Positions 1 to 64,000 of a stretch of 64,000 nucleotides of DNA are shown one piece after another. Source of the DNA: Botryllus schlosseri (Eukaryota); the NCBI GenBank assembly GCA_051294905.1, contig CM119386.1, positions 15,252,001 to 15,316,000 on the forward strand, given 5' to 3'. Position 1 is the stretch's first letter. Every line of letters begins with the position of its first letter. The notes beneath the pieces were generated by a model. That model worked only from the letters and a program-made list of their open reading frames with translations. It was not told the DNA's origin and ran no database searches. The translations under genes were made by a program, and so were the position numbers.

Positions 1-215
1 CTATAGACAGCCTAACAATTTCATGGGGTGAACAGAAAATTTTGATTTTTTTTAATTCATTTTATATAATAAAATAAAAAAAACTTTTTTCTATTGTAGC
101 AATGCTACTGGTTGGAATTGAGCCAAATTTGGTGTGCAGGCTTCAATTACGTAACCTAACAATTTTATCAAGTAGTCAGTAGAATTTGAGGGAAAAAGTC
201 ATTTTTAACACCCCT
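1..215 (-). repeat. Interspersed repeat fragment, inverted copy of about 1440-1657
   Basis: The reverse complement of ctatagacagcctaacaatttcatggggtgaacagaaaattt (1-42) recurs near-identically at 1616-1657, and similarity extends about 215 bp. Confidence 0.85.
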
Positions 216-349
216 ACTATACAGATGTTAACCATTCTCGTGGTTATGGGAATGCACTGTGGTTTGATATGAACTTATTTTTGCTGTTTTCATTTCCCAT
301 TCACAATTTCATTCAATTTCCAAGTTTTTTGCGAATTCGGTAATTGTAT

Positions 350-850
350 TTATAATCTAATTTGGAAAAGAACTGTGTAGCTCTAATTCTAATTCTAATC
401 TATTTTGGAGGAAACTATGTCGATCTAATTCTAATTCTAATCTAATTCGATAAAGCTGAAAATTTTATAGTTGTCCAAGTCTGGTTGTACTGACGTGAGG
501 TTTTAAAAACTAGAATGCTGTTTGCAGACTACAAGCTACAATATGCTAGCAGGCTATTACTCGTCACAATAACTACTATGACTGTAAGGTGTAAGGCGAT
601 GGCGGCTTGGCACTGGATTTCCTTGCGCGAGACGGATATATCCTTGTTAACTCGCTGCAAAATGCCTCGGACTAAGAGGCATTTTTAGGAAAACAATAAA
701 TTAGATTAGAGCTAAAATTGGACCATAAAGACATTTCACAAATCAGATTAGAATTAAAATTAGACCATGGAAACATTTCACAAATTAGATTAAAATTAGA
801 TTAATGGCATTTCGCTCTAATTAAGTGAAATTAGGCAACTAGAATTATTT
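350..850. repeat. Opposed CTAATT/CTAATC and AATTAG/GATTAG microrepeat blocks, probably subterminal repeats of a decayed MITE
   Basis: ctaatt-type units at 350-460 and complementary aattag-type units at 700-850. No convincing TIR or TSD. Confidence 0.4.
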
Positions 851-1043
851 AGTTATTTAAGTCTGTCTGCGACAGGGTTGCGCAACTCCGCGAGTTGCGA
901 GGGAGGTGTTAGCAGTTGCTGATCGTGATCTTTATATCACCGCTCTAGTTTTGGGTTACCATATTTCTCTGACTCAAATTACGGACACTCTTTAGCGCCC
1001 ATTAGTGGATTTCAAAATGAGGTATGAGCACATTGCTTATAAA

Positions 1044-2150
1044 CAGGGTTGCCTTCGACATGGACCCAAAAATAAGGACAGTAGAAAAATTAGATTGGCA
1101 ATAAAAAAGCGTTTTTGTACATACTTTATATTTATACGAGCCGTGCCATATCACATTCAATACTTTTTGCCAGAAACATTCAGCTCTAGCAACTCCTTGT
1201 TATTAAAAGGTGCTTCATGGATCTCACGACAGCCCAGGTCTAGGTTTACCTTTACTTGTTACTGGGGTTTGACTGTCACTAAGTCTGTTTCATTCCTTGG
1301 TCCACTTCGCCGAAACAAGAGAGAATACTCTGTAACTTTAACTAAACTATATGGAAAGAGTGACTTCTTGTCACTTCCATTGTTACGGCTCCCTTTGCTA
1401 GATTGACATTATTTTGAATCTGGATTACGCATGGGGGTTAGGGTTCTTCAAAAATTAATTTTTTTCTGAAATCGTACTGGCTACTTGATGAAATTGTTAG
1501 GTTACCTACTTTAAGCCTACACACAAAATTTGGTTCAATGCCAGCCAGTAACCGCTTTGCTACAGGAGAAGAAAGTTTCTATTTATTATATAAAAATAAA
1601 TAATAAAAAAACTGAAAATTTTCTGTTCACCCCATGAAAGTGTTAGGTTGTCTATAGAAACGATGCTCACCAAATTTGGTTCAATTCCAACCAGTGAAAG
1701 CGGAGTTATTGCCGTCGAAAAATTTGGATTTGAATAAAATAGTATTTACGGTGACCGATTCTTTGTTTATTTATTATAGCCATGCTCACCGTAAATACTA
1801 TTTTATTCAAATCCAAATTTTTCGACGGCAATAACTGAAACTACCATACCACTCATTGTCCCAGCTATCTCACCACCTAGAAGTCAAATCCTGTGGTATG
1901 CACGCCACGGGAGTTCCGGTCATGTATGATGTCATAAAATCTCGACGCAAAAGCATTATTTTTGAATATTATGCAACACATGTATCAGAGAAAAACGATC
2001 GAAGTTCTGTAGTTGTTGAAAATAAGACAAAATAAGGACGCAAGTCGAAAATAAGGACATTTCTTAGAAATAAGGACAGTCGAGTTTTCTAAGACCTGGC
2101 CCTTCAAAGTAAGGACAAATCTTAGAAATAAGGACGGTATGGCAACCCTG
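1044..2150. mobile_element. Non-autonomous hAT-type element (1,107 bp)
   Basis: TIR CAGGGTTGCC...GGCAACCCTG. Perfect 8-bp TSD CTTATAAA (1036-1043, 2151-2158). Subterminal AAATAAGGAC repeats. Confidence 0.92.
1704..1836. repeat. Perfect 51-bp inverted repeat with a 31-bp spacer
   Basis: 1704-1754 (agttattgccgtcg...tttacggtga) is the exact reverse complement of 1786-1836. Confidence 0.95.
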
Positions 2151-2313
2151 CTTATAAATATGACGTCACACTAGTAAAGCTTTGCTTATCGACCATAGGT
2201 GGTCACGATCCGGTTCAGGAGTATGTGGCTGTGTGTTGCGTAACCAGGACCGAAACCACATTTTTCAGCCCCCTCCCACCCAAATAAACAATGATTTTGG
2301 GCCTGCCATAGGG

Positions 2314-2662
2314 TAGGGTTACCATATTTTCGAAATCTGAAAAGAGGACACTTTTTCAAAATTTTCAAACTTACTTTCAAATGACTAAAAAAAGTTCATC
2401 TTTCCGGCTCAGATTCCGAATTACTGGCTTTCTCTGAGCTTTTTCCATTGGTTGACTAAAAAAAGTCTTTCTTCTGGCTCAAGTCCCGAAAACCCGGTTG
2501 GGTCGTTACCTGGCCGCTGATTCAGTATATCTCAGTCCAATTTCCACGTACATTTAACCAAATATTTCAAAATAGAGGACATTCAGGCGTACTCCGAGGA
2601 CACTTTCAAAAAAGTCAAAAAAGAGGACAAATCCCTTTAAAAGAGGCCGTATGGTAACTCGA
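2314..2662. mobile_element. hAT-type MITE (349 bp)
   Basis: TAGGGTTACCATA...TATGGTAACTCGA (degenerate TIR). TSD CCATAGGG/ACATAGGC (6/8). AAAAGAGGAC subterminal repeats. Absent from the sister copy near 5595. Confidence 0.75.
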
Positions 2663-2867
2663 ACATAGGCTAATCGATGCAACTTTGGGGGGGGCTTGCT
2701 ATATGTATCTGGTCGTTAATTTTTTTGAATGAATTCTGTCAATAATATTGGTTCTTCCATATATTACTATGTATAGTTTCATCCGATCTCCGCCCACATG
2801 ATCAGAGTTAGCGGTAGAGCTGGTGGAAGACGATGACTTCGAAAATACAGGGAGCGTTAATTGTTAA

Positions 2868-4734
2868 AGGTCAACTATATCGACCGAAACAACTTTGGCT
2901 CATTCAGTAGAGTTTTACATGCTGATTCCAAAAATATACACCATACCTTCTAAAATTACGTATTTTCTGAGATATCGAGCAGCGAAAGTCGCAAAATGCC
3001 ACCACAGATGAAAACGGTAGTAAAATCAATGAAGCATGTCGATGACGTAGAACCATGAGGATTTCTGATGCTGCGGCTGTGGTGTATGTATTGAAGTGGG
3101 ATAATGTCAACCTCTGAAGCTGTGGACTCAACTGATAGCTACACGGTGTCTAGTAAATCTGATTCCGACACTATTGAGGAATTCCCGTATATAGGTAAGC
3201 CATTGAATGGTATATACAATCAGACATTACTGGACGACGAAAGTACCGTACCGTTTGGTCAAATGATTGGACTTGCGCGTCTAAAACAATTAGTGTAACG
3301 CATGCATGTAAGATTGCGCGGTATGCTGACGATCTAAGCTTGAAGACCGATGCATATAACTAATACATATTGACTTTTCAGAGACGCTAGACCTGACTAG
3401 ATTCACTCAAAGGAATTCAGCTCCGCCGCATGCACCGGATCCGAAGTATTCCGACGTCGCTGATCAGTTCTCACAGAGTGCTACTTCCACTTTATCTTTG
3501 TATGTAATAAAATGGCTTTACTCAAAAGCTTTTACTGGATTCTAATACATACAGAAAAGTCGAAAGCTTTTATTGGGTTCTAATAAATACAGAATCGCAA
3601 AAATTATAATATCATAGAAGGAAATTATCTCAATAAATCTCTGTGAATAAGTGATATTCCCAGGATTCTTCGTCGAATTTTCTTTTTTTGATGTTATGCT
3701 CCAGCATGATGCCCTCGGCCAGGATTGTCAATGTTTCTGAAATAATAATTTACAGCAGAAATCCAATCATATACACTCACTAACACTCCCATTTACTTTA
3801 TTTTTATTGTAACACCGGCTCAATATCTATGTGAAAGCCAGCAGCAGGACAAGAGTTTGTTATGTAAGCCTAGATCAGGGGTGGTTGTTTGAAGTTACAA
3901 AACTCTGAATTTGTTGGGAAAAGTGAGGTTGAAATAATAATTACCTACCGTGACACGGCATCATCGTGATGTATGGCTTGATCTCGTTGCAATCTTGCAC
4001 GTGCAGCAGCAAGGGGAGGGGGTTATGGCCACACCTCGTGGTCAACTGGTCAATGATTGAATGACAGATGTGCCTCCAGAAGTCGTTCTTCACCATTGTA
4101 CAGCATCCTTTGCGGTAGAGAAAGTGTGATGGCAAAGTGCTCCTACTCCGACTACAGCAGCTTATTGAAAAACACTGTACATCGGTGAGCACAGCAGCCT
4201 TCCTTATATTGGACTGCAAAAGGGTCATTCCGGACTTGCTTTTCTTCTGCTCTCTGCATCTGTTTTCATTGAAGTGCGGGGCAGCTAGCCGTCCTCGTCC
4301 TTACTGAGGTGGCGTGTCCATGGGATCAATACATGAGATGGAAACAGAACTGCTTGCCTTGCACGTTGGCTTCTGTACTTCCTCTACACAAGCCATCGCA
4401 AATTATAAGAACCTAAAGTACCATTAAATGAAGATTGAATAGTCCAGTCGGGCATGACAAATCAAAACAACGCAGCATCAGGTAATTTAGGCGAAGACAA
4501 CAACCAACGATTGACTAGACATCCCATTCAGTGTTCCATGTGTCGGCAAAATCCTCATGGTAGTACGTCATCGACACGGTTGCTGATTTTACAGCCGTTT
4601 CTCAGAGGTCGGCAGTTTGCACTGCGATATCTCAGAAAATACGTAATTTTAGAAGTTAGGATGTATATTATTGGAATCAGCATAAAAAACTCTACAAAAT
4701 GAGCCAAAGTTGTTTTGGTCGATATAGTTGACCT
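2868..4734. mobile_element. Kolobok-like non-autonomous DNA transposon (1,867 bp)
   Basis: TTAA|AGGTCAACTATATCGACC...GGTCGATATAGTTGACCT|TTAA. TIRs of about 190-200 bp (2868-3066 and 4548-4734). The sister copy has a single TTAA at 5806-5809. A TTAA TSD with RR termini is the Kolobok pattern, whereas piggyBac starts CC/YY. Confidence 0.8.
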
Positions 4735-4811
4735 TTAAGTCATGTTCATGTCACACCGATAAGGTTATTTGTCATCCTAATGCTGGTTTCTAACATTTTA
4801 TGGTCGTGACT

Positions 4812-4840
4812 TAGGGATATATAGAACTGTATATATCCCT
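4812..4840. mobile_element. 29-bp hairpin insertion with a 9-bp duplication (collapsed Mutator-like MITE?)
   Basis: GTCGTGACT (4803-4811), then t-AGGGATATATA-gaactg-TATATATCCCT, then GTCGTGACT (4841-4849). The sister copy has one site (gtcgcgact, about 5916). Confidence 0.7.
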
Positions 4841-5171
4841 GTCGTGACTCCATCTCCAATTTGAAAATGTTCCGTGACCCAGATCAAAATTTGACGAGCT
4901 CATTACTAGTTTGGAAGCTAATTACGCTCAACATCTTCGCGAACCCCAGAATGAAGGCAAACGACTCCCCGGTTTAGAACCACTATCTTTGAATAAAGCA
5001 TTTAAACAGCCTTAACCGTCTCGAAGAATATACAGTTCTCCTATAATTGCGCTTTCAATTAGGCTTATTTCAGTAAATGAAGGTTATTTTTATTTATTTT
5101 TTATTGCAGTTTTTGCGAAGGTGGTATACCTGACAGTAAATCGCGCGCAGCGCGAAGAAAAATAAATCCCG

Positions 5172-6610
5172 TCGGAGGTTTATCTGGGCTCCTCTTCCCC
5201 CGCCGTTGCCGTTCTTACGGCGACAAAAAAAAGCCCAGAAAAAGAAAAAAACGGACGAAAGAAAACACTCACAAGGAATGGAAATAACTAGTAGAAAGGG
5301 CCTCGGCTTAAAAAGATCGATATCAAAAAGAACTGTGACATCGGGCACTCTAGGCTAGGGTTACTGTATTTCTGTTACCCAAATTCCGGACACTCTTTAG
5401 TGCCCACTAGTGGATTTCAAAATGAGTTATGAGCACATTGTCTGTCAATTTGACGTCACACTAGAAAAGCTTTGCCTATAGACCAGAGGTGGTCACGGTC
5501 CGGTTCAGGAATACGTGGCTGTGTGTTGTGTAACCAGGACTGACACCACATTTTTTCAGCCCCTTTCCGCCCAAATAAAGAATGATTTTGGGCCCACGAT
5601 ACAGTAGTCGATGCAACTTCTGGGGGAGGGGGGGCTTGCTATATGCATCTGGTCATTAAATTTTTTGAATTAATTCTGTCAATAATATTGGGCCTTCCAT
5701 ATTACTATATAGTTTGATCCTCTCTTCGCCCACATGATCAGAGTTAGCGGCAGAGCTGGTGGAGGATAATGACTTCGAAAATACAGGAAGCGTATTTGTA
5801 CATCGTTAAGTCATGTTCCTGTCAAACCGATAAGATTGTCTATCAGCCTTATGACGGTGCGCACCATGGAGCTTTATAAACACCCCACACCCAGTGGTTT
5901 CCACAGCCTTTTCTGGTCGCGACTCCATCTCCAGTTTGAAAATGTTCCGTGGCCCGATGAAAATTTGACGAGCTCATTACTAATAGAAGTACGCATTTTT
6001 GCCCAGACTTACTCACGGGCTAAATTGGAAGCTGATTACCTTCAACATCTTCGCGAACCGGCGAATAAAGGCAAACGACCCCCACGAAACGAACCACTAT
6101 CTTTGAATAAGGCATTTAAACGGCCGTAACCATCTCTAGGAATACACCGTTCTCCTATAGTTGCGATTACAATTAGGCTTAATTCAAGAAATGAAGAATA
6201 GGCCTATTTTTATTTATTTTTATTTCAGTTTTTGCGAGGGTGGTAGTCCCCATAATAAAATCAATAATCGTGATAGTATCGCGCACAGCGCGAAGAAAAA
6301 TGTCATGTAGCATTAATATTCCCCAAAATAATGTTACTATGTCGATTTACGAAAAAATTATGAGCCTTCGTCAAGCGTTCAAAATTCCGGACATTTAGGC
6401 ATATTTTAGAAATTTCTCCCGGACGCAAGTTTGAACAGTGAAATTCCGGACATGTCCGGGAAATTCCGGACGTATGGCAACCGTACTCTAGGCCAAGGTG
6501 GATGTTAGAGTAGGGATCGCTAGATTCGCTACTGAAGCGTGTCGTTCGTCATCTTCCTATCTGTTCATGTTCATGACATCGCATTGTGTCTTATCGCATT
6601 GTACATGTAT
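5172..6610 (+). mobile_element. 5'-truncated SINE copy interrupted by the 5356-6485 hAT element
   Basis: 5172-5355 and 6494-6610 are colinear with the reverse complement of 57775-58035 (ggaggtt.tctgggctcctc...cttacggcgac...tcctatctgttca). Confidence 0.65.
5356..6485. mobile_element. Non-autonomous hAT-type element (1,130 bp)
   Basis: TAGGGTTACTGTA...CGTATGGCAACCGTA. Perfect TSD CTCTAGGC (5348-5355, 6486-6493). AAATTCCGGAC subterminal repeats. Confidence 0.9.
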
Positions 6611-6729
6611 GTGACTTGTTCAGATGAAAAATATAACCCGACGATAATGATATAGATTGCCAACTTTAAACATATTTCAGCATTTTTTTCCTTGACACGC
6701 GCGCGCGTTATTCATCCCACACACGTATT

Positions 6730-7325
6730 ATAGATAACTAACCTACGGATAGATGGGCAACACGAGAGTTACGGTCGAGTGATGCGACAACGGCAGATTT
6801 GTTGTCGCTTCATAGCATGAAACGAGAGCATAATTGCTAATCCCATAGATGACGACCCGAGCGCTCAAATTAAATAAAGTTGATCTTATTTGAAAGCTAC
6901 AGTCGCGCTGATTCTGATAATATACATTAAATTTTCATCAAGGCAATGGAACCACCCCGAAATAGCCTTCAAAATATGAAAATCGGCATTGTTCTAAACA
7001 ATCGCAACCACGCACGGACCGTTGTTATGGTCATTGTGCTGCGCCGTTGCAATTGTTTTAGAACAATGCCGATTTTCATATTTTGAATGCTATTTCGGAT
7101 TGGTTCCATTGCCTTGATGAAAATTTAATGTATATTATCAGAATCAGCGCGACTGTAGCTTTCAAATAAGATCAACTTTATTTAATTTGAGCGCTCGGGT
7201 CGTCATCTATGGGATTAGCAATTACGCTCCCGTTTCATGCTATGAAGCGACAACAAATCTGCCGTTGTCGCATCACTCAACCGTGACTCTCGTCTTGCCC
7301 ATCTATCCGTAGGTTAGTTATCTAT
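6730..7325. mobile_element. Foldback/Mutator-like MITE (596 bp)
   Basis: Near-perfect inverted arms of about 275 bp (6730-7007 and 7048-7325) with a short spacer. 9-bp TSD ACACGTATT/ACACGTATA (6721-6729, 7326-7334). Confidence 0.85.
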
Positions 7326-7739
7326 ACACGTATATCGCAAATGAATGACGGCCGATTCTCACCGCTTTATCGCCCCCTATGGTGGGATGGCGGTCGTAAT
7401 TTTGCCTCCGTAAGGCTACCATTGTGTGCAGAAATATTGCAGTTGTTTGTCCTTTATGGCGACTCGTTACTGTGAATGCATGAGTTGTTGGTTATTGCAA
7501 CACTACTAATGCCTGATTTCATGTCACTGGTAGCGAAAGCAAGACCCTACTTCTTCATTATAGCTGCTCGAGAAGCCTTAGCGTGGGACTGCTTTAACTA
7601 TGAACTGCTGCTGACATTGTCTTTTGATGTCACTAGTAACAGGAACAATTTACGCAGTAATCTAGAAGTCCTTTGACATCCTTGCTGGATGACCGTTGAC
7701 GCATACGTTTCCATCGATTCCGTTCATTATATCAACACG

Positions 7740-7880
7740 GACGACTGAGCTATTTGGTTTTGTTTCCTTTGTCTCATTCTCTCGAAAAAGGTTGCACTAA
7801 AGGGGAATTACCGTCGACGCAACGATGCTATCGAAGCTAGCGGCATTGAAGAGGAAATCTGGGCTTTGTTTAGTGAGGCG
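7740..7880 (+). other. Candidate first exon (5' boundary unknown)
   Basis: Strong donor GCG|gtgagt after 7880, followed by an acceptor ending at 8257. The segment is CpG-richer than its flanks. An ATG at 7825 is open to the donor. Confidence 0.35.
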
Positions 7881-8308
7881 GTGAGTCCGGTGACATGCGA
7901 TCGGCTTGGCATAGAAATGACTCGCGTCGATATTATCTCAACAAAGTTTACTTTGTTTGCGATATATATATGATTTACTCTGCGTCAAGGATAACGTTTT
8001 CTGTTCTGCGTTGAATAGTCGAACAGGTTGAGCATGACTTCATAAGCTTTATTTGTAAGTGCACCGCTAAATATCGCTAGTCGCAATTACTAAATGCGCT
8101 AGCGCAGTTGTTGCTTTGCGTCGGGCTGTTATCTTGTGATGTAATTTAAAGGCCTAGAGATGCCTGTATGGAACCACCTTTTCAATTGGTCAATATATTG
8201 AGTCGAATCGACTGTTATTTGTTGGTATATAACCTGCTGATTTGATCCTTTTGACAGGCAATCTGCCAATTTAATGTGTAATAATGAATAGAACGGGCTG
8301 ACGACGTT

Positions 8309-8496
8309 ATGAAGGAGAGTGAATTATCAGAATGCATCTGCATCTTGCTGAAGAAATTTATCCCCGAAGATAACATTGTTGACGCTAGAAAGCTGTTTGT
8401 TCGACATGGCATTCTATCAAAAGGTAACATATCTACTCTAAAATGCTTGTTAATTGAAGCGAAGCTTTTTAAACAGATAATGCATTCTGACTTTTG
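8309..8496 (+). CDS. Exon encoding a death-effector-domain (DED)-like death fold
   Basis: MKESELSECICILLKKFIPEDNIVDARKLFVRHGILSKGNISTLKCLLIEAKLFKQI matches the caspase-8/FADD DED pattern (EL..L..L...IP, I.DA..LF, L...N.S.LK.LL), compared from memory. Acceptor ttttgacag ends at 8257; donor TG|gtgaga follows 8496. Helix 1 is incomplete unless a frameshift near 8288 is assumed. Confidence 0.65.
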
Positions 8497-11400
8497 GTGA
8501 GATCATATTATACAATGTTGCATATTGTACACTGTAAGTTACTCGATGAATTGTCAAGTACCTAAAGGATGATACTTTGATACATAAAAGACTTGAGCCC
8601 ATTTGTTATGTTTGGACTAAACTGATACATATTAGGATCGTGGGACTGAAGGAGACCCGGAGTGGAATTGGTGGCAACGTCACGCAGGATTTTCTGTTTA
8701 ATTCCTTAATTATTCTATATAGAAAGGCTCTCATCACGCAGGATTTATTTCAAAAAATGGACAGAGATTCCATATAGGAAGGAGACAATATTTGAAACTT
8801 CACTTCCAGTGACACATCATCATCATCAAGAATAGTCATTGTATCAACAAGTTGCTTTTTTACATTGCATGAAGAATATAAAAGTATAGCCACAGACATT
8901 CGTTCAAATTCAACAACTGGTTATAAAGTGGCAGCTATAAATGAATCCATAAACAGTGTCTCTGGACGGTATATTGAAGATCATACGGTACTTGTTAGTC
9001 CGTTTTCTGATTACTGACTTTTTATATTTTGTTATCTTATCGATATGTTCCAGGCCAGAAGAGGAAATTCAAAGTACCCAAACATCCAGAAGGAATCCGA
9101 CCTTTCTCGAGATTGTTGACTATTGTTACAGAAAAAAAATGCATTGATAAATTGTGCAATGCGATTTCAGATCCAGGTATTTATGGTCAAAAACTTCAAC
9201 TGCAGCCTTGCATTGTTTTTATAGTACTCCCGGAAATTGAGCTCGAGTTCACACGCTTTGCCGTATATCTATAAAAATTCTTCGGCCAGTATTTTCATAT
9301 ACAAATTAGAGGGTTTATGTTGAAACGGATTGAAAATCCTGTATGTCTGTGTAATGTTTTTAGATTTCCCGCTGGATCAAGCCGTTCTCAATCTCATCAC
9401 ATTTGTTGTAATCTTTCAAAAGAAAGAATGGCTTTTTATCATCAAGAAATGGGACGAGAATGGATTTGCATCCTTTGAAGATTTGAAAGCAGTGGTAAAG
9501 AATCCACCAAAGTGGGTTTGACATTCTGTGTCTTTATTACTACATGTCCCAATCACAACGGTCTCGATTTCAGAGGAGATTGGTTTCAAGCAGTCTTGTT
9601 GCAAGCATTTCATGAAGTAGTATCTAATGATACAGAGCAACCGGCATTCGAAGCCATTATGTCAAAGATCTCAGTAAGTTACACTTATAGAGACTGTTAT
9701 ATTGTAGAATGTATGTTAAAGGTAATATATTCTTACCAAGTGACTTCCTTGACCTTGTATACTATAATATTTGTCACCATTATTTTAAATTGCCACAATT
9801 CATTGGTCATTACTCAAAGTAATAGTGACCATTTTGAGATGTAGTGTGATTGCCCTTGTAGTCACAATGTGGATTTATAGTTTGATTTTGAGCTTGATTG
9901 GGGAACTACTATAAAGTGACATGACCATGACCATTCGTATCATTGAATCAGGCTTTGAGATTAGGTGTTAGACCACGTTAGAACCTACCTAGTTGGGTGC
10001 TGGGCAACTCTGGTATTTGAAAGATTTATATATTTCTGCAATATGGTAGTACTGCTGGCTCTGGATAAATTTTCAATTACTATCTGTCCTTGATACACTC
10101 AACATTCCTGAGAGATTGAAGGGTATATCCTAGATGTGTATGTGTGTGAATTCGTAATTCCCAGAGAACTTAGGATTGACTGTAGTCACCTAAGTGAACC
10201 CTACGATCAGAAACTGCAACATTGACATTACCTAAGGGGTGCTTTTCTTGTCATGACCTGTGACGAGGGCCTTCATAACACTCATACTAGAACTAGTGCT
10301 TGGTAAACTCACTCAAGTACCTGACTCATTTGACTTCAAGCTGATAATGAGGCGTTCTGTTGTGTATTTGGGTATCGGTTAGTGTGACTCAAACAAAACC
10401 ATTGTCAGTTCAAATTTATAGATTTTTCAGTGATAAGATACAAAATTATGCCGGTTGAACTTCCTTGAAAACTGCATCTGGCAACCGAGAACTGTTTACT
10501 ATAGTGACTTCTGTCCATGATCAGTGATCGCTGTCCAGTGTTGTTTAAACTGTTGTTTCAATGAACATGATGCTGTTTTTCCATAATTGTATGTGTAGTA
10601 TATAGTGGTTTCAACTTTCAATGTTCCATTAGTGATAATTCTTGTTTATCAAATATTACTTGGTTACACGGAATTGCATTTTAATAGTCTTGAAAATCAT
10701 CTGCTAGTATTCATCTCGAACCGTGTCGAAGCTCAAATCTCAGTGCTCGTATTGCTGTGTCAAGCCTTATTAAAAGTAATGGTGTGATTTTAATATAAAG
10801 ATACCGGAGGAATCAGAAGAAAAGACATCATCGCCAGAAACTGATTACCACCTGAAATCGGATATTACAGGTGCACATGTTACTATTCCACACCTTCAGT
10901 ATTGTGAACTGATATGCAATATATATCCTATTTTAAAATTCATCACAATGAAATAGATGCTATAAGAGATATTCAACAGTACTCCTGATACAGTAGTCAC
11001 TCTCTAATTGTATTTCTGACTCTGAGTCAAATATCTAGAGTGTAGTGATGTAGGCTACCAATTAAAAGTAATCTTATCCATCTGCCTTCATTAGTGCATT
11101 AGTGTTTTGGATTTTCCTTTCTGTGGAATAGGTCTTATTTTGATAGTGGAGTTTTGTTTGGATATTACTCTCTCACAACGCGAGAAAGCAGTGACTCTGA
11201 AGTATTACTCATAACTTAAGGTTTACTGAAATTCCTCTACAATGTCACTCAATACCATCTGCTACTTATCACAAAATGTTGTACGGAATGTTACAAGAAA
11301 ATATATCATACCAATTCAAGTTAAACGTCAATATCGTTCTGGCAAGGCGATGGAGGGCAAGAAACTGATCAATCTCAAAGTCAGTTATAGTCTTTAAATG

Positions 11401-14400
11401 TGTTGTGCATTTTCATTATTTTTCAGTTGTGTAAATGGCAACATCTATTCTATAGTTTGTTCAGTTTCATTTTATCATTGAGACCAGCTTCCAAATGTCA
11501 TAAGTGTGTGTAATGTTTGCTAGACTAAACCAAAGTAATTATTATCTTACTCTCTGTCTCAGTGGAGATATAAACCAAGTATGGGTTGTTGATTGAGCTT
11601 CATTGCTTCAAGACGTCTTGTCAGATTGAGCGCAGGTAAAACATCAACATTATTTCTATGTATTCATACTCAGCTGAAGTCAAGAATGGGAAAGATGTAT
11701 CTGATACTCAAGATAAAAACGGTGTCAACTCAGCAGTAGGAAGTGGCAACGTGAAAAATAATGTAACTGCAGGTAATCAGTGTACAAGTTCATGGTTTTT
11801 CTCTTAAGTTTAAGCATTACTCCACACATTACATCATACTTCAAGGTAGGTGTTTTATGAATCAGCCAGCAAGTGGTTCTGATCTTTCATAGTCATGCAA
11901 AAACCTGATGCCAATGCTGTTTGTGATACTCAATCACAGACTGATGATAGTTTGGGTAGCTATGACCAGACCATGACGTTCAACTCTGCAATAACCTTAT
12001 GACACATCCGGGGCATGCAAATTCTTACCTTGATAACCGAAGTTCAATAGCTCGTCAGAGTACACTTTTTAATATAGAGGTTCTCGAATCGACTATTGTA
12101 CGTCTTCGGCTATTATATCCAATTTGTGTTTGTTTTGTTTCTTACATGCTTGATTAACAGCCTTTTGTAATCTCTCTTATTGTTGTTTTCTGCAATTCCT
12201 GCATCAGACAGCGTTATTTCATATATAAATTTGGAATTTCGATCTCATCATTTACTGATGGTTGTTCTCTATGAGAATCAGTTGAAAGTCGTAGCATGAA
12301 TAAATGTATCAATGTAATGTACTGTTCGTTGCAATTTTCAAATTTTGGAACACAAGGAACTTATAGATAGCAGTAAATCAAGTGTCACATCATTACTTCT
12401 TTGTCCTAAAAATGTCATTTAAATAAGATTGGTAATTTATAACGTTACAATAAAGGCGTTATTGGTATATAAACTTATTGTGACAGCGCGGGGTACACAG
12501 CAATCACCAAAACTTTACAATGAGACTGTATCTAGATTCCCCGAGTGGATGTGGGAAAAAATCTGCAGGGAAGAAGTCCAAGGAGCTAAAAAGTAGTCAG
12601 GAAAATACAGGCTCGGGGAAGCGTAAAGCCATTGCAACATATTCAAGTGAGTTTTCAAGGTAGAGCTTTGAGATGGAAGTAATGTTGGCAGACTTGTTCA
12701 CCGTATCTATTGTAACTTATTATTCCTTACAAATTCATATACCGTGTACGTTTGAAAAGACGTAGGCGATAGTGTGCAACAAGTTTTACCGTTTCACCAT
12801 ATGGAATTGAAAAGCTTGTACTAGTATAACTGGAATAAATTGTGTGCAGTCGGCTCATAACAGCGTGATTTCAATCATCAAAACCACTTTTCATATTTAT
12901 CCCCAAATTGAGTTTGCATATTTCCATAAAATATTCTGGTAGAACACTTTCTCTGTGTTCTTTTTTTGGTAAACATTGGTAAGAGAAGGTTTAGGCCTAC
13001 TGTTGTAGAATTAACTTTTTCTTGTGAATAATCAACGAGGATTGAGCAGTATTCAAATTCTACAGTAGTCATCTTCAGTACACCAATCTTCTAGGAAGCG
13101 ATAGTTTGATTATGTATTTGTCTCTATTTTTCTTTGGTAATAATTGTGGTCGCATTTTATCAAACCTTGGGCTAGTGCAAACGTGTCGAGATTTCCGTTT
13201 TGGTAGTGTTGGCAAAGTAGAGTCTTTTTACATGGGCATGGCTATTTCACACTTATTGTTGACCGCTGCGTTGTTAGTGCCACCGTTGTAAATCAGAAAT
13301 TTTAGTTTCTAATTACTGGGATATATTTTGTCAAGGTGTGGTAAAAAAGGACAACAGCAAACGAGATGGAAAAAATCTGCCACAAGGTTAGTTAATACAT
13401 ATAAATTATTATGAATATTTTTTGATTTTGCAAATCCAAATAATCATCATATTCTAATATTTAAATAGATGATATGTTCTTTTTACATTTTGTAAGTTGA
13501 AGAAATCCACAGCATTCATCTATATAGTTCTTGCAATTACAATCCATCTTCTGCGAAATATTTTCTACTTGCTGAAGGAGACAAAAATTCTAATGGCTTT
13601 GTAACGACAGAAATCTATGTATCATCAGGCTTGGTGTTTGATGAAATGTTTCATTGGGTTGTTGAGACATGTTCTTTTCAGGCCTAATGTCTTCTATTGT
13701 GAATGAAATAAGCAATTATCTCTGTACATAGTACCTAAATCTGGCAATGATTCGAAATGATGAAATTATCTTGTTAATGAATTAATGTTGAGAGAAACTG
13801 AACTATACATCCATTCTATAAATCTCTTTTTAGGTGAAGTAAAGAGAGGGAAAGATAAATCAAAGAACGTAAATCATGATAAAAATAGTACTCCGTCTTC
13901 CAAGGAATGTAACAATGTGAAAAGCAACGGAACCACAGGTAATCAGGCCTATTTTTTCTGTGGGACTTCATTTCAATATTTCAGATAATTCCGTAGGGTT
14001 AGGAAGGGTGTATGGTAAATATATAAGCATATGATTCTCACATTCCATTCTATTGCATAGGTACTAGGGTTGTTCAAAATTTGGAAAATGTTTGGAATAC
14101 TGCGTATCCATGCCTTATTCTGTAGATTATTGTTAAAAACAATATTGGGCATGAAAGAAGCTCGCAGGAAAGTCAGTCAGATTTGTCTAAATGCGTTTGA
14201 AAGTGGTTGGTGAAGAGTGGACGGGCCACCGACAGCAGAGTTGCGAAAAGGCGGGCAATCGCGAAAGCACGGTTCTTGATTGGGTAATCGGCTAAGCTTC
14301 AATGATTACTGCAACAGCTGACTCGGATCCGGGTGCTTCGCTTTACTAAATTGAAAGTCTGCTTTGCTGAGGTCGAGTCTGTTAGCAGCGGCTGTGGTTC

Positions 14401-17400
14401 TGTACAAGCGCGTTGTGGGTTGATGAGTCATTAGTAGTACTGTAACACGTGTTCTTTGAATGCTTTAGAGTCTATAGCAGTAGTTTATGCTTTGGAGCAA
14501 CAATATTGCAGTCATGACAGAGGCAAAACGGCGAAAGATTGTACACATGCCGCAGCGAAGAACAAGATCTAAATCTGAGCAGTACCGTACTTGGTCGGAT
14601 ATACTTGCGATTATATCTGTGGCTCGAGATTACCTACTATAAGAGAAGTAATGAGATACTTGCTGCATCTGAAAGAGCATTGTCCTCAGACAACCCCTAC
14701 TCATGAACTATGTGATGTACTGGTGTTAGATGATGTAATGACAGTGTGGAAAATGGCCAGGATTGAAAACCTCCACGAAAGATGGCGTGATCACATGGTA
14801 TGCCCACCTTAAGAAGAGCTTGAACACTGAACAGTCTTGACAGAAAACAGCAATTCAAGACTCTGACTATTCCTATATGTTTTAAAGAACAAGCAGCAAT
14901 GACAGTTGATAACTTCAAGCTACTACTAACCAGATAAGATTTCTTCCCACGGGATGACGACAGCCAATGTGTGAATAATGCTCTTGCGCTTCTCGGTACA
15001 GGTGAAGATATACATCATCACAAACCTGGTGCAACACACCATGCAAGATGGATGGGCACAATTCTGTATGCTCAGAAGATGTTCATGTGGGCTTATCAGT
15101 TACATTACAAATCTGAAGAAGTGGCACTACTGCATCGCTTCAATTTGTTTTTAGTTCACTTTTATATACCTGCCTGGATTGATTCCAGCATCAGTCGTGA
15201 TACAACCGGTAAAGACTTGAGATTCACTCAGGACATGTTGAGTTACAAGGATCATGATGAACAAGCTTCCAAAGCTGCTTTACAAAAGCTTTTAAAGTAT
15301 GACTGGTATATCGTGGAGGAAACCGCTGTATATGCTTTGTTTTCGCCGAGTGAAAGCATTGAAACCCGAGAAAATATGGCAAAGATGCTCCTGCAGGTAG
15401 TGCAAACTTCAAGTTTCAGAAGGGGCCCGGCCTCGTTTAGTGCAACTGTACAGATCAACAAGGACACTACTTTTTCTGTCTTTATTTGCCCACAGACAGG
15501 GTACATATTTGATCATTTTGAATGCTGTGGGGCGTGGCTAACTCAACCGGTTGATGTTTGGAACTTATCAGATTCCTACACCAGAATGATCTCCTACATC
15601 AGTTCTGTCAAAGTCGTTAATGATGCCGCAGAACGAGGTGTAAAGCTAAGCACAGACTATGCTGCAATCTTGACTGACAATGAACAAAAACAGAGACAAT
15701 CTGCTTCAAGCCATGGAAGACAGTTGGAGACAGCAGGAAGTCAACTCTAATCAAAAGCCTGTAATCTGCAACTTGTGCCTGACAATGCAACACTGATCCT
15801 GCAGTGTACTTTTTCAATGTCTTTCGTAAATAGTGCTTTTTGCCTTCATTCAATTGTGAATAAAAGTGTAATATGCATTCGTTTATTGGTGAGACGTCGA
15901 CTAGACATAACAAGTTTTACTGAGATGTTGACTACTGGTAAGAAATTTGTTTTGGAAAGGTTCAAGGTAGCAAGATGCATGCATCTAGTTAATTCGTATC
16001 TCAACTAGCGAGAGCACCTGTGCAATACATAACAACACTGTTATACACATTCTGCATGTAGATAATAACTTACGGGTTGTGGTGTTGTACTATGGACTCT
16101 CGATGACAACATTTAACAAACACAATATATCATGTCTGCAATGCCACCAACAGAAACGACAGGGCACAGAAATCGTTACCAGCAGTGTTCACAAAGTCGG
16201 TCTTTCAGCCAATCAGTAGCTTGGTATTACCGGCTTCAACCAATCAGGATTATTGCTTTCTGTTTGTCCGCCCACTTCATCGATGCCCCGCCCACTCGCC
16301 GACGGCTACTTTCAAACGCATTTTGACAAATCTTACCGGCTTTCCTGCGAGCTTCTTTCAGGCCCATTATTGTTTTTTAACAATAATCTACAGAATAAGC
16401 CATGGTTACGCAGTATTCCAAACATTTTCCAAATTTTAAACAACCCTAATATGTACGATGATTTGCATTGACCGATATTTCTATGAACAAATGTGTACTT
16501 AAATAGCTGGTTCGTGGTACAGAACTTGAATATAGCTTTCAATACAACATCCATTGTAGCAGTATATTTATTAAACTCGAAGACTTTTCGGGTGCCTTTT
16601 GAGCGTATTAAGCAGCATATCCCAAAATTGATTCGGTCAAAAACATGCACAAATGATCGCACGGAGCTCGCACGTCAGTGCAAATTGGCTGCAAAAACAG
16701 ACTGCTATGATGATTACCAAGCATATGCTTCGTCAATCGGTCAGCATCTGAGCGAAAACCTTGCCTGTGCACAGCACTATGATGACAATACGTTCACTGT
16801 CATTGCGCGTGGTAGGTCTGTGTTTCATTTAAAAGTGTTGGAGTCTACTAGTATTCAGTTGAGCAAACCTATTTTATGCAGACAGAAAGATTTCATCTAT
16901 AACCTACAAATTTCTCATTAGTGCGTGTTGTTCCGTGCGTGTAATTGTTTATTTACAAATTGTGCTGCTACTATAGTACCGTATGTCCGTATACTTCGTA
17001 GTTTGTTATTGTTGCCATTGATACAATGCGAATTTCACGGTCTGTGATTTTGATTGTTGCGTCATACGTTGCCTTTTTGGTTTTGCTTTTAAATCTGTTT
17101 AAATCCCTTCAGTGTGCCGATAACTCTTGAAAAGAGGCACCCGAAAAGTCTTCGAGTTTAATAAATATACTGCTACAATGGATGTTGTATTGAAAGCTAT
17201 GAACAAATGTGTGTGTGTTATATTCAAACCTTTACATATGTATTCCCGGAATAGGCAACAAATTTTACATTTTGACTCACTCTGATCATGCAACATTGAT
17301 TTGACAGTTGCAGAGACCGGATCCACTCCCAGTCCTGAATGTACTGAAACTACTCATGATAGGGCTGACCGAGAAGGTGCATACAGTGATATTTTTCTAG

Positions 17401-20400
17401 TTACACCATTTGATTTTTCACAAGTTAACAATCGTTAAAAATGTTCTAAAGTGTTTTCATATTCCGGTGTAAATGAATTTTAGAACATCCATACAACACT
17501 CGTGGAAAACAAAGACACAATAACTTTGCTGATCTTGCAAGAAATGATGTCTGGCCTGAAATTATTCAAGATAATGAAAGTAAGTTTCTAAATAAAAGAT
17601 ACGAAGTTGTAGTAATAATATTAGTCAGGACATGGGTTATGTATTGAGTAACCACCATTCATGACGTATGTCATTTTAACCTTTACGAAGCCAATCAGAT
17701 GATTAACAATTTAGTGCATATTTGTTTGGAGATGGCAGGTACCTCATTCATCATTCGAAACCATTGGGATTGTTTTTAAAATCATATCCCATTGGCATGC
17801 ATTTATTCCTTCAAATCTTCTAGGGTTTCTGGAGATTCGTGTTGTGATCTCAAGATCCACGGTCCTACCACCTGATTGCAAACTTTCAATGATATATCAA
17901 GATAACGATTACACACCTGTCGAAATGGCATACAATGGAAGGTAGACTGTATTTGTTTGTTCTGCTTTCAACTAGATATTCCCTTATTAGGCATAATATA
18001 ACCTAGTATAACCATATTCATAGACAATAGGCTCTGAGTTGTTCTTGAATGGTCAGTACAGACCAGGGGTTGGCGGACCAGATTTTAAACGTGTTTGATA
18101 AATCGCGTATATATCCAATCCACGCTTATATGGAATCGGCCATATTTAATGTAAACATCGACATTTTTAAAGCATAGTATAGGACAGTTGTTCCTAAAGC
18201 GGGCGCCAGCGCCCCTTTGGGTGCTCGCGAGCATGAAGCAGGCGCTGGTCATGAAATGGGCGATTAAGGGGCGCTGGCTATAAAATTGGGCGGTAGGGGG
18301 GCACTGAGAGCAAATGGGGGAGTAGTAGGTTGTAGGCCGCGTAGTGTTGTAACGTTTGATAAATAAAGCAGTTAAAGACGCAGTAAAAACCCAAAATCGA
18401 TTCAGTGAGGGCAATTTCGGATCGTCCGTCTATTTAATCAGATATGCCGGAAAGTCCATTGTTACTTGACAATGTTGATCAATGTCAATCAATGGACTAA
18501 TTTAGCAGTCGGCAGAATCACTAGAAAGCGTGGTTCATTGTGTGGTGTGAGAACTACGAAGTATTTACTGAGCAGTTATTGCTCACTGCATGGTGTGATG
18601 ACTCTTTAACCGATTGGCACCGGCTGCCATTTTCGAAAAATTTTACTTCATTTTTCAAAATCGAAAAATGGTACCTTCCTGGGATCCGAACACTGTAACC
18701 AAGGTGTCGTTCGATTCAAAATATCAACGCGCAACCGATTGCGCCATCCAATCGCTAGCGACGCCGTGTCTGATTACTTATATGAAGAGCAAGCCGAGAA
18801 AATGTTGGTTGGGAACAGACATGCTAAGTTGCGTACTTTATGAACCTTGGTATAGGTATTCGACGACGATACAGTCTCGTGTATTGTATAGGCTCAGAAT
18901 TCATCGTTCTAGAGAGCCCTGAGTCGACGGTAAACGTCTAGCAGGCGCTAATTTCTAATCAAAACAATACCGACCGTTTTAGTCAGCTCGCGGCAGGCCG
19001 CCGAGAGATTGCGTCATGGCGAGTGATGCGCTCGTGTATGGAAACTTCTAAGGCTTATAACTCAAACTGTTGTGACCCTATATTAGTCTTTTTAGTATTC
19101 GTAGACGGATATTTACAGTCCTTACCATAATAATTTACTGCAAATGCTTATCATTACTACAACGTAAGATATATATCGATGTACGACAGCTCTTTGTATA
19201 CCCAGACGCACGCTTTTACGCAGGTATAATCGCTGAGTAATATTGTATGAATTCCGAATTATACTTTACCATTAGCCGTTATTTAGAATCATATAGGCAA
19301 CAACAATTCACAGACACAATCTATGAAGGTTTATGGCTATTAGAATACGATATATTTCACGTTATGTGACGGGTATTCAGCCTTGTGCTTGAAGCTGGTA
19401 CGGTAGTCTGACGGAATTCGCTTCCCGGTTTTTAAATGAAACTTTGAGCGATATAGAACTAACGAGTATAGTTGCTTTAGCAAAATATAAACAGAAACTG
19501 ACAATCGCTATTCATAGCAACAAACTACAGCTGATTATGACGAATAAAACCAACTAAACGACAGTGTATATGGCGGGTATGAGGAACGCGCGTGTCTGCG
19601 AAATGATGCTTCGGCGGATATTTTTGTCACGCGGCCTATCACATGGCTTTTGATCAGCTTAGATGTAACTAATATCAGATATGAAGATATGTGTGGACTT
19701 GTATGGACACTAGCTATTCACATAATGAAACAACTATGCCCGAAGACGGCTAGAACGAAACATACAGAACGTTATCTGAGAGTGGTCAATGACGCGCGAA
19801 TTGCCGACACAGTGTATTTTGCAACATATTTATCTACGGTGTTTGATATACGATTTTGACGTCTTCTATATAATAAATATCATATAACAAGGTATCAATG
19901 AACTTGTACGAACAATATCTATTCACAGAAATTAACAGCAACGACCTAGCACGATTAATATGTAATATATCGTGGTTTCAATTACGGTACTCTTCTCTCG
20001 TACCGGCATGTCGAAAAATAGACACGCCGGTGCCAAACGGTCAAGAGAAAATATCTTGCGTGAATAAAAATCTCTGTTTCAAACGATGCTGGATTTTCCG
20101 CGGTGCTGCGACCGAGCCTTCAACATGCGCATTCTGGTTGCGAGAAACTTTATATCGCTTCTACTTGACGGACATATCTTCACAAATTTATGAGTAGAAT
20201 ATATCCGTTCTTAGTAATGATGAAACCAGATGAAGGTGAAATGGCACTGTCCAGATTCAACTATTCAACTATTACTCTTGCTGTTATATACGCCAAGCTC
20301 ATATAATATATACTACCACGCAGAAAAAATTTCTACTACCTGAGAGTACTTTTTCCTGCCGACTACAAAAGACCATTTCTGTACAAATACTGCTATCGAG

Positions 20401-23400
20401 ATGGAAAATCTTGCAAATACGAGGAATTTCGTTGGAGTGGAACTCAGAATCGATCAATCAATATTGATGAAGGTAAGTCAAAACTCAAAATATTATGTCC
20501 ATACTTTTGTTGCGACTTTTTCTCTTAGCATCATCATGTGTCAGTTTATTCATCCTGCTATATATCCCTAAGTTCGGAAGTTTTTCTCACCTAGCAATTT
20601 GTGTACCCCACATTTATTTTTCAGTGACAACTTCGTGGCTGATAGTATTTGATGTTTGCACATTCAATCGTATATATGAATGGGGAAACTTCTGTGGAAA
20701 AGAACTTGATGCTTTCCTCCCAACATCATCTGGTGTTTTTACATCACATAAACATCCGAATGATACCTCGGTCACCACTGATTTGTATTATTGGCTTAAC
20801 CGTGCACGATTTGGATGGACTTTGTGTTCCGATTATGGATGGTCATACTATGGAATGACTGACCACCTTCTTGCCGATCCATCTGTAAGTAATAGTATGC
20901 TACATAAATCAGACATGGGGTGATTACTTCATGAATGTAATCGATTGCGATTACGATTACTTCAGAATCACGCGATTACGATTACGATTACAGCAAAATC
21001 AAGAAGTAGTCGATTACGATTACATTGGAAAAGTAATCACGATTACTCACGATTACATTTGTTTTGCTTCTTAGAACTATAATCTTAAATGATATATCGG
21101 AAGACAATACAAGGATTGCTATGAAAAGGCTTAATGAGATATCAACTCTCTTCATACATCATGCCTCATTTGCTTATTACGTCATAATATACCAATTGCC
21201 CAACATTATAGGGGATGATTTATCGCTCCCAATGATTTGCATTATTGCCAGGTTTTTACTTGCCGCACCCCAAATTCCTTAATAGGGTAGGGAGCGTGCT
21301 CGAAGGGAACTCAAAAGTATTTCGTAAACCAACATAAATTATAGAGTATTTTCGAGAATTTAATTAATTCTTGAAAATGTTCTTCGAGCTTTGCGATTCA
21401 AATGTCTCTAGTACGGATGTCACCCACGCGGACCAAATGAGTCATCCGCGGTCGCTGTAGCAAATATCCGAATGAGAGATTTGAAAGTTGAAGCTGGTTT
21501 CATATGACCCGTAGTTGAACATGGGTCGGCCGACCCCAAGTAACATACGAAAGCAGTCGCTCGGGGCATTGCTCGTCTTCGCCCACGCGGCGGCTCAACG
21601 GGAATCTATAGTTAATATCCCCGAGTCTTGACGCGGAGATCGGCGCTTCAGCGCGCACTGCAGCAACGCAACTGAGCCTGGAGGAGCTGGTGTGAGTCCC
21701 GGCGAGTGAGCGTTTTTTGTTCTTGGTAAGGGGCGGAAACCCGGCCCAGTGCTCTGATTGTCTTACTCTAAGTGAAGAAATCCAACTGAGCACGGATAAA
21801 CGGCGGGAGTAAGTGGTAACCCGTCGGTCATCGCAATAATCAGTACACACTACACAAGAAGTAGCTTTTTGTTTCAAAACGGTTGGTGACCCATGCTCCA
21901 GTAGATAGCTGGTTTTGAAATGCATACCTCTTTCCCTCAAGAAAAACATGTGTAGGCTATTTTTATGGGAACAGGCATTTCGGAGCCGGTCATTACCGCG
22001 CCACGATCCCACAACACACCAAAAGACATACGCTATTTCGGCCAACACGCAACTCCACGGGATGTGATACCAAAGAAATACCTTGGCCGAAACTTAGGGT
22101 ATTCGTCCATTGTCAATAGCCGCGCTGGGTGGGCGTGACTAATAACTCCTGTACTTCCAAGCTGGACCCACAATGCAAATGCCACCCGGCGCATCCACAA
22201 AGGAATAAAGCCATGACAATTTGTGTGTGCGTCTCACGAAAGATATTCTTTTAGTCTGCTACGTTTGGGCAAGTACAATATCTTTTGATTATATAACAGA
22301 CTGGAGGTCGCGAATAAACAACATACAATGAAGTAATTATAACAACATACCAGATGCTATAATTATGAATTACGTGCCAGTGTTGGGATGACTCGAGTCA
22401 TGACTTGACTCGAGTCACCTTTTCGTATGACTTGACTTGACTCGAGTCACTTTGCTAAAATGACTTGACTTGACTTGACTCGGCGTATCAAAAGTGTGGA
22501 TTGACTCGTGACTCGGAGCTAAATTCACGAGTCAATTTCAAGTCATCAATTAGTCGGTGTGGATAAAAATCACTGTATCTTGCATATGTTCGGATTGTTC
22601 GCGAAACACTGATGTAGCCAATGATCGTGCATTTTACTGAGCCTCCATTGTTCTCCCACAAATAAATAGATCACAAACGAAGTGAAGTAGTGAAGTAATA
22701 TAATAGAAAATTATCTATTTCTGTTCTCGGTTCTCACCTTAACCAAACCTCTTGTTTTATTGATTTTGAACTCGAATGTAGTTTGTATACTCCTCAACCA
22801 TTGGTACAGGCTCGAATTGTATCATTTCAATGTGTAAATGGGTAAAGGGTAATGTATTGCATCTTATCAATTCGTTTCTCTATTTTGGCTGGTAACTATA
22901 AACTGAGGCTACATATATGTGATTGATACAGCGCCTTCTTGGGTGTATATTCAACTCTATATTCGTTCATCGGTTCTGAATCAATGACCGCTCAATCTGT
23001 ATTTAAGGCAGATAGTAAAATGTAATGACGTATTCATGCCTCACACCACGAAAAGGCAACTTGACTTGAATTTTGACTTGATTCGTGACTTGACTTGACT
23101 TGACTCGACTTGAGACGAGTCACATCCAAAAATCGAGTGACTTGACTTGACTCGAGTCACCTTCGAAAACCGATTGACTTGACTTGACTCGAGTCAAAAT
23201 CTGCAATGACTCGTGACTCGAAGGTAGTGACTTGATCCCAACACTGTTACGTGCCCCAGCTCTACAGGTAAATCTGACACTCAGGGCTGAGAGAGGTTAT
23301 AAATGAATAGTAATATAATGCAATTACCAATATTATTGACGGAATTCAGTTTTGAAAATTGACCAACGGTTGGTTTGGGGGACGAATTGCTGTTTTGGTT

Positions 23401-26400
23401 CTGATTCTAGCTACAACCCACGCTAACATGTCAGGGTATATAAGCGGATGGTTATGGCGACAGGTCCAAATGCTGAGTAACGAACTGTGAAATAACGATT
23501 GACGCCCGTTTCAAGTAGTTATATGAGAATAAGATATAGTGAACATGAAAATTCTGCCTTCAACTTAATACATAGGCTATACTGCGAGCTGCTGTTACGA
23601 GAAACGGCTAAGCACGGCTCGGTTATGATATATATCATCAGCTGTTTATTTGTAATGCTTCGTTGTGGAAACTGCAATGTTGTATTCGACGAGTACAAAA
23701 TTCCGAATCTTCGTCAGGTGCACGTGCGTACGTAGGCCTCCTGCTCGCCAAGCAGCAACGGTAAACTGCGTTTAGCTAAGCACAACCAAACATCAATACA
23801 TAAGTTACTATTTGAAACTATAGGCAGAGTGGTGATCAATATCCTGCTGCAAGGTAAGGGCTTCTGTAGTGTATTGATAACCTGATATACACCACTGGGG
23901 GTGTTCTTACAATCACACTACAATGTTCATCGCATGTCTGTTTACTATGTGTGGGTGGATACTTCTATGCAATGACGAGCGGAGCTAATACTTCTGACGT
24001 AACAATGAGTAGTGGCGTTTGAAAACAGACGTTTGTGCTATCGCTAACGTGGTATATTATCTCAGTCTTGTTCACGAATATTCAGTTTATGTCATAGTCC
24101 TTGTACAAACAAAAAGTAATCGTTCTTTCCCAAAAAATCGATTAGATATGGGAAGTAGTCGATTACGATTACGATTACTTCGGATTTTTTTCGAATGTAA
24201 TCGATTTCGATTACGATTACTTCAAAATGCTGTAATCGTCGTAATCGATTACGATTACTAATTGCGATTACCCCATGTCTGACATAAATCACAGATAGCC
24301 GTATTATCACGAAAACAATATCGCAAATTACTATTTTTTAATTGATTCAATTCGCCCATGTATGAAGTGGAATTTAATAGGGCAGTGCTTAAAATTGGGT
24401 TTTATTCCTCATTTTATTTCAGATTTATGAAATGGCTCTCATTTCTTGGCTGGAAAGTCTAGATTTGTGGCGAAGTGAAAACAAAGGCAGCGGACAAACC
24501 CAGACAGTTGCTCGAATTGCTCTGGTCATCGCGATGTCTCTTATAAACCAGAGAATTACCAGAAATGAACTAGTCCGTAGACTGTTTGTAATGCTTGACA
24601 TCAAGGACTGGAATCGAATGGCATGCATGGAATTTATTGAGGAAATCGACGGCATGAGGAAGTATTATGAAAGCTCTGGGTGTGTATTACGATATTAGAA
24701 ACTTACTAACAATTAAAGATTGTATACCGCATCCTTCATATTTTCTATCTCCGATCACGACGTTACGCCGATACCAGACAACATATATTATGATAATGAA
24801 GATATTGGTACCTGTCAAGCTATGTCTACTTTCAATTCAATAATCTCATCATTGAAATCATTGCTATTATTAGGTTTTTTGAATTGAAAGTGGAAGTTAA
24901 ACAAGGTGTGAGACTGTGAGAGCTACAAAAACTTATGTTGTTATGTTGTCAACATATTCCAATTATGTTCACACCTAAATCTCTATTTCTCAGATTCACT
25001 TTACCATCGTCTCATGAAGCCTTGCTGTGGATGTACAAACATATTTCCCGCTGTCCGGAAAACCTTGATTGGATCCTGACATTACCTTTATTCTGGCTGA
25101 TCTGGAACCGTAATCTGAAAGGAGAATGTACTGTGAAATCGGGTATGAGTAATAATCCCAATCAAGCCGGTTTACCTTGTATGGGAGTTATTGATTGGAT
25201 CGGAATTCGGCGGTCATTGATGACAACTACTGTCAGGTGGGTTAAGTGAAGTATTTGATACATGTAGTGCATTTTTTACCTTAAAAACCCTGATTTTTAC
25301 CATATGTATGTAAATTAGGTTTTTCCCACATAATGTTAGAATTGTACTACTTATCTTCATTTCTGGTTGGAAATGTCTGTCCTTACGAAGTAGTCTGACC
25401 TGAAAAAACTTATTTGACTTGAAAACTGACAAATTTTTACATTGAAAAACTATATTTTAATGAAATCTGGGCCTATGAAGAATTCCAGTAGCTACATCAC
25501 GCATTATGGTAGAAATATTTCAAATTTGTTGTAGTACAACGAAAGATACTTTCCTGCATTCTCGGGTAGAAAGTGTCTATCCTTACTTAGTAGCTGGCCA
25601 CGAATGGAGAAAGAACGTTCAACAGCAGCATTTGTTGGCTGGCAACACTGAAGTTGTGCGACATGCGTACACTGCTGGTGACACACCGTGTTGCTTCATG
25701 CTGACAATGTTGTCTACATCACCATTTTTTATCATGCGCTTCTTGATATAAGGACCAATTCCCACGCAGTCTTGCTTCAGTTAGGATATTGCAGTACGTT
25801 AGGCATAACACCATGTCAACCTATTTGTTTCATTTGGCCATTTGTAATTCACAATGAACAGATAATGGGCCATCTACAGCGGTAGACCTAAACAGTAGGC
25901 TAAAAGCTGTAAAATGTCAAATGATAAGTTCACCGACAATTTTTTGACCTAAGGCTACAATTTTGACAAAATTATGACTTATTTTGACATCTCAAAAAAA
26001 CGCCCTATATATAAGGTGTCCTTACAGTACTTATATCAAATTTCTCTCATTGTTAAACAGTATCTGTGCATTTGCTGTGGGTATATTCCCGTGGCTTGAA
26101 TTTTTTCAAACTTTCATTAGCACCGGGCGTAATGCTTCCTCGATGTTATTATACTATCACTTACCAGTACACCATTTTTCAGATCTCATTTTCTTCAAAT
26201 GATTCCAAGCGTTTTGAAGCTTTTTGAATTGCATCCATGGATCATTGGAACATTCCAGTTCCTAGTGAACACGAGAGAACTCATTCATTTGGTGCATGAG
26301 GAAAATAAAATTGTTGAATATTTTCGACTAGATACAGCCTTGCAGCAGTATCTGGAAGGAGTTTACCAGAAAAAGATCAAAATGGTACAGATTTCATTGT

Positions 26401-29400
26401 TTTATATTTACGTGAGAAATCTACTCTAAAACTCTGAAATTTGTCGATTGAGGTACTATAATTCTTTTTATGACCAATCTGTGACATTTTAATTTATGAT
26501 GTAGTAATGCTGATGTAGTAATTTATTATATTCTGGTTTCAGCAGGTTGAACTAGTTCATGCTGAAATGTTGAAGTTTTGAATTTTTAATCTACTCTACT
26601 CTTTATCTACAGAGCCCTGAAGAACTGGCATCCTTTGATAAATATTTTGCAAGATGCCTTGATGATTCAATTGGTGCCTGCGTTGACCCAATTCATGACT
26701 CGTGTACATCCCAGTGAGTATCTATAATTTCCTGTTTCATGTGCACTGTAGGACTACACTAATAAGGCAATGCTGATATAATGACTTCTTTTGAAGGAAC
26801 ATACCAATCTGTTCTTGGATTCTACGATTGTTAAACGTGGCTAATGCAATTGATCTGTGTACTACGTACTTACATCACAGTTCACTTAATTTGGGGGAAA
26901 TAAACTTGACAGATAGTCCATTGTAGATTGTTTTATTGGAATCTAAGTGGACCCCAGACATTGAAATATTTCTATGCCTATTACCACTCAGCACTTGCAC
27001 TGAATCTTCCCACTTTGTTGAATTAGCATTTCTCATCTATTTTCATCCCATATAGATGCTTGTCGTAATGCTGGCAAGTGGCAAAACTAGTTAATCATTT
27101 AATACTTAGTAGTTGCCGTTTACAATTAAGGAAAATGACAAAACGTTTTTGTAAAATCTCTATTACAGTGATCCTGGAAATGCTCAAGATGCAACAGTTT
27201 GTGTCAACTTACTCAGCATATCTGTGACGTATATGGACAAATATTTCGATCCTGAATCAGTGATTCGGTTTGTTGAAAATATTCTGCTGAAGGCCGTTCA
27301 CTGGGCATCGCTTTTGAAACTGGTAGGGTAGATGGTATTTTGTCTTCTGTTTGTAAGTGTTCGTAATTCTTTTAAAAAAAGATAGGGATATTGGCAAAAG
27401 CTCATTGTCAATCTTGTTTGATGTGTTCAAAATGCCTTTTCCATGAAACCGAAAACTAAAACAATCATATAGTGACTATGTGATATTCTGCACAGAACGA
27501 GGATGGATCAAAATCCATCTCTGTAGTGTCACGGAAAGTCTCAGATGCAGTTTGTAACATGATTCATCGAAGAAAGATGGATGGCAAAGAAGTCAAGGTA
27601 TGTCTCTTTGAATTTGGCGTTTATTAAAATACTTAAAAATTTCATTAGCATGTCAGCATCATCATATATTCCTATTTAACACGCTCTTCCATTTCTATTA
27701 CTATATTTTTAAACCAAATCCTTTTGTCTCCGTTCTCTTCTCATTGTCGAGATGAAAATATTTTGAGTAAATGCATGTATTTCCCTTTTCTTTCAGTTCT
27801 GGGACTGGGCAATGAGCATTGCTTGGAAGCTACCAGACTTTACAGAGCAGTGGAAAACTCGACTCGATCAAGAAATAAAGAACAAAATCCAAAATGTGAG
27901 GATGGAGCAATAATTTCCTCAGTTAATAAAATACGATCTTGAGCAATGATATATTTTTATGAATATTTGTTAGGAAGAAATGATCCTGTAGACCAGCGAT
28001 TTCGAACAATTTTTGACCTTATGGCAGTCTATCGAATAGTTGTGAAGGCAACCTGACCAAACTAGATCAATTTTATGAAGTTTCTGTGAGTCGAAGAACT
28101 ATATAAAATATTATAGATTGAGCTGCACAAATGTATGTTTACACAGTTTACGACACTACTTTATAGAAAATTATAACTAATCAAGTTTATTTAGAAGGCA
28201 TTTGTTAAAGTTGTGCTTGGGTGTATTGGCAACGTCCTTCAATATGCAGTCAGTAAAGCAACCCGCATTTTATCCTTGACTATACATGGTATAAGTAGTG
28301 TTTCTGTAGCGCTTATATGTAAAGTCATGAGGAGTAAATATTGTTTTATTCATTAGGAATGATGTTATACTTATCCACTGTCCTATTTTTCAGCAATGCA
28401 AACATGAATGGCAATTTTCTGAATTTCTCGACTTTTATGCTACAAAACTCACGGATCTGAAATTGGAAAGTGAAGTTCAGAAACATTTTGACAACAAAGC
28501 CTTTGAAGTTGCGGGAAAAAGTATGCAGCAGCCTAAGCAAGTAATTCACATTCTCCATATAGCTTACCTCGAATTGAGAGTCAATCTGTAGTTCAGGAAC
28601 ATTCAACTATAATTGAATTCTTTTGAGGTGGCAATGTTAAAGAGATGGTGGAAAAACATCACCGATCAATTTGTGGATAAGTCAGCACACCCTGTTGTCG
28701 TGATATTCCAGAAATTGTTCTTCCAAGCACAAGGCAAAGCACACCGGCAAAAATTCACACAACAGACCAATGCTCTCAATTTTGTTTGCAATTGGTCTTT
28801 TTCGGTGCAATTCTGTGAATTATTCGGTGAGTATGCATTTTTTTGCCAGCATGTTTTTAAACCCGTTATTGATTTGCTGATATGGCAGAAGTATCTGAAT
28901 GACTAGAAATGGTCGGCAATTGATCTAGCACCATTATTGTCTCACTCATTGATAGCCACTTGTGATACCATAAATCTAAAAACTCCTAGTCTTGGGAAGA
29001 GTATATTGAAGGATTTGCACCGTGCTAATTAATATTCATCCATAGCTTTGGATTCTCTCTACATCAGTGGTTCTCAACCTTTTTGACCTCGCGGCACATT
29101 TTGAAAACGAAAAATAGTTCGTGGCACACTAGCACAGTGGTTCTGAACTCTTTTGGCTTACGGCACAGGCAAACTACCAGAATGCGTATATCAGCAACCA
29201 TAGTCTTACAGAGGTGGTCACTGACAAAGTACTTCTACCTTTTCGGAGCACTCAAGTAGGCTTTTCTCTGCTTGAGTTTTCTTTTATCTCTGCGGACATC
29301 TCAGAAATATATCTACGAATGGTATCATTTGACATGGGAATCGTTTTCAATTCTTCCCAAACATTTCTTTACAATTTTATTGCAGGCCGGAAGAAGAACT

Positions 29401-32400
29401 TTCTCCGCTTCCGTGTGAGGTTTTGAATTATCTCCTATTACCTCTGATACCACATAACTGTCCTGCTGAGATCTCGTTTAAACTCCAGGCTGAGCATAAT
29501 TTCATAAGATTAGCTTGACAATAAAGTCTGCCCACTGACGCATTGTTGATGTAATTAACCGTCGCATCGACTAGTCCAATCAAGATCACCACTAACAAAT
29601 ACAGAGGCGTAGAGGTGTATTATACATGGATGCCAAACGCATTTCCACGCAGATCGTGTAATAGCACCTGTGAGGATAGTATACCTCAATAGTGTTACTG
29701 GCAGCCACCCGCAGTTCAATTGTATTTCTAACAAACCAGGATAATAAACCTCAGCGGCGGTGGAATTTGTAACTGATATAATTTGATTAACTTTACTTCG
29801 CAATTCTCGAATTTGTCGCCTGCAACATAATGTTCCGCCATGAGCCTACATTTTACCTGCAGTGTTGGCACGCTACCTAACAATCGCAATGTGAATGGCT
29901 ATGTTGGCAATTCTAATTTGTAAACGTGAACATCACTTCCAAATGAGTTCATTTCTCGATGGTGAGAATGCCTTCCTAGGTGTTGGTGGTTAATGTTGGC
30001 TCCTACTCATCCGCCGATCTGCAAAAGCAGTGTCTTTCAAAAAGCGGGCCGTGCTATATGTTGGCATCTCAGGAATCAAAATAAGTAATATCGGTATGGT
30101 GTAAAATGATCATCGATGACGAAGACAGAAAAAGGTCATCAACCTGCATCATGTCCCTGTTCTGACTCCGGTTCTGATGGGTGACAAATAAAATGTGAAC
30201 ACTTCGGCCACACCTCAATATCACGGTCCAATTGCCTAAGTTTAGTTATCACCGTCCTAAATGCCACTATGTTGTGGGCAAACTAGCATATCACACCCAT
30301 TGACGGTGGAGGCTCCAGTTTGATTTATGGCAGTGAAGTAACAAGTTACGAAGCGTCGCAGATTTATTAGATTCTCCGCCCCTGTACGTAGCTGTGCTCA
30401 GAGCGTCTTTACAATGAAAATCCCTGAGAAAGACCCAATCCATGACCTAACGGGGATGTCAGATTTAGATACTAGATCGAGATACCGTAACTACGGTCGC
30501 CTCGACATCCTTATATCTGTTCACTGCATCAGATTGTGCATCGCGTGTCTTGATCGGGTAAATGCAATAGAAAAACCAACAATGACACACTCAAAATTTG
30601 GATTTTTGTTATACTTCGACATAGTTTACCACATTTGCTCGCGGCACACCTGAGCAGTCCAATTGGCACACTAGTGTGCCGCGGCACACCGGTTGAGAAC
30701 CACTGCTCTACATCATCACTAACCAACTAATTCAAGTCTAGGATGTGCCAACTTAAGTATCATGAAAAATATTGCGCGATTTTTCATTGTCTTACAGATT
30801 GCCCTTTGTACTATGGTTATAATATACCGCATCACTTCCACTTGAGTCAAAACCATGTTAAGATCCACCAATTTCTGACGTTTGATTGATTTTTATCATC
30901 TTTACAGAGCGGTTTCGGAAATCTTTCTCGGAGGACGCTCTCAGAATAATCTCAGGTGTCTGGAAAGACTTTCAAGCCGTTGTGGATTTGTTCCGCACTG
31001 ACGGAATACTTGTGGACCAAATGAACATTATTGTTACTAATGAAGAGAGATTTTTCCTTCTATGTGGTGTTTTGGACTGTGCGAACAAGGTAACTAATAT
31101 CCATTGCACTGCATTTAAATTTGTCTGGGTAAGAAACTTTACATAGAAATAGAAATAACAAACTCCTACTGATGCAGTAGCAGTTTTTTCTGTGGTTTGT
31201 ATTGACTAATACCTTAAGTTGAAATACAAGTTGTTCATTGAATTCTTTAAATTCGATTTTACAGCACTGCACTCTTTGTTTCAATAAATGCTATGACAAT
31301 CGCTTTAGTCTTGGCTAAGCTGGTAACTTAAACATTAATTTGTTCTTGACTTCGCCATTTTTAGGAGAAATCAAGCTCATCCGTGGACAATCATGGTAAT
31401 CTGACTGAATCAGTGAGAATCATGAAGGAATGCCACAATGTCTTCAAACGAACAAAAGCTTGTGTGGAAGACTTTACGCACCTATGCAATTCCATAGAAT
31501 TTGGTAATATGTAGTTTCATAACTCGTCCAAGGGTGTTTTAAGACAAGCTTTTCTAATCCCGTTATTCGAAATTCTGCTTAGACGTTCTGTTCTGTATTA
31601 TTGCGCACTATGCAATTAAAAAGATTTTAGTTCTCTTTCTGTCTCAGATGAAGAATCTCCCCCACATGATGAGCTGGAAAAATTGTTGAAGGATCCAACA
31701 AACAAGAAAAAGGTCATTGATTTGGTGAATAAAGATGATCGACAAAGAAGCACTGATTATTTTGGAATCACTGAGGATCAACTCGAATCATTTAAAGAAA
31801 TCGCTTTTCTGAAGGTACTGTTCTGTCTTTTTGATAACTGTTGGAAGTCGAGGCCTAGTTTATGCCAGTGCACAACCTCTTGATAGCAAATTTGTTTACA
31901 AATGTAATTTCTCATGTATAAGGCTCGTGTTTTTACATTTTCCAGAAAGTGAGTGGTATACGTTAAATTCATCAAATATTTTTAAATTCTTAAATTCCAC
32001 GGTCAAAAACAAATTGTACAATATATGGAATCAACTGCGTATTTGAATAGATCACCTACCGCTAATCTCTGTACTTCACGGCATCAATTAATCACCATTT
32101 AATGATGCAAATATCCTTTGCTCTACAACTACATACACGGTTTGTGAAGTCTCCTTCAGTTATGCGAGTTTGAATTTGTTAGAATATAGAACCCGAAATT
32201 CTCTACGCTCTAGCACACAACATTGTTATTCGAAGATGAGTGTCTACTGTATGAATAGTATTTTCCTTTGATAATGGCTTAACGCATGTTCGGAAGTTCA
32301 TGTAAAAGAATTGCAAGTTACTGGAAAGTTGTTTACACCAATAAATATAAATTTACAAACTATGGTACAGGTAGCATGTTAATACATTTCTGACATAATC

Positions 32401-35400
32401 AGCAAATGAAACGCCATGTAGTACGTTTCCATCACGGAGTTTAATCGCTGTATTCCAGGACAGCAAAAAGTTGATACAGTCCATGTTCCTAAAGTCAGTA
32501 AAGGAAGCTCAGAGTCCACTGAATAGGAATATGCATTGGACGGATTTATTACAAGCCTGGGAAATAACGAGGGATGAAGCTGTGAATTTGGCCAAGGACG
32601 TTGAAGCAGGTATTGCAGTTTCTGCCGTGAAATGTTGCCACTGTCTCTTGATCACTAGCTTTAGGAAAACTGATTTTTTTTCATCATTTCTGACAGGTAC
32701 CATGACATTGACCAATGTGAGTCAAAAATTTCAAGCAATCGATGGCAGTAAGGATGGAATTGAACTGGAAGTGAATTTGATCTACGACTTCGCTGAAAAA
32801 TTTTCTGGTGAGAAACTTTGCTTGACGAACAATAGCAACCAAGACGCATTGATGTTACTCTAATCTAGAATCATTTCGATGACGATTTGTAGCGAAGCTA
32901 TTGTTCATAAATACATTCGAATTTTCAGACGGCCCACCTCTGGAGAATCGTGAAACCCGGCAATTGCAAATATTTAACACTTTCAAACTCAACCAGGCAA
33001 ATCGAGCTATCACTGTCCTGTTGCAGATCAGGGACCTTTTGCAACTCGAAGGAAATTTTGATAGCATTGTTGAGCGCAAGGTGGGATCTGACTTTTTGAT
33101 TGATTCAATTCTACTAGTGTGCCATGTCGAAAGGCACTTCTTCAAATTTTATTTTCGAATTTTGATAATGCCTTGTCCCCTGTTTGTCTTGAATATTAGA
33201 AATTTAGGCTTTGGACATGGGTTGGGCATGTGTTATGTGCTATAATTGTAGTATCATATGTGTTTTTCTGTATTATTGATTTATTTATTCTGCTAACTTT
33301 TGATTTTTAGTATCTTTTTCATTGTCTTATATCTTTTCAATCAGAATATGATTGAAAATCAAGATGATGTCCAGCTGTACGATGTGCCCGAAACTCTGAC
33401 TATCATGGAACTCTCAGAGATTACAGACGAAAAGCTTGTCATTTTGGAGAAGTTCATCAAAGGAGAGAAAGTAATTGCTTGGCTTCAAGGAAAAATGAAA
33501 GGTAGCCTATAGCCTAACACACATGTATTTCAATCAAAGAGATTAGCTTGATTTCTTAGAGAGAGAAAGAGAGAGAGAGAGCGAGAGAGCTATTAATTCT
33601 GTCAACCATGAAGTACAGAAGGCAATAGTAATAACTATGCAAGTCATGAAACAAGAATTTTTTATAATTGCCAAACTGACATTAGATGGTATTGACTGGT
33701 AGACCCGATACGACTGAAGTCTTCGAAGCGGTAGTCACTCTTACATATTTGGAAGTGATAATAATCAATTTCTTACCTCAATTAATTAGTAAAACATAAC
33801 GAGCAAAGAAACAAATGCAAAAAATGTGTAATTATAACAGAGCACTATAAGGAAGGAAACGGCTTCTGTTGTAGACAGTGTGATCTTGTGTGCAACAGAC
33901 AAAAGCGATTTCACCAAAGTACACAATGGTGATATTGTTGTAATATATGAACCAAAACAATATCTCCATTTACTCCAAATATATCACATTTGAACTAATT
34001 TTTATCAGTGATCTTGACCACTATATTTCTGAACTCTAACTTAACCTGCAAAAGTACGCTGCAACTATTCTAACAGACTTATGTAACCTGGTCTTTATTT
34101 GATTTTTAGGGATCCACGGAGTTCAAGTATTGTGTGATCTGGCTATGATATCAGCCGGAGGCGATGCTATCGAAATCGGGCGAGTGTCTTGTTTCCTTAG
34201 TGCCGTCATGGGTTTTGCTCCCCTCATATTTTGGGGGCAGAAGAACGCTGAAATTACAGAGAGAAAGCAGGAACATGATGACCCGCAAATTTCTAACGAC
34301 GACGACGACTATGTTGAGGATAATCAACAGGATGAACTTGATCTTCGCTACAAAGACGACGTAAATGTGTGCACGGAAGATGCCGGGTTGACGGATTTAC
34401 TTACGAGATGTAATAAGGTGTGGGAAAAGGCCAAGGATAGCAAAACCCTGCTTCAGCATTGGGTGAGAATTTTATGTACTTTCATTGTTACCGTCACGTT
34501 CTATTATTCCATAGGAGTATTCTTGATGTTCTGAAATTGCTACCATATTAGTGACATTGCATGATATGTGTTCCTTGCTTCAAACAGTAATTATTTGCGC
34601 TATCAGTTGACACTTGTGCGGAATTTCTCAATATTAAATGTAGCACAGTCATGTTAGCTTTTGCCGTAAGGAACACTTATGTCACAAGACATGCTATAGC
34701 CTACAGTTACTTGACATACTGTTTGTATCAGAATTTATTAGGAAATCCTAAAGCAAAGCTATCCATTCTAAAATCAACCATGACTATGTCTTGGTTAATG
34801 GGGTAGCCAAAATTTTCTGCGATTTCAAAGACATGGACTCTACCTGATATATTGGTTAGTCCGGATCATTCTCTGTAATGTTGGGTTGGGTTGGGTAACA
34901 TGAGTCCAGTTAAAGCCATTGCATTACTAACTCTTCGAGCATGAATTCCAGGATGAAACTGTTCGGCATTTGAGCTGGTTCGAAGATGTTGAGAAATTTT
35001 ACGGATCAGTCGAGAAATCCTCTTTGACTCAAGCACAAGCGATCAACGATCAAGGAGTTTATGTTATCAAAAGATGGTCAACCGACTCGAAAATATCTGT
35101 GCAAAATTCCATTCGCTTGCAAATCGCCAGTTTGGACGAGCAAGGTACTAACAATGTTCTTTGCATTCAGTACTTATTGATGCATATTATTATAAGAAAT
35201 GAGCCTGTAGAGTCATGAAATGAATTGAGTCTAGTTTGATCTACTCAAGAGCGGTATTGGGACCTTTGAGATGTAAGCCATTTTGAGGCCTGCCAGTTTT
35301 GACTATATAAATAAGTCAAGTAATCTCAAAATTTTCCGCAGGAACTCACGTAAATCATCCAAATGACTCTTGTCAAGTCAAGTCATCAAATATTTTCACT

Positions 35401-38400
35401 TTGTGTCGTATATTTTAATGTACAGATGCGTGCGCTGATCATATACAACATATACGTTACAGGCACATCTCAAGTGTTGCATGTCGATGCACTGCAAGAA
35501 TTGCAATCCAAGCTTATGCTGATTGCCGGCGACGCTGAGAAGGTTCAACGCGACGTCAATCACTTTGTGAACGTCCTCACGTCAGTACAAAAGCTGGCGG
35601 AAGCTTTTGTGGAACTTGAAACTTCTGGATGCATGCTGTTCAGTGGATGGGAAGCTACCATTAAGTGAGATATTAAATGTTAGGGATGTGCATTCAGTGT
35701 GCATGCCTCTTCTTTACTTCGCCTAGGCCAAGGTGGGTGTCTGATCTTAAAGACTACTCCAAGTTGTTTCGACACCTTCCTATCTTTTCATTGTATCGCA
35801 GTTTTGTGGTGTGTTGAAATGATTAAAATATTAATAAAACTGACTGACTGTAATATCAAAATATGTCCTAAAATATCATTGAAAGTACCTATGAAAAGCC
35901 AACGATCATATAATATAAATTATTATATTCATATTGAAATGAAGCCATCAGCAACTACTAAAGAATAAGAAAGATCATTGTATATAAACAATGATTTCGC
36001 CATATATGATGCCACGGCATGAAATTTCGAAAAATGCAGGTGGAGAAGTCACTTGAGCTCATTGTGCTATTTATGATGGTACACGAAGTCCTTCTATTTG
36101 CAAAAACTAGATTGGCATATTTTGATGAAAGTCTATCCAAGGCTCACAAATGAATATGTGAATTGTGTGAAAATGTGAAGTGAAAGTGTGTATTGAAGTT
36201 CCGTACCTCCATGGAGCTCCAGAAGTATGTCTTGAACATTTTGTCTTCTATTAGAATCTTTAGATTGGTGCACTTTGCTTGTTTTTGTATTTGTATGAAA
36301 TTTTTACAGCTGCAATAGCGGCAGAGATCTCATCATCCAAATCAGCTTTACTTCCGGTGATCAATTGGTGGGCAATGGAGGTTGTTACCTTCAACTGGAT
36401 GATATTACTCGCATCATGAAAGAGACTCATAAACGGTGAGTCGTAGAGGGAGTATGATGTCATTAGTAGGAAAAAATCATGATAATTTGGCAAAATACAT
36501 TTCCATTCATGTACTGGAATTTCGAGATGTAGGCCTATATATTGACTACGTTATTCAAGTACTAATTATGCATATCTTTCAGTTGGCAAGAGTACATCTC
36601 ATCCAAACGAATGGAATTCTATCAGCTGAATGAATTTAACATCAATCAAATCATGTATCTGTGTAGAAAATTGTCATCATTAGACGAGATGAAGGCTGTG
36701 CCGGATCAGGTAAAGTTAATCTCAAAATTGTGCTGAATATGTTGTTACAAAATGCATTTCCTAATAATTTTACTAGCTCTCTTTTATTTGTGTCTAGTCA
36801 GGGAAGCATTACAGGTTTGAGTGATGATCCTTTTGGCAATTTTATGATGTATCATAATTTTTCGCCAAAACTGATTGGTTGGTTTTAAATTTCTGACACT
36901 GATTCAGGTTCGGACGTTACTGAGTGCTGTGTGTCCGGATTTGAGAGACTTGGAACTGAAAAATTGTGTCGTGAATATTCTGTCAGACCAGAATCAGGAG
37001 ACAGATGTTGTAGAAAATGAATTTGAAGGTAAGTATTTTTTACAACATGTATTATTATCATTCCTCTTACCTGTAAGCTTACAGTTTCGTACGGTATCCA
37101 ACTTTTGCTGACACCATTCGCAATCTTGTATATTCGCGTCTTTGAAATGGAGTACCGTAATTTTCCATGTATAATCCGCAAAATTTTCACGATTTTTTGC
37201 CCTAAAATCAGGGGTTGCGTATTATACATGGGAACAACACGCTTGAAAAAATCTCCCTCGATAAAAAACTTGAAATCACTCCTTTCTTCATGTTTGTTTC
37301 CGATCGCGCATCACTTTCAGCCATCGTGCCCAGTAATTCGTATTATTAGTGTAACGGAGCTACCAATTAGCAAAAAGTGTGTTGCCAATTCTTCACAGCA
37401 CGCAGTCTCCTGCTGAGTTGGTTTGCCGTTTGCACACGAGCGAAATTAGGTCATTCATTGATTGATAGCTGAACGCGCGCGCGGCAATCCTCGCTAATTC
37501 ATCGACAGGCCATGTGCACAAAATATAATCGCTTGCATAATCAGTCGCACCTCCAACAGGCGTGGTGTGCACGACATAACCGTTGGCCTGAGCAATTGCA
37601 TCTGACCTCGTGCGCAAGATGTCGCGTCGCCGGCCTCGCAGGCTTTGGCTGCTATCTACTATCGTATAGAGGCAATACTGTTACTTGTATAATGATAAGC
37701 AATCGCATCTGTAATAGGCCTCGTGCGCAAGACGTCGTGTCGCTGGCCTGAACTATCGCGTCGCCAGCCTCGCAGGCTTTGTCTGCTCTGTACTATCGTT
37801 TAGAGACAATGCCGGTAATTGCATAATGATTAGCCATGGTTGGTTATGTCATGATAGTTCGACAGTGACATCGCAAAACAGAACAGCATCGCGTACTAAA
37901 ACACAGCTATTCAGTGTTCATGTACTGTGAATGCAGGGTGCGTACTATACATGGGTACAGGCTTTTCCCCAGAATTTGCATGCCATTTTAAGGGTGCGTA
38001 TTATACATGGGGGCAAACTATACTTGGAAAATGATGGTATTTAATTATTGGTATAAAATACCAAGTTTTGGGCAGGGTATTTGATAGTGGTAACTTGTTC
38101 GCTTATTTTTCTAGAAAATGTGTCATCAGACGATGAGGCGCCGGAAGATGAGGAAGGTAATTCTTTAATTGTAACAAGTTGGCTGTTATAAGTAGATTTT
38201 CAGACGGACCTGAAATGGAAATGTACATTATGCACACATGCATATTACTTTTCCATTGTATTGAAAATATTGTAAGTAGTCTAATCACTTGATGAAGTAG
38301 CATAAATAGTTGAAACCTGCTGTAGTAGGCCCATCGTTACTGAGCACCTATGTCTTCATGTCATCATGTAGCAAAAGTCTCAAGACTGAAGATGAAAGCC

Positions 38401-41400
38401 GTATGGAAACTGGAATCTAAAGAGAGACTCTCCACAAGAGTTGCAAAAGCAGCCGTCCAAGCGGAAGGATATTTGGATCATGAAAAATGCATTGAATGGG
38501 TTTTGCTCAATGAGGGTGACGATGATCTTGTTGATGAGATGAGCACACTTTTTGATAGCAGTTGTCCAGGTCTGTATCTAACTACCAGGATTTTAGATTT
38601 AAACTCAAATTTTTCCCCATAATTCCCAGTTTAGACAGGATTCTGAATTTAGAAAGGTTTTGATTAATCCAAGATGCTCATAGTTCTCATACGTCACGTC
38701 ACTGGGTTGCAAAAATTGATCACCCCCCCAGATCTCATTTGATACAACTTAAACTAAACTTTATGAAGCCAAATTTATCAATACCGGTACATTTTTTATT
38801 CACATTGAATCCTGCTAAACCGATTTGTCCCAACTCTTAGCAGGTGTTTGCGTGGAAATTGCACGTAGATGACCTTTGTTTGGTAAAGTTTATGTAGGTG
38901 GAAGTCGAAAGAGATTCAATTTCAAGATTCAAGATTCAATTTCTTTTTCAATTTAATATTTGTATATTATGGTTTATCAATTGAATTAATTGGGAATGCC
39001 AAATACTGGGTATATTGACAGATATTATTCAAAATAAAAGTGTATGATTATACTCATCAGCGTTAAATGTATGATTCGAATCTTGCAGGATTGTCTACTT
39101 GTGTAGTAAGCTATTGTCTCTGCCTTTTTGTGTAATAAGGTTGTGTGTAATTTAACCTTTTTTAGTTTCTTACCAAGGAGGTGTTCATCGATATTATACT
39201 TATCGAAATATTTTCCTAGATATCCCTACGAAGCCAAAAGAAGCCAAAGTTGTTCATTCGGTATTCCGTGGAAATTGCAGCAATACTTTGAATGACGTGA
39301 TAGCCAGACTACGGAATAATCTTTCTGGTGATGAAAACCGTGAATTAATCGACTCTATCAAAACGATCTGCGATGGATATCTCAATGAGACCATTGTGAG
39401 CCATTTCGGTTTAAAGTAGAACACCACGCAATGCATCATATGCTTCATATTATTTTCAGATGATGAATCTACAAGATCATCTCAGCATCAACGTCCTCGG
39501 AAAAATACTTTACGGCTTGAGCAAACCTCGAAACATAAAGCGAGATTTACTCGCCGGATTGAGTCAGGGACAGCCGAATTTGCTGATTTGCAATAAGAAC
39601 GATATCCTGTCGACTGTACTGTCGCTGTACATGAAAAACTACGATCAAGAGCTACCCAGCAGATCAGAGGTTTTGGTGTGTACCAAGGAAACGACCATCG
39701 ATGAGATTGAACGATTTTTCAGAAGAGCGATGTGCGATAATGGCCATGAAGGTGACTTTCTATTTGCTGCGTTGTTACGACAAGCCACACATATGTTTAA
39801 TTTATGTTACATATATGAATTGTTTAGATTCCCTGATTCATACCCTTGCATTCGCGGACAAGCTGAGTTTCTCGACCTCTGCGGCTGTCGATTCGATCTT
39901 CAACAAACTAAAAGGAAGCGGTCGTATTAACAAGGACTACCAGCTAGTTATTCTACTCAGCAAGCAGAAACACTTTCTTGCAACTTATTTCGACAAGGTA
40001 TTGGAGACGATGTACTGAGAGAGAGAGAGAGAGAGAAATATTTATTGATTTGTTCAACCGAAAAGTAAATAACATTAACGGATGAAATAATAACAAAGAA
40101 ACTTAACGGTGTAGGACAAGGTGTGATCGTCAACTGGTCTGATCATACCCTGCATTCAACAAATACATTTATTATTTATAAATTTGGTTGCAATTGGTTG
40201 GGATTAATAAATTAAGCTCAGCATAATATATATATACATATGTTATATTCGAAAAGGGTCGGGGAGGTACAAAACTTCAATATATAATTGAATAATATGT
40301 TCAGACTGAAATAAAGTGAATATTTTCAGCTGACATTCGTCATATCATCAGAAACTAGCATAGAAAGGAAAAGAACATTGTATATCAAAAATGGTACCGG
40401 TATCATCAAATATAATATCAAAAAGACATTAAGCTTGACACGTTTATTCGAATTTTCACGCCGGTTACGTCATATTTGATGATACGATCATTGATATGCA
40501 ATGTTCTTTTCAATTCACTACCACATTCTGATGATTACTCCTGACGAGTGTCAGTCGAAGATAGTTGGGTTTATTTTAATATGAATATATTACTCAATAG
40601 TTGTATTATGTTTGTAGATACATATGTTCACTAGCAAAGCATAGCAGTCTATTATAATCACTTTGAAATGACCCGAAAAAATTATTGGGTAACTCTAATA
40701 GTAGTGGTAACCAAATAGGCAACACAAGTGGATAGCAATTAGTTTTGACTATTGCATTGGTATTCCGTTTGACTACTATCGAAGGTCATGTCCAAAAAGT
40801 GTGTTTCTTAACATTTTAGAATGTTGTTGAAGGCAAATGGCTTCAACCGATTGAAAAGATACAGAATTATTTGAAAAGGCATTTGACAGTACAGCGATAT
40901 CAAAACAGCGCTGCATCTGTTACGAGAGGTCATGTCAACGTCAAGATTGTCTCCTCTTCGAGGTCTGGTGTCGGTGAGTTGAGAAAAAATTATTTGTGTT
41001 CTGCCCGCTCTTTGTGTGACTTTTATTGAGTGCATGACAGGCTAGCTGTTTTCAATCAAATTGACTTGAGAGTTGTGCAAGTTGAAATTGAGGATTCACG
41101 CCTGGATATTATTTACATTTCTTATAATATTTTAGGAAAATCTCTCCATATCCAAAGAGCGAGAGAGGAATTTGAGCAGAGAACCTTTCTTGATGGACGA
41201 GCAGTCACTCTTCGTCTTTTGGAGAATGAGCTTAATCTGGATTATGTCGTCGGGAAGCTGTGTTCTGACAGACATCAAAACGCACATCCGGTCTTGGTCA
41301 ATATTGACTTGACGCCTGCAGTAAGATAGAAGATTTTTGGTTCTTGCAAGTTGGGAAGTTGTCTTTACTTGAAATCCTACAATCTTTAGTGGAAATAGTG

Positions 41401-44400
41401 ACTCCGAGAATTCGACTCCTTCGACACATCGAATTATAAGCATTTTGACTGAATCTTCACTGGATTCAATGTCGTTATATTAAAATATTCATAATTGAAA
41501 TGGATGAAGACTTTTGTCTCTATAGAACTACAACACGCAGTAGCTTTAAAAATCATTGACGGCCGAACATAGAATACCCAAGAATCGGTGAAGGTCAATT
41601 CACAGTAATTGCGAATTCCCAGCTAGTTTCAACATGCATAGTTGCATATGTTTGCTTGGCCTGGCCCGTTTCTGCTCGTTTCGACATCTTCCTATTTTTC
41701 ATTACATCTCAGTCTGTCTTGCATATTGCATTATATAATATTTGTCTTGAGCTAAAATTCAACCGCAGATTTTGATTGTGGTATGACAATCAATTCTTAT
41801 GCTTGATTTATTTTGATTGGTAATGTAATTTAGTTACCTTATCAGTATGAAACCCATACATGTCACGTGCCTTTTGTGTATGGCATGGAGTATTTTTTGT
41901 GTGAATGAATTTTAGCAATACGTAGATATTGAAGTGCCTTTTACTTTTGATAACTTACTTAGTAATGGATGTAATGAACCACTCTGTGGGGCACCTAGAG
42001 CCCCAGTTGGGATTCGCTGACCTCTATCTTGTATGTATTTTTACGCAAATTCTCCATTCAGGTTGCACGCGGAATAGAATCATTCGCTTTCAACCTGTTC
42101 GTACTTGGAAGCATACAAGGAAGTGATGGACGGGTGTGGACTAAACAAAACAGTCATTTGTATCTTGTTGAAGCGACTAATTTCAGCGCCACTGGAGAGG
42201 TGAATAAATATCATTGACATCTTTTATATTGAGATGACTCTAGTGTGCTGTAAATCCTTGCCTGTTCAGATTAAGATACTGTAAACAACAAGTTTTTTTC
42301 ACAGTTGTACTATTGCTCTTAATAGGAATTCTCAATATATGTGACCATACCTTCGTTTTTCAGACACGCTTCCAGAAATCTCACGTGTTGAATTTATTGC
42401 CGACTGTACATTGCTGCACTCCATTAGAATTTGTCGATGGAAATGAGGATGACAGGCAAGAAAGACTGGGGATGGATCGTTTGGAATTTGAGTCAGAAAT
42501 TTTTCAGAGGCCGTTTCAATACTTGATGAGATACCAGCAGAAATTGGATTTGGAGCAATTCTCGTACACCCAAATTGACGGTATGTCCTAACTGTCATTG
42601 TGTGTATCTTCGATTTATATTCAAATTGTATCCTGCATGTTAGTTTGTTATAGATTTTCTCTGTATCAGTAAATGACTCTTAAACACACAAACCGGTGGG
42701 TAATGCTATTGAAAATACTATTGTTTGACAAAAAAATTAGCGAGAAGCGTGTTGCCAATTAACGAGAGTCGTCTGCACAGCACGCGATCTCCTGCTGAGT
42801 TAGTTTGCCGTTTGTAAGCGAGCGAAATTAGGTCATTGATTGCTGCATGTGTGCGCGGCAATCCTCGCTAATTCATCGCGTCAACGACAGGCCTGAACAA
42901 TCGCATATACAACGGCCATGTGCCATTATACAACAGGCCATAATCACTTGCGTAATCAGTCGCATCTCATAACCGTTGGCCTAGGAGCAATCGCATCTGT
43001 AATAGCTAATAGGCCCTGTGTGCAAGATGTTGTGTCGCTGGCCTGAACTATCGCCTCGCAGGCTTTGTCTGCTATCGTTGAGAGCCAATGCCGGTAATCG
43101 TATAATGATTAGCGATCGTTATGTCATGAATATTTAACAGTGACATCCCAATACAGAATGACATCCTATACTAAAACACAAATATTCTGGTACCGTGAAT
43201 GCAGGGTGCGTACTGCACATGGGTACAGGCTTTTTCCCAGAATTTGCATGCCATTTTATGGGTGCGGATTATACATGGAGGCGTACGGTACTATACTTGG
43301 AAAATTACGGTATTTAGAATTATCGCAAAAAATGCATACCATAAGTGTGAGCGAAAACAGAAATTTTGTATATTTTTCTCAATTATGGAATTTTATCCAT
43401 ACTTCCAATTCTAATATATTGTGTAATATGCATTGAGGATTAACAATCTTACAAACATAATGACGTATATCTTTTTTCTTCATTAGAAATGGTATAGCAA
43501 CAAACTCAATGTTGAGATCGCTCGTACGACAATAAATACCTTCTCTGTAACTTCTTTAAAGGTGACGAACAGCAATGCGTCCATGTGCTGCTAAACCACT
43601 GCTACATGCGAGATCCGTCGTGGGCGCAACTGCGTCATTTTTGCAGCTTTCTGAATTATCAACTGAAAAACTGCGAGAACTCAGTGTTCTGTAGCAACCC
43701 GCATTTCATACCGCTTCTTCAGGGATTAAAGTATTTCGCGGTCCGGTTCATGATCAGGATGGCTCAGGATTTTGCTACCCCGTCTCTGACGATATCGGAC
43801 ACCAGCAGAAAAGATACAAAGGAGCAAGCTACGGGCTTTGAAAATCACCAGCTTCGACGCAAATGGGAAGAAAATTCTCACCCCTACGTGTTTTTCAACG
43901 AAGACGGTCATTCGATGACTTTCGTGAACGTTAAAATCGACCGACAAGGGAATTTGCTCGATAAAAATGATGCAATCGTGGAAAATATCATAACGCCACA
44001 ACTGACAACGGACCTGCATCAGCAAAGGTTTGACTTGCGCAAAAATTTTGACGAATATCCTCGACAAGAAAAGCTGAGGTTTTTGTGCCAAGTTCTTGGA
44101 ATTGATGAACCGTTCGATCCCGATCCGACTTACGAGCTTACGACTGATAACGTTCTGAAAATCCTTGCGATCTACACTCGGTTCAAATGCGGGATTCCGG
44201 TGATTATCATGGGAGAGACGGGATGCGGGAAAACCAGACTTGTGGAGTTCATGAGCAAGCTGAAAGCGGGGAATCGTGAAGAAGGAAAGCAGCGTGTGGA
44301 GAATATGATAACTTTGAAAATTCACGGGGGAATTACAGTGGAGGTTAGCTTGATTTTACTGTTCTTTTTTACACAATAATGAAAAACTTGAAATTGAAGT

Positions 44401-47400
44401 CAAGATTCACATAAATCGTATCTTTAACTACTGTAGACACTCACACTGATATGTGTTGAACGCAAATTCGGGTTTGAAATAGGGATGCTCGCCATTCTCA
44501 CGACTATATCCTGGGTTTGAATTGCCCTCAGCTTGTTTTAACTTCAAGTCAGGACTCTGAGTATGTGCTGATGTAACTGATCACCTCTGATATTTTCTAT
44601 TGGTACATTTGTGAGTGGCGGAACAAAATTAAAATTCAGAATGAGAACTCTAGTTCTGTTGCAATGACCAAGTGCCATACTGATCTGTTTGAAACTTGGC
44701 GCTTGGTGGTTTCCCACTGATCTAAGTTCTTTCCCAGTGATGGTGATGTCATAACTTATTCAGCATGTTATTGCATGTCTTTGTTCCTGCAGGATATTCA
44801 CGAAAGCGTATCCAAAGCCAGAGAGATGGAAAAAAATTCACCCGATCACCAGAAGTTCTCCATACTATTCTTCGACGAAGCAAATACAACCGAAGCGATA
44901 TACGCCATCAAAGAAGTTATGTGCGATCGCAGTATCGACGGCTGTTCGTTCCGCGATTCCAATCTTCACATCGTAGCCGCGTGCAACCCGTACAAAAAGC
45001 TATCGAAAAAGGCAGTCAAGAAATTGGAAGATTCCGGACTCGGGTATCGATTCCACACAAGCAAAGTGGCGCACCTCTTCGGCAATATTCCCGTTCGAAG
45101 TTTGGTTTATCGTGTCGTGGCTCTGCCGCCTAGCATGCAACCGTTTGTGTGGGATTTCGGACAACTTAGCGACGAAGCGGAGAAAGTCTACATTGAACAG
45201 ATGTGCTCGAAACTAGCGCCGACCCTTGGGATCGGTCAAGCTACAGTCCATCGGCTGGTTGAAGCGTTGTCATTTTGCCAAAAGTTTATGAGAAGTCGCA
45301 CTGACGAATGCAGGTTAGTGAGGTGTTGTATTTGGCAATTTACGTTGCTTTCCTTTAACTCTGACTTTTCATAGGACTAGTAATTTGTGCCAATCATTAT
45401 TTTCTCATGTGCCTTACTTTCGTATTTCTACAATGTGTTCTGTGATCTAATTGACTTACGTCTCTGAGAAAATAGTCTAATTGGGCTCACCTGTGTTAGT
45501 GATTATGTGGTTGAAGATTAAAAATGTTGGATTCATATTAGACGTTTGTGGTATATGTTTACTGGTCTACAAAGGCAGTATCAATATCAGCAGTTCAAAA
45601 CACCAGAAGACTGCGATGCAATGAAAAGATAGGAAGGTGTCAAAATGAGTAGTCTTTGAAATCAGACGCCCACCTGGACCTAAACGGTGTAACTATGTGG
45701 CATAGAATATGAATTTGGGTCTTTTCTATAAATATCTATTTATCACTTATAAAAAAACCTGAAACTCGGCCACTGAACAAATTATTTTCATCAGATCAAA
45801 TGTGCTGTTTCCAGACTTTAATTATATAAATAGGTAATTTGTGATACAAAACTTGAACACTGATTTTAAAGTTGCATTGATGATAACCATATCTACTCAA
45901 CTCTGTGACTTTTCACTTGTCTCTTGTCATAACTTGTTGGCACAATGCAACGAAAAGTGACTAATACAGATGAAAATCGATATTGAAAAAAATTAGAATC
46001 TGAACTTGTGAACTTGAGTAGTCCTGAAGACTTTATAGTCCTTCCCAGAGATATCTAGAACTATCAAATTTTTAATTCGACTCCTTTGAATATTTGCAGA
46101 TATGTCAGCCTGCGCGACGTCGAAAGATGCATGACAACATTCGAATGGTTCCATCGGAAGCGAGATGTGATCTACCCCCTCATTGAAGCAGAATTGACCA
46201 AAAAATATAATAAAATGCGTAACATTGAAATCCCTCAGCTGGAACAAGACGTCCGCACCATTGTACAAACCGTTGGCGTGTGCTACTACGCTTCGCTTGA
46301 CGACCGCAGTTCATTTCTCGAAGAATTAGCAACCTGTCTCAATATACCCGGACTGGATGACAATGCAATTCAATTGGAGTTGATGAGTTGCCAGTCGGCG
46401 TTCCTACAGAACATCCAAGTTGGGAACAACATCGCCTGCAATCAAGCACTTCGGGAAAATGTCTTCATGATGGCTGTATGCATGGACATGAGAATCCCAC
46501 TGTTTCTGATCGGTAAACCTGGAAGCTCAAAGTCTCTTGCCAAAACGATCATCACTAACAATATGCAAGGAGGAGAATCACATGCGATTCTTTACCAGAA
46601 TCTCAAGCAGGTAATGAGATTCTCTGTTTGGTATGTGCCACTGCTGCCTTTGCGCCAACAGGAGGCTTTTTGGTGTAATCTAAAAATAGTACCTTGAACT
46701 TGAACCATTTGTTTGTCTCAATTATTGGTATTTTCATGCCGGTGATGTGATACTATTGTTGATGTACGATGTTTTTTCCAATTCTCTACTATTTGCTGAC
46801 GATTACCCTGACAAGTGCCAGGCGAAAATATTCGAGTTTATTTCAGAATCTATTCCTCAATTGTATATTGAAATTCTATACCTCCAATAGTCTCTTGAAA
46901 ACCTTTGTTTCAGGTCCATACTTTATCGTATCAATGCAGCGCTTTGACGGATGCTGATGGAATTGAAAGAGTCTTCAACCAGTGCATTGAGTTGCAAAAG
47001 AAACAGAATCTTAACGCCTATACTGCTGTCGTCATACTTGATGAAATCGGCTTGGCAGAAGATTCTCCAAACATGCCCTTGAAGGTGATATTTCTATGGA
47101 TCGTATTAGGCTGCTCGAGTGTTTATTCAAGTGCTTCAAGCATACCTTTTTCAAGTTGGAACTAGTTGGGTGTGCCCTTGAAATAGCTACCACTTCTCTA
47201 ATAATAGCAGGTCCTATGTTGGCACACCTGTCGTGGCTGCCGTGCTAACTAGAGTGAGATTTTATGGGGTGAATACATTTAATGCACAGTATAGAATTGG
47301 CAACATTTGTCTCTGTTTCAGGTGAGATTTAAAATTATTTTTGAATATTTGATTCCTTGAAATGAAATTAGGAGGTGATATAATTTTTCCAAATCCTGGT

Positions 47401-50400
47401 CAGGATTCATGTTCCAAGTTTTAGCATAATCAATCAATCATAAACAATAATATAATAAGTTATAGAGCACGGAATATAGTGTTATATCATCCCTACTCTA
47501 AGGCGCTATATACAGGAGGTAGTAAAGTATAAAAAGTTTGTAGTGGATATCATTGACGAAATCCAAATACAGATTTAAATTTATAAATGTGATTCTAATA
47601 TAGCAACATCTTCAAATCCATTTTTGCGATCCTGATTCAAATTGAGGATTAAATATTTCATGTATGTTACGCCAATGTCTATACATCCCCGCACATTTCG
47701 ACTAGTCCTTTGCTGTAGCCTACTCACTGTATTATGTCACTATTCCATTTTATAACTTGAAAATACACAATATAGATTGAACTACCAGCAGCCGCAGTAG
47801 ACTCAATGATCACCAGATCACTTTGCTGAGGCTTTATCTCACAATTACTGTATATATAATCATATATATCTATCATTATTCATTTTATACCATTATTCTT
47901 TCGTGAACTGCATCAAAACAATTTGTTGTGCCTTAAACCAGGGCTTTGGAGCCGGAGCCCAGAGCCCCGGAGCCGTGCATTTTCACCGGAGCTGGAGCCG
48001 GAGCTCTACATAAAATTTAGCCGGAGCTGGAGCCCGTTATTTGAGGAGTAACTCCGGCTCCGACCTATTTCATAAGATGCTATTATATATGCAACAACCG
48101 CATCTGCTGATTTATCATAATTGAACACCAGGCCTGAATTTTAATGCTGTGCACAGCAATGACCTGGAGCAAATTGCGTTCTAGTGCAACTATGATGTTG
48201 TCAACAATTGACAAGTATTCAGTATGAAGTCACAAGCCGGCACGGCGGCACCTATATGTCTTTGTTGCTTCATCGGATGTTACTGACGGCTGACGGACTC
48301 TAGATTACTATTGATAACTAACATATTATTAGATTAGCAATCTATATAGACCAGGAATGGCCAACCTTTTCGGCTAAAGGGGCACATGCAATTGATGAAC
48401 GAGTGCGCGGTTCACTAGCCATGCCAAGTGGGTAAAATCAAAATATAAATAAACTAGGTGAGTATTGCGGGTCTATTGTATACCACCCGCTAGGCTCAGT
48501 TTGCAAGGACACGACTATTCGGCGTCTGGACACATCGATATCGATGGTCTCCGATAATATGCGACAATCATTTTGTGCCTACATTTCACCGTCAACGATT
48601 TTATGCGAGCGCAAACGCGAAAAGACTTTCTTCCGTAATTGCGAATACAGTTAGACTCAATCGGGTAAATCAGGCGTTTTTTTCATTTTCAGTAGTGGGT
48701 AGGCTACCAAGCAAGAAATTGTGTGACAATTAAACACGCGAAGCGTGAAGAAAAATTTCGCTACTATTTTAGTTTATTGTAATGTACGACGATTTACTGA
48801 AAATGTGACTGGACCCTGGATCTGTCAATGCGTCGGAGCTGATATTTTAGTCATCAACATCCCAAGTGTCGCAGCCAGAATTGTAATTTTTTGTTGGCAT
48901 TGCAAGTTCACAATCTGAGCAATTCATTTTCGATAATATAATAGGACATTACCTCGCGGGCCACGCAAAACCCTCTCGCGGACCACATTTGCGGGCCACC
49001 CCTGATATAGACAGGACCATTCGATAATTTCAGAGCCGGAGCTGGAGCCAGAGCAGTGGTTATAATGCGGCTCCGGAGCTGGAGCCGGAGCTAATGTATG
49101 ATAGAAGAGAGCTCCGGAGCTGGAGCAGTTTAAATTTACGGCTGCTCCAAAGCCCTGCCTTAAACTTGAATTACGTGTTTTCATTTTTTGCGATGATGAA
49201 TAAATTCACTGTGTATGTCTGTTCAGATCCTCCATCCACTACTGGAAAGGCGCAGCGCCGATTTGCAAACAGTCGGACGCGGCGACTCAGAGAGAGTCGG
49301 CTTTGTGGGCATATCGAACTGGGCGCTGGACCCCGCCAAAATGAACCGGGGTATCTTCCTGACCAGGAACAAACCGGACGAATCCGATTTGAAGAAGACT
49401 GGCCGTGAAATTTTCCAAGGTCGCAATTCGTTGTGGAGAACCAATGAGAATTTACTCTCTGGATTGACGAGCTCTTACATCAAAATGTACAGCGAACAAG
49501 AAGTTGAGTACTATGGTTTGCGGGACTACTACAGCTTGATGAAGATGATATGCACCCGCTCTGACCATCCCAGAGAACGAATTTCGTTTGAGGAAGTAGC
49601 TTACGCAGTTTATCGGAATTTCGGAGGCGGTGGTCGTGAAGTTGTGGAACAGTTTTTGGATGATGCCCGTAATTCTATTGCTAACGATGACGATAACTCC
49701 CAGCAAAATATGATTCCGCCAATACGGAAAATGATTGAAGACAACTTGTCTGAAACTGAAAGTCGATTCATGCTGCTTTTGACGAACCAATTCTCAATTG
49801 TCAGCCTTTTGGAATCGTTTGTGACTACCCAGGCTCAAATTGTGTTTGGGTCTGACTTTCCCGGCGATCGCAACTACACGGAAATCTGCAGGAACATCAA
49901 CAAAATCAAGGTGAGCCTGGCTCGATTCTTGCAGGTAGCATGCCACGAAGCGATTAAGGAAGTGGTTCTTAACCTTAGCTAACCAAGCCTTGCGCTAATC
50001 TGCAAGGCTTTATCGTGCCCCCAAATTTCCACCTTGTCACAATAAGAAAAACCTACTGCATTAGATTGTTGATATTTCAGTAATAAAGTCATATTGTTAT
50101 TCCCGTGCAACTCATAAAATGAATGGTTTTAGAAGTAGAGTTTAAAGATAATTGAAAATGGAGAATCAAAATTAAAGAAGTTTTGCTATGAAATATGATT
50201 TATGATTTCTATGATTGATTTTTTTATTTTTTTATTTGCAGTACATGAATCTTTTTGCCACTACTCCTGTGTGCATCGTGAAAAATGAGTTAAGTTATTA
50301 TGATTTATAATTATGATAGTCTTATTCGTATTAAGACTGGAAAATACATACATAATCTGGAGAGCAACCTGCATCCTAATATTAATATAATATTTTATGT

Positions 50401-53400
50401 ATATATTCATTTAACTAATATTATTATTATTATTATTAGGTGTGCATGGAAACCGGGAAAACGGTCGTGCTTTTAAACATGACCAAGATTCACGAGTCGC
50501 TGTACGACGCCCTGAACCAGCATTTCATGAGTTTCGGAGGGCAAAACTATGTCGATTTAGGGCTCGGCGGACACCGCGTCAAATGCCGCATTGCCGACAA
50601 TTTCCGATTGATCGTAGTCGAGAAAAAGGACGTCGTGCGAAAGGAATACCCAATCCCGTTGATCAACAGGCTGGAAAAGCATCATTTCAGCTCGGAAAAT
50701 TTGCTCGACGAGACACAGAGAGAACACGCTCGAGATCTTGACGAATGGATGTCGAAATTCACACCGGCGCTAAGCGATTTCGCCCGACACCACACATTCA
50801 TAGGATGCCACGACGACTCGGCAAGCTCGGTGGTGTTAACAACTGGTGGGGACGACTCGGCTGAATTCCACGAGGTCGTACTACAAACCTGTTCCGTGGA
50901 CGCGATATTCCGTCTTCAAAATTCCAGACATTCGGACGCAGAAATCAGAATGATTGAAGAGATCTATTTCGAAAAGCAACATCATGATAGCCTGGTCAAT
51001 GTCTTGGCGGACGTTATCACCAGCAATGTTCAGTTCAGTGTGTTGGAGGTTACTTCGTTTTCAGCCGGTTTATGGGAGAGGGACATGTCTCAATTTGAAA
51101 CGCATTTGAATCTCGCGAAAAGAAGCGTGACTCTCGTGCCTTTGGAACATTTTCAAACGCAAGAACAGTACTGCAGCGAGATCAGGCGTTTTTTCGAGTC
51201 CTGTCAAAGTGCAGGAGGAGCGCCTTTAATTCTTTTGATTCAATGTTCGCAGGCTCAAAAGAATTCGTCCCTAATCGCGTGCGCGCAGTACTGCTTGAAT
51301 AATATCATCAAGGAGTTTGAAGGTGCTGAAAATTTCACAAGTAGAACAGTAATAGTGGCTCTGTTGCTTTCTATGGAACGGGAAGGTATTTGCGAATCCA
51401 GATACGGCTCGTTGGCTTTGCAACATACGCGTGGTGCTACAATTTTGCACGTAGACGATTTCCGTATCACCGACAATCAAATGTCTCCCGCTCATCGATT
51501 CTTTAAAAAGTCTTTGCATCAAGTCTTTCATTCCAACTGTGAGAATCTTGGCGGCCCCGGTGGCTTGATCGGAGTTCAGGCGTTGTTTAAAGACTGTGTG
51601 GCCGAATGTGTTGCAAAGGTTAAAGACAACCGACGTGACGTTGACCCGTATTCGAGAAGGGTTGAGATTCTGACACGACTGTTCAGCGGAGAAGGCAAGT
51701 TGGAGAAAAGGTTTCGAGATATTTTCCTGGACAAAATCGTTCCGGCGTTCAAGGAAATTGATCAGTGCTTGGGCGATGACAGTAGCTGGGTCGACGAAGA
51801 AGCGAATAACGGAGAGAATTTACAGGAAGGTGGAACTTTCAGCAAAACGCTGTGGCTGTGTTTGAAAAAACACGTGTCTCGAATCATGGCAGGTCTGGTA
51901 AGTGTTATTGACAGGCGGGACAATTTGGACACGATAGCTTCTGATGAAAGCGCCCTGAATTCTGACATGTGGATTGAAATGTTTGACTCGCTGGTACTGC
52001 CTTGGAACACGTTGTTGAAATCGAATACATACGTCATGAACGATCGGGTGTTGTGGGAAAATCGCTCTTGCCGGATTCCATTCAGTTTTCTTGCGATCGA
52101 ATACCTCGAAGGCCAATGGACGGCATTACGGAGTCAAGGGTCGCGCGACCAAATGTATGTGCACATATTTCGAGACTTTGCTATGAAGAAGGCTATTGTC
52201 AGAGAGTTGCAAAACGCCAGGGTCGAAGTCATGGATGCGTTCGTTCACGATTTGGTGATGACTTTACACCGGCCTGGTGCGGGAGATGATTCTGAATTTG
52301 CATTGATTAACAAGGTGTTGCGCGAATTTTCGTTAAAAAATTTTCGACTGCATAGAGATGCACACTTTCAGATTGGTGATGAGATTGGGATTATATTCTG
52401 CACTTACAAAATGATGTCAAGGGAACTGGTGAAGTTCTCCGAAATCCTGGCTGCGTGCCCGACAATTTTGGACAAATCTAAAAACTGGGAAAAGGCTCAA
52501 GAAGGCCAGGACACTGTCGTCATTCATATTTCCGCGCTTAAAGACGCGATCGCGCTACTGAAAAACATGGCCGAAGGTATTGAAAACTTTGAGAACTGCA
52601 TCGCATGGATCGAACGCGCCAGAATCACGAAAGACATTTACAATTCTGTGACGTCCACTATTGACGATGAATCTGTTCTAAAGGGGTTGAACGAAATCTG
52701 GACTCCGTTGCGTATATTGGATTTGATGTTGCGACAACTGCTGCCACCTGCTGACGTGGACAGCGAATTTTTCCGGAAAATCGTAAGGACCATTGCTCAA
52801 CCTGCTAAACTGTTTTGGCGAGGCACGGTAAACAGAGATCCCAGGAGCGTGAGTTTCTTGAAAATTGTCACCAACGTATTGAAAAAATGCTGCTCAGAAG
52901 TGGAATTGCAGTTGAAACTCGGCTGGAAAGCAGACACAACGTGCCGCATTTGCGGTAGAAAAGTTTCGGACCCCGTAGTGTTACCTTGTGCGCATTTCTT
53001 TTGCGAAAGTTGCATTCCAAAATTGATTCTGGATCAGGACGGGCTGCGTCAATGCGGATCTTGTCGCGCTGCTATTGCCGAAGACTTTGACTACGCTGCT
53101 CGGGTTTTGGATGAAAATTCGCTGGCTGTTTGTGAAAAACTGAAGATGAACGCCACAGGCTTTTTCGTAGAGTGCTTGGATCAGTTCTGTTTCAAACGTG
53201 ACGGCCGACGTGCGCAGATGAGGCAGCAAATAGAATTGATAATGCGTGAGGTGGTCTTGGAAACTCAGGACGCTGACAGACCGCAACTGGATTCGACCGG
53301 TTTGGACTTGAATATCAACTGTAAAAGTTCGGTGTTCCAAACTTTGCTGAATTATGATAGAGATCACGTGGAGAACTTAGTGCGTGCGTACTTGACTGAA

Positions 53401-56400
53401 GCGACTCTTGAAGACAGGGAAATCGTGACGACGATAATTTTGAAGGCATTTCAAGGGCGTATTTTATCGAAAACCATGATCATTAATGACGATTCGGTGA
53501 GACTGACGCGGTATTGGGAAGGGACATTGAGAGTTGCGTGGCGTGAAATCACAAATGTCGATGGTCCGATTGACGTACCAGCACTTGAACGAATCAACGA
53601 TGTTCGCTGCGGAATTCATTTTCTTGCCTCCCTGATCGATAAAACGCTTCAAGGCGATAAGTTGCCGCAAATCGCCGAAGAATTTCTGAGTGTATGGGCT
53701 AGGCTGCTGACTGACGATGCGACACCTCATTCAGTAAAGGATTTTTTGATGAAAGTCGGATGTAAGAAGTATGGGAAACGGTGGCTGTTTCAACTAGCTG
53801 AAAATCAGGAATTGAAGGTAATTTTATTCACTTTTTGGTCGAGTAAGTTGTAAGTGGCAAACATGATAGTCTATAGTACAAAACTTAAGTTGGCATAATA
53901 TCCGTAAAAGCGTACAAAGTTAACTTTCATTTGTTTCAGATGTTCTATCCTATATGAACGTTAAATTACGAAGCTTGCAAGGCTTTGTTGGCGAATTAAT
54001 CTAATGTCATTATGAATGTGTTGATGTTATTGAGAACTAATGTACCTGCCTTCAATATTTTTCTAAATGGTTGAATTCACTAATATAATGTCGGATGTAC
54101 GCAATGAATTCATAAGCATTCAGTATGAGTGTGAAATTGCATAGTTTGCTAGGCTTGTTTTAGTGAATCCAAATAGGAACTAATGTATCTGTCTTCAATG
54201 TGTTTCAAGATGATTGAATTTGCTAATATAGGATGCACACAATGATTCAATAAGTCGAGATTTACTTAAATTCACAATGCAGATACGTTAATTCCGATTT
54301 TCATCAAATTATACATATCAACATTTGCTTAATCCAATAAGACAAGCCTATGTAATTCCCATCATATTATATCATCTTGGAAAATCTTGTTCACTGCTAA
54401 TTAGCATAATTCTTCATCTTTTATCTATTCATATTCAGATGCTGATCACACCCAGCCTCCGTCGAGCAGCTGAATCCTACTCAACAGATCATTGGGCCGT
54501 GTTGGGATACGATTACATTCAAATAAAATCGCAGCTTTACCGCCAACAGCCCGAAGATGCAGAAAGTTCGGTGGCCCAGATATGCGAAGCAAATTCCGGT
54601 GATGATCAGCTTTCTTCAATTTTGGCTGTTATGTACTGGAGTGAAAAGAAAACTTTGCAGGAAAAGACAAATTTAATCGACGTGCTTTGTCACAAATGTC
54701 AACGGTACGATAGCTTTCTTGCAATGCCCGTGCTAACTTTGCGCGACCTAATTGACAACTCTATCGACCATCAGCATAATGCAAACACAATATATCAAGT
54801 AACAGTGATCGCTTTGGCTGCTTCGAGTCCGAACAACATCCTGTCGGAGTTTGCAAAGATTATCCGTGACCCTATGTCAATTCTTCGGAGTTTTTTGCCT
54901 ACCATGCCCGAACACAGGTTCTTCGTGGTTCCCACCGAATACAGAGTGGAAGATCAAAACCGTAATTCCATGTACACGTGTCCAAATGGTCATTTGTATA
55001 GTATCGGCGATTGCACGCAGCCAGTTCAAGGCGCGTCTTGTCCTACGTGTAAGGAGAAAATTGGCGGTGTCGGCAATTACCGGGCGGCCGCTGGTAACGA
55101 GAAATTCACGCTCACACGGGAAAGTCAAGCTGGCTACAGATATAACGAGGACAAGGCCACGTATTCTAGCGGTTCGGAAAGGATGTCGTCTCAAGGGTGT
55201 GCTGCGACGAAATATATATTGCATTCCTGTCTTCTTGGTGCGTGTCTCGAGAATCGTGTGGATGTAGCCAGGTAACTTATCACCCTTAGGATTTCTGTCA
55301 AGCTGAAAATAGTTTTGGAATAGGTTTGCATCACTTTAATGAGGGTAAATAGGCTCTATGATTTCGAATAATTATTTACAAATTGCAATTCCGAAAGAAG
55401 CCACCTCCGAGTAGCTGCTAAAAGTATGCAAACCCTCGTCCAAATCATTACTAACTAGTAAGTTATGGTTCTATTTCTGTCTGAGTACCAACGCAACTGC
55501 TTTGGCCCTCTCTGCTTATGGCTTTGTTTTTAATATCACAGCTTACCTGATTACCCTTGTTCTCCCTTGTTGGGTTTCATGATTCAAGATGTTGTCTGTA
55601 AATATTCGGGTTCAAATTCCACTGGAAATTCCAAAATATTCCAACAACCACAATGCTTCCGGATGTATGGCTCATTTACCATCATTACAAACTGAGCACA
55701 GTACCAGATTTTACGGAATAGACTATTGTCCTTAGTTGCTACATTCTCTGAAACACACTTTTCTCAGGGTGTTGCAGCAAAGTCCTGACGAGGTTGTAAA
55801 CTTTGTTGTGAACGAGCTTCGTCAAAACATGGATGATCTTGCAAATGCATTAGCGCGGAATCCGGATGAAGCTGCATTGGTCATGCTGCGTGTCCTCCTA
55901 AACATCATCGATCAAGTATGCTCCTAAGTCTACTATTCAACTATGACTGTTTAATTGAGGACCTCTGGTTGTTTCAACATTCTCTAATTTGTTCATTTCA
56001 TTGGGTTAATTCCCATGCAATGGGTGCATTTGGTTTTTGTTTAATTGCAGTAATTATTCATAGTTAAATAGTAGTTCATAAATTATTTTATGATGCCAAT
56101 TTCCCTGTGTGAACAAAAGACCATGATTTTCAAATCCATGTTTATAAAATAGCCAAAGAATGGCATCACGTTCTTGGATATTTTGTTAAAATAAAAACTG
56201 TCTAATGGAAAAGTCATATCGGTTGAATTTCAGCGTGATCAGATCCACAATGAAAACTGGCAGACTCTGGAATCCAGGAGAGAATGGGAGCAGACGTTTA
56301 GGCGACAATATCTTCTTCCTGTATTTCAAGACGTGGCTGGATGTATTGAAAAATCAAAGCAAGATATGGCGGAAGACGAAGAAGCCGGAGCCGCCACCTT

Positions 56401-59400
56401 GACAAAGTAGGCTTTGAATAGTGATAGACAAGCATAGAAAATGTAGTGAGTAATCAGTTATGTCACATTTCCATGGGTGGTCAATACTGAAGCACTACTA
56501 TTTCTAACTACAATGATCTGAGTAGGGAGATATAATTATTTCAAGTAGTGGAATTAGACGCCCCTGTCCACTAAGAGCTTAATCATCAATGAGAATTATA
56601 GTTTCAATACTATATTTTCCCATTGTGGAAGCCTTCAAACCTCAGTCGGTCATACCGCAGCATAACGAATATGTAATGGGAAATGACGTTTCTATGAAGA
56701 TATGATCAAGCCACCACATAGACACAAAGTGCAATGGAATAGATATGGTTGAAATATTGCCAAATTCTCTTCAATGTGATGCAGAACCGATAATAAGTGA
56801 TACTTGACTTGAAGTTCTATTCAGAATCAAATCACATAGGTACTCAATTTTGCCCAGACCCATATCTAACAAAGAATTTTTCATGCTACACTTCCTGAAA
56901 ATTACTGGAAACGAAAGATGTTCCTTTCAAAATATTATTTACGTCATTCAAAGTTTTTGAATTGACTCTTGTCACGATAAATCATCAATGCAGACATAGG
57001 TAGTTGGTGGTGTTAGAAGTTAGTTATATGAAATGTGCCTACGGACTATGTACTGTTGGCGCTTACAATTTTGCTCACAAAAATTATGTGTATCAATTAG
57101 GAAAGTATGTTGAAAGTCTCCGGACATGGATTTGTTTCAAAAAATATTGATGTGTGTATAGTACACAAAGTGAACACATGGAAAAATTAGACATATCGCT
57201 GACCAGCTATGATTTTATGGAGATCTCCAGATCGTATCATCGCACCTTTGAAAATTCAGCTTGATCAACGAGATCGATGAAGCAGACGGAATGAACGAGA
57301 TTGACGAGGATTGGGAAGGCGAATGGGACTGGGACCATCCTTCTTTCTGGAGGATCATGGAGCATCACGACTCGAACCATCTGCGTCAGGTATTGGAAGA
57401 TTCCGCTCACAACTCTTCAGGTCAGTACATAATGTTAAGCATCTTCTTTTTATTTCCTCAATCATTGTATCTCATTATGATGTGGAAATATAGCGATGAG
57501 TTCTAAATGTGACAAAGAGACTGTAGTGAATGCTCAGAATTGTACATTGTTAATATATTGTCGATTATATACGGAACAACGTGACATTTTGTTTATGCTT
57601 TGTTTGCAGGGGATGTACTTCAGATCATCTTGAAGAATGCCGACTTGGAATTTGTCAAGTATCTCAAAGATATATTGACTCTGCAACAGCGAATGATAGA
57701 CAGGTTTCTGTCTAATATTTATTCAATATAATCGATAATCGCCAGATTATATTTTCATCTGAACAAAACAAACACAATGTACAATGCCATATACAAGACA
57801 CACTTTGCAATGCAATGAACAGATAGGAGGATGCTGAACGACCAGTTGCGGTCTCTTAAACTGGCATTCACCTCGGCCTAGTGCCCGATATCAATGTCCT
57901 TTTTTTATGTTCGTCTCTGTTCCGTGGCTCTTTCTTGCTTCTTCCATTCTTTGTGAGTGCGCACTTTCCTCCGGTCTTTTGTTGTCGCCGTAAGAACAGC
58001 GACGCGAGGGAAGAGGAGCCCAGAATAACCTCCAAAGCAGAATCGAACTCTGGGCGGTAGGTGCCTATCGTCACCACTACGCTATCTTCGCCGCAAATTG
58101 CAAACTATCAAATTTTTCGAGCCTGTTCATAGCCTGGATTGATATTTTATATAGCCAGAGGTAGACTGTAACAAAGCATTGCGAGTTTTTCCTATAAACA
58201 AGTACTACTTATTATGTACAATGAACATATTCTCTTTTAGAAATTCGTAACCCCTGTGCAATATATACCCTATATCACGTTCACAGATAATTGTTTTGAT
58301 AATTTACCAGTTCTTAGCAATATCGAATTTTCTGTGAGCAATCATCAAATGTATTGATTTATAAGTTACCACCTCAACATTCTGCCGTGTGCTGGATAAA
58401 ATCTTTCCGACGAATTCCATATTTTTTGCTTATTTGGCAGGTATCGCTATCGTTTGGATTTGGAAGAAGCAAATACAGCTTCATTGAAACAGCTTATCGG
58501 AGACTTGAACATTGAGGAAAGATTAATCGAGAGATACATTTCTGTGTGGAACCAAGTGAGATATTACAAATTTTTGAAGCATTACAATAGATGAGGTTTG
58601 GATACGATTGCTGTGATTTGTCGATATATATGGGGGGGGTTGCTGAGTTTTTAAGTGATCCGCATTGATTCATTGGTTATTTGATCATTACGAATCGTCA
58701 TCAAATTTTGTTTCTGAGAGCAGATCATGATATCTGAATGACTTAAACACTCACTTTAGTCTGCAATACAATACAATGTAGTTTTGTTCACTGCAAATTT
58801 CGAAAATTTGCTCAGTTACGTACATTTTGAAAGATATATATACGTTGAAAGGCATGAGTTGGTACAAATCTGTCTCAACACCGCCTTGCGTAGCGATATG
58901 AGTTGATATGTTAAATTTTTGATTGTTCAGCCACATGCCACGTCTTTTCAGATATATCCAAAGCTAAAGGCCGTCGCACCTGTTTTCTTGCACCAATTCA
59001 TGGAAGAAATCTCCATGGACAGCCCACTATCAATGGTATTACCGAGCTTGAGAGGAAGGGGACAGTGCGCCAAACTCCTGGCAGAATATTTGATCGAAAC
59101 CCAGAATAATTTCTTGGAGGAATGTGTTGCAGTCGTGAAGCCACAACAAAGGTAAAATTATCTCGCTGTTAAGTTAAAATTGTAGATGTCAACTAAGATA
59201 GCGTATTTAATACATGCATTTCAAGTCGTATCTAGTAGTAAACATATTAAATGCTTGCACAGTAGAGTAGAGTATAGTCAACACTGCATCTTGCATGACT
59301 AGAGAGTACACCGTTAACTGTGATCAGATGATGAGTTAAATCTTACATTTGCATTCGATTCCTATCCAAGCGATTTTGTAGGTTCAGGATTGTGATTTGG

Positions 59401-62400
59401 TCAAATTTCCATAGTATTCCAATCCATACTTGGATTTTGACCTCATCAATCTCGACAGTGTTGCCATCATGAATATATCATCCATGCTTCACTGTTATGT
59501 GTTAAACACTCCCTAAATCTCTTGTAGATACTGACGTTTTGTCACAATTTGAATTCTTTGCACGGATTTGTATTTTAGTTTGAGCGAAGTGGACATTCCA
59601 CAGATGAAGTCGTGCGACTATGTTTGCATTGATAAAAGCAAAGATTTGATCCGGTTGATCGACATGCATACGAGCTATAAGATCTGCGTGGATGAAGGAG
59701 GAAGACGTCACCAGATACAGTACAACGTGGAGGCTTTGGAAAAACAAGTAAGCTTTTGCACTGGGGAACTTCTTCCAGCATTTCAGTTCATTTATTTGAC
59801 ATTGTTATCTTCATGTTTTGCAAATTTTCAAATTGTGGAATCTTTTTTCCCCAGGTGAGAGAGAAGTACATTCTGAGCAAGAAACTGATTAAAAAGAAAG
59901 TAAGTAGACCTTTTATTCTCACAGCCAAAATGAAAATTTAAATACGGTTGGAGCAAAGAAGTGATGCTGTAGGCCAATTCTGACATCGCAGGCTCGTGGG
60001 GATCCCTAATTATGCCCATTTTTATCTGAATATCCCATAGTAACACATATACTCCCGTTTTCAAAAGTATATCTATAATAATCGTTTATAAACTCGAACA
60101 ACGTTTCACAGGCCCCTTACCAAGAGTTGAGTTCAAAACCAAATGACGCAATAATGTAGCATCAATAAAGATTGGAGTGTAGCAACAATGCAGCATATAG
60201 CAATGGGTAGCGTAAAACAATAGTGCGTACGTGAGATATGAAAAATACAAAAACAATTAGCGAATATGGTATTGCAGAAAAAATAACGGTTATCAAAACA
60301 AGGAAGGACAGCTACTTCACAACGGCATCCAGTGTGAAATCTTGAGACTTTATTCGTATACGCTATACCAGTGCTTTTCAACCTTTTTAAGCTCCATTCG
60401 CACTTTTTTTGTAAAATAAATTTCCTTCGCACAAACTAATCGAAAATTGTTATACAAAAATAAGATGAAGAATGAAGATACTTAACAACATTTTGTTCAG
60501 ATGTGTAACTTAAGCTATCAAGTGTCCCAATAAATAGGCAACTTTTTTCGCTCGTTTTCATTTCAATTATTTCACTAAAACCGTTCTCGGCCAAACAAGT
60601 TTTTAGGTTTGTACAAGAACATGAGGTGCAAAAACGATCAAGGAAAGTAGGCATATTGGAGCAACGGATCATAAAGTAGCGAGCTCTAACTTCTGTCTCG
60701 CGAGTTTATGAGACGAGCAAATATACTCACGAGACTGTGTTCTGCTCTTCAGCTCAATCTAACTTGAGAATTCATAACAGTTTAAAGCAGCTTTTAAACT
60801 ACCACCAAAATCTGAGTTTTTGTGGTATCTCGCGGCCCGAGCCTCACCCATGAAAAGGAATTCATTTTGAATATTACAGTTGTAAGCTACGATTTTGAGG
60901 AAATACATGACATACATAACGCGCACACCACAATTCTACCCACCACAGCTCTACGAAACATGTCTGACGCACGTGATTTCAAATTAGTGCAAATTAAATT
61001 CCTCTGCGTGTCGATGCTGTACTACTCCGATTGCAAAAACGGGACTATTCCGTACCGACAACGGAGCATATCCATATCGAAAGGTTTGGCCATCCAGCAT
61101 CGGTCATTTTTAGACCAAGGTTTTGTCGCCGCTTATGTTTTTGACACCGCTTTTTATCAGCGTTTTGTTGGCCAAAACTTTACGTCTTCATGTGCCCCTA
61201 CGCAGAAGGGGTTGGCTCAAAATGATAGAGTATCATATGCCTGAACTCGCTCGTTGCACACGCTAGTTCGTCCCAACGGTCTTCGACCTTGTTTTCCAGA
61301 AAAACCAGTCGGACAAATCTTATCATGAATTCTCACGATAAACCCATATTTTCTGCGTGTCTCGCTGATTGGCTACAGTACTCAACACAGTGCCTTGGAT
61401 ATGAAAAACCTCGCGCAGGATTTTTTGCAATAAATTAAACAAATATTACATACATACAGATAGCTCTGGCACCGTGTCGACCCAAAATTATATACCCGTT
61501 GCGGTCCATACTTAAATACCTGAAAGGGTAAAAATTTGCGTTACAGTATCTTGCAAATGGGAGTCTGTAATGATTGTATGTATTGCGAAAATGTACTGGC
61601 TGGATTGATATCGGACAGCGACAAATATCTGCTATCCTCGTGCCTCGCGCTAATCGAACAGTTATTACGAAAATGATGATTGTTTAGCGAATTGAAGCAG
61701 AAAGTCAATTTGACGTCATACACTACGGCTTGTGAGAGCTACGATTAGCGTTAAGTTAGACAAGTTTTTGCAATTGCGTCGCCACTACAAAAGTTACACT
61801 GACCTTAAATTTCCTATTAGGTTTATTTGAATTATTCCAAGTCAGAAAAATTAACAATTATTCACGATTTTCATTCGCACTTGATCCGGAATTTCATTCG
61901 CACTCTTCGCACCACCTTCGTCGTTCGCACTGCAATTATTTTCATTCGCACAAGGGCGAACCGTCACACAGGTTGAAAAGCACTGCGCTATACAAACATA
62001 TACTCCGGTTGAATATTGCCGTTGTTGATTATGGTTATTTTACAATTACCTGCATGATTTGTGTCCGTGTATTATCATATGTTGTCATCTATTTTCACTG
62101 TTCAGACTCTTCCCTATATGAAGTATTCACAAGATGTTGGTATCGGAACCGATTGGCAGGCAGTAAAGTCATCCATTCCGCAAGTGAGTGTTGGGTTTGC
62201 TTGCTTTCGATTCAAGGTTCAGTGACTTGTAATCTTGTTGGATATCTTTCCAGATTCCTCTCTCGGCAATGCTTCAGCAGAAATTGGATTCGAGCGTCAA
62301 CTGCGTACACTCGTCCGATATTTGTGAGGCAGTGAGAACCCTAACCAATGCCATTAGTTTTCTTGCTATGGTAAGTTGGTTAGCCAGAGTGTGAAAATCA

Positions 62401-63700
62401 ATTTGTCGCTCAAATGAATATGTTCATCGCTTCAAATCTTCTTGTGTGGTTGAACGAATATTCAACAGATATTCAAATTTAGGAAATGTGACATCACCTA
62501 ATAGATTAGTCAGGTCAATGGCCGATACCAAGTATAAAGGAAAGGACGAAGTTTATTTTGGTCCTTGATGTTTTTTGCGGCATATACACTGACTCATGAT
62601 ATACACACGATCTAAGCATATGCATACCATGAGTGGGGGAAGCGAGTGGCGCAGTTGGTTAAGCGCCAGCGTCACGACACCAATGGTAGTGGTTCGAATC
62701 CCGATTCGGACCAACTTCTATGTGTCGGAGGTTTCTCTGGGCTCCTCATCGCCGACCTCACTGCAGTTGCAGTGTATTGAAAAGCCCAGACTGAAAGTGA
62801 GCCGTGCTACAAGTCGGCAGCAAAGACCACGAAGGGGACGCATGGGTGCGAGAGAGACTGACATCTGAATGAGCGAAAAAGTGAAGAAGTCGTCCCCAAG
62901 ATTACCAAAGACGAAGATATATGAACATTACAAAAATTACTGTCGTGGTGCACATAACCTGGAAAAGGCGAGAAGCACCACTGTAAAATGCCAATAATAA
63001 TAATAATAACCATGAGTGCTTGATGTACATATGCCGTTGGACAAGGAAGGTGCAGATATAGCCTTGTATGGCTCTATAAGTCTTGTACCACCCCTCCATG
63101 CTATCCCAGTAATGCATGAGCGCCAAGCAGGGAAGCCATGGATACCAGTGTTACTAATCAAGTCTTTGGTCTGACCCGACCGGGGATCAAACCCACGACC
63201 TACCGATCAAGAAGCCGGACTATTCACCATTACGCTATCTTGTCGGTTTCTATTCTAGTATTCTATTCACTGCACTTGGTCTTTATGGGATTCAAGTGGG
63301 AGAATATAATCAATGTGGAAAACCAACAGCAATATATGTGCCTCACTAGAATTGTCCTATTTTGTTTTAGCATCACTTTTAACCAGTGTATTATTTGTAA
63401 AGTGGTCTTCTATACAAGCATGAAATCTTGCTATCACCGCCTTCTGATTGCAATACTGTGAAAATACAAGCAATTACTATAATTGATATATACTTGAATG
63501 GCAGGTCAAGGTTCAGCCTGAGAAGAAACTGCAAGAATTTCTTGAGAAATACCTGAAGCTTGCGTCTGGCAGAAGTCAAATTATTCCATCGGAAGTGGAA
63601 ATTGCCCATGTCCTATCCTTGTACCAAAGACTTACTTGGCACAAGGCAGTCATTTTTGTGAAACAAGGCTTGGACCCGTACAAGGAAGCACTGTGTGCAA
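8309..63700 (+). CDS. RNF213: RNF213/mysterin-like giant AAA+ ATPase / E3 ubiquitin ligase, multi-exon, 3' end beyond the window
   Basis: Hand-traced GT-AG exons with matching phases: 8309-8496, 8810-8968, 9054-9176, 9364-9511, 9574-9673, 10801-10870, 11674-11772, 12536-12646, 13336-13386, 13834-13938, 17308-17376, 17484-17579, 17824-17941, 20324-20472, 20625-20884, 24423-24679, 24994-25236, 26183-26384, 26613-26713, 27169-27322, 27496-27597, 27797-27895, 28394-28540, 28628-28826, 30908-31089, 31365-31503, 31648-31814, 32459-32609, 32697-32807, 32929-33080, 33345-33501, 34110-34462, 34952-35144, 35463-35664, 36310-36435, 36583-36709, 36908-37028, 38115-38156, 38372-38569, 39220-39395, 39460-39751, 39828-39997, 40820-40973, 41136-41320, 42062-42199, 42364-42580, 43562-44343, 44793-45313, 46100-46610, 46914-47084, 49227-49910, 50440-53817, 54439-55271, 55768-55915, 56234-56406, 57260-57420, 57610-57703, 58441-58555, 58952-59151, 59579-59747, 59855-59899, 62106-62183, 62254-62370, 63505-63700. 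RNF213 hallmark peptides: DLAMISAG, GSVEKSSL, QPNLLIC, DPSWAQLRHF, GETGCGKT, FFDEAN, VSLRDVER, GKPGSSKS, LDEIGLAEDSP, ISNWALDPAKMNRG, YDALNQ, RING, RZ finger. Family identity is secure. Exons 5' of 17824 and orthology versus paralogy are less certain. Confidence 0.9.
9054..9673 (+). CDS. Three exons (9054-9176, 9364-9511, 9574-9673) encoding a death-domain (DD)-like segment
   Basis: Spliced peptide ...CIDKLCNAISDPDFPLDQAVLNLITFVVIFQKKEWLFIIKKWDENGFASFEDLKAVVKNPPKGDWFQAVLLQAF. The L..W...G.A...L..(V/L) pattern is typical of the DD C-terminal half. Splice sites are canonical and phases run 1/2/0 consistently. Confidence 0.5.
10801..17579 (+). CDS. Low-complexity K/S/N/E-rich linker encoded by seven small exons
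   Basis: Exons 10801-10870 (phase 0-1) and 11674-11772, 12536-12646, 13336-13386, 13834-13938, 17308-17376, 17484-17579 (all phase 1-1, lengths divisible by 3). All have AG/GT ends and are stop-free in frame. Confidence 0.6.
14065..16448 (+). mobile_element. hAT-superfamily (hATm-like) element, internally deleted, 2,384 bp, intronic
   Basis: Long TIRs starting TAGGGTTGTT(C/T)AAAATTTGGAAAATG, over 150 bp. 8-bp TSD ATAGGTAC/ATATGTAC. Confidence 0.85.
14515..15760 (+). pseudogene. Broken hATm-like transposase
   Basis: N-terminal TRSKS...LVG..CDYICGSRLPTIREVM and C-terminal PGATHHARWM...WYIVEE...VKVVNDAAERGVKL...LTDNEQ motifs. Frameshifts are present and the central catalytic region is missing (junction about 14950-14970). 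Confidence 0.75.
16497..17196 (+). mobile_element. 5'-truncated Penelope-like retroelement (PLE) with an inverted partial pseudo-LTR
   Basis: GIY-YIG C-terminal half at 16598-16921 (ERIKQHIP...SSIGQHLSEN..CA..Y....F..IA......LKVLES..I....PILCRQK). 16532-16600 is the reverse complement of about 17131-17200. Direct repeat CTATGAACAAATGTGT at 16481-16496 and 17197-17212. Confidence 0.85.
17122..17158 (+). ncRNA. Minimal type I hammerhead ribozyme motif (U3-A8 variant) in the PLE pseudo-LTR
   Basis: AACUC-UUGAAAA-G(AGGCACC)C-GAAA-A(GUC)U-UC-GAGUU. Helix I AACUC/GAGUU, core UUGAAAA...GAAA, cleavage triplet UUC. AATAAA follows at 17160. Confidence 0.65.
17824..20884 (+). CDS. RNF213: RNF213 N-arm-like exons (17824-17941, 20324-20472, 20625-20884)
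   Basis: FLEIRVVIS...; FLYKYCYRDGKSCKYEEFRWSGTQNRSINI resembles the RNF213 YKY...E...NR.L.I motif. Phases 1-2, 2-1, 1-0 are consistent. Confidence 0.7.
21440..21812 (+). pseudogene. Degenerate 28S rRNA fragments (two non-adjacent pieces joined)
   Basis: tgtagcaaatat..aatgaga..tttgaa, gtagttgaacatgggtcgg, gggaatc...gttaatatccccga and gcaacgcaac match conserved LSU blocks (21440-21737). cccagtgctctga..gtc...agtgaagaaat.caa...ataaacggcgggagtaa (21743-21812) matches a block further 3'. Many substitutions are present; compared from memory. Confidence 0.75.
22378..23246. mobile_element. Nested hAT-type MITE (869 bp)
   Basis: TIR CAGTGTTGGGAT...ATCCCAACACTG. Perfect TSD TTACGTGC (22370-22377, 23247-23254). 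GACTTGACT/GACTCGAGTC arrays. Confidence 0.92.
25510..25760 (-). pseudogene. hAT transposase C-terminal dimerisation-domain remnant
   Basis: YIKKRMIKNGDVDNIVSMKQHGVSPAVYA/[frameshift]/LQCCQPTNAAVERSFSIRGQLLSKDRHFLPEN..KY...YYN, containing the hATC-type ERSFS motif. Confidence 0.75.
29065..30705 (-). mobile_element. Charlie/Buster-type hAT deletion derivative (1,641 bp), intronic
   Basis: TIR CAGTGGTTCTCAAC...GTTGAGAACCACTG. Perfect TSD CTCTACAT (29057-29064, 30706-30713). Minus-strand transposase remnant SYVVSEVIGDNSKPHTEAEKVLLPAC...IPMSNDTIRRYISEMS at about 29280-29470. Confidence 0.92.
33559..33589. repeat. (GA)n microsatellite
   Basis: gagagagaaagagagagagagagcgagagag. Confidence 0.8.
37155..38037. 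mobile_element. Tc1/mariner(pogo)-type MITE
   Basis: TA|CCGTAATTTTCCATGTATA...TATACTTGGAAAATGATGG|TA. GGGTGCGTATTATACATGG subterminal repeats. Confidence 0.75.
38372..38569 (+). CDS. Phase 1-1 exon with a UBA-like three-helix signature
   Basis: AVWKLESKERLSTRVAKAAVQAEGYLDHEKCIEWVLLNEGDDDLV. Acceptor tgtag ends at 38371; donor G|gtctgt follows 38569. Confidence 0.45.
40016..40035. repeat. (GA)n microsatellite
   Basis: About 10 GA units directly after exon 39828-39997. Confidence 0.85.
40820..41320 (+). CDS. RNF213: AAA module exons with an intron-split Walker A-like motif (SSRSGV-G|KSL)
   Basis: Exon 40820-40973 ends VSSSRSGV+G; exon 41136-41320 begins GA AAA TCT CTC (GKSL). Confidence 0.85.
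42736..43310. mobile_element. Second, left-truncated copy of the 37155-38037 MITE
   Basis: Colinear with about 37365-38037 (gtgttgccaatt, ctcctgctgagtt.gtttgccgttt, gcaagatgt.g.gtcgctggcctgaactatcgc). Ends TATACTTGGAAAATTACGG|TA. Confidence 0.8.
43562..47084 (+). CDS. RNF213: AAA+ core exons with both catalytic-type ATPase motifs
   Basis: Walker A GETGCGKT at 44212-44235, Walker B FFDE at 44868-44879, Walker A GKPGSSKS at 46512-46535, Walker B LDE at 47037-47045. Confidence 0.95.
47939..49157. mobile_element. Non-autonomous hAT-type element (1,219 bp), intronic
   Basis: TIR CAGGGCTTTGGAGC...GCTCCAAAGCCCTG. Perfect TSD CCTTAAAC (47931-47938, 49158-49165). GGAGC(C/T)GGAG subterminal repeats. 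Confidence 0.93.
48352..49004. mobile_element. Nested hAT (Charlie-like) MITE (653 bp)
   Basis: CAGGAATGGCCAAC...GCGGGCCACCCCTG (degenerate TIR). Perfect TSD ATATAGAC (48344-48351, 49005-49012). Confidence 0.85.
49227..49910 (+). CDS. RNF213: AAA+ core exon (ISNWALDPAKMNRG; YYGLRDYYSLMK)
   Basis: 684-bp phase 0-0 exon, gttcag acceptor, AAG|gtgagc donor. Confidence 0.95.
50440..53817 (+). CDS. RNF213: 3,378-bp exon: distal AAA modules, E3 back/shell and C3HC4 RING (52942-53064)
   Basis: 1,126 open codons. RING CRIC...PVVLPCAHFFCESC...QCGSC. Donor AAG|gtaatt follows 53817. Confidence 0.95.
54439..55271 (+). CDS. RNF213: E3 core exon with the RZ finger (about 54970-55110)
   Basis: MYTCPNGHLYSIGDCTQPVQGASCPTCKEKIGG matches the RZ pattern CPNGHxxxxGxCxxP...CxxCxxxIGG. 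Confidence 0.93.
55768..63700 (+). CDS. RNF213: C-terminal E3/CTD exons (11 small exons)
   Basis: RNF213-like peptides: RREWEQTF, VKYLKDILTLQQ, VLPSLRGRGQCA, QYNVEALEKQ, ICEAVRTL..AISFL, HVLSLYQRL...DPY. Phases are consistent. Confidence 0.8.
57775..58094 (-). mobile_element. tRNA-derived SINE
   Basis: Minus strand: A box TAGCGTAGTGG and B-box-like GAGTTCGATTC, then the ggaggttattctgggctcctc core shared with 5172 and 62725. Confidence 0.7.
60369..61985. mobile_element. Non-autonomous hAT (Charlie/Buster-like) element (1,617 bp), intronic
   Basis: TIR CAGTGCTTTTCAACCT...AGGTTGAAAAGCACTG. Perfect TSD CGCTATAC (60361-60368, 61986-61993). TTCATTCGCAC subterminal repeats. Confidence 0.93.
62636..63009 (+). 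mobile_element. tRNA-derived SINE with an (AAT)n tail
   Basis: A box TGGCGCAGTTGG, B box GGTTCGAATCC, then the gtcggaggtttctctgggctcctc core. (AAT)n at 62993-63009. No tRNA 3' acceptor stem, so not a tRNA gene. Confidence 0.8.
63010..63247 (-). mobile_element. Second tRNA-derived SINE, opposite orientation, with a Meta-domain-like core
   Basis: Minus strand: TAGCGTAATGG...GGTTTGATCCC, then GGTCGGGTCAGACCAAAGACT...TGGTATCCATGGCTTCCCTGCTTGGCGCTCA, similar from memory to a widely conserved animal SINE central domain. Confidence 0.7.
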
Positions 63701-64000
63701 GTAAGTCAAGCCTGTGCTGTTATTGTAAGCTTCCTCGCAAATATGTGGAGATACTCCTAAATTTATTTCAATATGAATTTATTATTCAATTGTATATCAC
63801 AAATATGTATTAACATAAGGAAAAGTTTCATGGAAATTTAATATAACTGTCATCCGTATTTGGTTTACATAAAGTCACCATACCATCTCTATTGTATTAT
63901 TATCCTCATTATGATTTTTCATTGATGTAACAATCAGGGTTGTAATGACTCAACTCGAGTCATTACAACCCTGATTTTTTGGTGACTCAATTTTTGTAAT

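Follow-up and report, generated by a model that had tools for sequence, protein, structure and literature searches.

We found that the single RNF213-family gene in the window (the whole 64-kb stretch of Botryllus schlosseri DNA analyzed here), which lies on the plus strand and carries both a RING and an RZ finger, probably encodes, at the N-terminus of its protein, a single CARD-like death-fold domain of six helices and about 100 residues, as judged from the modeled fold of its closest homolog. No human E3 ligase is larger than RNF213, which is the major susceptibility gene for moyamoya and acts in cell-autonomous immunity by ubiquitylating bacterial lipid A; tunicates are the closest invertebrate relatives of vertebrates. 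The predicted order of the protein is a CARD-like domain (about 100 residues), a conserved helical extension (about 60 residues), a low-complexity linker, the N-arm, the AAA+ core, the RING and the RZ finger (Table 1).

Table 1. Features of the RNF213-family gene, in positions of the window.
Feature	Position	Strand	Remarks
Exon 1	8309..8423	+	start codon and residues 1-38; helices 1-2 of CARD-like domain; donor AAAAG|GTAACA, phase 1
Tail of the earlier "DED exon"	8424..8496	+	25 read-through codons (GNISTLKCLL…); most likely intron
Exon 2	9054..9176	+	residues 39-79; helices 3-5 of CARD-like domain; X12 read cover; aligns with P0156 residues 45-86
Exon 3	9364..9511	+	last CARD helix and start of helical extension; conserved W..W(D/N) motif
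Exon 4	9574..9673	+	conserved N-terminal helical module ends here, at about residue 162; aligns with P0156 up to residue 167
Linker exon	10801-10870	+	phase 0 to 1
Linker exon	11674-11772	+	phase 1 to 1
Linker exon	12536-12646	+	phase 1 to 1
Linker exon	13336-13386	+	phase 1 to 1
Linker exon	13834-13938	+	phase 1 to 1
First N-arm exons of RNF213 body	17824-17941, 20324-20472, ~20625-20905	+	phase-matched to 13938, stop-free
RNF213 body (N-arm, linker, AAA+ core, E3 module)	24393..63693	+	tblastn collinearity and Pfam
Walker A exons of AAA+ core	43516-44376 and 46059-46694	+	
RING in E3 module	52933-53079	+	Pfam
RZ finger in E3 module	54958-55101	+	Pfam

On sequence grounds the gene is a member of the RNF213 family, with an RZ finger, a RING, an AAA+ core and full-length collinearity with a family member. 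The RZ finger, within 54292-55272, scored 62.6 bits for PF20173 (ZnF_RZ-type; cut-off 27, E=2.7e-17). In the translation of exon 50440-53850, residues 832-880 matched the RING profile PF13920 above its cut-off (E=1.6e-7). Two Walker A motifs, GETGCGKT and GKPGSSKS, can be read in the translated AAA exons, which gave no Pfam call when scanned one by one. In tblastn, the window was collinear with residues 626-5141 of P0156, a Styela clava RNF213-like protein of 5,235 aa, with 56-72% identity in the AAA exons; weaker collinear matches extended back to residue 483 and included residues 87-118 at exon 3. P0156 was also the top match for the gene body (48% identity over 3,530 aa), and the nearest relatives of the gene are Styela clava proteins. 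The RZ finger, the RING and the collinearity, which reaches to within the last hundred residues of P0156, bear out the initial annotation of an RNF213-like giant; its length is about 5,100-5,200 codons and its 3' end lies beyond the edge of the window. Vertebrate RNF213 (mysterin) has the same body, consisting of N-arm, AAA+ core with two Walker A modules and E3 module with RING and RZ finger, and shares about 45% identity with the tunicate protein P0005 in the AAA region. It differs at the N-terminus: the vertebrate-length homologs scanned have at most an N-terminal zinc ribbon and no death fold, and we know of no death-fold domain described in published RNF213 structures. When the 1,137-aa E3 exon was compared with 1.84 billion proteins, 150 RNF213-like representatives were returned; the N-terminal module was found in none of these, and the N-termini of 10 long representatives among them are without a death fold.

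The beginning of the gene had to be redrawn. An ATG-started open frame occupies 8309-8497, with a TGA in the same frame upstream of it at 8285-8287. The initial annotation had ended exon 1 at 8496 (phase 2), which proved too long, as splicing of this exon to 9054 leads into a TGA at 9145-9147. The stop had been half anticipated there, the chain being called open only "from the 3' part of exon 9054-9176 onward". The donor 8423|8424 is the only one that preserves the frame into 9054, and homology to the N-termini of five Styela RNF213-like proteins is unbroken across the resulting junction. A tunicate-only profile, from which the sequence of the window was excluded, gave 30.7 bits over residues 2-111 with exon 8309-8423 vs 16.7 bits without it. 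The stretch 8424-8496 added no profile score (7.0 bits, with the alignment confined to residues 2-39) and has no counterpart in the homologs. Frame and homology thus support 8423|8424 as the end of exon 1. Among RNA reads over 7760-13759, no junction read 8423>9054 was seen for this gene copy; the reads at 8282-8359 come from an expressed paralog that diverges past 8359, and RNA depth is about zero across 8360-8559. Since the 8496>9054 joint runs into a stop and homology continues across the 8423 junction, the 25 residues starting with GNISTLKCLL, which formed part of the supposed DED, are most likely intron-encoded. Enumeration of exons in 8497-9053 that might rescue donor 8496 yielded 22 open candidates, none of them backed by RNA or homology.

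Downstream of this junction, the exons from 9054-9176 to 13834-13938 have AG/GT borders throughout and form a single stop-free frame. GT..AG joints were seen in RNA contigs from two studies and in read ends. The contigs contained 9511>9574 (in two RNA runs, with 0 mismatches in the X1 contig), 9673>10801 (in X1 and X2 contigs), 10870>11674, 11772>12536 and 12646>13336. Ends of X12 reads past 9176 continue into 9364 (16 of 18 letters match), and 13386>13834 fits read or contig ends (27 of 30 letters). Several of the RNA contigs show 1-10% divergence from the window and hence stem from alleles or paralogs. A 24-mer spanning an exon junction had zero matches among JGI metagenome contigs. The five short linker exons are rich in K, S, N and G, of low complexity and cassette-like, and a low-complexity linker occupies the same position in P0156 and other tunicate homologs. 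The N-arm exons that follow are homologous to the post-linker region of tunicate RNF213-like proteins (P0158, E=1.7e-7; P0153, E=3.3e-7; P0156, E=2.4e-4), and the pattern of the sequence suggests that the region 17824-20905 is beta-rich, with a YKYCY motif. The resulting 12-exon model comprises 490 residues without a stop, so that the phase-matched, stop-free run of exons from 9054 through the linker into 17824 and 20324, as originally proposed, holds. Of its joints, those from 9673>10801 through 12646>13336 were found in RNA contigs and 13386>13834 by read or contig ends, and the joints 13938>17824 and 17941>20324, which lie outside the region of the RNA comparison (7760-13759), rest on phase and homology.

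Head and body of the gene share their nearest relative. In a phmmer search of 260 proteins, the spliced residues 1-165 matched residues 13-167 of P0156 with E=7.7e-8, and jackhmmer gathered five RNF213-like proteins of Styela, each by its extreme N-terminus. The CARD-like module and the RNF213 body occur in a single annotated protein, in the same order, in at least five Styela clava paralogs and in Ciona, in line with the previously suggested fusion of a death-fold module to RNF213. The tunicate N-terminal profile had no match in the vertebrate RNF213 proteins compared. Homolog searches with the exon-1 translation and with the exon-4 open frame returned no candidates within a length window that shut out giant proteins, and ESM Atlas look-alikes of the exon-1 translation did not exceed 0.74. 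Another of the proteins, P0001, is encoded on a 9-kb genomic Logan contig.

These data bear on the possibility that two genes are present, an upstream one for a small CARD-plus-linker protein and a downstream RNF213 with its own start, the fused tunicate proteins being artefacts of gene prediction. The full-length tunicate proteins are indeed automatic gene models, the intron between 13938 and 17824 is 3.9 kb long and filled with transposons, and an RNA joint across it was not obtained in the comparison of 7760-13759. Nevertheless, we consider this arrangement unlikely, because the phase-1 end of the linker exons fits the exon at 17824, which takes phase 1, the 490-residue model contains no stop, and no Met precedes the conserved domain in the reading frame of exon 17824-17941. 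In addition, the order of CARD-like module, linker and N-arm has been modeled at five separate Styela loci as well as in Ciona, and P0156 is the closest relative of the head and the body alike.

Within the single gene, one domain of about 100 aa is spread over three exons: 8309-8423, 9054-9176 and the 5' part of 9364-9511. The protein folded was the N-terminus of the closest homolog, P0156, to which residues 2-111 encoded in the window are tied by profile alignment. AlphaFold2 modeling of P0156 residues 1-175 with 9 homologs gave a pTM of 0.75 and six helices lying between residues 6 and 103; pLDDT was 84-95 over residues 11-100. When the P0156 N-terminus was compared with 48,161 PDB chains by VIA-align, the leading matches were the CARDs of Dark/Apaf-1, MDA5, SP100, caspase-9, BinCARD, RIG-I and CED-3/4, with 88-99 residues aligned at an rmsd of 2.5-3.5, whole CARDs covered and Z of 8.0-9.1, a range that the tool warns of for helical bundles. 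CARDs made up 16 of the first 17 rows and death-fold domains 47 of the 50 best; death domains reached Z 6.0-6.3 and DEDs Z 5.7-5.8. The earlier proposal of a death-fold domain at the N-terminus of the giant is borne out by this fold and these matches. Pfam pointed in the same direction below its gathering scores, which no member reached for CARD or CARD_2: Ciona P0016 matched PF00619 (CARD) over 75 of 85 profile positions (E=3.8e-4, 20.8 bits vs 23.9), P0157 matched CARD_2 (PF16739; E=1.4e-4, 22.2 bits vs 28.2) and P0160 matched CARD_2 more weakly (E=0.0036, 17.7 bits). The exons of the window, scanned singly, gave no Pfam death-fold match. The best PDB sequence match of the family profile was ICEBERG, a CARD-only protein (E=0.085). 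Foldseek (PDB and Swiss-Prot AFDB) and an Atlas shape search with the whole 175-residue model found nothing significant, and the tandem CARDs of RIG-I and NOD2 appeared in Foldseek only at E above 1. This is likely because the low-confidence second half of the model spoils the global alignment; residues 106-175 form short helices, with pLDDT of 50-68 beyond residue 120, and neither AlphaFold2 nor VIA-align gave a second death fold there.

The sub-threshold Pfam matches, the Foldseek result and Z scores that do not exceed the background given by the tool for helical proteins would also suit a lineage-specific helical bundle that has no death-fold function and resembles CARDs only generically. 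We regard such a bundle as quite improbable, as nearly all entries of the VIA-align list are death folds, led by CARDs and with the whole domain covered, instead of a mixture of helical bundles, and as independent sequence methods agree with it: three members match Pfam CARD or CARD_2, and ICEBERG heads the PDB sequence matches. 

The reading of the N-terminus as a FADD-like head, a DED encoded by 8309-8496 followed by a separate death domain encoded by 9054-9673 and recruiting DED caspases, is very hard to maintain: the read-through of exon 1 looks like DED helices by eye, the tunicate N-terminal family does belong, like FADD, to the death-fold superfamily, and the VIA-align list includes low-ranking DED and DD structures (Z 5.7-6.3), but the frame contradicts the long first exon, its tail is missing from the homologs, neither DED (PF01335) nor Death (PF00531) matches the window's exons or nine homologous N-termini, and the family model shows a single six-helix bundle followed by residues that match no death fold. 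The exon-1 translation alone (63 aa, AlphaFold2 without an alignment) folded to three helices with pLDDT 62 and no death-fold match; Foldseek returned no match for this model, and among PDB sequences the translation had chance EF-hand-like matches only and no DED. The exons assigned to the death domain instead give helices 3-6 of the same domain and the helical extension. Thus, of the structure expected within the first ~350 aa, the death fold was recovered in P0156 residues 1-175, as one CARD-like fold and not two. Nor do caspase-8-type DED caspases follow as partners. As the fold is nearer to CARDs than to DEDs, CARD-bearing partners would be expected.

A CARD-like domain ahead of an AAA+-class ATPase recalls Apaf-1/Dark/CED-4, NOD1/2 and NLRC4, and the CARDs of Apaf-1, Dark and CED-4 are the best structural matches to the family's N-terminal domain. 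However, these proteins are STAND ATPases that oligomerize into caspase-activating platforms, whereas RNF213 combines a dynein-like six-module AAA ring with a ubiquitin ligase and has no sequence kinship with them outside the CARD. RIG-I and MDA5 likewise place N-terminal CARDs before an ATP-driven sensor, and their CARDs rank 2, 7 and 11 in VIA-align, but they have two CARDs and an SF2 helicase, whereas here a single CARD-like fold is detectable and no CARD match was obtained for the second half of the module. In cIAP1 and cIAP2 a CARD and a RING E3 share one polypeptide, and the cIAP1 CARD (2l9m) matches at Z 5.7; it is internal in cIAP1, whereas the CARD-like domain described here is N-terminal, with about 4,000 residues and a flexible linker between it and the RING.

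CARDs act through homotypic CARD-CARD contacts, so that the CARD-like head would anchor the AAA+/E3 machine on filaments or partner proteins that have CARDs of their own; candidates would be CARD caspases, Apaf-1- or NLR-like ATPases and RLR/MAVS-like adaptors. The CARD of cIAP1 autoinhibits RING dimerization and, by analogy, the CARD-like domain may alternatively restrain the ligase until activation. Either role would couple RNF213-type ubiquitylation to death-fold signaling. As a speculation to which we attach little confidence, tunicate RNF213 paralogs might nucleate or join CARD filaments and so wire microbial-surface recognition and ubiquitylation to CARD caspases or adaptors, an arrangement that would have been lost or replaced in vertebrates. 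If true, the coating of pathogens would be linked to cell-death or inflammatory signaling within one protein. The putative death-fold head of the tunicate paralogs offers a concrete, testable tie to CARD signaling through such partners. The CARD-like domain scores under the Pfam thresholds and is not among the precomputed annotations of these tunicate proteins, and no description of a CARD-like head on RNF213 was found in the searchable full-text literature. The N-terminus of the RNF213 family is poorly understood and appears here as a site of domain exchange; among the homologs, some carry a zinc ribbon at this end and one a NACHT domain.

The window carries one very large RNF213-family gene on the forward strand, with a RING finger and an RZ-type zinc finger encoded towards its 3' end (Table). 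When the large exon of 1,137 codons was used as query against 1.84 billion representatives, RNF213-like proteins were exclusively returned. The nearest named full-length relatives are ascidian proteins annotated as 'E3 ubiquitin-protein ligase rnf213-alpha-like', from Styela clava, Clavelina lepadiformis and Ciona; vertebrate RNF213 comes next. With such relatives, the source is probably a tunicate. The top whole-gene match is the S. clava protein P0156 (5,235 aa; 48% identity over 3,530 aligned residues). Since P0156 residues 626-5141 are collinear with the window, the gene is estimated at ~5,100-5,200 codons and would just overrun the 3' end. The RNF213-like giant proposed in the initial annotation is thus confirmed.

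Features of the RNF213-family gene and scores of alternative 5' splice models
Feature	Position (nt)	Strand	Support
Exon 1, short form	8309-8423
Exons 2-4	9054-9176, 9364-9511, 9574-9673
Linker exons	10801-10870, 11674-11772, 12536-12646, 13336-13386, 13834-13938
RING finger	52933-53079, inside 1,137-codon exon 50440-53850	+	PF13920, E=1.6e-7
RZ-type zinc finger	exon in 54292-55272	+	PF20173, E=2.7e-17
Splice model: short exon 1 + exons 2-4	8309-8423 and exons 2-4		30.7 bits, over residues 2-111
Splice model: exons 2-4 alone	exons 2-4		16.7 bits
Splice model: long exon 1 + exon 2	8309-8496 and exon 2		7.0 bits, residues 2-39 only

A single stop-free frame runs through exons 2-4 and the five linker exons. 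RNA evidence covered positions 7760-13759 and consisted of two RNA contig sets and two raw RNA-seq runs with the same species label. Contig joints with GT..AG borders were found for the introns 9511>9574, 9673>10801, 10870>11674, 11772>12536 and 12646>13336. For 9176>9364, read ends past 9176 carry the first letters of the exon at 9364 (16/18), and for 13386>13834 a contig end past 13386 matches the exon at 13834 (27/30). Some RNA contigs are identical to the window in exons 3-4 while others differ by 1-10%, which points to alleles or paralogues among the RNA sources. The differences in exons 2-3 are conservative in the frame of the gene (one synonymous, then K>R, V>I, I>M and G>A).

The first exon had been drawn as 8309-8496, and in this form it could not be upheld. 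It ends in phase 2 and, when spliced to 9054, runs into a TGA at 9145-9147. Another good donor (AAAAG|GTAACA, 8423|8424) leaves phase 1, as exon 2 requires. The RNA sets over 7760-13759 contained no junction read choosing between donors 8423 and 8496. However, with exon 1 in its short form the predicted protein matches P0156 at its N-terminus (residues 13-167; E=7.7e-8 in a set of 260 proteins), and the alignment is unbroken over the 8423>9054 junction (GILSKGQKRKF in the window, AVVSKGQAKKV in P0156). The three splice models were also scored with a profile built from nine tunicate N-termini from which the window sequence was left out, and the short exon 1 was favoured (Table). Homology therefore settles the donor choice at 8423|8424, and 8424-8496, which contributed 'GNISTLKCLL' to the supposed DED motif, is most likely intronic. 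The long exon 1 joined to 9054 is contradicted by the in-frame stop and scores low with the profile, and enumeration of additional exons able to rescue donor 8496 yielded none with support. Use of this donor would give a 93-residue product ending at the TGA; such an alternative, non-productive or regulatory form is conceivable.

RNA reads at 8282-8359 all carry G8314T and T8327G and diverge completely after 8359 into related coding sequence, indicating an expressed paralogue whose first coding exon and 5' UTR are homologous to those of the window gene; it reads VPVDKVAEEE where the window has IPEDNIVDAR. A short upstream ORF and a strong donor (GGCG|GTGAGT, 7880|7881) mark a possible 5' non-coding exon at 7825-7880, and an acceptor, 8257|8258, precedes the start codon. 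RNA depth over 7825-7880 was low (0.65), and the RNA sets over 7760-13759 gave no joint for it. Within intron 1, a ~120-nt element at 8656-8778 reaches very high depth in the RNA contigs (mean word depth 251 in X1). Because many different sequences flank it at both ends, it resembles a dispersed repeat with transcription from many loci more than an exon of the RNF213-like gene.

The fold of the N-terminal module was tested on its closest homologue, P0156, because the spliced protein of the window is without a reference. AlphaFold2 was run on P0156 residues 1-175 with an alignment of eight other tunicate N-termini and gave a pTM of 0.75, with block-mean pLDDT of 84-95 over residues 11-100, six helices within residues 6-103, and shorter helices with pLDDT down to 50-68 beyond residue 120. 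A structural search independent of Foldseek, covering 48,161 PDB chains, gave CARDs as its top matches, each spanning a whole CARD over model residues ~5-105: Dark/Apaf-1 (Z 9.1), MDA5 (8.6), SP100 (8.5) and Apaf-1/caspase-9 (8.4), then BinCARD, RIG-I and CED-4/CED-3. Z values below ~13 can be generic among helical proteins, but here the match list was homogeneous and not one of mixed bundles: CARDs made up 16 of the best 17 rows and death-fold domains 47 of the best 50. PYD, DD (Z 6.0-6.3) and DED (Z 5.7-5.8) ranked lower. Sub-threshold Pfam matches agreed, namely CARD in the Ciona homologue P0016 (E=3.8e-4, 75/85 profile positions) and CARD_2 in Clavelina P0157 (E=1.4e-4) and P0160 (E=0.0036), while no Pfam DED or Death match was found among the homologous N-termini. 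The family profile matched best, among PDB sequences, the CARD-only protein ICEBERG (E=0.085). Whole-model Foldseek and Atlas searches gave nothing significant, with the tandem CARDs of RIG-I and NOD2 at E above 1 only. As modelled, the module contains a single CARD-like domain, encoded across exons 1-3. Of the earlier proposal the death fold stands, but the FADD-like pair of DED and death domain does not. Residues ~101-162 of the spliced window protein, which form the module's second half, have conserved W..W(D/N) and DWPLxFI-like motifs and matched no known fold.

The evidence that this module is joined to the RNF213 body is indirect and consistent. The linker exons run from phase 1 to phase 1 and exon 17824 accepts phase 1, and a 12-exon model over 8309-20905 encodes 490 residues without a stop. 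In the frame of exon 17824-17941 no Met precedes the start of the conserved region. Exons 17824-20905 are homologous to the post-linker region of tunicate RNF213-like proteins (P0158, E=1.7e-7; P0153, E=3.3e-7; P0156, E=2.4e-4). In a jackhmmer search with the spliced module, the sequences collected were all extreme N-termini (residues ~5-168), from five RNF213-like proteins of Styela, and the family profile additionally matches Ciona P0016 at residues 29-139. P0156 is the nearest relative of module and body alike.

A death-fold N-terminus on an RNF213-like giant is unusual. Vertebrate-length RNF213 homologues that were scanned have N-terminal zinc ribbons only, with a NACHT domain in one (P0039, near the N-terminus), whereas the window gene is predicted to encode a CARD-like domain there. 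A full-text literature search found no description of RNF213, from any species, with a CARD or another death fold, and precomputed Pfam annotations of tunicate RNF213-like proteins list neither. The RNF213-like proteins of C. lepadiformis seem to carry the module more than once (P0157, residues 16-65 and 198-295; P0161, residues 278-316) which, together with the NACHT domain of P0039, makes the RNF213 N-terminus look like a hotspot of domain gain. With one CARD-like domain in place of DED and DD, recruitment of caspase-8-type proteases in the manner of FADD does not follow. CARDs engage in homotypic CARD-CARD interaction. By analogy, such contact is the most likely mechanism here, and through it the ligase could be recruited to partners or platforms that carry CARDs, or be held autoinhibited.

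Most of the intron that separates the linker exons from exon 17824 (13939-17823) is taken up by a transposon-like insertion (14062-16451), whose inverted terminal repeats (14062-14232 and 16280-16451) are 84-95% complementary. Between these lies a 270-codon open frame (14938-15747) that gave no Pfam match; as a lead only, the Atlas clusters nearest to it (score 0.90) comprise eukaryotic proteins carrying Herpes_teg_N (PF04843) protease-like domains. When the whole window was scanned with Rfam at gathering thresholds, no family was detected. The same intron contains a 69-nt inverted repeat (16532-16600 and 17132-17200), whose arms are 99% complementary and separated by 531 nt.
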